From the NCBI GenBank assembly GCA_965223625.1, contig OZ245008.1:1039170-1071169 (forward strand): 32,000 bases of DNA. Reading direction: 5' to 3'. Below, piece after piece: positions 1 through 32,000 of the stretch. The number at the start of each line of letters is the position of its first letter. Position 1 is the stretch's first letter. The position numbers and the translations under genes are program-made. Source of the stretch: Nitrospira sp. (GTDB lineage Bacteria > Nitrospirota > Nitrospiria > Nitrospirales > Nitrospiraceae). The notes under the pieces were generated by a model, which was not told where the DNA came from, did not search any database, and saw nothing but the letters and a program-made list of their open reading frames with translations.

Positions 1-88
1 TGGCCAAGGCCGCGAGGAAGATCCAGCTCAGATCGAGCCGGACCTTGTACCCCAGGATATCAAATAAAGCCACCTGTCTGCCGAACAT
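1..88 (-). CDS. N-terminal 29 codons of a probable M50/site-2-protease-like membrane protein; continues past the window edge
   Basis: Reverse-strand ATG at 88-86 opens a frame reading MFGRQVALFDILGYKVRLDLSWIFLAALA up to position 1. The pattern (short head, LF.ilG..vrlD.SW, then a hydrophobic helix) recalls N-termini of M50/CBS-type zinc metalloproteases. It is too short for certainty and absent from the ORF track because it is under 60 aa. Confidence 0.35.
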   Translation of the reverse strand, partial: MFGRQVALFDILGYKVRLDLSWIFLAALA

Positions 89-353
89 CACTGTCTCTCT
101 ATCATCGCGCCATTTGGAAAGCCACAACTATAATTCACAGGCTCAAGCGATCTCGCCGTAACCGATCGTCGATGGTGACCGGAGACGCAGAGCAACACCC
201 CTACTCTACGGATTTCCACGTCTGTAGCACTTTGCGACAGCCTCCTTGATAGGTCTGGGGTGTTTTGCCTGGTTGGCAGGGAGCGGTCTTTCGAAACGGC
301 GTCTCTTTCAGGCGACTTGAGCCACGTCATGCTCGGGCCTGTCTCGGATGAAA

Positions 354-368
354 TGGCATGATGATTGC
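354..368 (+). promoter_or_regulatory. Candidate sigma-54 (RpoN) -24/-12 promoter upstream of the OFOR operon
   Basis: TGGCATGATGATTGC at 354-368 fits TGGCAC-N5-TTGC with exact GG-N10-GC spacing. It lies on the + strand, about 100 nt upstream of the ATG at 471. Confidence 0.4.
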
Positions 369-470
369 GCAGATGTCAGAGAGACTCACGTCTGTAGATT
401 CTTTCGAAGGAACAGAGGTGTACTGCCATACAGGCCAAGAGACAACCGGCTCAAGGATGTACCAATCAGC

Positions 471-1073
471 ATGTTGACGATTCGCATTCATGGTCGAGGT
501 GGGCAAGGGGTGGTCACGGCGGCAGAGCTGCTGTCCACAGCCGCCTTCACGGCTGGCAAGCAGGCGCAGGCTTTCCCCAGTTTCGGTTCGGAACGGATGG
601 GGGCGCCGGTAATGGCCTTTTGCCGCATCGATACACAGACAATCCGAACCCGCGAAGCCGTGACGCACCCCGATGTGCTGATCGTCCAGGATCCGACCCT
701 GCTCCATCAGGTGGAGCTGTTTGCCGGATTGTCAGGGGAGGGTTATGTCATCATCAATTCGACCTTCTCCTTAGACGAATTAGGGATCGGAGAGTTCTTA
801 AAATCGATACCGAGTGCTCATATCTGTGTCCTGCCGGCATCGGATATCGGTGTCAAGCACATGAGGCGTCCTATCGCGAATACCCCATTACTGGGTGCAT
901 TTGCCGCGCTCACCGGAGTGATTGATTTGGCTTCGGTCCAGTCGGCAATGCGTCAGAAGTTTCCTGGATCTCTGGGCGAGGCCAACGCGGCCGCCGCGAA
1001 GGACGGCTACGACTATGTCTTCACCTATCCGGCCGGTGAAAGGAGTGCCCAGCACCATGCGCGCGCAACGTGA
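471..1073 (+). CDS. 2-oxoacid:ferredoxin oxidoreductase, gamma subunit (pyruvate/2-oxoacid type)
   Basis: The internal ATG at 471 of ORF 348-1073 gives MLTIRIHGRGGQGVVTAAELLS..., the canonical G-R-G-G-Q-G N-terminus of OFOR gamma subunits. The protein is ~200 aa with no Cys-cluster (delta) domain. The 41 codons upstream in the track look non-coding (Arg/Cys-rich). Confidence 0.85.
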   Translation: MLTIRIHGRGGQGVVTAAELLSTAAFTAGKQAQAFPSFGSERMGAPVMAFCRIDTQTIRTREAVTHPDVLIVQDPTLLHQVELFAGLSGEGYVIINSTFSLDELGIGEFLKSIPSAHICVLPASDIGVKHMRRPIANTPLLGAFAALTGVIDLASVQSAMRQKFPGSLGEANAAAAKDGYDYVFTYPAGERSAQHHARAT

Positions 1074-2310
1074 AGGATCCCAAGCCGTTGCCGAGGCCGT
1101 GATCTTGTGCCGTCCGGACGTCATCGCGGCCTATCCCATCTCACCGCAGACCCATATCGTCGAGCGACTGTCGCGCATGGTCAAGCGAGGAGACGCCGGC
1201 CGTTGTCAGTACCTGAATGTGGAATCTGAATTCGGAGCGTTGAGCGTCCTGATAGGGGCCTCGGCAGCCGGAGCCCGGACTTATACCGCCACGACGAGCC
1301 AAGGGCTCCTCTTTATGGCCGAGGCCGTGTACAACGCGGCGGGGCTTGGACTGCCGATCGTCATGACGATCGCGAACCGCGCGGTCGGCGCGCCGATCAA
1401 TATCTGGAACGACCATTCCGACAGCATGGCCTTGCGCGATGCAGGATGGATTCAGCTGTACGCGGAAACAGGTCAGGAGGCGGCGGATCTCCACATTCAT
1501 GCGTTCCGATTGGCGGAGGAGCTGAGCTGCCCGGTGATGGTGTGCATGGACGGGTATATCCTGACCCATGCCTATGAACCGATCGATCTCCCTGACCAGT
1601 CTGCGGTCGATGCGTTTTTGCCTCCGTTCTCGCCGGTCCAGGTGCTGGATCCGAGTGATCCGATCTCCATCGGCGCAATGGTTGGACCTGAAGCCTTCAC
1701 CGAGGTGAAGTACCTGGCCCATCGGCAACACCTCCGGGCACTGACGCTGGTGCCGGACATCGCCGACGATTTCGAACGGCAATTTCATCGAGAATCCGGA
1801 GGTCTCTACAGGGCCTATCGCATGGCCGATGCCGACACGGTCCTGATCGCACTCGGATCCGTGATCGGGACGATCAAAGACACAGTGGACCAGTTGCGCG
1901 ATGAAGGGATCGCGGTAGGCTGCCTGAAGATCGGGTGCTACCGGCCGTTTCCGTCGATGCAGCTGCGCGCCGCGCTGGAAGGTAGATCGCGCGTGATCGT
2001 CATCGAAAAAGATCTGGCGGTGGGAATCGGAGGCATCGTGTCGGCTGATGTCCGGATGGCGTTGAACGGGTTGCCGATCCCGGTGCACACCATCATTGCG
2101 GGATTGGGAGGACGTTCGATCTCCGCTGAGTCGCTGAAACACATGGTTCGGGATGCCCTGGCCGAGCGTCTGAGCGAACCCTACTTCCTGGACCTGAACA
2201 CGAGGGTGGTCGACGAAGAACTTGCCAGAAGACACGAACAGCGACGAGCGGGGCCGCTCGCCGAGCAGCTGATTCGTTCAGTAAAAGCCATTGGGACGAA
2301 GGTCGTGTGA
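1057..2310 (+). CDS. 2-oxoacid:ferredoxin oxidoreductase, alpha subunit
   Basis: ATG at 1057 is preceded by GAAAGGAG (1038-1045). MRAQREGSQAVAEAVILCRPDVIAAYPISPQTHIVE matches the OFOR alpha N-terminal signature (aaYPItPqt.i.E). The protein is ~417 aa and overlaps the gamma stop by 17 nt. Confidence 0.85.
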   Translation: MRAQREGSQAVAEAVILCRPDVIAAYPISPQTHIVERLSRMVKRGDAGRCQYLNVESEFGALSVLIGASAAGARTYTATTSQGLLFMAEAVYNAAGLGLPIVMTIANRAVGAPINIWNDHSDSMALRDAGWIQLYAETGQEAADLHIHAFRLAEELSCPVMVCMDGYILTHAYEPIDLPDQSAVDAFLPPFSPVQVLDPSDPISIGAMVGPEAFTEVKYLAHRQHLRALTLVPDIADDFERQFHRESGGLYRAYRMADADTVLIALGSVIGTIKDTVDQLRDEGIAVGCLKIGCYRPFPSMQLRAALEGRSRVIVIEKDLAVGIGGIVSADVRMALNGLPIPVHTIIAGLGGRSISAESLKHMVRDALAERLSEPYFLDLNTRVVDEELARRHEQRRAGPLAEQLIRSVKAIGTKVV

Positions 2311-2321
2311 CGGAGCATCCA

Positions 2322-3323
2322 ATGACGACTCAGCGCATCAAGTTTTATCAGACCGGAACCTCTACGGCGGGCAATCGTCTACTCGACGATGAGGCCCGCA
2401 CCGTGCAATCGCGACTGGATCGCACCAATTCCCTGAACTCCGGTCATCGCGCTTGCCAGGGATGCGGCGAAGCCCTGGGGGCTCGCTATGCCATAGACGC
2501 GGCGATGCGTGCTGCACACGAGCGACTGATCGCGATCAACGCGACCGGCTGTCTTGAAGTCTTTTCCAGTCCTTACCCAGAAAGTGCCTGGCAGATCCCC
2601 TGGATGCACTCGCTGTTCGGCAATGCCCCGGCGGTGGCGAGCGGTGTCGCGGCAGCGTTACGGGCCAAGGGGCACGATGACGTGAAGGTCGTCGCCCAGG
2701 GAGGCGACGGGGCGACGGTCGACATCGGGTTCGGGTGTCTGTCCGGGATGTTCGAACGAAACGACGATGTCCTCTACATCTGTTACGACAACGAAGCTTA
2801 CATGAACACCGGCATTCAACGGTCCGGGGCGACGCTCCCCTTCGCGCGGACGAACACGACGCAGGCGGTGGGTGAGGCCCCTGGCAATCTCCTGGGTACC
2901 GGGAAAAATGTCCCTCGCATCGCCATGGCCCACGGCATTCCCTATGTCGCGACGGCGTCGGTGGCGGATCTCCATGATCTGGAGGCAAAGGTCGCTACAG
3001 CCATGGGAATGAACGGCGCGCGGTATCTCCATATCCATGTGCCCTGTCCGCTCGGGTGGGGATCGGATCCGGCGCACACCATGAAGGTCGCCAGAATGGC
3101 GGTGGAATCCGGCCTGTTCCCATTGTTCGAAGCGCGCGCGGGAAGCGTGGTCGAGAGGACGAAGATCCGGCGGAAGATTCCGGTGGAGCGGTACCTTGAA
3201 CTCCAAACCCGATTCAAACATCTGTTCGAACCGTGCAGAAATGATGAGGCGATTACCGCCATACAAGCCATCGCCGACGAGCATATCGCCATGTACGGAT
3301 TGCTGGAGTCCGGAGTTCTATGA
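2322..3323 (+). CDS. 2-oxoacid:ferredoxin oxidoreductase, beta (TPP-binding) subunit
   Basis: Carries the CQGCGE and ATGC cysteine motifs and the GGDGATVDIGFG ... YDNEAYMNTG thiamine-PP/Mg motif typical of OFOR beta. The start is either GTG 2307 (GTGA overlap with the alpha stop) or ATG 2322 (GGAG 6 nt upstream). ATG 2322 is listed. Confidence 0.85.
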   Translation: MTTQRIKFYQTGTSTAGNRLLDDEARTVQSRLDRTNSLNSGHRACQGCGEALGARYAIDAAMRAAHERLIAINATGCLEVFSSPYPESAWQIPWMHSLFGNAPAVASGVAAALRAKGHDDVKVVAQGGDGATVDIGFGCLSGMFERNDDVLYICYDNEAYMNTGIQRSGATLPFARTNTTQAVGEAPGNLLGTGKNVPRIAMAHGIPYVATASVADLHDLEAKVATAMGMNGARYLHIHVPCPLGWGSDPAHTMKVARMAVESGLFPLFEARAGSVVERTKIRRKIPVERYLELQTRFKHLFEPCRNDEAITAIQAIADEHIAMYGLLESGVL

Positions 3324-4945
3324 ATCACAAACCTTTTGCGATCACGCTCGATCCGAACAGCAGCCTGGCCAACCATACGGGTAACTGGCGCACGATGAGA
3401 CCGGTCTATGTCGATCGGCTGCCGCCCTGTAACCACGCCTGTCCTGCCGGGGAGAACATCCAGGCCTGGCTCTATCTCGCGGAAGAGAAGAACTATGAAG
3501 CTGCTTGGCGACGGATCATGGAAGACAATCCGATGCCGGCCATTCATGGGCGGGTCTGCTATCACCCCTGCGAGACTGCCTGCAATCGTGGTCAGCTGGA
3601 TGAAGCCGTCAGCATCCGCGCCGTGGAGCGGTTTCTTGGCGACCTGGCGATCAAGGAACGGTGGCAAGTCCCCTGCGCCCCTTCAACGGGGAAGAAGGTC
3701 TTGATCGTGGGGGCGGGTCCCAGCGGGCTGTCTGCCGCCTATCACCTGACGAGGATGGGGCACCGGGTCACAATTTACGAAGCATCGGATAAGGTCGGCG
3801 GGATGATGCGCTACGGCATTCCCGCCTACCGGCTCCCTCGTGATGTCGTCGATGCGGAAGTCGGACGGATGGAAGCGATGGGCGTCACGATCCGACTCAA
3901 TACGAAAGTGGAGGATCTTGATGCGGCAATTAAGGAAGGTGGATTTCATGCCACGTTCCTTGCGGTCGGGGCCCATCTCGCCAGGCGCATCGACATCCCT
4001 GGTTGTGATGCCAAACGATTGCTCGATGCCGCGACGTTCCTGCGCAGCATGGAAAGTGCTGCGCCGGTCAAGATCGGGAGGCGGCTGGCGGTGTATGGCG
4101 GAGGCAACACCGCGATCGACGTGGCCCGTACCGCCGAGCGTCTGGGCGTGGAGCCGGTGATCATATACCGGAGGGATGAGGCCCATGCCCCTTCATTCAA
4201 AGAGGAAGTCGCCGAAGCGCGCGAAGAAGGTGTACGGTTCCAGTGGCTGCGCACTATTGCGAAGGGCGCCGACAGGACGTTGACGCTCGAAGTCATGGAG
4301 TTGGACGAGCATGGCAAGCCGAAACCTACCGGCCGATTCGAGACCATTGAGGCCGATACGGTGGTGCTGTCATTGGGCCAAAAGGCTGACACAGGGTTCT
4401 TGCGGAATGTGACGGGAGTTTGTGTGCGGGACGACGGGACAGTCGGGGTCGACGAACAGATGATGACCGGCCACCCGGGCCTGTTTGCCGGCGGAGACAT
4501 GGTTCCCGGCGAGCAATCCGTGAGCATGGCGACCGGTCACGGGAAACTGGCTGCACGGCACATCGACGCGTACTTGCGTGGGATTCAATACGTAAGGCCT
4601 CAAGGCCACCCACTCGCGACGTTCGATCGACTGAACCCCTGGTACTACACCGACGCGGAACAGTCCAAGCAGCCGGTGCTGGCCCTTGCGAGGCGGCGCG
4701 CGAGCTTCGAGGAAATGGTCGGAGCGTTGGATCAGGACACTGCCTTGCTGGAGGCGCGCCGTTGCTTGTCCTGCGGTAATTGTTTCGAATGCGATAACTG
4801 CTATGCCGTCTGTCCGGATAATGCGGTGATCAAACTGGGAGCCGGCAATCGGTTCGAGATCAAGTACGACTACTGCAAGGGATGCGGGCTTTGCGCGGAG
4901 GAATGTCCCTGCGGAGCGATCGATATGGTCAAGGAAGTGAAATAG
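3320..4945 (+). CDS. GltD/NfnB-like NAD(P)H-dependent FAD/Fe-S oxidoreductase fused to a C-terminal PorD-like 2x[4Fe-4S] ferredoxin domain
   Basis: The N-terminus has CNHACP and GRVCYHPCETAC, the glutamate synthase small-subunit type Fe-S motifs. VGAGPSGL is an FAD fold and YGGGNTAID is an NAD(P)H fold. The C-terminus has CLSCGNCFECDNCYAVCP and YDYCKGCGLCAEECPCGAI, a delta-subunit-like ending. Its ATG overlaps the beta stop (ATGA at 3320-3323). Confidence 0.8.
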   Translation: MNHKPFAITLDPNSSLANHTGNWRTMRPVYVDRLPPCNHACPAGENIQAWLYLAEEKNYEAAWRRIMEDNPMPAIHGRVCYHPCETACNRGQLDEAVSIRAVERFLGDLAIKERWQVPCAPSTGKKVLIVGAGPSGLSAAYHLTRMGHRVTIYEASDKVGGMMRYGIPAYRLPRDVVDAEVGRMEAMGVTIRLNTKVEDLDAAIKEGGFHATFLAVGAHLARRIDIPGCDAKRLLDAATFLRSMESAAPVKIGRRLAVYGGGNTAIDVARTAERLGVEPVIIYRRDEAHAPSFKEEVAEAREEGVRFQWLRTIAKGADRTLTLEVMELDEHGKPKPTGRFETIEADTVVLSLGQKADTGFLRNVTGVCVRDDGTVGVDEQMMTGHPGLFAGGDMVPGEQSVSMATGHGKLAARHIDAYLRGIQYVRPQGHPLATFDRLNPWYYTDAEQSKQPVLALARRRASFEEMVGALDQDTALLEARRCLSCGNCFECDNCYAVCPDNAVIKLGAGNRFEIKYDYCKGCGLCAEECPCGAIDMVKEVK

Positions 4946-5016
4946 CGCGGAGGCATCGGTCAGTCTCTTGGCGGATCAATAGGATCGAGCGAAACAGTAA
5001 AGAGGAGAAGTGATCA

Positions 5017-5562
5017 ATGAGCACCAGAAAAGGCAAACCCTACACGACGTCGTACAAGGAAAAGCAGCACCCCAAACAGGACCCCTATGCGATGTTCAAG
5101 GCTCCGAAGGGACCGGCGATGTGCCGAAAATGCAAAGCCATCTATACGAACAAGCGGTGGTACATCGATGCCGGTGAAGCCCGCAAACTGGCAGCAGCCT
5201 CCAGCACCCAGAAACTTCTCTGTCCCGCCTGTCAGAAGATCAAGGACGACTATCCGGAAGGAATCGTGACATTGAAATGGTCGGACCTTCGTGAGCACGA
5301 AGCGGAGATCAGGGGATTGATCGCCAATGTGGAAGCGCGGGCCGTCTCCGTGAATCCCCTTGACCGAGTGATGAAGATCGCCAGACGCAAGAAGGATTTG
5401 GAAGTCCAGACAACCAATGACCGGTTGGCGCAACGGCTCGGACGCGCACTGATGCGGGCCTACAAAGGGAAGGCCGAATACAAGTGGGCGCATCGTGACA
5501 TGATGGTTCGGGTGACGTGGGAGGGACCGGAGGCACGTGCGACGCGAAAGGGCAGGAGATAG
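5017..5562 (+). CDS. Conserved hypothetical basic protein with a putative zinc ribbon (two CxxC pairs)
   Basis: A 181-aa ORF with AGAGGAG upstream. It has C36-x2-C39 and C69-x2-C72 and Lys/Arg-rich termini. I vaguely recall similar proteins annotated as 'BCAM0308 family' but cannot verify this. Confidence 0.6.
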   Translation: MSTRKGKPYTTSYKEKQHPKQDPYAMFKAPKGPAMCRKCKAIYTNKRWYIDAGEARKLAAASSTQKLLCPACQKIKDDYPEGIVTLKWSDLREHEAEIRGLIANVEARAVSVNPLDRVMKIARRKKDLEVQTTNDRLAQRLGRALMRAYKGKAEYKWAHRDMMVRVTWEGPEARATRKGRR

Positions 5563-5642
5563 AGGAGATCGATCCAGGACAGTACCTGCCGAAGCAGACC
5601 GACTTTCTCGGTCATAAGATTCAATCAGACCGGTAACACGGT

Positions 5643-6668
5643 ATGTCCATCATCCGGCAGGATCCAACGACGAGAGAGTGGGTGATTATTGCGGCGGAAC
5701 GGAAAAGACGTCCGCACGAATATCATCGGCATACCCGTGCTCGCTCGCAATCGACTGAGACCGGGCCTTGTCCGTTTTGTCCGGGTCATGAGGCGGCGAC
5801 ACCGGAGGAGGTTTTTCGAGTCTCGGATGCGAGTGGGGTAGGCTGGACCGTGAGGGTGACATCGAACAAATATCCAGCACTTGGCGCAACGGGTTTGCTG
5901 GAACGACGAGAAGCAGGGCCCTTGTTCCGTGAAATGGATGGTGTGGGGACGCATGAGGTGATCATTGAGACACCTTCCCACGAGAGAAGCTTGCCTCTGA
6001 TGACGGACCATGAGGTGGCTGATGTCTTGACCGCGTATCAGGCGCGATATCGGTCGCTGCGAGAAGACTCGCGCCTCAAATACCTCATCATTTTCAAGAA
6101 CCATGGCGAAGCCGCCGGGACGTCGCTGGTGCACCCGCATTCGCAATTGGTCGCGACGCCGGTCCCACCCATGTTGCTCCGCAGGAAATACGAAGTCGCC
6201 GTCGCGCATTACGACGACACGGGCCGGTGCTTATATTGCGATATCGCGGAGGAAGAACGACTGGCAAAGAGCCGGGTTGTCTTGGAAACCGACCGGTACC
6301 TGGTCTTCCATCCCTTCGCCTCGCGAGTGCCGTTCGAGACGTGGATTACACCCAAGCGGCATCAGCCGTCGTTCGCACAGGTGGGCAATGAGGATCTCCA
6401 TGAATTGGCGCCGGTGCTGCGGCGAACGCTGCGGGCCTTATACGACCGTCTGGGTGATCCGGATTTCAACTACATCATCCACAGCGCGCCGGCAGAAGAT
6501 GAAAACAAGGACTACTACCTCTGGCACATCCAAATTCTTCCTCGGCTGACGACCATCGCCGGATTCGAGTTGGGATCCGGCATCTACGTTTCGACCATGC
6601 TACCTGAGCAGTCGGCAGCCGCGATCAGAGAATATGGGCAGGTCGCGGGGGCCGGTCCATCTGGGTGA
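5643..6668 (+). CDS. galT: Galactose-1-phosphate uridylyltransferase-family (GalT/HIT class I) nucleotidyltransferase
   Basis: Has the CPFCPGHE zinc motif and the active-site VHPHSQLVA (H-x-H-x-Q) motif. The 341-aa length is right for GalT-like enzymes. Confidence 0.8.
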   Translation: MSIIRQDPTTREWVIIAAERKRRPHEYHRHTRARSQSTETGPCPFCPGHEAATPEEVFRVSDASGVGWTVRVTSNKYPALGATGLLERREAGPLFREMDGVGTHEVIIETPSHERSLPLMTDHEVADVLTAYQARYRSLREDSRLKYLIIFKNHGEAAGTSLVHPHSQLVATPVPPMLLRRKYEVAVAHYDDTGRCLYCDIAEEERLAKSRVVLETDRYLVFHPFASRVPFETWITPKRHQPSFAQVGNEDLHELAPVLRRTLRALYDRLGDPDFNYIIHSAPAEDENKDYYLWHIQILPRLTTIAGFELGSGIYVSTMLPEQSAAAIREYGQVAGAGPSG

Positions 6669-6682
6669 GGAAAGGAACGACG

Positions 6683-7936
6683 ATGCTTCCTGCAATCTCC
6701 GTGAGTCGCCGATGTGGGGCGATACTGGCGAATGTTCAGCATTACCGGATGTTGATCAGCGACGAACTGAGTGAAGAACTGTCACAGTTGGCGCGCGAGT
6801 TGAGGGATGTGCGGATTTGCCATCTGAACTCGACCGCCTTCGGCGGCGGCGTCGCCGAACTCCTCTCTCGGTATCTGCCGATGCTGCAGGCATTGGGAAT
6901 TTCAGCCGATTGGCGGTTGATCCACGGCCAACCGGAATTCTTTACCGTCACGAAGGCCTTTCACAATGCGCTGCAGGGTGGACATTACGCATTGGGCGAG
7001 ACGGAACAGAAGCTGTATCTCGAGGTAAACGAGCGAAGCGCAGAAGCCTTGGACACCGACTACGACGTCTACATCGTGCACGATCCTCAACCGGCGGCGT
7101 TGCGGCATTTTACCGGTCCCCGTCACGCGAAATGGATCTGGCGTTGTCACATCGATAGTTCTTCACCGGACAAGCAGGTGAGCGGATTCTTGCTGCCGTA
7201 CCTTGAGGAGTATGATGCCGTGGTCTTCACGATGTCCGAGTTCCTCTTGCCCGGTCTCAGAGCTCAACGCGCGGCCTTCATTGCGCCGGCCATCGATCCA
7301 TTGGCGACCAAAAACATGGAACTCTCCCAGGATCTGTGCCGCCGCGCCATTGCGGATTCCGGTGTGGATCCGAGCAAGCCTTTACTTGTGCAAGTGTCGC
7401 GGTTCGATCCTTGGAAAGATCCCTTGGGTGTCATCGAAGCCTACCGTTTGGTCAAGAAAGAAATCCCTGACGTGCAGCTCGCGTTGATCGGCGCGATGGC
7501 GGGAGACGATCCAGAGGGGTGGGAATTACTCGATCGCGTGGAGGAAGAAGCTTCCGGAGATTCGAACATGTTCGTGTTTACGAACCTGGCCGGTGTCGGC
7601 AGTATGGAAGTCAACGTGTTTCAGCGGGGTTGTGACGTCGTCATTCAAAAATCGCTTCGCGAAGGATTCGGGCTTGTGGTGTCGGAAGCGTTCTGGAAGG
7701 AGAAGGCCGTCGTGGCGGGACAGGCTGGAGGAATTCCGATGCAGTATCCTGAAGGATTCGAGGCCAACCTAGTTCACAGCGTCGAAGCCTGCGCAGAACG
7801 TATCGTCCATTTATTGCGTCATCCTGGTGAGCGAGGTTCGTTTGGACGGGCCGGCCGCGAACACGTGCGGAAGAATTTCCTCTTGCCGCGATTGGTTCGC
7901 GATGAGCTTCGATTGATCAAGCAACTTGTCGGTTGA
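6683..7936 (+). CDS. treT: TreT-type trehalose glycosyltransferring synthase (GT4 glycosyltransferase)
   Basis: Long colinear blocks match archaeal TreT as I recall it: NSTAFGGGVAELL, FF.VTKAFHNALQG, HDPQPAAL, WRCHID.SSP, VSRFDPWKD, DDPEGW, REGFGLVVSEA.WK. ATG 6683 has GAGGAAAGGA upstream; the alternative GTG 6665 overlaps the galT stop. Confidence 0.7.
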   Translation: MLPAISVSRRCGAILANVQHYRMLISDELSEELSQLARELRDVRICHLNSTAFGGGVAELLSRYLPMLQALGISADWRLIHGQPEFFTVTKAFHNALQGGHYALGETEQKLYLEVNERSAEALDTDYDVYIVHDPQPAALRHFTGPRHAKWIWRCHIDSSSPDKQVSGFLLPYLEEYDAVVFTMSEFLLPGLRAQRAAFIAPAIDPLATKNMELSQDLCRRAIADSGVDPSKPLLVQVSRFDPWKDPLGVIEAYRLVKKEIPDVQLALIGAMAGDDPEGWELLDRVEEEASGDSNMFVFTNLAGVGSMEVNVFQRGCDVVIQKSLREGFGLVVSEAFWKEKAVVAGQAGGIPMQYPEGFEANLVHSVEACAERIVHLLRHPGERGSFGRAGREHVRKNFLLPRLVRDELRLIKQLVG

Positions 7937-8019
7937 GGTGCAATGACGGTCATACAAGCCGTTGCATCAGGTGTGGGCGACATGGATGATTGAGGAGACG
8001 ATTCAGGGAAGGAGGATCT

Positions 8020-10437
8020 ATGAGCACCGTCGTACAGGGTGCTGATCTCGTGAAGTGGTTCGAGGAACTGAGTATTGAAGACGTGCCGTCTGTCGGAGGG
8101 AAGAACGCGTCGTTGGGCGAAATGTATCGTGAGCTGGCCGCTAAAGGCGTGAAGGTACCGAACGGGTTCGCCGTTACCGCGGACGCGTACCGCGCCTTCT
8201 TGAAAGAGGCGAAACTCGACGGTACGATCAGGACCATTCTCAAAGACCTGGACACCCACAATCTGGAAAATCTGCGTCAGCGCGGTAGACAGGTACGACA
8301 GGCGATTCTGGGCGCCGTCTTGCCGCTCGAGTTGTCCGAAGCGATCACTGATGCGTACGATCGATTGAGCGGCAGCCATGCGGAACCGGTCGATGTTGCC
8401 GTCCGGAGCAGTGCAACGGCTGAGGATCTTCCCGACGCCAGTTTCGCGGGCCAACAGGAAACATATCTGAATGTGCAGGGCCACCTCGCGTTATTGGAAT
8501 ACTGCAAACGCTGCTTCGCGTCCCTGTTCACCGATCGGGCTATCTCGTACCGGGCTGATAAAGGATTCGATCACTTCAAGATCGCGCTCTCGATCGGCGT
8601 GCAACGGATGGTGCGCTCCGACCTGGCGACGTCCGGCGTGATGTTTTCGATCGATACGGAAACCGGTTTCCGTGACGCCGTGTTGATCAATGCCGCCTAC
8701 GGTCTTGGTGAAAACGTCGTGCAGGGTTCGGTGAATCCGGACGAGTACTATGTCTTCAAGCCGACGTTGAAGCAGGGCTACCGCCCCATTCTGCAGAAAA
8801 TACTCGGCACGAAAGAATTCAAATTGGTGTATGACATCGGCGGCGGCAAGATGGTTAAGAACCTTCCGGTCCCTCCGGGCGAGCGGGCACAGTTTGCCGT
8901 GACGGATGATGACATCCTGACACTTGCCCGATGGGCCTGCACCATTGAAGATCATTACAGCGCGAAGCGGGGAGTTCCAAGCCCGATGGACATGGAATGG
9001 GCCAAGGACGGCCGGACAGGGGAACTGTTCATCGTGCAGGCTCGTCCTGAAACCGTGCAATCGATGAAAAAGGGGCAGGTACTGGAAACCTATCGACTTA
9101 AACAACAAGGGCGGGTCTTGGTCAAGGGGCGTAGTATCGGGGACAAGATCGCGCAGGGACCGGTGCGGGTCATCAAGTCCGTTGAGCAGATTCACGAATT
9201 CCAAGGAGGTGAAGTCTTGGTCACGGATAAGACGGATCCCGACTGGGAACCGGTTATGAAGAAAGCACAAGCGATCGTCACCAATCGGGGAGGACGAACC
9301 TGCCATGCCGCCATCGTCAGCCGTGAATTAGGACTACCCGCCATCGTCGGGACGGAACATGCGACCGATTTGCTCCACGATGGGCAACTCGTCACCGTGT
9401 CCTGTGCGGAAGGCGACACAGGCTTTGTGTACGATGGGCAGATTCCGTTTCATGTCGAGAAGCTTGATGTGAAAGAGATCCGCAGGCCCAAGACCAAGGT
9501 CATGATGAATGTCGGAAACCCACAAGAGGCTTTTGGGCTCTCTGCCATACCGAATGACGGGGTCGGCTTGGCGAGAGAGGAGTTCATCATCAGTACGTAT
9601 ATAAGGGTCCATCCCATTGCGCTGATCGAATTTGACCGATTGGAAGATCAGGCACTGAAGGCTGAGATCAACCGAATCACGGCGGGATATTCGGACAAGG
9701 CCGAGTTTTTCGTCGACAAGCTGGCGCAGGGCGTCGCGATGATCGGGGCGGCCTTTTATCCGAAGGACGTGATCGTCCGGCTCAGCGACTTTAAGAGTAA
9801 TGAATATGCCGATCTGATCGGAGGCCGGCGCTACGAGCCACAGGAAGAGAACCCGATGTTGGGGTTCCGAGGGGCCTCGCGCTATTACGATCCGCGCTAT
9901 CGTGAAGGTTTCGCATTGGAATGTCGGGCGATGAAACAGGTGCGGGATGTGATGGGTCTGACGAACGTGAAACTCATGGTCCCGTTCTGCCGTACGGTTG
10001 AAGAAGGGAGACTCGTCCTGGCGGAAATGGAGCGGCATGGGTTGAAGCGGGGAGAGAAGGGACTTGAAGTCTACGTCATGTGCGAAATCCCGAGCAACGT
10101 GATTTTGGCGGAAGACTTTGCCGAAATCTTCGACGGCTTTTCGATCGGCTCCAATGACCTCACGCAACTGGTGCTCGGCGTGGATCGCGATTCCGAAATC
10201 GTGGCCCATCTGTTCGACGAGCGAAACGAGGCGGTTAAGAAGATGGTGGCGATCGTGATCAAAGCCGCCAAGGCGAAGGGACGAAAGATCGGTATTTGCG
10301 GGCAGGCGCCGAGCGACTATCCGGAGTTCGCCAACTTTCTCGTCGAACAAGGGATTGAGAGCATGTCATTGAACCCGGATGCGGTCATCAGAACGACAAT
10401 GGCGGTGTTGGAACAGGAGAAACAGCGTTCACGATGA
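8020..10437 (+). CDS. ppsA: Phosphoenolpyruvate synthase (pyruvate, water dikinase)
   Basis: ATG 8020 is preceded by GGAAGGAGG. VPSVGGKNASLGEM is the ATP-grasp N-terminus, GGRTCHAAIVSRELGLPAIVG is the phospho-His swivel motif, and SIGSNDLTQL is the PEP-utilising C-terminal motif. The protein is ~805 aa. Confidence 0.92.
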   Translation: MSTVVQGADLVKWFEELSIEDVPSVGGKNASLGEMYRELAAKGVKVPNGFAVTADAYRAFLKEAKLDGTIRTILKDLDTHNLENLRQRGRQVRQAILGAVLPLELSEAITDAYDRLSGSHAEPVDVAVRSSATAEDLPDASFAGQQETYLNVQGHLALLEYCKRCFASLFTDRAISYRADKGFDHFKIALSIGVQRMVRSDLATSGVMFSIDTETGFRDAVLINAAYGLGENVVQGSVNPDEYYVFKPTLKQGYRPILQKILGTKEFKLVYDIGGGKMVKNLPVPPGERAQFAVTDDDILTLARWACTIEDHYSAKRGVPSPMDMEWAKDGRTGELFIVQARPETVQSMKKGQVLETYRLKQQGRVLVKGRSIGDKIAQGPVRVIKSVEQIHEFQGGEVLVTDKTDPDWEPVMKKAQAIVTNRGGRTCHAAIVSRELGLPAIVGTEHATDLLHDGQLVTVSCAEGDTGFVYDGQIPFHVEKLDVKEIRRPKTKVMMNVGNPQEAFGLSAIPNDGVGLAREEFIISTYIRVHPIALIEFDRLEDQALKAEINRITAGYSDKAEFFVDKLAQGVAMIGAAFYPKDVIVRLSDFKSNEYADLIGGRRYEPQEENPMLGFRGASRYYDPRYREGFALECRAMKQVRDVMGLTNVKLMVPFCRTVEEGRLVLAEMERHGLKRGEKGLEVYVMCEIPSNVILAEDFAEIFDGFSIGSNDLTQLVLGVDRDSEIVAHLFDERNEAVKKMVAIVIKAAKAKGRKIGICGQAPSDYPEFANFLVEQGIESMSLNPDAVIRTTMAVLEQEKQRSR

Positions 10438-10489
10438 GCCTGGGAGATGAAACAGGATCGAAACAGCGTGAGCAGAGGAAAGAGAGGGG

Positions 10490-11515
10490 ATGGTAGGTTC
10501 GATGTTCACCGCCTGGGCTGTCTTCGTGGTGAGCGCCGCCGTCATCGTCTATGCCGGTACGAAACTGTCCCGTTATGGGGACCAGATCGCGGATTTGACC
10601 GGCTTAGGCGGACTCTGGATCGGCGTCGTGCTGATGGCGGGAGCGACGTCGTTACCGGAAGTGTTTACGACCGTCAGTGCGAGTCTTCTCGATGCGCCGG
10701 ACCTTGCGGCCGGTGATCTGTTCGGTGCCTGTATGACCAATATGCTGACGCTTGGACTCATCGATTTGATGCATCGGCAGAAACGGGTGTGGCAGCAGGC
10801 GGCCTTCGAACATGCCTTGAGCGCCGGGTTGGCGATGTTCTTGACGGGTCTGGCGGCCTTTTTCATCCTCCTCGGACAGGATATCAAACATATCGGCATC
10901 GGATCGGGCAGCGCCCTCCTATTGCTGTTCTACGTCCTCGGTATGCGCGTCATTTTTAGGCAAGAAGCCGTCAAGCGGCGTCAGCGTGAGCAAGAAAAAG
11001 TGGTCGAAGGCCAAGCGCGTGAGGAGGATAAGGGACCAAGCAAGCGCGATGGGTTAAAGCGAGCAGCGATCGGGTTCGGATTCGCCGCGCTCGGTCTCCT
11101 GATCGCCGCGCCGTTTCTCGCCAGCTCCGCGAACCAGATCGCCGAACAGTCGGGTGTCTCAGCGACGTTTATCGGCACATCGCTCGTGGCGATTACGACC
11201 TCGCTTCCCGAACTCGTCACGGCGTTCGCGGCCGTCCGTCTGGGGGCGTTTGATCTGGCGGTCGGTAATCTGTTCGGGAGCAACGCCTTCAATATGGCGG
11301 CCTTTTTCTTTGTCGACATCGCCTACGGAGGGGGGCCGCTCCTGAATGCCGTCTCGGAGGCCCATGCCATGACCGCCCTCTGGAGCATTCTCATGATGAG
11401 TCTTGCACTGATGGGGATCATCTATCGTGTGGAGAAACGATATCTCCTGATCGAACCGGACAGTTTGGCCATTATCGTGGGCTATTGTCTGGGGCTCGCG
11501 CTCTTATTTCGATGA
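10490..11515 (+). CDS. CaCA-family cation/Ca2+ antiporter (YrbG-like Na+/Ca2+ exchanger)
   Basis: Multi-pass membrane protein with two alpha-repeat motifs, GATSLPEVFTT and ITTSLPELVTAF, separated by a charged cytoplasmic loop. Confidence 0.75.
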   Translation: MVGSMFTAWAVFVVSAAVIVYAGTKLSRYGDQIADLTGLGGLWIGVVLMAGATSLPEVFTTVSASLLDAPDLAAGDLFGACMTNMLTLGLIDLMHRQKRVWQQAAFEHALSAGLAMFLTGLAAFFILLGQDIKHIGIGSGSALLLLFYVLGMRVIFRQEAVKRRQREQEKVVEGQAREEDKGPSKRDGLKRAAIGFGFAALGLLIAAPFLASSANQIAEQSGVSATFIGTSLVAITTSLPELVTAFAAVRLGAFDLAVGNLFGSNAFNMAAFFFVDIAYGGGPLLNAVSEAHAMTALWSILMMSLALMGIIYRVEKRYLLIEPDSLAIIVGYCLGLALLFR

Positions 11516-14292
11516 ACACATCGAGCTCAACGATTCCAGAACAAGAACGGCCGACGGCAGAAATGTGGCGGCTCTCGGCAGAGGATATGATTCGGCAGGT
11601 GGGGGCCGATGCGGAGCATGGTCTCACCGCCGAGGAAGCCCGACGCCGCCTGGACAGCCAAGGTGCCAATGAACTGCCTGAAAGCCCGCCTCCTTCCCTG
11701 CTCTCATTGTTCCTCTCTCAGTTCACCAGCGTCATCGTCTGGGTGCTGATCGGGGCGGCGGTGGTCTCCGGCCTTTTGGAAGACTGGGTCGACTCGGCGG
11801 CCATTCTGGCCATTGTACTGCTGAACGGCATCCTCGGATTCGTGCAGGAATTCCGCGCGGAGCGGTCCTTGGCCGCATTGCGGCGACTGTCGATTGCCAC
11901 AGCGAGAGTAGTCCGTGACGGAACGCTACTTGTGATTCCGGCGCGAGAAGTCGTGTCGGGCGACGTCGTCCTTCTGGAGGCCGGAGACCGTATTCCGGCT
12001 GATGTGCGGCTGGTGTACACGACCAACTTCCACACGCAAGAAGCCTCGCTCACCGGAGAATCCACGCCGGTGGAAAAGGGAGCTCAAGTGATTGATCGAT
12101 CGGACGTGCCGCTGGCCGACCGATCCAATATGGTGTTCATGGGCACGGTGGCTGTATCGGGCAAGGCCCGCGGGTTGGTGACGGCCACGGGGCTGAGAAC
12201 GGAACTCGGGCACATTGCCGCCATGATCCAGAAGGCGGCGGAAGCGGAGCGGACTGAGACGCCGCTCCAGCGACGGCTCGAGCAATTCGGCTACACCTTG
12301 TTATGGCTGGCGCTGGGAGTGGTCAGCGTTGTGTTCGTCTTGGGCTATTTGCGTGGTGAGCCGGTGGTGACGATGTTCCTCACCTCCGTCAGCCTGGCCG
12401 TCGCAGCAGTGCCGGAGGGACTGCCGGCCGTGGTCACCATCACCCTGGCATTGGGCGTGACAAGAATGGTGCGGCGCAACGCCCTTATCCGCAAGTTGCC
12501 GGCTGTTGAAACGCTCGGCTCCGCGACCGTCATTTGCTCCGACAAGACCGGCACGCTCACGAAGAACGAAATGACGGTGACCAAGCTGTTTGTTGGGGAA
12601 CAGGTATTTGACGTAACCGGTGAAGGGTACGAGCCGGTGGGTGAAATTCGTGAAGCGTTCGGCGTGAAGCGCGAGACGATGTCCACGACATCCGATCCTT
12701 CACCCGTCACCCTTGATCCGTTGCATCTGCCCGAAGGGCTTCGTCAGCTGCTGACGGCGTCGGTGTTGTGTAACGGTGCCACGCTCAAGGAAGATGAGGG
12801 GAGCTGGCAAATTTTGGGTGATCCGACGGAGGGGGCCCTCCTGGTTGCGGCGGCCAAGGCCGGCCTTCGCATGGAAGAACTCGAGCCTACCCACCATTTT
12901 CTTGGTGAGATCCCGTTCGATCCTGAGCGCAAGATGATGACGATTGTGCGCCGGTCCTTGGATGGGCCGGTTGCCTACGTGAAGGGTGCGCCGGATGTCC
13001 TTCTCGCCAGGTGCACCCATCGCCTTGGGACGAACGGGACAATCGAAGGTCTGTCAGACTCAACTCGTGATACGGTGTTGGATGCAAATGCGCAATTTGC
13101 CCATCAAACGCTGCGGGTGCTGGGCCTTGGGCAGCGTCGATTGACACACATACCCGATTCATACCATTCGTCGGAACTCGAGCAGCAACTGGTCTTCCTT
13201 GGGCTAGCGGCCATGAAAGATCCTCTGAGGCCTGAGGCGAAGGTCGCGGTACAAGCCTGCCATGATGCCGGGATCGGAACTGTGATGATCACGGGCGACC
13301 ATAAGGATACGGCAGTTGCGATCGCAGAGGAATTAGGGTCGCTGACGGGAGCGAGGCAGGCGCTGACCGGAACGGAACTTGATCGACTCTCCGACGAAGC
13401 GCTGATGAAACAGGTGGACCAGTTTGCGGTGTACGCACGAGTATCGGCCGAGCACAAACTGCGGATCGTCAAGGCCTGGAAGTCCACCGGCGCGATCGTG
13501 GCGATGACAGGCGACGGTGTGAACGATGCACCGGCCGTGAAGGCGGCCGACATCGGTGTCGCGATGGGAATCACAGGAACCGACGTCACAAAAGAAGCGT
13601 CCGACATGGTGGTCACGGACGACAACTTCGCGTCCATCGCTGCGGCCGTCGAAGAGGGTCGCGGAATCTTCGATAACATTAGGAAGACCGTCCATTTTCT
13701 TTTGTCCTGCAATGTGAGCGAAGTGCTGGTCATGCTGTTCGCCACGCTGTTGGGGTTGCCGCTGCCGCTGCTCCCGATCCAGATTCTCTGGATGAATCTG
13801 GTGACGGATGGGTTCCCCGCCTTAGCCTTGGCGGTCGATCCAAAGGCCCCGGATTTGATGAAGCGTCGCCCGCGAAGACCGGAGGCCCGGTTGTTGGAGA
13901 GAGATCGGCTGGTCGCGATCGGCCTCGAGGGGTTGATGTTGAGTGCCGTCGCCCTAGGAGCGTTCGTCTATAGTCTGTACGGGCTCCATCAAGATGTCGA
14001 ACAAGCGAGGACCGTTGCGTTCACCGTGCTGGTCATCAATCAGTTGGTGCATGCGTTCAACTGCCGAAGCGACCGATGGTCGCTGTTTCAGGTCGGCGCC
14101 GGGACGAATCGCCCGTTGCTCCTTGCCTTTGCGCTCTCGCTTGGCATTCAAATAGCCGTGTTGACCGTTCCACCGGTGGCTTCGATTTTTAAGGTTGCCT
14201 CGCTGCCGCTCGAGGATTGGGTGCTGATGGGGGCCACAGGCATCCTGCCGTTTGCCATCATGGAAACGGTTAAACTGTGGCGACGGTCCTGA
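11512..14292 (+). CDS. P-type ATPase, P2 (SERCA/PMR1-like) Ca2+-transporting
   Basis: Motifs present: TGES (SLTGESTPV), PEGLPAV in TM4, the phosphorylation site CSDKTGTLT, the hinge [12 protein letters not shown], and the cation_ATPase N-terminal motif (GLT.EEA..RL...G.N). ATG 11512 overlaps the antiporter stop (ATGA 11512-11515). Confidence 0.9.
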
Positions 14293-14376
14293 CAGTCGCG
14301 ACGGGTGAGTTGCGAACGGGTCGTTGTCGGGAAACCGGAGGGCTATGGCTTTCCGTTGGATGACGCGAGGAACATC

Positions 14377-14730
14377 ATGATCCTAGTCAAAGACTGGTTC
14401 GACATCGCCGGATATGTGGTGGAGGCGGCCGGCGTGCTCACGATCGTCGTCGGTTCGCTCCTGGCGACATGGTGGTTCATCACTCGTTTGACAAGTATAC
14501 CGAAGCTTGAAGCCTATCGAGAATTTCGTTCAGATGTCGGTCGATCGATTCTCCTTGGTCTGGAATTCCTGATTGCAGGCGACATCATTCGCACCGTGAC
14601 TGTGACTCAAACGCTGGAGAGTGTTGGGGTGTTGGTCGTGATTGTGTTGATTCGATCGTTTCTCACCGTCACGCTCGAGCTTGAGATTGAAGGACGCTGG
14701 CCGTGGCAACGGGCTGATATCAGACGATGA
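14377..14730 (+). CDS. DUF1622 family small membrane protein
   Basis: FRSDVGRSILLGLEFLIAGDIIRTV is the block I associate with DUF1622. ATG 14377 (GAGGA upstream) gives ~117 aa, typical for the family. The ORF-track GTG 14305 is an alternative start. Confidence 0.65.
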   Translation: MILVKDWFDIAGYVVEAAGVLTIVVGSLLATWWFITRLTSIPKLEAYREFRSDVGRSILLGLEFLIAGDIIRTVTVTQTLESVGVLVVIVLIRSFLTVTLELEIEGRWPWQRADIRR

Positions 14731-14802
14731 CACCCCACGGGTGCCGACGATCGGTGTAGCGCCGTGTTATTCGCGTTGCCGGATGCTTTGGGGAAGTTGA
14801 TC

Positions 14803-15171
14803 ATGAAGCGTCTGCGAACGACGATCCTCCTTGTTGCTGTGATTCTCGTCGGAAGGTTCGGTACCGGTGTTGCGACAGAGCGAGATCTCGATATCGATGT
14901 CGTGGCACTGAAGAGTCCGGTATCGTCCGGCAAAATGGCCGAATTGGTCATTCAGACGGAGGTCGGCGCGATGTGTCTTATCAACGCATGGCCCGAGGTG
15001 CAGCCGTCGCAGCGTGCCCACCTGTCCGGAAAGACGGTCCACGGAAAGGGGCGAGCCACCTGGTCGTGGCCGATTCCGAAAAGCGGCGCCGCCGGTCAGT
15101 GGCAAATCGACCTACAGTGTGCCACGTCTGAGAAAAGAGCAAGGCTCCAACTCTCGTTTGAGGTTCGGTAG
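14803..15171 (+). CDS. Small exported hypothetical protein
   Basis: ATG 14803 gives MKRLRTTILLVAVILVGRFGTGVA, a signal-peptide-like N-terminus, followed by a beta-rich ~100-aa body. I recognised no family. Confidence 0.5.
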   Translation: MKRLRTTILLVAVILVGRFGTGVATERDLDIDVVALKSPVSSGKMAELVIQTEVGAMCLINAWPEVQPSQRAHLSGKTVHGKGRATWSWPIPKSGAAGQWQIDLQCATSEKRARLQLSFEVR

Positions 15172-15283
15172 TGTGGAACGGTCGCTGACGCATGACGCGC
15201 CAGACAGTGGCCTCCCATACCGTCAAAATTCACCACCGCATTGAACTTCGGAGATGAGGGTCGTCTTCCAGTTTTCTGATGAG

Positions 15284-15405
15284 ACGGACACTCGGCCCAG
15301 GACCCCCCCTTGATTGGAGTCCCGGGCCGTGTGTCGACATTCGGAGGGACAGTGGCCCGGGACCCCACCCTGACGTGGAACCCCGGGTCGTGCGTCGACA
15401 CTCAA
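15284..15405. repeat. Tandem GC-rich repeat units (~50-60 bp), each with a CCCGGG-centred hairpin, between convergent genes (3' of amoC)
   Basis: G(N)CGACA(C/T)TC recurs at 15284-15293, 15333-15342 and 15394-15403. Hairpin 1 is GGCCCAGGAC (15294-15303) / GTCCCGGGCC (15319-15328). Hairpin 2 is GGCCCGGG (15354-15361) / CCCGGGTC (15382-15389). The likely role is a bidirectional terminator or REP-like element. Confidence 0.6.
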
Positions 15406-15433
15406 ACAGTGCGTATTTCTCTCTCTGCTTAGG

Positions 15434-16237
15434 TTAGTACCCCGCCTTGGCGTTGGGGTCCACCTGGCTGGGGAACGGATCCAGGATGCTCTTCGGCGCA
15501 TTGTTCCAGATCACGTCCGCCAGGTTCGACATGCGGCTCACGATCTGCGCCGCCACGCCCCCACCGGCCCCGAACAACCCGCACCAGCCCAGCGTCACAA
15601 AGCCCCAATGCAACGGCGCCGCAAACAGCTCATCCACAAACCAGAACGCATGGCCCCACTCGTTGAGCCCCACGTTCGGCAGAATGAACATCGGCCCCAC
15701 CACCGCCGCCACCAACGGGAACGATGTCGCCTGGTTGTACAGCGGCAACCGCGTCTGCGCATACAGGTAGCTCGACACGCCGCACGTGATGTACAGCGGG
15801 AACGTCCCGTAGAACGCCACAATGTGGCTCGCCGTGAAGCTCGTATCTCGGATGATCACTTGGTGCCACGCCGCATCCTGCTCCAGCGTGTAGCTCCCCG
15901 CGTAGTACACGCCCCAGATGTAGCAGGCCAACCACCCCATGAAATAAAAATACCGCTTCAGCTCGAGCCGCGGGTCCAGGTTCGCCAAGTTGCGATCCCG
16001 CGTTACCCAAATCCACCCCACCGACACGGCAAAGAAGGTGGCGTTGGCGACGATGTTAAACCGCCACAGCCCCATCCACACCGTGTCGAACTCCGGCGTC
16101 ATGGAGTCGAGCCCGTGGGAGTACCCGAACGTCCGTTGGTACACCACCCAAAACACCCCGATCGCCAGCATCGAAAACCAGCCGATCTTCGCAGGCCTGG
16201 AGTCATACCAATCGTACCCTCCTGTTTGACTAGCCAT
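15434..16237 (-). CDS. amoC: Ammonia monooxygenase subunit C (AmoC/PmoC family), orphan copy
   Basis: The 267-aa protein is colinear with betaproteobacterial AmoC as I recall it: [91 protein letters not shown] strong RBS (AAGGAGG, reverse complement of 16245-16251) lies 7 nt before the ATG. No amoA or amoB is present in the window. Confidence 0.92.
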
Positions 16238-16583
16238 TGTTAGACCTCCTTTCCCTCATTGAAGACAACCGCTTCTTTGCAAACTTTCTACTTTGGCGGC
16301 TTGTTCATGCCTCCAATTCCAATCCAAGCAAGTTCGGAGTGGGTGTAACCAACACATAGCGGAGATCGCGTACTTACACCGTCGCGACCTGGCTTTCGGT
16401 GAATCCACTCCATCCCATCACTTTCAGAAGCATGGCGTTGTTCTTGGTTATTACTCGATCTTAGCTTCGCAGATACGCCGCCATATGAGAACTAGGGGCC
16501 ATCCTAGGTTTCGTGTCGAAGATCCCTTGAGGGTGCTTCTGCTAAATATACTGGCTGGGTGAAGCCAGTGATCTGTTAAAGTG

Positions 16584-16612
16584 TTGCATAAACGGTTGGC
16601 GGTCACTATAAA
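16584..16612 (+). promoter_or_regulatory. Candidate sigma-70 promoter (TTGCAT-N17-TATAAA) facing the lipoprotein/cupredoxin genes
   Basis: -35 TTGCAT at 16584-16589, a 17-nt spacer, and -10 TATAAA(AT) at 16607-16612. This would give a ~220-nt leader before the ATG at 16834/16840. On the opposite strand TATAGT (reverse complement of 16604-16609) with CTGACA 19 nt upstream is a weaker candidate facing amoC. Confidence 0.4.
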
Positions 16613-16799
16613 ATAGAATGTGTGTGCGATGTCAGCGAGAGAGTGAAGGCTTGGTCTCTTCGGAAGGTTGAACGCTGTCGAATGCCACATTGGGCCTCTT
16701 CTCTAGGGTATGGCGTTTTTCATAGCCGTTCCCTGCGATATGGCTATGATCCCCCGCAAGCACGCTGAGGTCGCGTGATGACTCCGCTTGCCATACCTC

Positions 16800-16829
16800 A
16801 TATGTACATTCAAGATATGTACATTCAAG
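16800..16829 (+). repeat. Perfect tandem duplication of a 15-mer, ATATGTACATTCAAG x2, each unit containing the 8-bp palindrome ATGTACAT
   Basis: Read directly: copy 1 at 16800-16814, copy 2 at 16815-16829. It ends 4 nt before ATG 16834 and overlaps the AAGGA Shine-Dalgarno for ATG 16840. Confidence 0.9.
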
Positions 16830-16839
16830 GACGATGATC

Positions 16840-17262
16840 ATGCTGAAACCCATCGGCGTAAGCCGTATTCTCTTCATCCTCGTATTGACCGGCTGTAGCG
16901 TGTTTTCAAAAGTGGATACGCCGACGCGTGTTCATGATATCCACATCAACGGCCAAGACTCGATTACGCCCCTCGAGCTGTATGTCGCCGTGGGAGAAGA
17001 AATCCGGTGGCATAATCAACTCTCAGTTCCGATTCATCTTGGATTGCTGGGGGTCAAGCCGATCGAGGAAGCACGCTGCGACAAGGGATTCAAGACATGG
17101 TTCGGATCGATTAAGGATATGATTACGATCCCACCGGGCGATTATGTCAGCGTGTGTTTTCTGCACGCTCGAACGGTCCGGTACAATGTTTGGACGGATA
17201 TTACCGACCCCTTCCATTCGATGAGTCCGACGGCAACTATTCATCTGGACGAGTCGGCGTGA
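16840..17262 (+). CDS. Lipoprotein with cupredoxin-like sequence pattern (no complete Cu site)
   Basis: MLKPIGVSRILFILVLTGC carries a lipobox (VLTGC). P.ELYVAVGEEIRWHNQ...PIH and PGDYVSVCFLH resemble cupredoxin strands, but the Cys-His is not followed by a Met. The start is ATG 16840 (AAGGA 8 nt upstream) or ATG 16834. Confidence 0.6.
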   Translation: MLKPIGVSRILFILVLTGCSVFSKVDTPTRVHDIHINGQDSITPLELYVAVGEEIRWHNQLSVPIHLGLLGVKPIEEARCDKGFKTWFGSIKDMITIPPGDYVSVCFLHARTVRYNVWTDITDPFHSMSPTATIHLDESA

Positions 17263-17305
17263 TGGTAAGGGGGATACATTGCCAACCTGGTGTAAGGAGG
17301 AAGGG

Positions 17306-18256
17306 ATGAGGACGTTTGTGCGCCAAATTGTGATCGTCGCCTGTGCCTATGGGGTAAGCCTTGGATCGGCGCCGGACATCAGAGCCTATGAAGAGATTGC
17401 TCTCTCCGACAGCGGATCGCTCTCAGGGACCGTCAATCTCGACGGCAAAGTGCCGATGCCGAAGGGGTACAATCTCACAACCGTGCCGGACCCGGTCTAC
17501 TGTGGGCGTATCTCCGATGGGAGAGGTTGGAGATTGCTGCAGCCTTTTGACGTCGGACAGAAGGGGGAGTTTCGGAGCGTCGTCGTGTATCTTGACGGAA
17601 TCGACAAAGGAAAGCCGTTCGGCGAGTATACGCCTCCGAGAATCGAAGCCGTCGACTGTCGCTTTATGCCGTTCATCAATGTCGTGCGCGATCTCCACGA
17701 TGTCGTCGTCGTCAACATGGATCCTGCCTTTCACGACATTCAAGCCTACGAGACATCGAACTTGGGGCCTCGCGTCTTGTTCAATCTTCCATTGCCGATC
17801 AGCAAACGATATCCGCGTGAGGCCGGGTTGAGCGCGCATTTCCATAAGCATTACGAAGGGGCCACCGTGACTCAACTGGTCAAGATGACGAGAGACCGGA
17901 AGATTTTTACCATGCAATGCGGATTCCATCCGTATATGGAAAGTTGGGCATTGGTTGCCGACCATCCGTATTACGCAGTGACCGACAAGGAAGGACGGTT
18001 CCAGTTCACCGACATTCCACCCGGCACCTATAAGGTGAAAGTCTGGCATCCGTACATCCGGGACGACATCGAGCAGACGATCTCGATTGAACCGAAGAAA
18101 CAGACGAGCGTGAATCTGACGGTTGAGGCACCGACCGGTCGGCTCTATGCCAACCAAATGGTCGAGAATGCCTATGTGCGGTACACGATTACCGAGGACG
18201 TGCAGAGTCAAATCGTACCGACGTTGGAAAAACAACAGATCACCGACAATCAGTGA
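17306..18256 (+). CDS. Exported type-1 copper (cupredoxin) domain protein with C-terminal carboxypeptidase-regulatory-like (Ig-like) domain
   Basis: ATG 17306 is preceded by AAGGAGG, and the N-terminus looks like a signal peptide. VVVVNMDPAFHDIQ supplies the upstream His, and MQCGFHPYM gives C-x2-H-x2-M (Cys codon at 17918-17920), the amicyanin-type T1Cu ligand set. PYYAVTDKEGRFQFTDIPPGTYKVKVWHP is the CarboxypepD_reg-like tail. Confidence 0.7.
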   Translation: MRTFVRQIVIVACAYGVSLGSAPDIRAYEEIALSDSGSLSGTVNLDGKVPMPKGYNLTTVPDPVYCGRISDGRGWRLLQPFDVGQKGEFRSVVVYLDGIDKGKPFGEYTPPRIEAVDCRFMPFINVVRDLHDVVVVNMDPAFHDIQAYETSNLGPRVLFNLPLPISKRYPREAGLSAHFHKHYEGATVTQLVKMTRDRKIFTMQCGFHPYMESWALVADHPYYAVTDKEGRFQFTDIPPGTYKVKVWHPYIRDDIEQTISIEPKKQTSVNLTVEAPTGRLYANQMVENAYVRYTITEDVQSQIVPTLEKQQITDNQ

Positions 18257-18276
18257 TCTGGTCCAGCTAGAACTAG

Positions 18277-19450
18277 GGAAGGTCTGATTAATTCACCGTT
18301 TCAGTCAGAAATTTGTTCCCCCAGTGATGTGCAGCGGCTGTCCGATAAGAATCCGCTGAGCCGGGAGGCGTTTTATAGGGCGCCCCCCCCCGCTAGCCCA
18401 CTGCAGCCCTGTGGGGCTACGCCCGCTATGTTCCCGCCAACAAACGGCGTCGCGCCAGATACAGATTCGTTAACCCGCAGGTGACAAAGAGCCAATTCGT
18501 ATTCTTCACACGCCCTCGGTAGCGGACCTTGGTCCACCCAAAAACGCGCTTCATCACCCCAAACACATGCTCGACCTTGGCCCGCACCTTCGACTTGGTC
18601 CGATTCCGAGCCCGCTCCACCTCACTCAGCGGTCGATGCCGATGGGCTTTTGCTTGGATGAAACTCTTCGCGTCAGGAGCCTGTTGCCAGATCACCTCAC
18701 GTGGTCCACTGTAGGCAGCATCGCCCCAGACTCGCGTCTCATTGCCGTGCAGGAGCTCCGGTAACGCTTGGCTGTCATGCACATTCGCCGCGGTCGCGGC
18801 TACTGAATGAATCAGCTTGGCCCGGCTGTCGACACCCACATGCGCCTTCATGCCGAAGTACCACTGGTTGCCCTTCTTCGTCTGGCGCATCTCTGGATCC
18901 CGCACCTTCTGGCGATTCTTCGTCGAACTGGGGGCACTGATAATGGTGGCATCCACGATGGTGCCTCGGCGGACGGTCACCCCCTGCGCCGCCAGATACG
19001 TGCCGATCCTCGTAAAGAGCTGCTTCCCCAACTCGTGGGCCTCCAGCAGATGCCGAAATTTACAGATCGTCGTCTCATCCGGCACGGGTTCGCGGCCCAG
19101 ATCAATGCCGACAAACTGCCGCATGGCGCGTGAGTCATACAGCGCTTCCTCTACCGCCGGGTCCGACAGGTTGAACCACTGTTGCAGACAATGCAGGCGC
19201 AGCATGCGTTCGATCCCGATCGGCGGACGCCCTGGTCCCTCCGCCTTGGGATACATGGGCTCGATCGCCGCCACCAGGTCCGCCCACGGCACAACGCGGT
19301 TCATTTCGTCGAGAAACCGTTCCCGACGGGTGGGTTTCCGATACGGCTCCAAGCTGGCATCGGCAAAGGTCTGTTGCTTCATGGCCGGCCTCCCATTTGG
19401 TGCTTCGCCATCCCTAGCATGAATCAGGAACGGAATAAATCAGACCTTCC
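18277..19450 (-). mobile_element. Complete IS5-family (IS5 group) insertion sequence, 1174 bp
   Basis: Terminal inverted repeats: GGAAGGTCTGATTAATTC (18277-18294) versus the reverse complement of 19433-19450, GGAAGGTCTGATTTATTC (17/18). Both start with the GGAAGGT typical of IS5. Flanking tetranucleotides CTAG (18273-18276) and CTAA (19451-19454) both fit the IS5 YTAR target. It contains a single transposase ORF. Confidence 0.9.
18426..19382 (-). CDS. IS5-family DDE transposase
   Basis: The 318-aa protein begins MKQQTFADA..EPYRKPTRRERFLDEMNRVVPWADL...GRPPIGIERMLRLHCLQQWFNLSDPAVEEALYDS, the classic IS5/IS4-superfamily N-terminus. DDE-region blocks are present (GTIVDATII, WYFGMKAHVGVD, GDAAY, VEHVFG.MK). 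Confidence 0.93.
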   Translation of the reverse strand: MKQQTFADASLEPYRKPTRRERFLDEMNRVVPWADLVAAIEPMYPKAEGPGRPPIGIERMLRLHCLQQWFNLSDPAVEEALYDSRAMRQFVGIDLGREPVPDETTICKFRHLLEAHELGKQLFTRIGTYLAAQGVTVRRGTIVDATIISAPSSTKNRQKVRDPEMRQTKKGNQWYFGMKAHVGVDSRAKLIHSVAATAANVHDSQALPELLHGNETRVWGDAAYSGPREVIWQQAPDAKSFIQAKAHRHRPLSEVERARNRTKSKVRAKVEHVFGVMKRVFGWTKVRYRGRVKNTNWLFVTCGLTNLYLARRRLLAGT

Positions 19451-19705
19451 CTAAGAGAATTCGCAAAGAGATCCGAGGAATGGCTCGTGCTCTCGATATG
19501 CCGGAGCTTTGGACAGATATTGCAGGGTTCTTCCGACGTTCAGAGTCTCTCGCGGAGAAGGTCAGGCCAAGATCGAGAAGAGGTCGTAAAAAGAAGAAAT
19601 AGATCAGGGATGTTCGAGCTGTGTAGGCAGATGCCATCAGGCCTAAAAACATGACGTATGCCTGTGAATTGGAGGTCATCCGACGACAAAGGGGAGATCG
19701 CTGAC

Positions 19706-19924
19706 ATGACAGGCAAATCTGAAGCCGTTTCGGGTGGGGAGCAAACGAAACATTGGAACGCCAGCGATCAGAGTCTCCTGTCTGCTACATTGATGGCGAC
19801 GCCAACGCAGCGGATAGCCTGGTTGGAAGAGGCGCTGCAGCTGGCCTATACCTCAGGAGTGTTGAAGCCGAGACGGTTCACCAGCAAGGAAGAGTGGGAT
19901 GCAATGGGTTCATCCCGCGGATGA
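19706..19924 (+). CDS. Small hypothetical protein (72 aa from ATG 19706)
   Basis: ORF 19658-19924. The internal ATG 19706 is preceded by AAAGGGGAG. I recognised no family. It lies in an AT-richer region next to the IS. Confidence 0.4.
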   Translation: MTGKSEAVSGGEQTKHWNASDQSLLSATLMATPTQRIAWLEEALQLAYTSGVLKPRRFTSKEEWDAMGSSRG

Positions 19925-20013
19925 GCGAGTGAGTCAAGAAAAGGTATCCGACCCTATAATGTTGCTCAAAGCGAAACCGCTGAGGCCCATGCTGACGTTA
20001 CCTAGAGGAAAGA

Positions 20014-20424
20014 GTGAAGGTAATTGAAGCTATTTCCTGGTTGCGTACCAAGGTCAACGAGTCCTATGGGGGAAGAATTGTAATCATCTCGACGCAACAA
20101 GCCGGAGATCCAGGTGAGCCTCGCAGAGTCATTGGTGTTTCAATGGATGACTCAGATTCGGAAGTGCACCTCTTGGTGAATTATTCTCCTTGGAACGAAA
20201 CGGTCCGAGCTTCAAACATGACGGTAGATGCTCTCTTGGCTCGTCTTGTTGAACTGCCGACACGGTATGAATCGTATCACCTTGTCTCCGGAACTTGGCG
20301 TGAGCTCGATGAAGAGCACGCGGCTCGCATCGACTGGCCTATAGAGAAAGTTGTGGCCATTATGAACGGAACTTATATTGCTTTTATAGAAAGACGGGAT
20401 TTTGGCTCAGGGAGTGACGGCTAG
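20014..20424 (+). CDS. Hypothetical protein (136 aa)
   Basis: GTG start is preceded by AGAGGAAA. The composition is protein-like, but no motif was recognised. GC is lower than in the flanking core genes. Confidence 0.5.
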   Translation: MKVIEAISWLRTKVNESYGGRIVIISTQQAGDPGEPRRVIGVSMDDSDSEVHLLVNYSPWNETVRASNMTVDALLARLVELPTRYESYHLVSGTWRELDEEHAARIDWPIEKVVAIMNGTYIAFIERRDFGSGSDG

Positions 20425-20537
20425 CGAGGTCAAGATACTCGAGCCGAGTAATGGTGTCGAGAATCTTTATTGGCTGTCAAAGCGTGAGACAAGTGCTGGT
20501 TGTTAGCTGATTACTCGCCTCCTTGCAAAGAATCGAT

Positions 20538-20903
20538 TTATGCTGGGACGAGGTCGAGAGCCAGCTCGGTTTGAACAGGTTGGTTGGAAACAACGGGAGC
20601 TTCGCGACCTTCGATCAGATCACTGACTCGATCGCGGACTCCCTCGGCATAGCGAAGAAACTCTATGCCGAACTGGTTGTCTTTGTGCCAGCGCACGACC
20701 GAGACCTCGACGGCAAGCGGAGATTCTGCTTGGGGCACCTCGAAATGTACGGTGAGATAGTTTCCGGGAGTCAAAGCCACGTTGCTTTGCATTCGGCAAC
20801 CCGTGGCAGAGAGATCGAAAAGGGTTCCCTCTCCGGCACCGTCGTCCGTCTGGACGCTGGCGGAATACCGCACATATTTTCTTGGGCTATTCCGTAGCCG
20901 CAT
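20538..20903 (-). CDS. PilZ domain protein (putative c-di-GMP receptor)
   Basis: R-N-S-P-R (RxxxR) near the N-terminus is followed ~24 aa later by D-L-S-A-T-G (DxSxxG), the two PilZ c-di-GMP-binding motifs. GGAGG lies 5 nt upstream of the ATG. Confidence 0.7.
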   Translation of the reverse strand: MRLRNSPRKYVRYSASVQTDDGAGEGTLFDLSATGCRMQSNVALTPGNYLTVHFEVPQAESPLAVEVSVVRWHKDNQFGIEFLRYAEGVRDRVSDLIEGREAPVVSNQPVQTELALDLVPA

Positions 20904-21141
20904 ACTTGCCTCCGTGCTAATGCCTATATCGGTCTAGCCCTAAGAAACTTAAAAGACTTGCTAGGCATTTTCTTCCCAGTGAGTGCTGCTGGAACAGGTG
21001 AAGGGCTGCTCTCCAGCCATTCCTGAGTCGTCTACAAACGGTTGCGATCGCATGTGGCGTGCTGATCAGTTCTTCACCTCCGGTGGACATAGGGACGGAT
21101 GTCACCGAGCTTGATAAAGAGCGAATGTAGTAGCATGAGTC

Positions 21142-22281
21142 ATGGGGCGAGCTGGCGTCATTTTCGTGTCCCTTGTGCTAGTCCTTGGACTTCCGCTCTT
21201 CGGCGTGTGGTTGGCCGGTGAACCGCTCGGGCGCTATCTAGACTTCCCTCCGCGCACGAATTACATAGAACATGAGCCCTTCTCCTGGCCCGTGTTCATC
21301 GCTCTGACGCTCCTGATCGCTCCGGTAGTTGGACCGATCTTCTCACGGATAGCGAGCACAAATTTTCGTTCGCCCTCCCGTCTAACTCAGCACTCAATAC
21401 TCAGCACACAGCACTGTGAATGGTCATTCCCCTGGTGGGGTTGGCTTGGAATCGGATGGACGGGCTTCTGGTGGGTGCTGGCTTGGACTCGCTTCCCTTG
21501 GATGGCATCGCTTCAGGAACATACGTTCACCCCGCTGTGGCTCGGATATATCTTGACCGTGAACGCCTGTACGTTCGCCCGTACGGGCCGCTGCATGATG
21601 TTCGATCGGCCTCGGTACTTTCTGTCGCTGTTTCCCCTCAGCGCCGGCTTCTGGTGGATCTTTGAGTATCTGAACCGCTTCGTACAGAACTGGTACTACG
21701 TCGGCGTCGGCGAGCCGTCGTCGATTGAGTACGTTGTGTTGTCCACGGTTCCCTTCTCTACGGTGCTGCCGGCCGTATTGGGCACGGCGGAGTTGCTGAC
21801 CTCCTATCCCGCCCTCTGTGCTGGCCTGGATCGGTTTAAGCCTGTTGACCTCCTTTGTGTGAAGCGGTCGAGTTGGTCGTTGTTGATCCTGTCCTGTACT
21901 GGACTCCTCGGCATCGGACTGTGGCCGAATTATCTTTTCCCACTAGTCTGGGTCGGACCGTTGCTGGTGGTGGTTTCGCTTCGGGCGTTGGCCGGGAGCT
22001 CCACGATCCTTTCACCGCTTGCTCGTGGCGATTGGCGAGGTGTGTGGGTTGCGGCACTGGCTGCGCTGCTCTGTGGATTCTTCTGGGAGTTGTGGAACTG
22101 GAAGAGTCTCGCTCATTGGGAGTACGCTATTCCCTTCGTGCATCGATTCCAACTGTTCGAGATGCCTTTGCTCGGCTACGCGGGCTATCTGCCGTTTGGG
22201 CTTGAATGTATAACGGTTGCTAACCTCTGTTTGAGTCGTCAGTTTGCCGGTGGCGTGGAGTATTACCGCTCGCGATCGTGA
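21142..22281 (+). CDS. Polytopic integral membrane protein, Trp-rich, unknown function
   Basis: The 379-aa protein has about 9-10 hydrophobic segments, with repeated FWW/FWE.WNW and EY motifs in its two halves (FWWIFEYLNRFVQNWYY and FFWELWNWKSLAHWEY). No family name recalled. Confidence 0.65.
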   Translation: MGRAGVIFVSLVLVLGLPLFGVWLAGEPLGRYLDFPPRTNYIEHEPFSWPVFIALTLLIAPVVGPIFSRIASTNFRSPSRLTQHSILSTQHCEWSFPWWGWLGIGWTGFWWVLAWTRFPWMASLQEHTFTPLWLGYILTVNACTFARTGRCMMFDRPRYFLSLFPLSAGFWWIFEYLNRFVQNWYYVGVGEPSSIEYVVLSTVPFSTVLPAVLGTAELLTSYPALCAGLDRFKPVDLLCVKRSSWSLLILSCTGLLGIGLWPNYLFPLVWVGPLLVVVSLRALAGSSTILSPLARGDWRGVWVAALAALLCGFFWELWNWKSLAHWEYAIPFVHRFQLFEMPLLGYAGYLPFGLECITVANLCLSRQFAGGVEYYRSRS

Positions 22282-22297
22282 CGACTCTTCATCACGG

Positions 22298-22720
22298 ATG
22301 GCTTGTATGCCGGATCGATACCTTCTCAAACTCCTTGGAGTCATTGCGCTTCTGAATGTTCTGCATCTCGTCGACCATGTTCTCCGTGGGGATTTTCACT
22401 GGCCAATCGATGAGCAGTCGGGTGGGTTTCTCGTCGTGGCCACAGTCATTTTGGGTGGTCTAGCGCTTGGCGTATGGTTTTATCGAGCAGGCTGGGTGGG
22501 ACCACGGTTTTGGGCGATTGTCGGAGTGCTGGGGGTAGGACTCGGTTGGTTCTCGCATTTCAGTCCGATGACTGACCAGCCTGTGTCGGTTATCTACCAG
22601 GGGTATGCTAAGCCATGGGCAGGAGCCTTGGCGGTCGGTTCTTTATTTCTGCTCATGTTGTCTGTGTTGGGAGCAACGGTGTACGCAGGGTATCTGTGGA
22701 AGCGAGAGCGTTCGTCCTAA
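22298..22720 (+). CDS. Small 4-TM membrane protein
   Basis: ATG 22298 lies 17 nt after the upstream stop. Four hydrophobic helices are present, with a His-rich loop HLVDHVLRGDFHW. The ORF-track start at 22244 would overlap the upstream gene. Confidence 0.55.
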   Translation: MACMPDRYLLKLLGVIALLNVLHLVDHVLRGDFHWPIDEQSGGFLVVATVILGGLALGVWFYRAGWVGPRFWAIVGVLGVGLGWFSHFSPMTDQPVSVIYQGYAKPWAGALAVGSLFLLMLSVLGATVYAGYLWKRERSS

Positions 22721-22740
22721 CCGGGCAAAGCGGCGAGCTT

Positions 22741-23373
22741 CTATCTCATTTCCGTCCAGAGACCCGTTTGTGAACGGAAGGCCAGTTGGCGCACGTTCGT
22801 TCGAACCACGGCAGCGTCATTGGTCTGATCGATGGACTGCACCAGCTCATTCGGCGACAAGCGGACCCAGAAGAAGCCTCCAGTAAATGCGGAAATGGCC
22901 AGTGCTCGTTCGGAAGTCACCACAACCATCACATGGCCACGGCCGCGTAATTGCCTCACCGTTTCGTTTGGTCCCAACGCTTCGCTGAACCAATGGCCAC
23001 GACTTTCTTGAAACCCATGGAGTCGGCGATTGGTCTGGACAATGATCAGGCGAGGCAATATCTGAAGGTGTTCGACACGCTCCTCCACCTCCAAGTGCAC
23101 CTCGGTCCATCGGTGTAATCCAGAGGAAAATCCCAAGAGTCGGCGGGAAGTTTGAGCGAACCCTGCCGGTCCCTGAGCCGCCGTGGTGACAATGGTTTCA
23201 TTGACTCCCAACGCTTCTTCCACGGGGCTTCCTCCTCCCGGGAGCGCCACCACCTTATCTTTGACGACTGTGATTAGGACATCGATAGGGCGAACTTGTG
23301 CGGAGACAGGACTTGAGCAAAGGGCCACGATGAGGATGAGAAGCAGCATGGAGTGAAGGGTAGGGTAGAGCAT
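22741..23373 (-). CDS. Secreted protein built from five tandem 39-aa repeats
   Basis: Signal peptide MLLLILIVALCSSPVSAQ. Residues 36-210 divide into 39-aa units sharing T-(S/N)-x-R-x-L-x-F ... W ... L-x-x-N-E-x-V ... followed by a hydrophobic strand. No family recognised. Confidence 0.65.
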   Translation of the reverse strand: MLYPTLHSMLLLILIVALCSSPVSAQVRPIDVLITVVKDKVVALPGGGSPVEEALGVNETIVTTAAQGPAGFAQTSRRLLGFSSGLHRWTEVHLEVEERVEHLQILPRLIIVQTNRRLHGFQESRGHWFSEALGPNETVRQLRGRGHVMVVVTSERALAISAFTGGFFWVRLSPNELVQSIDQTNDAAVVRTNVRQLAFRSQTGLWTEMR

Positions 23374-23596
23374 CCGAATCCATCGTGAGCAGCCGGTTCA
23401 ACGCAGTCGTGTCATATTCATCATACAGGGAGTCGAGCCTGGGCGTCTTCATGCGACGCCTATCTTCGTGGGGCAGCGTTGTCGAGCGGGAGGACTCTGA
23501 CGGTCTAGAGGGTGTCCCATGGCGGAAGACGAGGAAGCCGTCGGCCTTAAAGGGTCGACGGCTTTTCTTCATTACGACTCAATGGGTTGGACGATG

Positions 23597-24028
23597 TTAC
23601 GCGGAGGGCAACGTCAGGAGCTTCTTCATTTCACAGTGAGCAAGCACGACATCGGGTGCCCGCTGGAGTGCTTCATAGTAGCTCCGCTCATACCCATCAC
23701 CGAATTCTGAAGGGCGAATCAACATCCGGATCTCCGTGAGGAGCATCGCGACCTCGTCAATGGTCGGTTGATCATGGCCATCCAATAGTTCGTCGATGCG
23801 GACGACCATGTTGGATAGGGGATGGAGCCAAGTAAACCACGGGTCGTTCATCACGAGTTGGAGGAGTTGCCCCGTGGAGTCCACACGGCCATAAATTCGT
23901 TCGTAGGTCAGCTGTTCGGCGACGATTAGGGCCTTGTGCAGGCCCAAAAGCCCGTGCCGGACATCCGTCAAGGTACGGCGGAGCGCGTTCGTTTCTCGAA
24001 TCTGTGTTTGTTTGGATGAGAGTGCCAT
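23597..24028 (-). CDS. Hypothetical helical protein (143 aa)
   Basis: Clean ORF with protein-like composition (LLQLVMNDPWFTWLHPLSNMVVRIDELL). It has no SD and a possible leaderless start (see the promoter feature at 24036-24044). Confidence 0.6.
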   Translation of the reverse strand: MALSSKQTQIRETNALRRTLTDVRHGLLGLHKALIVAEQLTYERIYGRVDSTGQLLQLVMNDPWFTWLHPLSNMVVRIDELLDGHDQPTIDEVAMLLTEIRMLIRPSEFGDGYERSYYEALQRAPDVVLAHCEMKKLLTLPSA

Positions 24029-24035
24029 AAGGGTA

Positions 24036-24044
24036 ATTCTACCA
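24036..24044 (-). promoter_or_regulatory. Extended -10 element (TGGTAGAAT) placed 7 nt upstream of the ATG of the 143-aa gene; possible leaderless mRNA
   Basis: The reverse complement of 24036-24044 is TGGTAGAAT (TGn + TAGAAT). Only TACCCTT separates it from ATG 24028-24026, and no Shine-Dalgarno is present. Confidence 0.3.
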
Positions 24045-24219
24045 GCTCAATTTAAAAATGGGGTTGGGACCTTTGTCATCCTGGGCGACGTACTGGATTC
24101 CTTATCGGATCTACGATCTGTGTTCTAAAGTCATAATTGCGATTCATGCGAGGTTTTTATCCGAGGCCATTACAGACCAAGTAGGGGCTGTGCGATGTAT
24201 CACCCTCGATTGTGCTGCA

Positions 24220-25059
24220 TTACCGTTTTAATGTGGTGGAGACAGAAGGGTTGGCAGGGGGGGGGCCGTCCTGAATCTGTACAACTGTGTCGTCTCCGGT
24301 GGGATCTTTATGTGGATTCAACAGGTTGCCGTAAAATGCAAAGAGTTCACCAGTCAATCGAGCGGTGTCGGCAGGGTCTGTGGGATGTTTTCGTCGGATG
24401 TAGTCGTTGAGGACTCGCCCGTCGGCTGCCCTGTGGATATGCGGTTGCTCCACGTTCATTCGATAGCGCTCAATGGCACTCGCAACACGGCTGATGAAGA
24501 TCACGGTCCCATCCGGCTCCACTTCCTCAACGATGCCGATATGGGTCAGGGAATCATTCGCCTTTCCGTCACCATTGAAATCCCAAGTGTTATCAAAAAA
24601 CACGAGGTCGCCTGGCTTGACATCCGGTCCGCGATGGAGGACGCCATGGCGATCCACATGGTTGTAGATGAGTCGGACGCCGTTGGCGTTCACATCCCGA
24701 CTGGTTGCTCGGTAGAGATCGATGCCGTGTTCAAGATAGACGGCACGGGCAACTCCGGCACAATCGTAGGCGATTCGTTTGCCCTGACTCGTGATCGTCC
24801 GTGCTCCGACCAACCGTGCTGCGGACTGAACGATGGCCGATCGGCTGGGCAACGACGTCAGAAGCGGAACCGCGTGGGGCTCTGGAGGCGTTGTAGCGGG
24901 AGGTTGAGCCGGTCGGGAGGGCCGAGGGGGTTGAGAGGGAGCCGGTTTATCAGCGGATGTCGATGCCGTACGTACCACTCGGGTAGACTTTTGGATCGGT
25001 GTCGTACAGCCGGCCAGAGGCATGAGGATCACAACGGCGATGATTGCGAGGAATCTCAT
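24220..25059 (-). CDS. NlpC/P60-family (C40) cell-wall peptidase lipoprotein with Pro-rich linker
   Basis: Lipobox MPLAGC, a Pro-rich spacer (KPAPSQPPRPSRPAQPPATTPPEP), catalytic Cys in YDCAGVARAVY, GDLVFF, and catalytic His in THIGIV. The start codon lies 5 nt after the AAA+ stop. Confidence 0.8.
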   Translation of the reverse strand: MRFLAIIAVVILMPLAGCTTPIQKSTRVVRTASTSADKPAPSQPPRPSRPAQPPATTPPEPHAVPLLTSLPSRSAIVQSAARLVGARTITSQGKRIAYDCAGVARAVYLEHGIDLYRATSRDVNANGVRLIYNHVDRHGVLHRGPDVKPGDLVFFDNTWDFNGDGKANDSLTHIGIVEEVEPDGTVIFISRVASAIERYRMNVEQPHIHRAADGRVLNDYIRRKHPTDPADTARLTGELFAFYGNLLNPHKDPTGDDTVVQIQDGPPPANPSVSTTLKR

Positions 25060-25064
25060 CTGGG

Positions 25065-26624
25065 CTACCTCACGCTCACGAATCGACCTTCGGCCGTTCG
25101 GCGAAGTGCATCGATGTCTTCCCGTCTGGTGACCGAAAGTGGAACCGTCTGGGTCAATTCTTCGATGAGGAGATCGGTTGTGAGCGACGTTTTCCGATGG
25201 AGAGCCCGATAAAGCGCCGCCACGACGGCCTGTTCGATTTCAGATCCGCTGAACCCGTCACTGGCGCTGACGATCTTGCCTAGGTCGAATCGAGCACTGT
25301 CTTGTTTGCGTAACCTCAGGTGAATGTTCCAGATGGCTTGTCGTTCGGTATCATCCGGCAGGTCGACGAAAAAAATTTCGTCAAACCGCCCTTTTCGCAA
25401 GAGTTCCGGTGGCAAGGACGACAGGTCGTTGGCGGTGGCGATGACGAACACATCCTGCTTCTTCTCCTGCAGCCACGTGAGAAACGCGCCGAAGAGTCGG
25501 CGGCTTAAGCCCGCGTCGGCATCGCCGCTTCCCCCTCCGGCGACCATGGCTTTCTCAATCTCGTCGATCCAGAGAATGATCGGGGATAAGGACTCGGCCA
25601 TCTCAATGGCCTTGCGGAAATTCTTTTCCGACTCGCCGATAAACTTGTCGAACAGTCGACCGGCGTCGAGCTTCAAGAGCGGAAGCTTCCATTCCCGTGC
25701 GATAGCTTTTGCCGCCAGCGATTTGCCACAGCCCGGCACCCCGACCAGCATGATGCCGCGGGGCGGTGTGAGGTTGAGCGATTTCGCTTCATCCGTAAAC
25801 CCGACTTGCGCGCGCTCCAACCACGCCTTGAGATTGGTGAATCCTCCCAGTTCAAACCGGTTATCCTCCAAGGGATAGTATTCCAACAGTCCGCCATCCT
25901 TGATCGCCTGCACTTTGCGCTTGAGGATAGCCTGCACATCATCGGCTGAAAGGGTGCCACGTTCGACGAGACAGTGGGCCACGGCTTGGCGCGCTTGATG
26001 GAGGGTTAGACCTTGCAACGCACGAAGGATCACGTCGGCATCTCGGCTGGTCGGTCCGCCTTGCGATGCTTGGTTCTCGTCAATCGACTTCAGAATGCTG
26101 TGAACGAGGGTGGTTGATCGCAGGCGAGCCGAGGTGCGAGATGCCAATGAATGAAGCAAGTCGCGCAGCATGGATCGAAGTTCCTCTCGATCAGGCAGCT
26201 TCAGATCGAGTCGCACCGCGGATTGCTCTAATTCCAACGGAAGGGTAATCGGTTGACCGGTCAGGACACAGGTAGATCGTGATCGACTGTAGGCGGCTCC
26301 GACCTCACGGAGTTGACGGCATATGGCGGGATCTTGCAGATGTGGACCAAGATCCTTAAGCCAAAACACCGCTTCGACGGTCAACCCGTGGATGTGCTGG
26401 AGCACTGCCAAGGGGGTGGCCGTCATTCTGCTGAGCGACGGGGCATCGTCGGCACGCGTAAGCCCTCTGGTAACGGACCATTCGAAGAGAGGCATCCGTT
26501 CCTGAGCTGTGACTGATTGCAGGAGGGCCAACACCCGTTCCTCTTCCACCGTTTCGATGACGACGAGAGGATGGGAGGAACGGATCAGGGTGCGAAGATC
26601 GTGCACACTGGTCGACAAAGCCAT
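25065..26624 (-). CDS. Ycf46-like classical AAA+ ATPase (single AAA module with N-terminal alpha/beta domain)
   Basis: Walker A GVPGCGKS, Walker B ILWIDEIEK, sensor-1 VIATAN, and the Arg-finger region LRKGRFD. The N-terminus LIRSSHPLVVIETVEEERVL resembles the start of cyanobacterial/plastid Ycf46. Confidence 0.8.
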   Translation of the reverse strand: MALSTSVHDLRTLIRSSHPLVVIETVEEERVLALLQSVTAQERMPLFEWSVTRGLTRADDAPSLSRMTATPLAVLQHIHGLTVEAVFWLKDLGPHLQDPAICRQLREVGAAYSRSRSTCVLTGQPITLPLELEQSAVRLDLKLPDREELRSMLRDLLHSLASRTSARLRSTTLVHSILKSIDENQASQGGPTSRDADVILRALQGLTLHQARQAVAHCLVERGTLSADDVQAILKRKVQAIKDGGLLEYYPLEDNRFELGGFTNLKAWLERAQVGFTDEAKSLNLTPPRGIMLVGVPGCGKSLAAKAIAREWKLPLLKLDAGRLFDKFIGESEKNFRKAIEMAESLSPIILWIDEIEKAMVAGGGSGDADAGLSRRLFGAFLTWLQEKKQDVFVIATANDLSSLPPELLRKGRFDEIFFVDLPDDTERQAIWNIHLRLRKQDSARFDLGKIVSASDGFSGSEIEQAVVAALYRALHRKTSLTTDLLIEELTQTVPLSVTRREDIDALRRTAEGRFVSVR

Positions 26625-26698
26625 CGCGTGGAAATGCTAGCACGAGGCCTCGATCGGACCAAGAAAAGCGGTGATTGTGACAGCCGAGTGGCCATGAC

Positions 26699-27376
26699 TT
26701 ATGTCTTGGTTGGGTTTGCGACCGCTTTATTGAGCTCGCGGATGAGGCGCTGTTCGATTTCAATGGTTTCTTCGGCGCTCACGCTCAGAACACGTCCGCC
26801 TTGCGCAACCCGTTCGAAATCCGCTTTGACGGAGAGTTTCGTCTGGTTGTCCGGAAGAGCCTCCAGTGACACAAGGTACTGGTTCCGCGAACCGGTCACT
26901 TCGAGGTTGGGGGGGTTAGAAATCTTGCGCTGCGTGACATAGACCGCTCTGTGATCGGTCTTGACGCTGACTTTCAGCTGATATCCGTTTCGCTTTAGCG
27001 CCTCCTCGGTGACTTTTGCCACAATCTCCAGGGGGCGGGGGAGTATATCGGACTGCGCACCTTTATCCTCAACTTTGAGCGATTCCGCGACCTGCATTCC
27101 AATCATCTGTTTGGTTTGCACCAACTCGTGCTCGAGTTCTTCCTTGGTGTCCTTCGCGTCACGCAGCTCTTGATTGAGCAGATCGATTTGCTGCTGCATG
27201 ACCCTGTTTCCATCTTGCAGAGAACTGAGTAGCGATTCCTGTTTAGCGACTTGTTTCTTGAGCGCTTCGTTTTCTGAGCGAGAGGGTCCGTCGTCCTGCG
27301 CGCAACCATACAGAGCGACGAACAAGATGCACCAGAGGCTGAACCGTGATTGACCGTCAAGAATTTTGTCTTGCAC
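26699..27376 (-). CDS. Coiled-coil lipoprotein
   Basis: GTG 27376 is preceded by AGGAGGA (7-nt spacer). Lipobox VALYGC. A ~70-aa heptad-like Gln/Glu/Leu-rich segment is followed by a ~110-aa alpha/beta C-terminal domain. The ORF-track ATG at 27460 lacks an RBS. Confidence 0.65.
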   Translation of the reverse strand: MQDKILDGQSRFSLWCILFVALYGCAQDDGPSRSENEALKKQVAKQESLLSSLQDGNRVMQQQIDLLNQELRDAKDTKEELEHELVQTKQMIGMQVAESLKVEDKGAQSDILPRPLEIVAKVTEEALKRNGYQLKVSVKTDHRAVYVTQRKISNPPNLEVTGSRNQYLVSLEALPDNQTKLSVKADFERVAQGGRVLSVSAEETIEIEQRLIRELNKAVANPTKT

Positions 27377-27391
27377 GCGAGATCCTCCTGA

Positions 27392-27416
27392 AAGCGTGGT
27401 GGGATTATCCACGCTT
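27392..27416. promoter_or_regulatory. Perfect 8-bp inverted repeat AAGCGTGG-N9-CCACGCTT in a divergent promoter region
   Basis: AAGCGTGG at 27392-27399 and CCACGCTT at 27409-27416. The repeat sits 16 nt upstream of the lipoprotein GTG start and ~57 nt upstream of ATG 27473. It is either an operator or a 5'-UTR hairpin. Confidence 0.4.
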
Positions 27417-27472
27417 CTGCCCGACTTGTCTACGCAATATCTCAAGTTTGACCGCTCCAAGAATTCACCGGT

Positions 27473-28105
27473 ATGCTCACCACGATGAAGGTGACGGCGG
27501 TCTTACTGATATGGTCATGGCCTTTTCTCGTCGTGCAGTTGCCCGTTTCGGTGGAGAGCGGGCAGGCGGCGGTGAGTATGGCGCAGGAGGATTATAGTCT
27601 GTACGACCGAGTCATTGAGGACAAATTTCTTACCTCGCAGATCCAGTTGGTCCTACTGGAGCGCATGACTGTTTCTCGGTTGGTGCCTAACTGGGATGGA
27701 TCTATGACGAGGGATTTCGTTCAGCAGCAGGGCTATTTTGAAGGCATGCTGCCGATGGAGCTTGTTCGAGATTTTGTCGGAGCCAACCAAACCCCTGTTC
27801 CTCTGGAACCTCGGTTCCAGTTCGGCGTTCGCTACCGATTCGTCTCCGAGGGGACAACGGATGATCCAGAGGCCGGTGCCGCGGCCCCTGTTCTGAGTAA
27901 TCCTACTCGGCTGTTTCAAGCACATTCCGTACTCGACCGATTGGCCTTTTCACGCGTGGGGCGGACGTTGAGAAATAACCAAGCCCTCGTCTATGTGGAG
28001 AATGTTCGCCCTGACGGGACGGGGGCAGGCTTTCTCGTGTGGTATCGCCGACAGGGACAGGAGTGGAAGCTCTTCGATACAGAAGTCGTCTGGACAATGC
28101 GGTAG
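27473..28105 (+). CDS. Exported hypothetical protein (210 aa)
   Basis: Hydrophobic N-terminus KVTAVLLIWSWPFLVV, and a globular C-terminal part ending ALVYVENVRPDGTGAGFLVWYRRQGQEWKLFDTEVVW. No family recognised. Confidence 0.55.
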   Translation: MLTTMKVTAVLLIWSWPFLVVQLPVSVESGQAAVSMAQEDYSLYDRVIEDKFLTSQIQLVLLERMTVSRLVPNWDGSMTRDFVQQQGYFEGMLPMELVRDFVGANQTPVPLEPRFQFGVRYRFVSEGTTDDPEAGAAAPVLSNPTRLFQAHSVLDRLAFSRVGRTLRNNQALVYVENVRPDGTGAGFLVWYRRQGQEWKLFDTEVVWTMR

Positions 28106-28166
28106 CGAGGAGGCAGGTTAGCCTAGCTTGCGCTTGCAGATCATTGGGCTGTAGCATGCCTCTACG

Positions 28167-28805
28167 ATGACGGCATTGGTTCGGAAAACCTTCTCGGTCC
28201 CTCCACTCGGCTGTAATTGCTCAATCATCGGGGATCCAGTCACCAAACAAGCGGTTGTCATCGATCCTGGTGGTGCACCGGAACGAATTCTCCGGGAGGT
28301 GCAGCAGCTGGGGTGTACCGTCAGCCATATCCTCCATACCCACGCCCATCTCGATCACTTTTTGGCATCGAGCGAAATTAAGAAGGCGACTGGTGCGACG
28401 ATCTGTCTGCATCAGGACGATCTCCAACTGTGGAACAACCTGGAGCTCCAATGTCGTGTATTCGGGGTCTCGTACGTGCCTGCCTTGCCGCCTGACCATT
28501 GGCTTACCGATGAGGAAAAGATCATGCTCGGGCAGGTGCCGATCGTGGCTATCCACACACCAGGCCACACGCCTGGGTCGATCAGTTTTTACCTGCCGAA
28601 CGATAAGCTTGTGTTGGCCGGTGACACACTCTTCCGGGGAAGCATCGGTCGGACCGACTTGTGGGGTGGCAGCTACGAGGCGATCGAAGAGTCGATTCGC
28701 GAGCGGCTTTATACTCTGGACGATGCCACGCTTGTGATCACCGGGCATGGGCAGGCGACTGAAATCGGCGTCGAAAAAGAAATGAATCAATTCGTCCGCG
28801 CGTGA
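28167..28805 (+). CDS. MBL-fold metallo-hydrolase (glyoxalase II-like)
   Basis: HTHAHLDH (H-x-H-x-D-H), HTPGHTPGS, and the GDTLF.GSIGRTD motifs of the hydroxyacylglutathione hydrolase-like subgroup. 212 aa. Confidence 0.85.
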   Translation: MTALVRKTFSVPPLGCNCSIIGDPVTKQAVVIDPGGAPERILREVQQLGCTVSHILHTHAHLDHFLASSEIKKATGATICLHQDDLQLWNNLELQCRVFGVSYVPALPPDHWLTDEEKIMLGQVPIVAIHTPGHTPGSISFYLPNDKLVLAGDTLFRGSIGRTDLWGGSYEAIEESIRERLYTLDDATLVITGHGQATEIGVEKEMNQFVRA

Positions 28806-28808
28806 CCG

Positions 28809-29129
28809 CTATTCGTTAGCCATCCGTTCTTTGAGACGCTCAACCCTTTTTTCGGTCGATTTCTTGATGAAGATCATATTCTCGGCGAGATGCTGCTGGG
28901 CGTTGATCTTCCCTTCATCGCGCCGCTTTTGCTGATCGAGACCAAATTGGGCGATGATCGGGGCATCTTCCTTGTTCAGTTCCTTCCAGATTTCAGCACA
29001 GCGTGCCTGTTTGGCAGAGGGATATTTGTCGCAAGGCGGATCGGCAGCCCACGAAACCGAAGTCGTGAGAAATGCCATGAAGAACAAGGCAGAAACGATC
29101 CGCCAGTATAGATCCATGCGTTTCCCCAT
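28809..29129 (-). CDS. Small exported protein
   Basis: MGKRMDLYWRIVSALFFMAFLTTSVSWA looks like a signal peptide. The remainder is a Lys/Glu-rich helical region with two Cys. The start is ambiguous (29174, 29129 or 29117). Confidence 0.5.
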   Translation of the reverse strand: MGKRMDLYWRIVSALFFMAFLTTSVSWAADPPCDKYPSAKQARCAEIWKELNKEDAPIIAQFGLDQQKRRDEGKINAQQHLAENMIFIKKSTEKRVERLKERMANE

Positions 29130-29366
29130 CTGAATGTCCCTCCACAAGCCTCGACACCATACCACAAGTCGCAATGTCGCGTAGATCGTTCCGACCTATG
29201 AGAGGGACGCGGACGTTTTTCTCAAACATTGAGGTCGGAAGAACCACCTTGTAAGGGGCCGTTTATGGGAGTGACAATCAATCATGAATGCAAAGGGAGA
29301 TTGGTCAATGTGACTACTGGAGGAACGCGGGGTTGAACCTCTGTTTGGCCAATCGCATATTGGTCG

Positions 29367-29708
29367 CTATTCTCCTTCCGGATGGTTACTATCTGTGGGA
29401 AGCCAATGTTCGACAGCCTCTTTCAAGGTATATGTGCTTCCGCCTGGCTGTAGAATTCTTCCTTCACTATCAATCGTTGAAATGTTGAAGCCATATTCCA
29501 CATCATCAAAATATAGAACGCCATCATTTTTCTGGCACACGACGAACACCGCTTCGTCTCCATACATGTCAGATCTTCTAATGAGAGCCTTCCAGAAGGG
29601 AACTCGAAAAATCTCAAAAGTTTTTCTCTGATCCGGAGTTAGCTCACCATACTGCAGCCTGAAAAATTCAGAAAATTCGGCGTCTGCAATGGGCTTCCAG
29701 TCAGACAT
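29367..29708 (-). CDS. Hypothetical cytoplasmic protein (113 aa), markedly AT-rich gene
   Basis: Clean ORF with protein-like composition and much lower GC (~40-45% by eye) than its neighbours. No motif recognised. Confidence 0.55.
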   Translation of the reverse strand: MSDWKPIADAEFSEFFRLQYGELTPDQRKTFEIFRVPFWKALIRRSDMYGDEAVFVVCQKNDGVLYFDDVEYGFNISTIDSEGRILQPGGSTYTLKEAVEHWLPTDSNHPEGE

Positions 29709-29745
29709 AGAAGGAATGATTACTGCCTGGATAATGGCCTTGCGC

Positions 29746-30216
29746 TCATGGATAGGTGGACCTGTGGTGGCCTATTGAGGTATCTGTCGAGTTTTCTCGA
29801 CTGGAAGGCAGCACCGCTGTTTTCTGCTCCAGCGTCACGTAGATCTTGTCGTCGAAGGTGTAGTAACCGCCGTTCTCCTTATCGGTGGAAATGCAGGCGG
29901 GGGCGAAGATAATGGCGCAGCCGAAGATATCGCCAACGACCCACCAAGACCAGGTTCTTGTGAGGGGCAAGGTCATGGGTTCGTAGCCCTCTTTGGTGAT
30001 GATGGCCTGGTGATCGTCCTTTCGGCTGAGCGAGACGGTTCCCGGTGCCAGGAGATGAACCCGCTCGTCCACCACCACCTCCGCATCGAGTGGTGTCGTG
30101 AAGATGGTGACGGACTGATAGCCACCGTGCCACCAGCTACCGCAGCCAGCGAGTGAGAGAAGCCCAAAGCCAAATGCGAAATTTCTTAGCCGTCGGTGAA
30201 TCGCCCCACGCTTCAT
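29746..30216 (-). CDS. PEGA-domain lipoprotein
   Basis: ATG 30216 is preceded by GAGGAG. Lipobox LSLAGC. TPLDAEVVVDERVHLLAPGTVSLSRKDDHQAIITKEGYEP fits the PEGA pattern (P.gA.V.vD... K.GY.p). Confidence 0.55.
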   Translation of the reverse strand: MKRGAIHRRLRNFAFGFGLLSLAGCGSWWHGGYQSVTIFTTPLDAEVVVDERVHLLAPGTVSLSRKDDHQAIITKEGYEPMTLPLTRTWSWWVVGDIFGCAIIFAPACISTDKENGGYYTFDDKIYVTLEQKTAVLPSSRENSTDTSIGHHRSTYP

Positions 30217-30326
30217 AGTGATCGCTCCTCGCTGATTACCTATTCTGCGAGGCATTCTTCCACTGACTGGTATGTTCTTCTAGAGGATTCGCAAATCTTG
30301 CAGGTGAGTAGGAGGGCGGGGCCAAG

Positions 30327-31319
30327 TTAGATTTTCATGGCCTCGTTTACTTCGCGCAACGTCGCGCTGGCGACTGCAGCGGCTCGCTTGCTACCGGCGT
30401 CGACGATCTCGTCGACACGGGATGGCTCCTGCGTGAGTTTCGTACGCTTGTCCCAGATCGGCGTCAACTGTTCCACCATGCGGTCCGCCACGAGTTTCTT
30501 GCAGTCGATACAGCCGATGGCGGCAGTTCGGCAGTCCCTATTGATCTGGTCCTTGACAATTTGTGGGGAGTAAATGTTGTGGAATTCATAGACGGGACAG
30601 ATATCCGGGTTCCCAGGATCAGTCCGCCGGACACGCGCCGGGTCGGTGACCATGGTCTTGAGTTTTTGCCGGACGACCGGCTCAGTGTCCGAGAGATTGA
30701 TTGTGTTGTTGTAACTCTTACTCATCTTTCGCCCGTCGGTGCCGATCACCTTGGGGAACTTGGTCAGATGTTCCTTCGGCTCGGGGAACACCGGTGTCTT
30801 GTAAATATCGTTAAATCGTCGGGCCAGTTCTCTTGTGAGTTCGAGATGAGGTAGTTGATCTTTCCCCACCGGCACAAAATCGGGTTTGTACAAGAGAATG
30901 TCGGCTGCCTGCAGGACTGGGTAGCCGAGGAAACCGTAGGTGGTGAGATCCTTCTCCTTGATCTCCTCCTGCTTTTCTTTGTAGGTCGGGTTGCGCTCCA
31001 GCCACGAGACCGGCGTCATCATCGAGAGCAGGAGATGCAGGATGGCATGTTCTGGAATGCGGGACTGGACGAAAATGGTGGATCGATCCGGATCGATGCC
31101 GCCGGCGAGCCAATCGATCAGCATCTCGCGGACGAACGTACGAATCCGGCTCGTGTCGGCATAGTTGGTGGAGAGGGCGTGCCAATCGGCGACGAAGAAA
31201 TAGCAGTCGTATTGTTCTTGTAACGCTTTCCAGTTTTCCAAGGCCCCCAGGTAATTCCCAAGGTGCATGAGTCCGCTCGGCTGCATGCCGCTGAGGACTC
31301 GCCTTCGTGGCTGCGTCAT
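30327..31319 (-). CDS. trpS: Tryptophan--tRNA ligase
   Basis: Class I signatures: GMQPSGLMHLGNYLGA (HIGH-type) and KMSKS (GRKMSKSYNN). The 330-aa length is typical of bacterial TrpRS. Its ATG overlaps the upstream M50 gene stop (ATGA). Confidence 0.93.
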   Translation of the reverse strand: MTQPRRRVLSGMQPSGLMHLGNYLGALENWKALQEQYDCYFFVADWHALSTNYADTSRIRTFVREMLIDWLAGGIDPDRSTIFVQSRIPEHAILHLLLSMMTPVSWLERNPTYKEKQEEIKEKDLTTYGFLGYPVLQAADILLYKPDFVPVGKDQLPHLELTRELARRFNDIYKTPVFPEPKEHLTKFPKVIGTDGRKMSKSYNNTINLSDTEPVVRQKLKTMVTDPARVRRTDPGNPDICPVYEFHNIYSPQIVKDQINRDCRTAAIGCIDCKKLVADRMVEQLTPIWDKRTKLTQEPSRVDEIVDAGSKRAAAVASATLREVNEAMKI

Positions 31320-31999
31320 TGAGCCACCCCCGGGCGCAGGCCAAGCGCGGTTGACAGGATGGTACCGGATAGACCTTTGGCGAAGGTTCCAGTGATCGTG
31401 TGGATCACGCCCAATTCCTTGTCGAACACAATCAGCCCCACGAGAATAAGCATTCCATACGGTTCTAATCGTGCTAAGGCCATGGCCGGCTTGGCGGGGA
31501 GAATTGCCGTCAAAATTCGCCCACCGTCGAGAGGCGGGATCGGCAGCAGGTTGAACAGTGCGAGAAACACGTTGATCATCACGGAATAGAGCGCCATCAC
31601 GGCGAGTGGACGAAACACCATGGTGGCCAGCAGACCGGGTGATGCATCGGCCTCTGCTGATCCTCGGATGGACAACGTCGGCTCGATCGTCAGGAATAGG
31701 GCCAATAACAGTGCACTGGCCACTGCCAAAATCAGATTCATCCCAGGTCCGGCTGCCGCTACCAGCGCCATGTCACGACGAGGCTGACGCATATTTCGCA
31801 GGTCGATGGGGACCGGCTTCGCCCATCCGAAGAGAAAACTCCCCATCAGCAGACACATCAAGGGCAGAATCACGGTGCCCAACGGGTCGACATGCGCGAG
31901 GGGGTTGACGGTAAGTCGTCCTTGACGCCTCGCAGTGGAGTCACCGCACTTTTCCGCGACCCAACCATGCGCATATTCATGGAGCACCATTGCAAACAA
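31316..31999 (-). CDS. M50-family site-2 protease (C-terminal ~227 codons; N-terminus beyond the window)
   Basis: HEYAHGWVA (HExxH) and FNLLPIPPLDGGRI (the NxxPxxxLDG motif) are the two metal-ligand motifs of M50 peptidases. The open frame continues to the window edge. Confidence 0.85.
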   Translation of the reverse strand: MFAMVLHEYAHGWVAEKCGDSTARRQGRLTVNPLAHVDPLGTVILPLMCLLMGSFLFGWAKPVPIDLRNMRQPRRDMALVAAAGPGMNLILAVASALLLALFLTIEPTLSIRGSAEADASPGLLATMVFRPLAVMALYSVMINVFLALFNLLPIPPLDGGRILTAILPAKPAMALARLEPYGMLILVGLIVFDKELGVIHTITGTFAKGLSGTILSTALGLRPGVAQ

Positions 32000-32000
32000 G

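Follow-up and report, generated by a model that had tools for sequence, protein, structure and literature searches.

Judging by its sequence, the fourth gene of an OFOR operon in Nitrospira sp. encodes a PorD protein interrupted by a ~450-aa Fe-S/FAD/NADPH module resembling NfnB, StnC and DsrL (split delta below), and we think it reasonably probable that the four genes specify one enzyme, a self-contained pyruvate-type 2-oxoacid:NADP+ oxidoreductase with a linear electron wire. The operon lies on contig OZ245008.1 of assembly GCA_965223625.1 and was analysed within a window of 32,000 nt (1,039,170-1,071,169, forward strand), with genome-wide checks made on the complete 4.14-Mb genome. An earlier note on this DNA had described four coupled genes at 471-4945 with a 17-nt gamma/alpha overlap and an ATGA overlap between beta and the fourth gene, all of which the sequence confirms. 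The four translationally coupled genes, in the order gamma-alpha-beta-split delta, and a possible promoter are as follows:

354..368, + strand: candidate sigma-54 promoter TGGCAT-N5-TTGC (motif match, uncertain), preceding the gamma start by ~100 nt
471..1073, + strand: gamma, porG/porC-like, 200 aa, without Fe-S motifs (Pfam POR, 135 bits)
1057..2310, + strand: alpha, porA-like, 417 aa (Pfam POR_N, 230 bits; PFOR_II, 92 bits)
2322..3323, + strand: beta, porB-like, with TPP site and proximal [4Fe-4S] cluster (Pfam TPP_enzyme_C)
3320..4945, + strand: split delta, 541 aa, a PorD with an inserted flavoprotein module (NF009410, PRK12771)

Along the operon, the Pfam matches run POR, then POR_N with PFOR_II, then TPP_enzyme_C, then Fer4_20 with Pyr_redox_2 and Fer4_21, the last set answering the earlier suggestion that the 541-aa protein be searched for such domains. 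The gamma start was set at ATG 471 from the sequence and the extent of the family match; a longer ORF from ATG 348 would run into the promoter region. The protein scores 190 bits with TIGR02175 PorC_KorC (cut-off 81) and has 2 Cys in total, in keeping with the earlier description of a gamma of ~200 aa without Cys clusters. Alpha starts at ATG 1057 with an AAGGAG site ahead, and its top NCBIfam model, PorA_Arch, gives 444 bits against an equivalog cut-off of 550. For beta, ATG 2322 with a GGAG site ahead is a more likely start than GTG 2307 (which would give a GTGA overlap with the alpha stop); the protein reaches 327 bits with the PorB model NF008819 (cut-off 405) and matches the beta chain of Methanosarcina acetivorans PFOR (9bt4_C) at E 4e-86. 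Alpha, beta and gamma do not reach the equivalog thresholds of the PorA, PorB and PorC models, so pyruvate is a best guess only. The candidate promoter is the sole exact match to TGGCAY-N5-TTGC in the window, with at least one match arising in 9 of 100 shuffles, and has no counterpart ahead of the cassette in a second Nitrospiraceae genome.

The split delta protein matches NF009410 over its full length (724 bits, cut-off 516) and can be divided into five parts:

3332..3415, + strand: residues 5-32, PorD N-terminal arm with the TGxWR...RPVY motif (PorD alignment)
3416..3664, + strand: residues 33-115, Fer4_20-type Fe-S domain (Pfam Fer4_20, 72.7 bits)
3677..4579, + strand: residues 120-420, FAD (GAGPSG) and NADP(H) (GGGNTAID, Y283-R284-R285) Rossmann domains (Pfam Pyr_redox_2, 122.6 bits)
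4580..4774, + strand: residues 421-485, linker with an EAxRC-x2-C motif at its end (C482, C485; motif, low model confidence)
4775..4942, + strand: residues 486-541, PorD 2x[4Fe-4S] ferredoxin core (TIGR02179)

The PorD-like nature of the C-terminal domain, proposed earlier, holds: it aligns with positions 25-77 of TIGR02179 PorD_KorD at 61-69.4 bits, above the cut-off of 60.05, and with residues 32-84 of the PorD chain 9bt4_G at E 4.4e-17. What does not hold is the simple C-terminal fusion, as residues 5-32 are also PorD, making this an insertion. This arm is colinear with residues 3-30 of the same chain (E 1.9e-5 against the whole PDB), is matched by the PorD models NF040684 (positions 6-30) and TIGR02179 (positions 3-24), and its TGxW[RK] motif occurs in at least 85 of 150 cluster representatives.

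All of the motifs that had been quoted for the protein are present, namely CNHACP (37-42), GRVCYHPCETAC (77-88), GAGPSG (131-136), GGGNTAID (260-267) and YDYCKGCGLCAEECPCGAI (516-534). The N-terminal Fe-S domain, called GltD-type in the earlier note, is missing its first CxxC pair. Its potential ligands are C37, C41, C80, C84, C88 and E103, of which C41, C80, C84 and E103 are assigned to the proximal cluster by alignment with StnC, NfnABC and GltD chains, using published NfnB ligand numbering (PMC7596348). By ligand bookkeeping, C482 and C485 probably replace the two absent canonical Cys; the EAxRC-x2-C motif also follows the flavoprotein module in the NfnABC chain 9n5u_A (564-597, E 7e-5). 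The ferredoxin core contributes C488/491/494/498 and C519/522/525/529. Across 40 diverse homologues, 15 Cys (C482 and C485 among them) and Glu103 do not vary, and these 16 ligands are enough for four [4Fe-4S] clusters. The flavoprotein module looks complete, with FAD and NADPH motifs, proximal-cluster ligands and a confirmed fold. In a single-chain AlphaFold2 model, residues 120-420 have pLDDT 85-98 and match NfnI-L, NfnB, GltD and StnC in Foldseek (TM 0.64-0.73), while the arm and ferredoxin parts reach only 50-70. The YRR triplet, which indicates NADP(H) by a rule derived from NfnB and DsrL-2 (PMC7596348), is invariant among homologues.

No free delta belongs to the operon, as had been noted: the C-terminus of split delta gave the only TIGR02179 match above the cut-off in the complete genome, and the two small delta-like genes elsewhere are members of two distinct Hydrogenobacter-type POR/OGOR clusters of five genes. 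Surveying gene neighbourhoods, we found beta directly upstream of split delta in all 108 related loci with upstream DNA, including 80/80 in Pseudomonadota, Actinomycetota and Acidobacteriota, where the full gamma-alpha-beta-split delta order was seen in 68 of the 68 loci with sufficient upstream DNA. Two other Nitrospiraceae genomes share this synteny, as do 28/28 Rhodocyclaceae loci that include upstream DNA; among 121 sampled Nitrospiraceae genomes, the cassette was present in only 3. More distant homologues fill the porD slot in gamma-split delta-alpha-beta operons or are fused to gamma in proteins of ~750 aa, one of them followed by an alpha-beta fusion, and IorA-type enzymes carry the same flavoprotein module immediately ahead of their own ferredoxin domain (the model of one such fusion had pTM 0.57, and a fold search gave only NfnB-like matches). 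Beyond the four genes no neighbour is conserved, the most frequent occurring in 6 of 80 loci; neither a dedicated ferredoxin nor an NfnA-like gene therefore appears to be required. The design is widespread and catalogued, and the gene has already been noticed by annotators.

Canonical PorGDAB/PorABDG enzymes (Pyrococcus, Thermotoga, Methanosarcina acetivorans; PDB 9bt4) have homologous alpha, beta and gamma subunits and share the delta N-terminal arm and 2x[4Fe-4S] core, whereas their delta is ~85-105 aa against 541 aa here, the difference being due to the insertion, and their acceptor is free ferredoxin where NADP+ is predicted here. Other OFOR-family enzymes are wired to pyridine nucleotide through a flavoprotein: PNO (Euglena, Cryptosporidium) has a C-terminal cytochrome-P450-reductase-like FMN/FAD domain, and phenylglyoxylate:NAD+ oxidoreductase (PadEFGHI, Azoarcus) has separate delta and flavoprotein subunits, but neither is known to have a split delta. 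NCBIfam models NF0457xx also matched in the profile searches. Among enzymes studied biochemically, the nearest precedent is the KGOR (2-oxoglutarate:NADP+ oxidoreductase) of Azoarcus evansii, which Ebenau-Jehle, Boll and Fuchs reportedly found in 2003 to reduce NADP+ as catalytic acceptor via an extra FAD/Fe-S subunit. The partner of that subunit is a two-subunit KorAB-type enzyme for 2-oxoglutarate, in contrast to the gamma-alpha-beta POR-type core here. The flavoprotein subunit has been placed in the GltD/NfnB family (PMC10134865). In keeping with that enzyme, a Rhodocyclaceae homologue adjoining korA, 32% identical to split delta and with the same module and C-terminal ferredoxin domain, aligns from residue 30 on and so leaves the PorD arm unaligned; it belongs to a different clade and may not be the characterised A. 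evansii enzyme. On the earlier question of prior characterisation, we found no biochemical study of the split-PorD/NADPH form in the literature, the related KGOR being the characterised case.

DsrL has the same order of N-terminal Fe-S, FAD, NAD(P), linker and C-terminal 2x[4Fe-4S] domains (Löffler et al. 2020, PMC7596348), is 31-35% identical to split delta and is also scored by NF009410. It differs in being the NAD(P)H:acceptor oxidoreductase partner of DsrAB in dsr clusters rather than part of an OFOR operon, in forming a separate clade, and in its BLAST alignment, which begins at residues 22-28 of split delta and leaves the PorD arm largely unaligned; Löffler et al. explicitly left out DsrL-like genes that accompany those for pyruvate/ketoisovalerate oxidoreductase (PMC7596348). 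The nearest solved chains are StnC, from the StnABC transhydrogenase, and the NfnABC large subunit (PDB 8oh5, 9bov, 9n5u; 33-34% identity, TM ~0.7). In StnC, a GltD-like module is inserted in an Fe-S wire protein and passes electrons from NADPH on linearly, with no bifurcation (PMC10482914), but the host protein is NuoG-like instead of PorD, the proximal cluster has Lys where split delta has Glu, and a HydBC-like bifurcating module takes the place of the OFOR as partner.

These comparisons support split delta as an integral delta-type subunit and not a mere neighbour, and with a module that appears complete, the simplest interpretation is that the enzyme couples directly to NAD(P)(H). The earlier proposal of such coupling is thereby supported, by comparison only (both PorD halves, synteny, porD slot and fusions, co-induction in a relative). 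Gamma, alpha and beta would make up a standard TPP-dependent core for catalysis, including the proximal [4Fe-4S] cluster, and split delta would dock at the delta position through its arm and 2x[4Fe-4S] core, the flavoprotein module interrupting PorD at its first cluster-binding motif. Electrons may then pass from TPP to the beta cluster, the two delta clusters, the two clusters of the flavoprotein module, FAD and NADP+. C482 and C485, just ahead of the delta core, probably complete the distal cluster of the module, which would tie one Fe-S domain to the other.

An unlikely alternative is a conventional POR of four subunits that depends on ferredoxin and in which the flavoprotein module is an accessory for NADPH-driven reductive reactivation, O2 protection of the clusters or redox sensing. 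It agrees with the published view of the operon called 'alt_por' in Nitrospira marina Nb-295, a low-O2-induced 'four-subunit POR' cast as a putative O2-sensitive, more efficient CO2-fixing and ferredoxin-dependent enzyme restricted to lineage IVa (Bayer et al. 2021, PMC8115632; Mueller et al. 2023, PMC10579370), unlike the NADP+ acceptor predicted here. The hosts are mainly aerobes and microaerophiles, where cluster protection would help, and external ferredoxin could still access the delta clusters. However, all catalytic motifs of the module are invariant across lineages just 35-64% identical, independent fusions have put it into the electron path of other OFOR types, no ferredoxin gene accompanies the cassette in 80 loci, and the A. 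evansii subunit is of the same family. Far less probable, and in our view close to dismissed, is an independent NAD(P)H oxidoreductase of DsrL, SudA or Nfn type beside a delta-less OFOR. Delta-less two-subunit OFORs do exist, and NF009410 also scores true DsrL proteins in dsrMK-L-OP contexts, but the retention of both PorD parts, the unbroken synteny, the relatives in the porD slot or fused to gamma, the separate DsrL clade and the co-induction with alpha, beta and gamma, all four proteins rising together at low O2 in published N. marina proteomics, argue against it.

The earlier note had also raised bifurcation or confurcation. In such a scheme, an NfnB-like FAD would split an NADPH pair, sending one electron uphill via split delta into the OFOR core for pyruvate synthesis from acetyl-CoA and CO2 and the other to a higher-potential acceptor; confurcation would run the scheme backwards. 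We regard this as improbable, slightly more so than the ferredoxin-dependent enzyme, and found nothing that points to it. Bifurcating NfnB and NfnI are indeed among the closest sequence and fold relatives, the host is an autotroph that uses the rTCA cycle, and the invariant, NfnB-typical Glu ligand at the proximal cluster sits uneasily with a linear wire; DsrL has the same Glu (PMC7596348), so it is not diagnostic. A PEP synthase gene, which would suit an anabolic pyruvate synthase better than an oxidative role, lies 3 kb downstream and near the cassette in 6/80 other loci. Against this, no NfnA-like or other second-branch partner gene is conserved beside the cassette in 80 species, StnC has lost bifurcation, the 16 ligands account for just one chain of clusters, and most hosts are heterotrophs.

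Pyruvate formation from NADPH is uphill by ~35 kJ/mol (textbook potentials), which favours the oxidative direction and makes the link to autotrophic pyruvate synthesis suggested earlier thermodynamically doubtful. The genome also encodes an E1-type 2-oxoacid dehydrogenase, so there is no evident need for another way to oxidise pyruvate. As the self-contained NADP+-linked enzyme that we favour, the complex would convert pyruvate, CoA and NADP+ to acetyl-CoA, CO2 and NADPH, probably at low O2, and free ferredoxin would probably play no part in electron transfer from pyruvate to NADP(H) or back.

Four tightly coupled genes fill positions 471-4945 on the plus strand, as read from the open reading frames of the window, and form the gamma-alpha-beta-delta* operon of a 2-oxoacid oxidoreductase (OFOR), where delta* denotes the 541-aa product of the fourth gene. 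The 17-nt gamma/alpha overlap and the ATGA overlap between beta and the fourth gene that the earlier note had described are seen in the gene coordinates, and gamma is free of Cys clusters as it had claimed. The features of the operon and its upstream region are as follows.

354-368, plus strand: candidate sigma-54-type -24/-12 element, TGGCAT-N5-TTGC, about 100 nt upstream of the gamma start
471-1073, plus strand: gamma, ATG start, 200 aa, two Cys and no Fe-S motif
1057-2310, plus strand: alpha, ATG behind an AAGGAG site, 17-nt overlap with gamma
2322-3323, plus strand: beta, ATG behind a GGAG site; an alternative GTG at 2307 would overlap the alpha stop
3320-4945, plus strand: delta* gene, 541 aa, its ATGA common to the beta stop

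When opened mechanically at the ATG at 348, the gamma frame gains 41 residues (348-470, plus strand) that match no family and overlap the candidate promoter; this extension is probably not translated. The promoter-like element is the sole exact match to its pattern in the 32-kb window, with at least one match arising in 9 of 100 shuffles, and another Nitrospiraceae genome (L132) does not preserve it ahead of its own cassette.

Searches of the window proteins against Pfam and NCBIfam assigned gamma to POR, alpha to POR_N plus PFOR_II and beta to TPP_enzyme_C, and beta aligns (E 4e-86) with its counterpart in the PFOR structure of Methanosarcina acetivorans (9bt4). The best NCBIfam models for this core are of the pyruvate type, yet their scores fall below the equivalog cut-offs (444 vs 550, 327 vs 405 and 202 vs 270 for PorA, PorB and PorC). 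Pyruvate is our best guess for the substrate from these family matches, and no conserved neighbouring gene hinting at a substrate was found across 80 loci of other species.

The fourth protein had been described as a PorD-like ferredoxin module fused to a GltD/NfnB-like flavoprotein. Its C-terminal PorD core was borne out, but a simple C-terminal fusion was not, as the N-terminus also derives from PorD. Delta* matches the PorD_KorD model (TIGR02179) with 69.4 bits as a whole and 61.2 bits for its C-terminal piece (cut-off 60.05), with residues 486-539 covering positions 25-77 of the 78-position model above that cut-off. This C-terminal 2x[4Fe-4S] core carries two CxxCxxCxxxCP motifs, all eight Cys of which are invariant in the homologue alignment. 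At the opposite end, an N-terminal arm (TGxWR...RP) is matched by the N-terminal positions 3-24 and 6-30 of two PorD models (TIGR02179 and NF040684), residues 5-32 are colinear with residues 3-30 of the PorD chain of the M. acetivorans enzyme (9bt4_G; E 1.9e-5), and that chain is the sole match of the first 40 residues in the whole PDB. With a PorD arm at one end and a PorD core at the other, a module of about 450 aa must be inserted between them, whereas the canonical PorD/KorD delta is a stand-alone protein of about 80-105 aa. The expected domains of the 541-aa protein, Fer4_20 (72.7 bits), Pyr_redox_2 (122.6 bits) and a dicluster ferredoxin, were all matched, and it aligns over its full length with NF009410 (PRK12771, ‘NAD(P)-binding protein’), scoring 724.3 bits where 516 is required and spanning positions 18-565 of the 566 in the model. 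Of the 150 best cluster representatives at 50% identity, at least 85 have TGxW[RK] directly before C-x3-CP, and at the level of sequence the split-PorD architecture is the defining feature of a large family. No chain with the whole architecture was found among solved structures.

Delta* is very probably an integral subunit of the OFOR. The complete 4.14-Mb source genome, assigned to Nitrospira from the names borne by homologues, contains three OFOR alpha genes. Two of these are part of five-gene, Hydrogenobacter-type clusters, which are presumably the rTCA POR (pyruvate-type OFOR) and OGOR:

G000:C1:336623-340504 and 3077679-3081824 (-): 212/254-aa extra subunit, then alpha, beta, gamma and a small delta

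The earlier note had named a separate delta gene elsewhere in the genome as evidence against its reading. A profile search of the complete genome returned the C-terminus of the 541-aa protein as the sole match above the PorD_KorD cut-off, leaving no orphan delta able to serve the operon; this candidate was ruled out, since both small deltas belong to the five-gene clusters.

When one genome per species was scanned, relatives turned up in at least 583 species. In the best 80 loci among these, from Pseudomonadota, Actinomycetota and Acidobacteriota (54-64% identical), beta lies directly upstream of the delta* gene in every case, and all 68 with enough upstream DNA show the full gamma-alpha-beta-delta* order. 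A further 28 Rhodocyclaceae loci that have upstream DNA all share this arrangement, as do both of the other carriers among 121 sampled Nitrospiraceae genomes. The survey of such fusions beside porGAB that had been proposed thus finds beta directly upstream, and an operon link to OFOR genes, in 108 of 108 related loci. Clustering of all flanking ORFs in the 80 loci revealed no conserved gene beyond the four (no neighbour recurs in more than 6 of 80); the four move together as a self-contained cassette. In a quick tree the cassette clade is monophyletic, and the nesting of Actinomycetota rows among Proteobacteria rows suggests that the cassette has spread horizontally. Distant members have the order gamma, delta*, alpha, beta, which is the canonical porGDAB with delta* in the porD slot, and gamma-delta* fusion proteins of about 750 aa also exist, one of them followed by an alpha-beta fusion.

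Several of these distant loci have further features of their own. At L134:6001-13010, a 755-aa gamma-delta* fusion and a 707-aa alpha-beta fusion make up a two-gene OFOR, followed by LarA-like (Lar_N) and Ldh_2 genes, an arrangement suggestive of a lactate-pyruvate link. A Candidatus Kryptoniota MAG (L135:5400-12610) has a gamma-delta*-alpha-beta operon directly followed by a second alpha, a beta-gamma fusion and a rubrerythrin-like gene. Within the group comprising the P0183 family, P0221 and P0267, relatives other than the IorA-like proteins described below are fused to a dihydroorotate-dehydrogenase-like domain.

The inserted module retains the elements needed for a flavin and a pyridine nucleotide. 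The motifs cited in the earlier note were all found where it had placed them, and GAGPSG (FAD), GGGNTAID (NAD(P)H) and the trio Y283-R284-R285 are present and invariant. The same Y-R-R trio binds the 2'-phosphate of NADPH in NfnB, and in DsrL it tracks NADP(H) specificity (PMC7596348). Ligands of the proximal cluster, C41, C80, C84 and E103, are likewise invariant and align with C51, C90, C96 and E117 of NfnB. For the distal cluster, C37 and C88 align with two of the four canonical ligands and the first CxxC pair is missing; the C-terminal part of delta* has ten invariant Cys, of which C482 and C485 are surplus to the need of the dicluster core. Altogether 15 Cys and Glu103 are invariant among 40 homologues (35-56% identity), and these 16 ligands are enough for four [4Fe-4S] clusters. 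C482 and C485 lie within an EAxRC-x2-C motif, which in NfnABC likewise stands after the flavoprotein module, and by ligand bookkeeping only we infer that this pair may complete the distal cluster. A circular permutation, with residues 455-485 as the relocated N-terminal leader of GltD/NfnB, was also considered and rejected: similarity to the N-terminus of NfnB falls short of significance (E 1.1). IorA-like fusion proteins of about 1100 aa from Dehalococcoidales and Myxococcales MAGs (P0183 family, alignment A3) carry the same module immediately before a C-terminal ferredoxin domain, and their Cys at the N-terminal junction together with the C-terminal EAxRC-x2-C were counted against the permutation idea.

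An AlphaFold2 monomer of delta* gave a flavoprotein core of high confidence, with pLDDT of 50-70 for the arm and ferredoxin parts, as is expected where parts normally pack on partner subunits and bind clusters. Foldseek neighbours of the model are StnC, the NfnABC large subunit, NfnI-L, NfnB, GltD and DPD, with TM values of 0.64-0.73 against NfnI-L, NfnB, GltD and StnC. A single-chain IorA-GltD-ferredoxin fusion of the P0183 family, folded as a stand-in for a multimer, reached a mean pLDDT of 83.9 and a pTM of 0.57, and its Foldseek matches are NfnB-like only.

Three known systems resemble delta* in different respects. Structurally, the precedent is StnC, the closest solved version of the module and likewise an insertion: a GltD-like module lies within a NuoG-like Fe-S protein, and NADPH electrons follow a linear path, its FAD being no longer capable of bifurcation (PMC10482914). 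Functionally, DsrL is an analogue with the same overall architecture (31-35% identical), but its genes stand in a dsrMK-L-OP context rather than a POR operon and it forms a separate clade in the tree. Löffler et al. explicitly exclude DsrL-like genes linked to POR/VOR genes from DsrL (PMC7596348). NF009410 also scores true DsrL proteins of about 650 aa from Rhodocyclaceae and Magnetovibrio above its cut-off (700-750 bits; L125:5575-12209 and L128:5202-12038, in the order dsrM-dsrK-dsrL-dsrO-dsrP), and the family is therefore functionally mixed, with at least two different functional partners. Biochemically, the precedent is the 2-oxoglutarate:NADP+ oxidoreductase (KGOR) of A. evansii, an NADP+-reducing OFOR with a subunit of the GltD/NfnB family; reportedly, a two-subunit KorAB core is joined there by a GltD-like third subunit. 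A citing paper places the subunit in that family (PMC10134865). The core of the cassette differs in having three Por-type subunits. A korA-linked homologue in Rhodocyclaceae, 32% identical to delta* and in another clade of the tree, probably marks an A. evansii-type locus:

L129:4833-9536, minus strand: 620-aa GltD-plus-ferredoxin protein, then a 349-aa Pyr_redox_2 protein, then a 656-aa KorA (gamma-alpha fusion)

From these sequence relationships, the simplest mechanism, and the most likely, is a linear wire, in which electrons would pass from TPP to the beta cluster, the two delta clusters, the two clusters of the flavoprotein module, FAD and finally NADP(H). We consider it somewhat probable that NADP(H) is the physiological partner through such a wire. 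The alternative of a bifurcation site at the NfnB-like flavin of delta*, with the second electron going to a higher-potential acceptor, is improbable: no NfnA-type partner ([2Fe-2S] plus FAD) was found in the operon, nor any conserved neighbour across the 80 loci. By textbook values, the couple acetyl-CoA + CO2/pyruvate lies at about -500 mV and NADP+/NADPH at -320 mV. Pyruvate oxidation by NADP+ is thus downhill by ~35 kJ/mol, the same amount that its reversal would cost, and for this reason the oxidative direction is favoured.

On the same strand the OFOR operon is followed by four genes, with no plus-strand terminator predicted after the operon.

5017-5562, plus strand: NMD3-like zinc-ribbon protein
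5643-6668, plus strand: GalT-like transferase
6665-7936, plus strand: trehalose synthase TreT
7990-10437, plus strand: PEP synthase, 3 kb downstream of the operon

A PEP synthase gene is also found near the cassette in 6 of the 80 loci of other species, and with the gene 3 kb downstream here this recurrence keeps an anabolic role open. The source genome has two further PPDK_N-type genes. In Nitrospira marina, whose strain Nb-295 has its own version of the cassette (alt_por), all four proteins are almost missing when O2 is atmospheric but appear when it is low (Bayer et al. supplementary tables, PMC8115632), with spectral counts for alt_porD of 0/1/2 and 12/8/10, respectively.

The gene itself is not new to the databases, being catalogued under NF009410 at NCBI and as ‘delta subunit’ at JGI, and annotation pipelines label it ‘PorD’, ‘glutamate synthase’ or ‘NAD(P)-binding protein’. 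In the N. marina work it was marked in a table (PMC8115632), and the texts on that organism interpret alt_por as a POR that depends on ferredoxin and may fix CO2 more efficiently (PMC8115632, PMC10579370). A subunit of the delta* type goes unmentioned in a November 2026 review of PFOR diversity, and no biochemical or structural study of this form was found in the literature. We found no earlier description of PorD being split by an insertion, of how large and how syntenic the family is, or of what this implies for the ‘four-subunit POR’ of Nitrospira.

If this reading is true, a self-contained pyruvate(2-oxoacid):NADP+ oxidoreductase is present in at least 583 bacterial species, among them Nitrospira, Gallionella, Azospirillum, Rubrivivax, Streptomyces and many Solirubrobacterales, and carbon-fixation surveys and metabolic reconstructions would miscount the cassette as a ferredoxin-dependent pyruvate synthase. 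Repeatedly, in PorD, gamma-delta fusions, IorA and StnC, a whole flavoprotein has been spliced into a ferredoxin domain at its cluster-binding motif, which is a clear example of electron wires re-plugged through domain insertion. NADPH is costly to make for nitrite oxidisers. If the reading holds, the low-O2-induced ‘four-subunit POR’ of Nitrospira would more likely convert stored carbon to acetyl-CoA and NADPH than be a more efficient CO2-fixing enzyme.

Follow-up and report, generated by a model that had tools for sequence, protein, structure and literature searches.

A non-operonal amoC under purifying selection in comammox Nitrospira and its likely role as a spare subunit gene

Why does a nitrifier keep a gene for the C subunit of ammonia monooxygenase (AMO) apart from the genes for the other two subunits? 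The question arises from a 32-kb window (the whole stretch of 32,000 nucleotides analysed here), in which the original prediction recognised a stand-alone amoC and judged a complete ammonia oxidiser (comammox) of the genus Nitrospira to be a better fit as its host than the classical ammonia oxidisers. As an observation the orphan gene is correct but ordinary; all comammox genomes are described as having at least one non-operonal amoC (PMC6311188), annotation pipelines would all call the gene amoC, and its weight as a discovery is small. What bears on the reason why nitrifiers keep spare C subunits is its apparently old, fixed site, the purifying selection on it, a private upstream element, its absence from some relatives, and the linkage of other copies to ftsH.

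The identity of the gene could be established in full. The 267-aa reading frame, described in the original prediction as AmoC-like with a strong ribosome-binding site but without mention of its strand (minus), matches the Pfam family AmoC (PF04896) over profile positions 12-244 of 245 (E 1.5e-104, 349 bits against a cut-off of 26.7), scores 338 bits with TIGR03078 (cut-off 280.6), and reaches 339 bits with the NCBIfam equivalog for bacterial AmoC (AmoC_BACT, NF041641; cut-off 319); it is thus a full-length member of the AmoC/PmoC family that lies closer to AmoC than to PmoC. The best PDB matches are the AmoC chains 9pxf, 9leg, and 9cl6 (E 1e-110 to 1e-114), with PmoC chains matching more weakly over residues ~20-237 (E 1e-59 to 1e-65). 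All six metal ligands are kept at the right spacing, D121-x3-H125-x12-H138 for CuC and N192-x3-H196-x13-H210 for CuD. An alignment of residues 26-223 to 1yew_C 60-258 (offset 34-35) maps them to the known ligands, which from the pMMO structure literature we take to be D156/H160/H173 (CuC) and N227/H231/H245 (CuD) in the M. capsulatus 1yew numbering. The sequence AAAGGAGG at the ribosome-binding site is kept also in two related loci (L013 and L080), and an exact look-up of the 267-aa protein found no identical entry on record; metagenome contigs, searched for an exact 39-nt match, gave none either.

Both the protein and its surroundings belong to Nitrospira. The best database matches of the AmoC are 91-98% identical, and every named one is from Nitrospira; the AmoC of beta-proteobacterial ammonia oxidisers (beta-AOB) form the sister group at 58-65% identity. 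The protein comparison proposed with the original prediction, run here as a neighbour-joining distance tree with no bootstrap, places the protein among clade-A comammox AmoC, an assignment that rests on the AmoC grouping and the Nitrospira host, since formal clades are assigned by amoA phylogeny and the window is without amoA. In this tree it adjoins the beta-AOB AmoC and groups with RCA "Rifle_cladeA" (L050, L063) and with the hot-spring MAGs L010 and L012, which have been described as clade A (PMC10284858), separate from a cluster of ~75% identity; gammaproteobacterial sequences fall outside the group of Nitrospira and beta-AOB. A grouping with the PmoC of methanotrophs is contradicted by the distance in the tree and by the PDB matches (E 1e-65 for PmoC versus 1e-114 for AmoC). 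The flanking genes tell the same story, trpS, ppsA, and the P-type ATPase gene having been put forward for such placing from the start: against the Nitrospira MAG CBDCWN01, PpsA is 94%, the ATPase 92%, and NaCaX 96% identical, TrpS is 91-94% identical to Nitrospira sp., and both ends of the window are Nitrospira. The comammox reading is therefore supported by the AmoC matches and the flanks alike, and the gene has some value as a marker, in that a contig with rTCA-type genes and amoC is assignable to a complete ammonia oxidiser. The source genome presumably encodes amoAB, hao, and nxr, to judge from a relative 88% identical in nucleotide sequence.

That relative is a Nitrospira MAG, a 4.0-Mb contig of which is syntenic with ~13 kb of the window and carries the orphan amoC too, in the corresponding position (L001, 98% aa identity). 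Its set of amoC genes further comprises an amoCAB operon (L005, whose AmoA and AmoB match their Pfam families), a pair of amoC and amoA (L009), and two other orphans (L002 and L003); across the comammox loci that we fetched, amoC is not followed by amoA in 55 of the 81 copies. Within the window the orphan status that had been claimed for the gene stands: tblastn with the AmoA and AmoB of L005 gave no match in the 32 kb (E>1), nor did the AmoA and AmoB Pfam families match any of the scanned window ORFs of at least 120 aa. The gene is monocistronic, with orf135 and a DUF1622 gene convergent and orf142 divergent. The remaining neighbours named in the original prediction (2-oxoacid:ferredoxin oxidoreductase subunits, PpsA, TreT, P-type ATPase, TrpS, and an IS5-family transposase) were all recovered with Pfam and NCBIfam.

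The prospect that the gene is an exact duplicate of an operonic amoC, which had been raised beforehand, is not borne out. Among operonic AmoC, that of the closest genome (L005) shows 96.6% identity to the protein and that of LAS72 (L006) 96.2%; the protein shares with L001 a 3-aa N-terminal deletion (YDWYD versus YDISQWYD) and the residues S22, T52, R90, and A104, and it has an upstream region of its own, similarity to the paralogs stopping ~20 nt or less upstream of the ATG. The AmoC of L013 groups with copies of other genomes and not with the window and L001.

Table 1. Position of amoC and of the features around it in the window
Feature	Position	Strand	Remarks
DUF1622 membrane-protein gene	14305..14730	+	Convergent with amoC; PF07784, E 1.6e-21; 92% aa identity in L001, same place
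~2.2-kb segment: DUF1622 gene, orf135, amoC, boxB	14345..16566	.	Occurs in some close relatives with these flanks, missing from others
orf135, predicted secreted protein	14764..15171	+	Matches no family; not in L001
Two G+C-rich hairpins, 13-14 bp stems, related GGGGTCCCGGGCC arms	15294..15390	-	45-140 nt past the amoC stop; inverted repeat I11
amoC CDS, 267 aa, non-operonal copy	15434..16237	-	PF04896 and AmoC_BACT matches, ligand motifs, positional ortholog
Ribosome-binding site AAGGAGG	16245-16251	-	7 nt before the amoC ATG, read directly from the sequence
boxB, conserved 63-nt element, AAGGGRTCTTCGACAC..CCTAGG-N6-CCTAGTTCTC..TCTGCGAA	16466..16528	-	229-291 nt upstream of amoC; candidate element
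boxA, sigma-70-like promoter TTGCAT-17 nt-TATAAA	16583..16615	+	Points away from amoC, towards orf142/orf316
Divergent two-gene operon orf142 + orf325	16834..18256	+	Resident neighbours, outside the amoC unit
IS5-family insertion sequence, transposase 18426-19382	18276..19451	-	~19-21-nt terminal inverted repeats; transpos_IS5_4, 367 bits

The DNA on both sides of amoC had been described as AT-rich and repeat-rich. This is true of the 596-nt upstream spacer, where the GC content is 49% (window, 57%) and 15 bp are perfectly duplicated in tandem at 16800-16829, but not of the downstream spacer, which has a GC content of 60% and carries the G+C-rich hairpins (Table 1). These fold with a minimum free energy of -84.8 kcal/mol over 201 nt (z = -3.1), three of the four window-wide matches to the GGGGTCCCGGGCC arm motif fall within them, and their probable function is to end or stabilise the transcript. 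Terminator-like sites around amoC number three against ~2 expected by chance, none of them on the amoC strand.

Upstream, boxB has 46 invariant columns across the four loci that have amoC at this site (the window, L001, L013, and L080), the surrounding spacer having diverged. It is present only in such loci, being absent both from the corresponding sites without amoC (L083-L086) and upstream of all other amoC paralogs; we regard it as a candidate promoter or operator private to the present copy. Its consensus RNA fold is weak (-8.8 kcal/mol) and covariation is negligible (1 of 18 pairs, term -0.56). The sigma-70 scan around amoC returned no promoter-like site, and neither by scan nor by eye could a sigma-70 or sigma-32 promoter be recognised upstream of the gene; there is no convincing CTTGAA-N13-17-CCCCAT site, and boxB of the window contains CTTCGA-N17-CCCCTAGT, the CCCC of which is not conserved in L001, L013, and L080. 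The hexamers of boxA were read by eye, the stricter rule of the promoter scan having missed them. As a regulatory element of amoC, boxA is ruled out by its opposite orientation and by its presence without amoC: it is conserved in the four amoC-bearing loci and equally in L083-L086, and therefore belongs to the neighbouring operon.

In that operon, orf142 is a predicted lipoprotein judging by its N-terminal sequence, and orf325 (orf316 when counted from the ATG at 17306, 316 aa) has a CarboxypepD_reg-like C-terminus (PF13620, E 7.5e-9). Homologs number 2007, the named ones all from Nitrospira or Nitrospirota, and the orf142-orf316 pair adjoins the ATPase gene in amoC-bearing and amoC-less loci alike. 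Searches of PDB and NCBIfam with both proteins were empty, and a structure predicted for orf325, with a copper protein in mind, was too poor for a fold search (mean pLDDT 55). For orf135, no Pfam or NCBIfam family was found, and tblastn against the related loci was likewise empty. Across the whole window, neither Rfam nor tRNA scans found anything. To the right of the insertion sequence, a PHROG scan matched only a CHAP/NlpC-like protein and an AAA ATPase of the unknown-function family phrog_8638; these are too few to call a prophage there.

On these grounds we consider it likely that the gene is a functional non-operonal amoC of a clade-A comammox Nitrospira, long resident at its site and under purifying selection, with the role of a spare-subunit gene. 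Its product is subunit C of AMO, a copper membrane monooxygenase, and bears the membrane CuC and CuD sites; it would need as partners an AmoA and an AmoB from other loci of the genome, such as the amoCAB operon of the closest relative provides. A distinct biochemical role is unlikely for a protein so close to the operonic type; because the protein is nearly identical to operonic AmoC while the upstream region is its own, the contribution of this copy would be regulatory or quantitative, not catalytic. Regulated separately, it could supply extra or replacement AmoC when the operon is unsuited to do so, as in recovery from starvation, under stress, or after damage to AMO. Such a role has been demonstrated for amoC3, the singleton of Nitrosomonas europaea. 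If the copy merely adds gene dosage, the stress-related element of this explanation would be wrong.

A more specific mechanism would make the gene part of an AMO repair cycle, in which a damage-prone AmoC, like D1 of photosystem II, is removed by a specialised FtsH and replaced from spares. Of the 81 related amoC copies, 10 have an FtsH-family gene directly after amoC or amoC-amoA on the same strand, and in one review AmoC is proposed to be oxidatively damaged often and to require replacement (PMC13058606). Transcription or induction of amoC alone has also been seen in comammox, amoC being the sole nitrification transcript detected for one hot-spring MAG (PMC10284858) and amoC transcripts of N. 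inopinata rising after AMO inhibition (preprint 10.64898/2026.09.02.748776). However, no FtsH gene adjoins the amoC of the window, the sole AAA protein of which (25065-26624) is without an M41 protease domain and lies 9 kb from amoC, and L088 has an FtsH 75% identical to the amoC-linked ones but no amoC. When metagenomes were scanned with the linked FtsH, mostly generic FtsH of 57-67% identity and no locus with amoC were recovered, a result that says little about the specificity of the linkage and is slightly negative for it. For this gene we regard such a cycle as distinctly unlikely. The wider conjecture, that comammox Nitrospira keep a separately regulated set of spare amoC genes for a cycle of turnover and repair of the AMO copper-site subunit, comparable to psbA/D1 and FtsH, with the present locus as one spare under boxB and others coupled to a dedicated ftsH, fares a little better and is offered tentatively, as rather improbable.

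The reading as a long-resident spare-subunit gene also has to be weighed against a recent arrival. The original prediction had taken the nearby IS5 element as compatible with mobility, and the amoC could accordingly be a recent duplicate or a horizontal acquisition carried in as the passenger of that element. The IS5-family element, 2 kb from amoC, is intact, its terminal inverted repeat (I2) being 95% complementary; the GC3 of amoC (0.86) is unlike that of its neighbours (0.61-0.72); of the relatives with identical flanks, some have amoC and others lack it; and transposases adjoin amoCAB in N. inopinata and RCB (PMC6852473). Against this, L001, L080, and the more distant L013 have amoC at the same site without the IS, which is absent also from L083 and L085. 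The IS sits on the far side of the resident orf142-orf316 operon, at a synteny break of its own, past which L001, L080, L083, and L085 carry Hydrolase_3, GT2, and ABC transporter genes not found in the window; and as a single IS5 with a resident operon between it and amoC, it does not form a composite transposon. The high GC3 is found in all comammox amoC copies and fits the codon bias of a highly expressed gene. The occurrence of boxB in all four amoC-bearing loci argues for a single old origin, and carriage by the IS, largely refuted by the orthologous loci, is in our view very improbable. The amoC copy instead appears, from the comparison of loci, to have been resident between the P-type ATPase gene and the two-gene operon since before the species of this group diverged.

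The amoC-less relatives define a discrete segment (Table 1). In L083/L084 and L085/L086 the ATPase gene (90% and 84% aa identity) is followed directly by orf140-orf316, the homology of the window to these sites ending at ~14344 on the left and resuming at ~16567-16581 on the right; L083 retains ~50 nt past the ATPase stop that match the window, a stretch that may be intergenic. Some close relatives may have lost amoC here or never gained it, and the copy may be dispensable; whether it was gain or loss is not decided by the sequence, and only the distribution across relatives argues for loss.

The amoC copy is under strong purifying selection: compared with L001, its dN/dS is 0.048, a value as low as those of the housekeeping neighbours. 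The notion of a redundant, functionless duplicate in decay, silent or a pseudogene in the making, could draw on the relatives L083-L086 without the copy, on the lack of a recognised promoter, and on the several other amoC copies of the nearest genome, but it is scarcely credible for an intact frame with a strong ribosome-binding site, all six ligands, this dN/dS, and a site kept in four lineages, the flanking genes of which have diverged to 74-92% aa identity.

Several known systems invite comparison with the long-resident amoC. The PmoC of methanotrophs and the C subunits of hydrocarbon monooxygenases belong to the same Pfam family and have the same CuC/CuD ligand pattern, but are much more distant. 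The multi-copy amoCAB of beta-AOB evolve in concert (PMC6053082), and here too paralogs within a lineage are closer than distant positional orthologs, and the synonymous divergence of amoC (dS 0.21) is below that of eight flanking genes (0.35-0.56); the similarity among amoC copies is probably kept by gene conversion and codon bias. Unlike in the beta-AOB, only the C gene is multiplied, and paralogs are homologous over the coding sequence and hardly any further; the window and L001 still group as orthologs, and homogenisation is therefore incomplete. The original prediction had drawn an analogy with the singleton amoC3 of N. europaea, which according to the account in PMC13058606 (citing Berube & Stahl 2012) is induced by recovery from starvation, heat, and oxidative stress and is 67.5% identical to amoC1 and amoC2. 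The analogy is partial. Both genes are monocistronic singletons away from the operons, both differ from the operonic copy in their upstream region, and a spare or stress role is proposed (PMC13058606, PMC6311188, as far as these accounts go). The analogy does not extend to a markedly divergent protein, ours being ~97% identical to the operonic type; a sigma-32-type promoter could not be recognised here. In the literature on comammox non-operonal amoC we found no mention of the ATPase/amoC/orf142-orf316 site or of its presence and absence. The closest match remains the non-operonal amoC of other comammox bacteria, such as the four copies of Ca. N. kreftii (PMC8115096): organism group and protein family are the same, amoC likewise stands alone away from amoCAB-hao, and nothing essential is different in the gene described here.

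The gene under study is the 267-aa ORF on the minus strand in the six-frame ORF list, and its prediction as amoC is borne out. The product matches the Pfam AmoC family (PF04896) with an E-value of 1.5e-104 over profile positions 12-244 of 245, and exceeds the curated cut-offs of both NCBIfam equivalog models (AmoC_BACT, 339 bits with a cut-off of 319 bits; TIGR03078, 338 bits with a cut-off of 280.6 bits). The closest solved structures are bacterial AmoC chains (E 1e-110 to 1e-114), with PmoC chains at 1e-59 to 1e-65. Two ligand motifs, D121-x3-H125-x12-H138 and N192-x3-H196-x13-H210, are present, and residues 26-223 align to residues 60-258 of the M. capsulatus PmoC chain 1yew_C. In the numbering of that chain the CuC ligands are D156, H160 and H173 and the CuD ligands N227, H231 and H245; given the offset of 34-35, the six motif residues are their counterparts. 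With AmoA and AmoB of L005, the amoCAB operon of the closest genome, as queries (identities confirmed by Pfam), no match was found in the window at E <1, nor was any other nitrification family found among the scanned window ORFs of 120 aa or more. The gene is thus an orphan for at least 15 kb on each side, as had been proposed.

Features of the window, with positions where these are defined
Feature	Position	Strand	Description
2-oxoacid:ferredoxin oxidoreductase, three subunits, and GltD-like iron-sulfur flavoprotein	348-4945		Pfam/NCBIfam
GalT, TreT, PEP synthase			Neighbours; Pfam/NCBIfam
Na/Ca exchanger, P-type ATPase			Neighbours; Pfam/NCBIfam
DUF1622 protein			Neighbour; Pfam/NCBIfam
amoC	15434-16237	minus	267 aa
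Ribosome-binding site of amoC			AAGGAGG, 7 nt before start codon
amoC upstream spacer	16238-16833
boxB	16466-16528		Invariant CCTAGG...CCTAGTTCTC arms, variable 6-nt centre, TCTGCGAA tail
boxA	16583-16615	plus	TTGCAT-17 nt-TATAAA
IS5-family element	about 18276-19451		Intact; inverted repeats 19-21 nt
IS5-family transposase			Neighbour; Pfam/NCBIfam
CHAP/NlpC-P60-like protein	24220-25059
AAA ATPase	25065-26624		Unknown-function phrog_8638, E 3e-120
TrpS, M50 peptidase			Neighbours; Pfam/NCBIfam

The neighbouring genes named in the original prediction were all confirmed by Pfam and NCBIfam. With each GTDB species represented by a single genome, the scan gave 562 AmoC relatives, and the best 80 of these come, with few exceptions, from Nitrospira, Nitrospiraceae or Nitrospirota assemblies. 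The top match is L001, the positional ortholog on a 4.0-Mb contig of the Nitrospira sp. MAG CBDCWN01, with 98% amino acid identity in AmoC; nucleotide identity is 88% over 4827-14733, 95% in amoC and 87% over 16817-18257. Both loci share the gene order GalT, TreT, PpsA, exchanger, ATPase, DUF1622, amoC, orf142, orf325 (83-97% amino acid identity), where orf142 and orf325 (orf316 if started at the ATG at 17306) form a divergent operon beside amoC. TrpS, towards the opposite end of the window, is 91-94% identical to proteins named only as Nitrospira. On these matches, the contig is Nitrospira chromosome throughout, and the flanks of amoC are neither betaproteobacterial nor methanotrophic.

The 81 full-length AmoC copies of the fetched loci were placed, with outgroups, in a neighbour-joining tree; in it the window AmoC pairs with L001 inside a large Nitrospira group, apart from PmoC and the alkane monooxygenases. 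The same group holds a MAG labelled 'Rifle_cladeA', described as clade A (PMC6852473), and hot-spring MAGs also described as clade A (PMC10284858); our clade A placement is from AmoC, the formal comammox clade definition being based on amoA, which is absent from the window. Nitrospira AmoC sequences of about 75% identity form a second cluster, separate from the window group and probably clade B. AmoC sequences of beta-AOB form the sister group (58-65% identity), with the gammaproteobacterial sequences outside. Taken with the Nitrospira flanks, this supports a comammox Nitrospira carrying an orphan amoC, and not a classical ammonia oxidiser or methanotroph.

Orphan copies are the rule in these comammox genomes. 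The literature agrees: every comammox genome is stated to have non-operonal amoC (PMC6311188), and four such copies are reported for Ca. N. kreftii (PMC8115096). Among the 81 amoC copies, amoA follows 20 and does not follow 55; the other six end at a contig edge. The closest genome has five copies: the amoCAB operon, an amoC-amoA pair (L009) on the separate 170-kb contig CBDCWN010000002.1, and three orphans (L001, L002 and L003); among the best 80 relatives, several further assemblies are represented by three or four copies each. The L009 AmoC is 93% identical to that of the window, with a longer C-terminal tail, and downstream of the pair come ftsH and a serine resolvase gene (L009 9995-15619); the amo genes here may be part of a plasmid or mobile region. 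A second recurrent site places an orphan amoC upstream of fmt (methionyl-tRNA formyltransferase)-rsmB in five assemblies (L002, L007, L010, L012 and L067), hot-spring clade-A MAGs among them, so that orphan copies are confined to a few fixed sites in the chromosome. One amoC of Nitrospira sp. LAS72 (L008:10001-10945) is lengthened to 314 codons by read-through into an unrelated C-terminal tail; it is probably frameshifted or decaying, evidence that maintenance does not extend to every orphan copy. The original prediction had correctly recognised a kind of feature already described in the comammox literature, and the 98% ortholog was already in a public MAG; the remaining interest lies in the private upstream element, the presence and absence of the gene among close relatives, and a linkage of amoC to ftsH elsewhere.

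The window amoC resembles its paralogs over little more than the coding sequence: similarity extends about 15-20 nt beyond it upstream and 0-80 nt beyond it downstream, and the gene therefore has private flanks. L080 (Nitrospira sp. WS110) shares the gene arrangement of the window, as does L013, a more distant locus whose ATPase is 74% identical. Two relatives (L083/L084 and L085/L086) have the same flanks and lack both amoC and the DUF1622 gene: their ATPase (90% and 84% amino acid identity, respectively) is followed after about 450-500 nt by orf140-orf316 (L083:7081-7535, L085:7031-7535; orf316 80-85%). Between GalT and the exchanger, L083 is also without TreT and PpsA. Homology with the amoC-less sites ends near 14344 and resumes near 16567-16581, delimiting a variable segment of about 2.2 kb (14345-16566). 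Related Nitrospira thus differ in whether they have the orphan amoC at this site. Parsimony favours a single old acquisition with later loss, because L013, the most distant member, has amoC here together with the conserved upstream element; sequence alone gives no proof of direction.

The window copy is a slightly distinct isoform. It is 96.6% identical to the operonic AmoC of L005, and so not an exact duplicate; about nine positions differ, mostly in the N-terminal third, besides a 3-aa deletion near the N-terminus shared with L001 (YDWYD versus YDISQWYD). S22, T52, R90 and A104, also common to the window and L001, differ from operonic L005 and L006 and from the other orphans. A dN/dS of 0.048 against L001 indicates strong purifying selection. 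The dS of amoC in that comparison is 0.21, with 0.35-0.56 for eight flanking genes, and its GC3 is 0.86 versus 0.61-0.72 for all neighbours, the IS5 transposase gene and TrpS included. Low dS with high GC3 is what strong codon bias, gene conversion between the copies or the two together would give; in beta-AOB, amo genes are documented to evolve in concert (PMC6053082).

When the upstream spacers of the window, L001 and L013 are aligned, two boxes stand out as conserved while the rest of the DNA has diverged. boxA, a plus-strand promoter sequence, was rejected as an amoC element; it is kept in the amoC-less sites too, and so belongs to the divergent orf142-orf316 operon as its promoter. boxB occurs only in the four amoC-bearing loci of the window type, at the edge of the variable segment, and was not found upstream of any other amoC paralog; it is the leading candidate for a control element specific to this copy. 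As RNA it folds weakly, with no meaningful covariation seen, and no convincing sigma-70 or sigma-32 promoter was readable in it; the window boxB has a sigma-32-like CTTCGA-N17-CCCCTAGT, whose CCCC is not kept in L001, L013 or L080. After the amoC stop codon come two related G+C-rich hairpins (stems of 13-14 bp), which probably mark the end of the transcript or stabilise it. Directly before the orf142 start lies a perfect 15-bp tandem duplication (16800-16829; ATATGTACATTCAAG twice), each unit holding the palindrome ATGTACAT and the second supplying an AAGGA ribosome-binding site; in L085 there is one related unit, GTGCATTCAAGGA. Of the AT-rich, repeat-rich DNA predicted on both sides of amoC, the upstream part stands (49% GC versus 57% for the window, with the tandem duplication), whereas the downstream DNA has 60% GC.

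The proposed connection between the IS5 element and amoC mobility finds no support. The element lies beyond the resident orf142-orf316 operon, not adjoining amoC, and exactly where synteny with L001, L080, L083 and L085 ends. In those four loci orf316 is followed by a Hydrolase_3 gene, a glycosyltransferase, a channel and an ABC transporter (82-92% mutual nucleotide identity), none of which is in the window; the element is thus the sign of a separate rearrangement or insertion to the right, with nothing linking it to amoC. There, within 19452-27500, come about 8 kb of ORFs without a family match and, past these, the CHAP/NlpC-P60-like protein, the AAA ATPase and a protein with a faint LysB-like match; this region may be an island or phage remnant. 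The operon itself (16834-18256), a lipoprotein predicted from the N-terminal sequence of orf142 and the product of orf316, is a pair conserved across Nitrospira (2007 orf316 homologs). The invariant orf316 motif QCGFH.YME looks like a Cys/His/Met metal site, and in the Nitrospirota locus L087 (2867-8945) the protein encoded before a 74% homolog has 1645 aa and a faint multicopper-oxidase match, with CopD nearby; the structure model (pLDDT 55) was too poor for a copper-protein fold to be judged from it.

AmoC is one of the three core subunits of trimeric AMO and carries the CuC/CuD sites, currently the preferred location of the catalytic centre (PMC13058606; preprint 10.64898/2026.09.02.748776). 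The window amoC is intact, complete in its ligands, under selection, old at its site and privately flanked. Since so few positions separate it from the operonic protein, its product would enter the same AMO complex, and the gain from an extra gene would be in the timing and amount of AmoC made; this copy could top up or replace AmoC independently of amoCAB. Transcription of amoC only in a hot-spring comammox MAG (PMC10284858), whose amoC on the fetched contig L012 is an orphan, and the rise of amoC transcripts after AMO inhibition in N. inopinata (preprint 10.64898/2026.09.02.748776) both fit a separate supply of AmoC.

For 10 of the 81 copies, drawn from nine or more assemblies, an FtsH-family protease gene in the same orientation directly follows either amoC (L019, L027, L036, L037, L044 and L064) or amoC-amoA (L009, L020, L025 and L033). 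These proteins (about 603 aa; FtsH_ext, AAA and Peptidase_M41 domains; for example L009:12012-13823) are 74-79% mutually identical. A full-text search for amoC and FtsH together found no paper describing the linkage. No FtsH gene lies beside the window amoC, and a 75%-identical FtsH without amoC in the metagenome contig L088 indicates that the linkage is not exclusive; we therefore treat it as a lead and not a finding. It suggests a turnover cycle of AMO subunits like that of D1 and FtsH in photosystem II.

The singleton amoC3 of N. europaea is induced in starvation recovery and by heat and oxidative stress. The predicted analogy with it holds in part: the sequence divergence that defines amoC3 is not seen in a copy so close to the operonic L005, and the likeness between the two genes would be a functional one.
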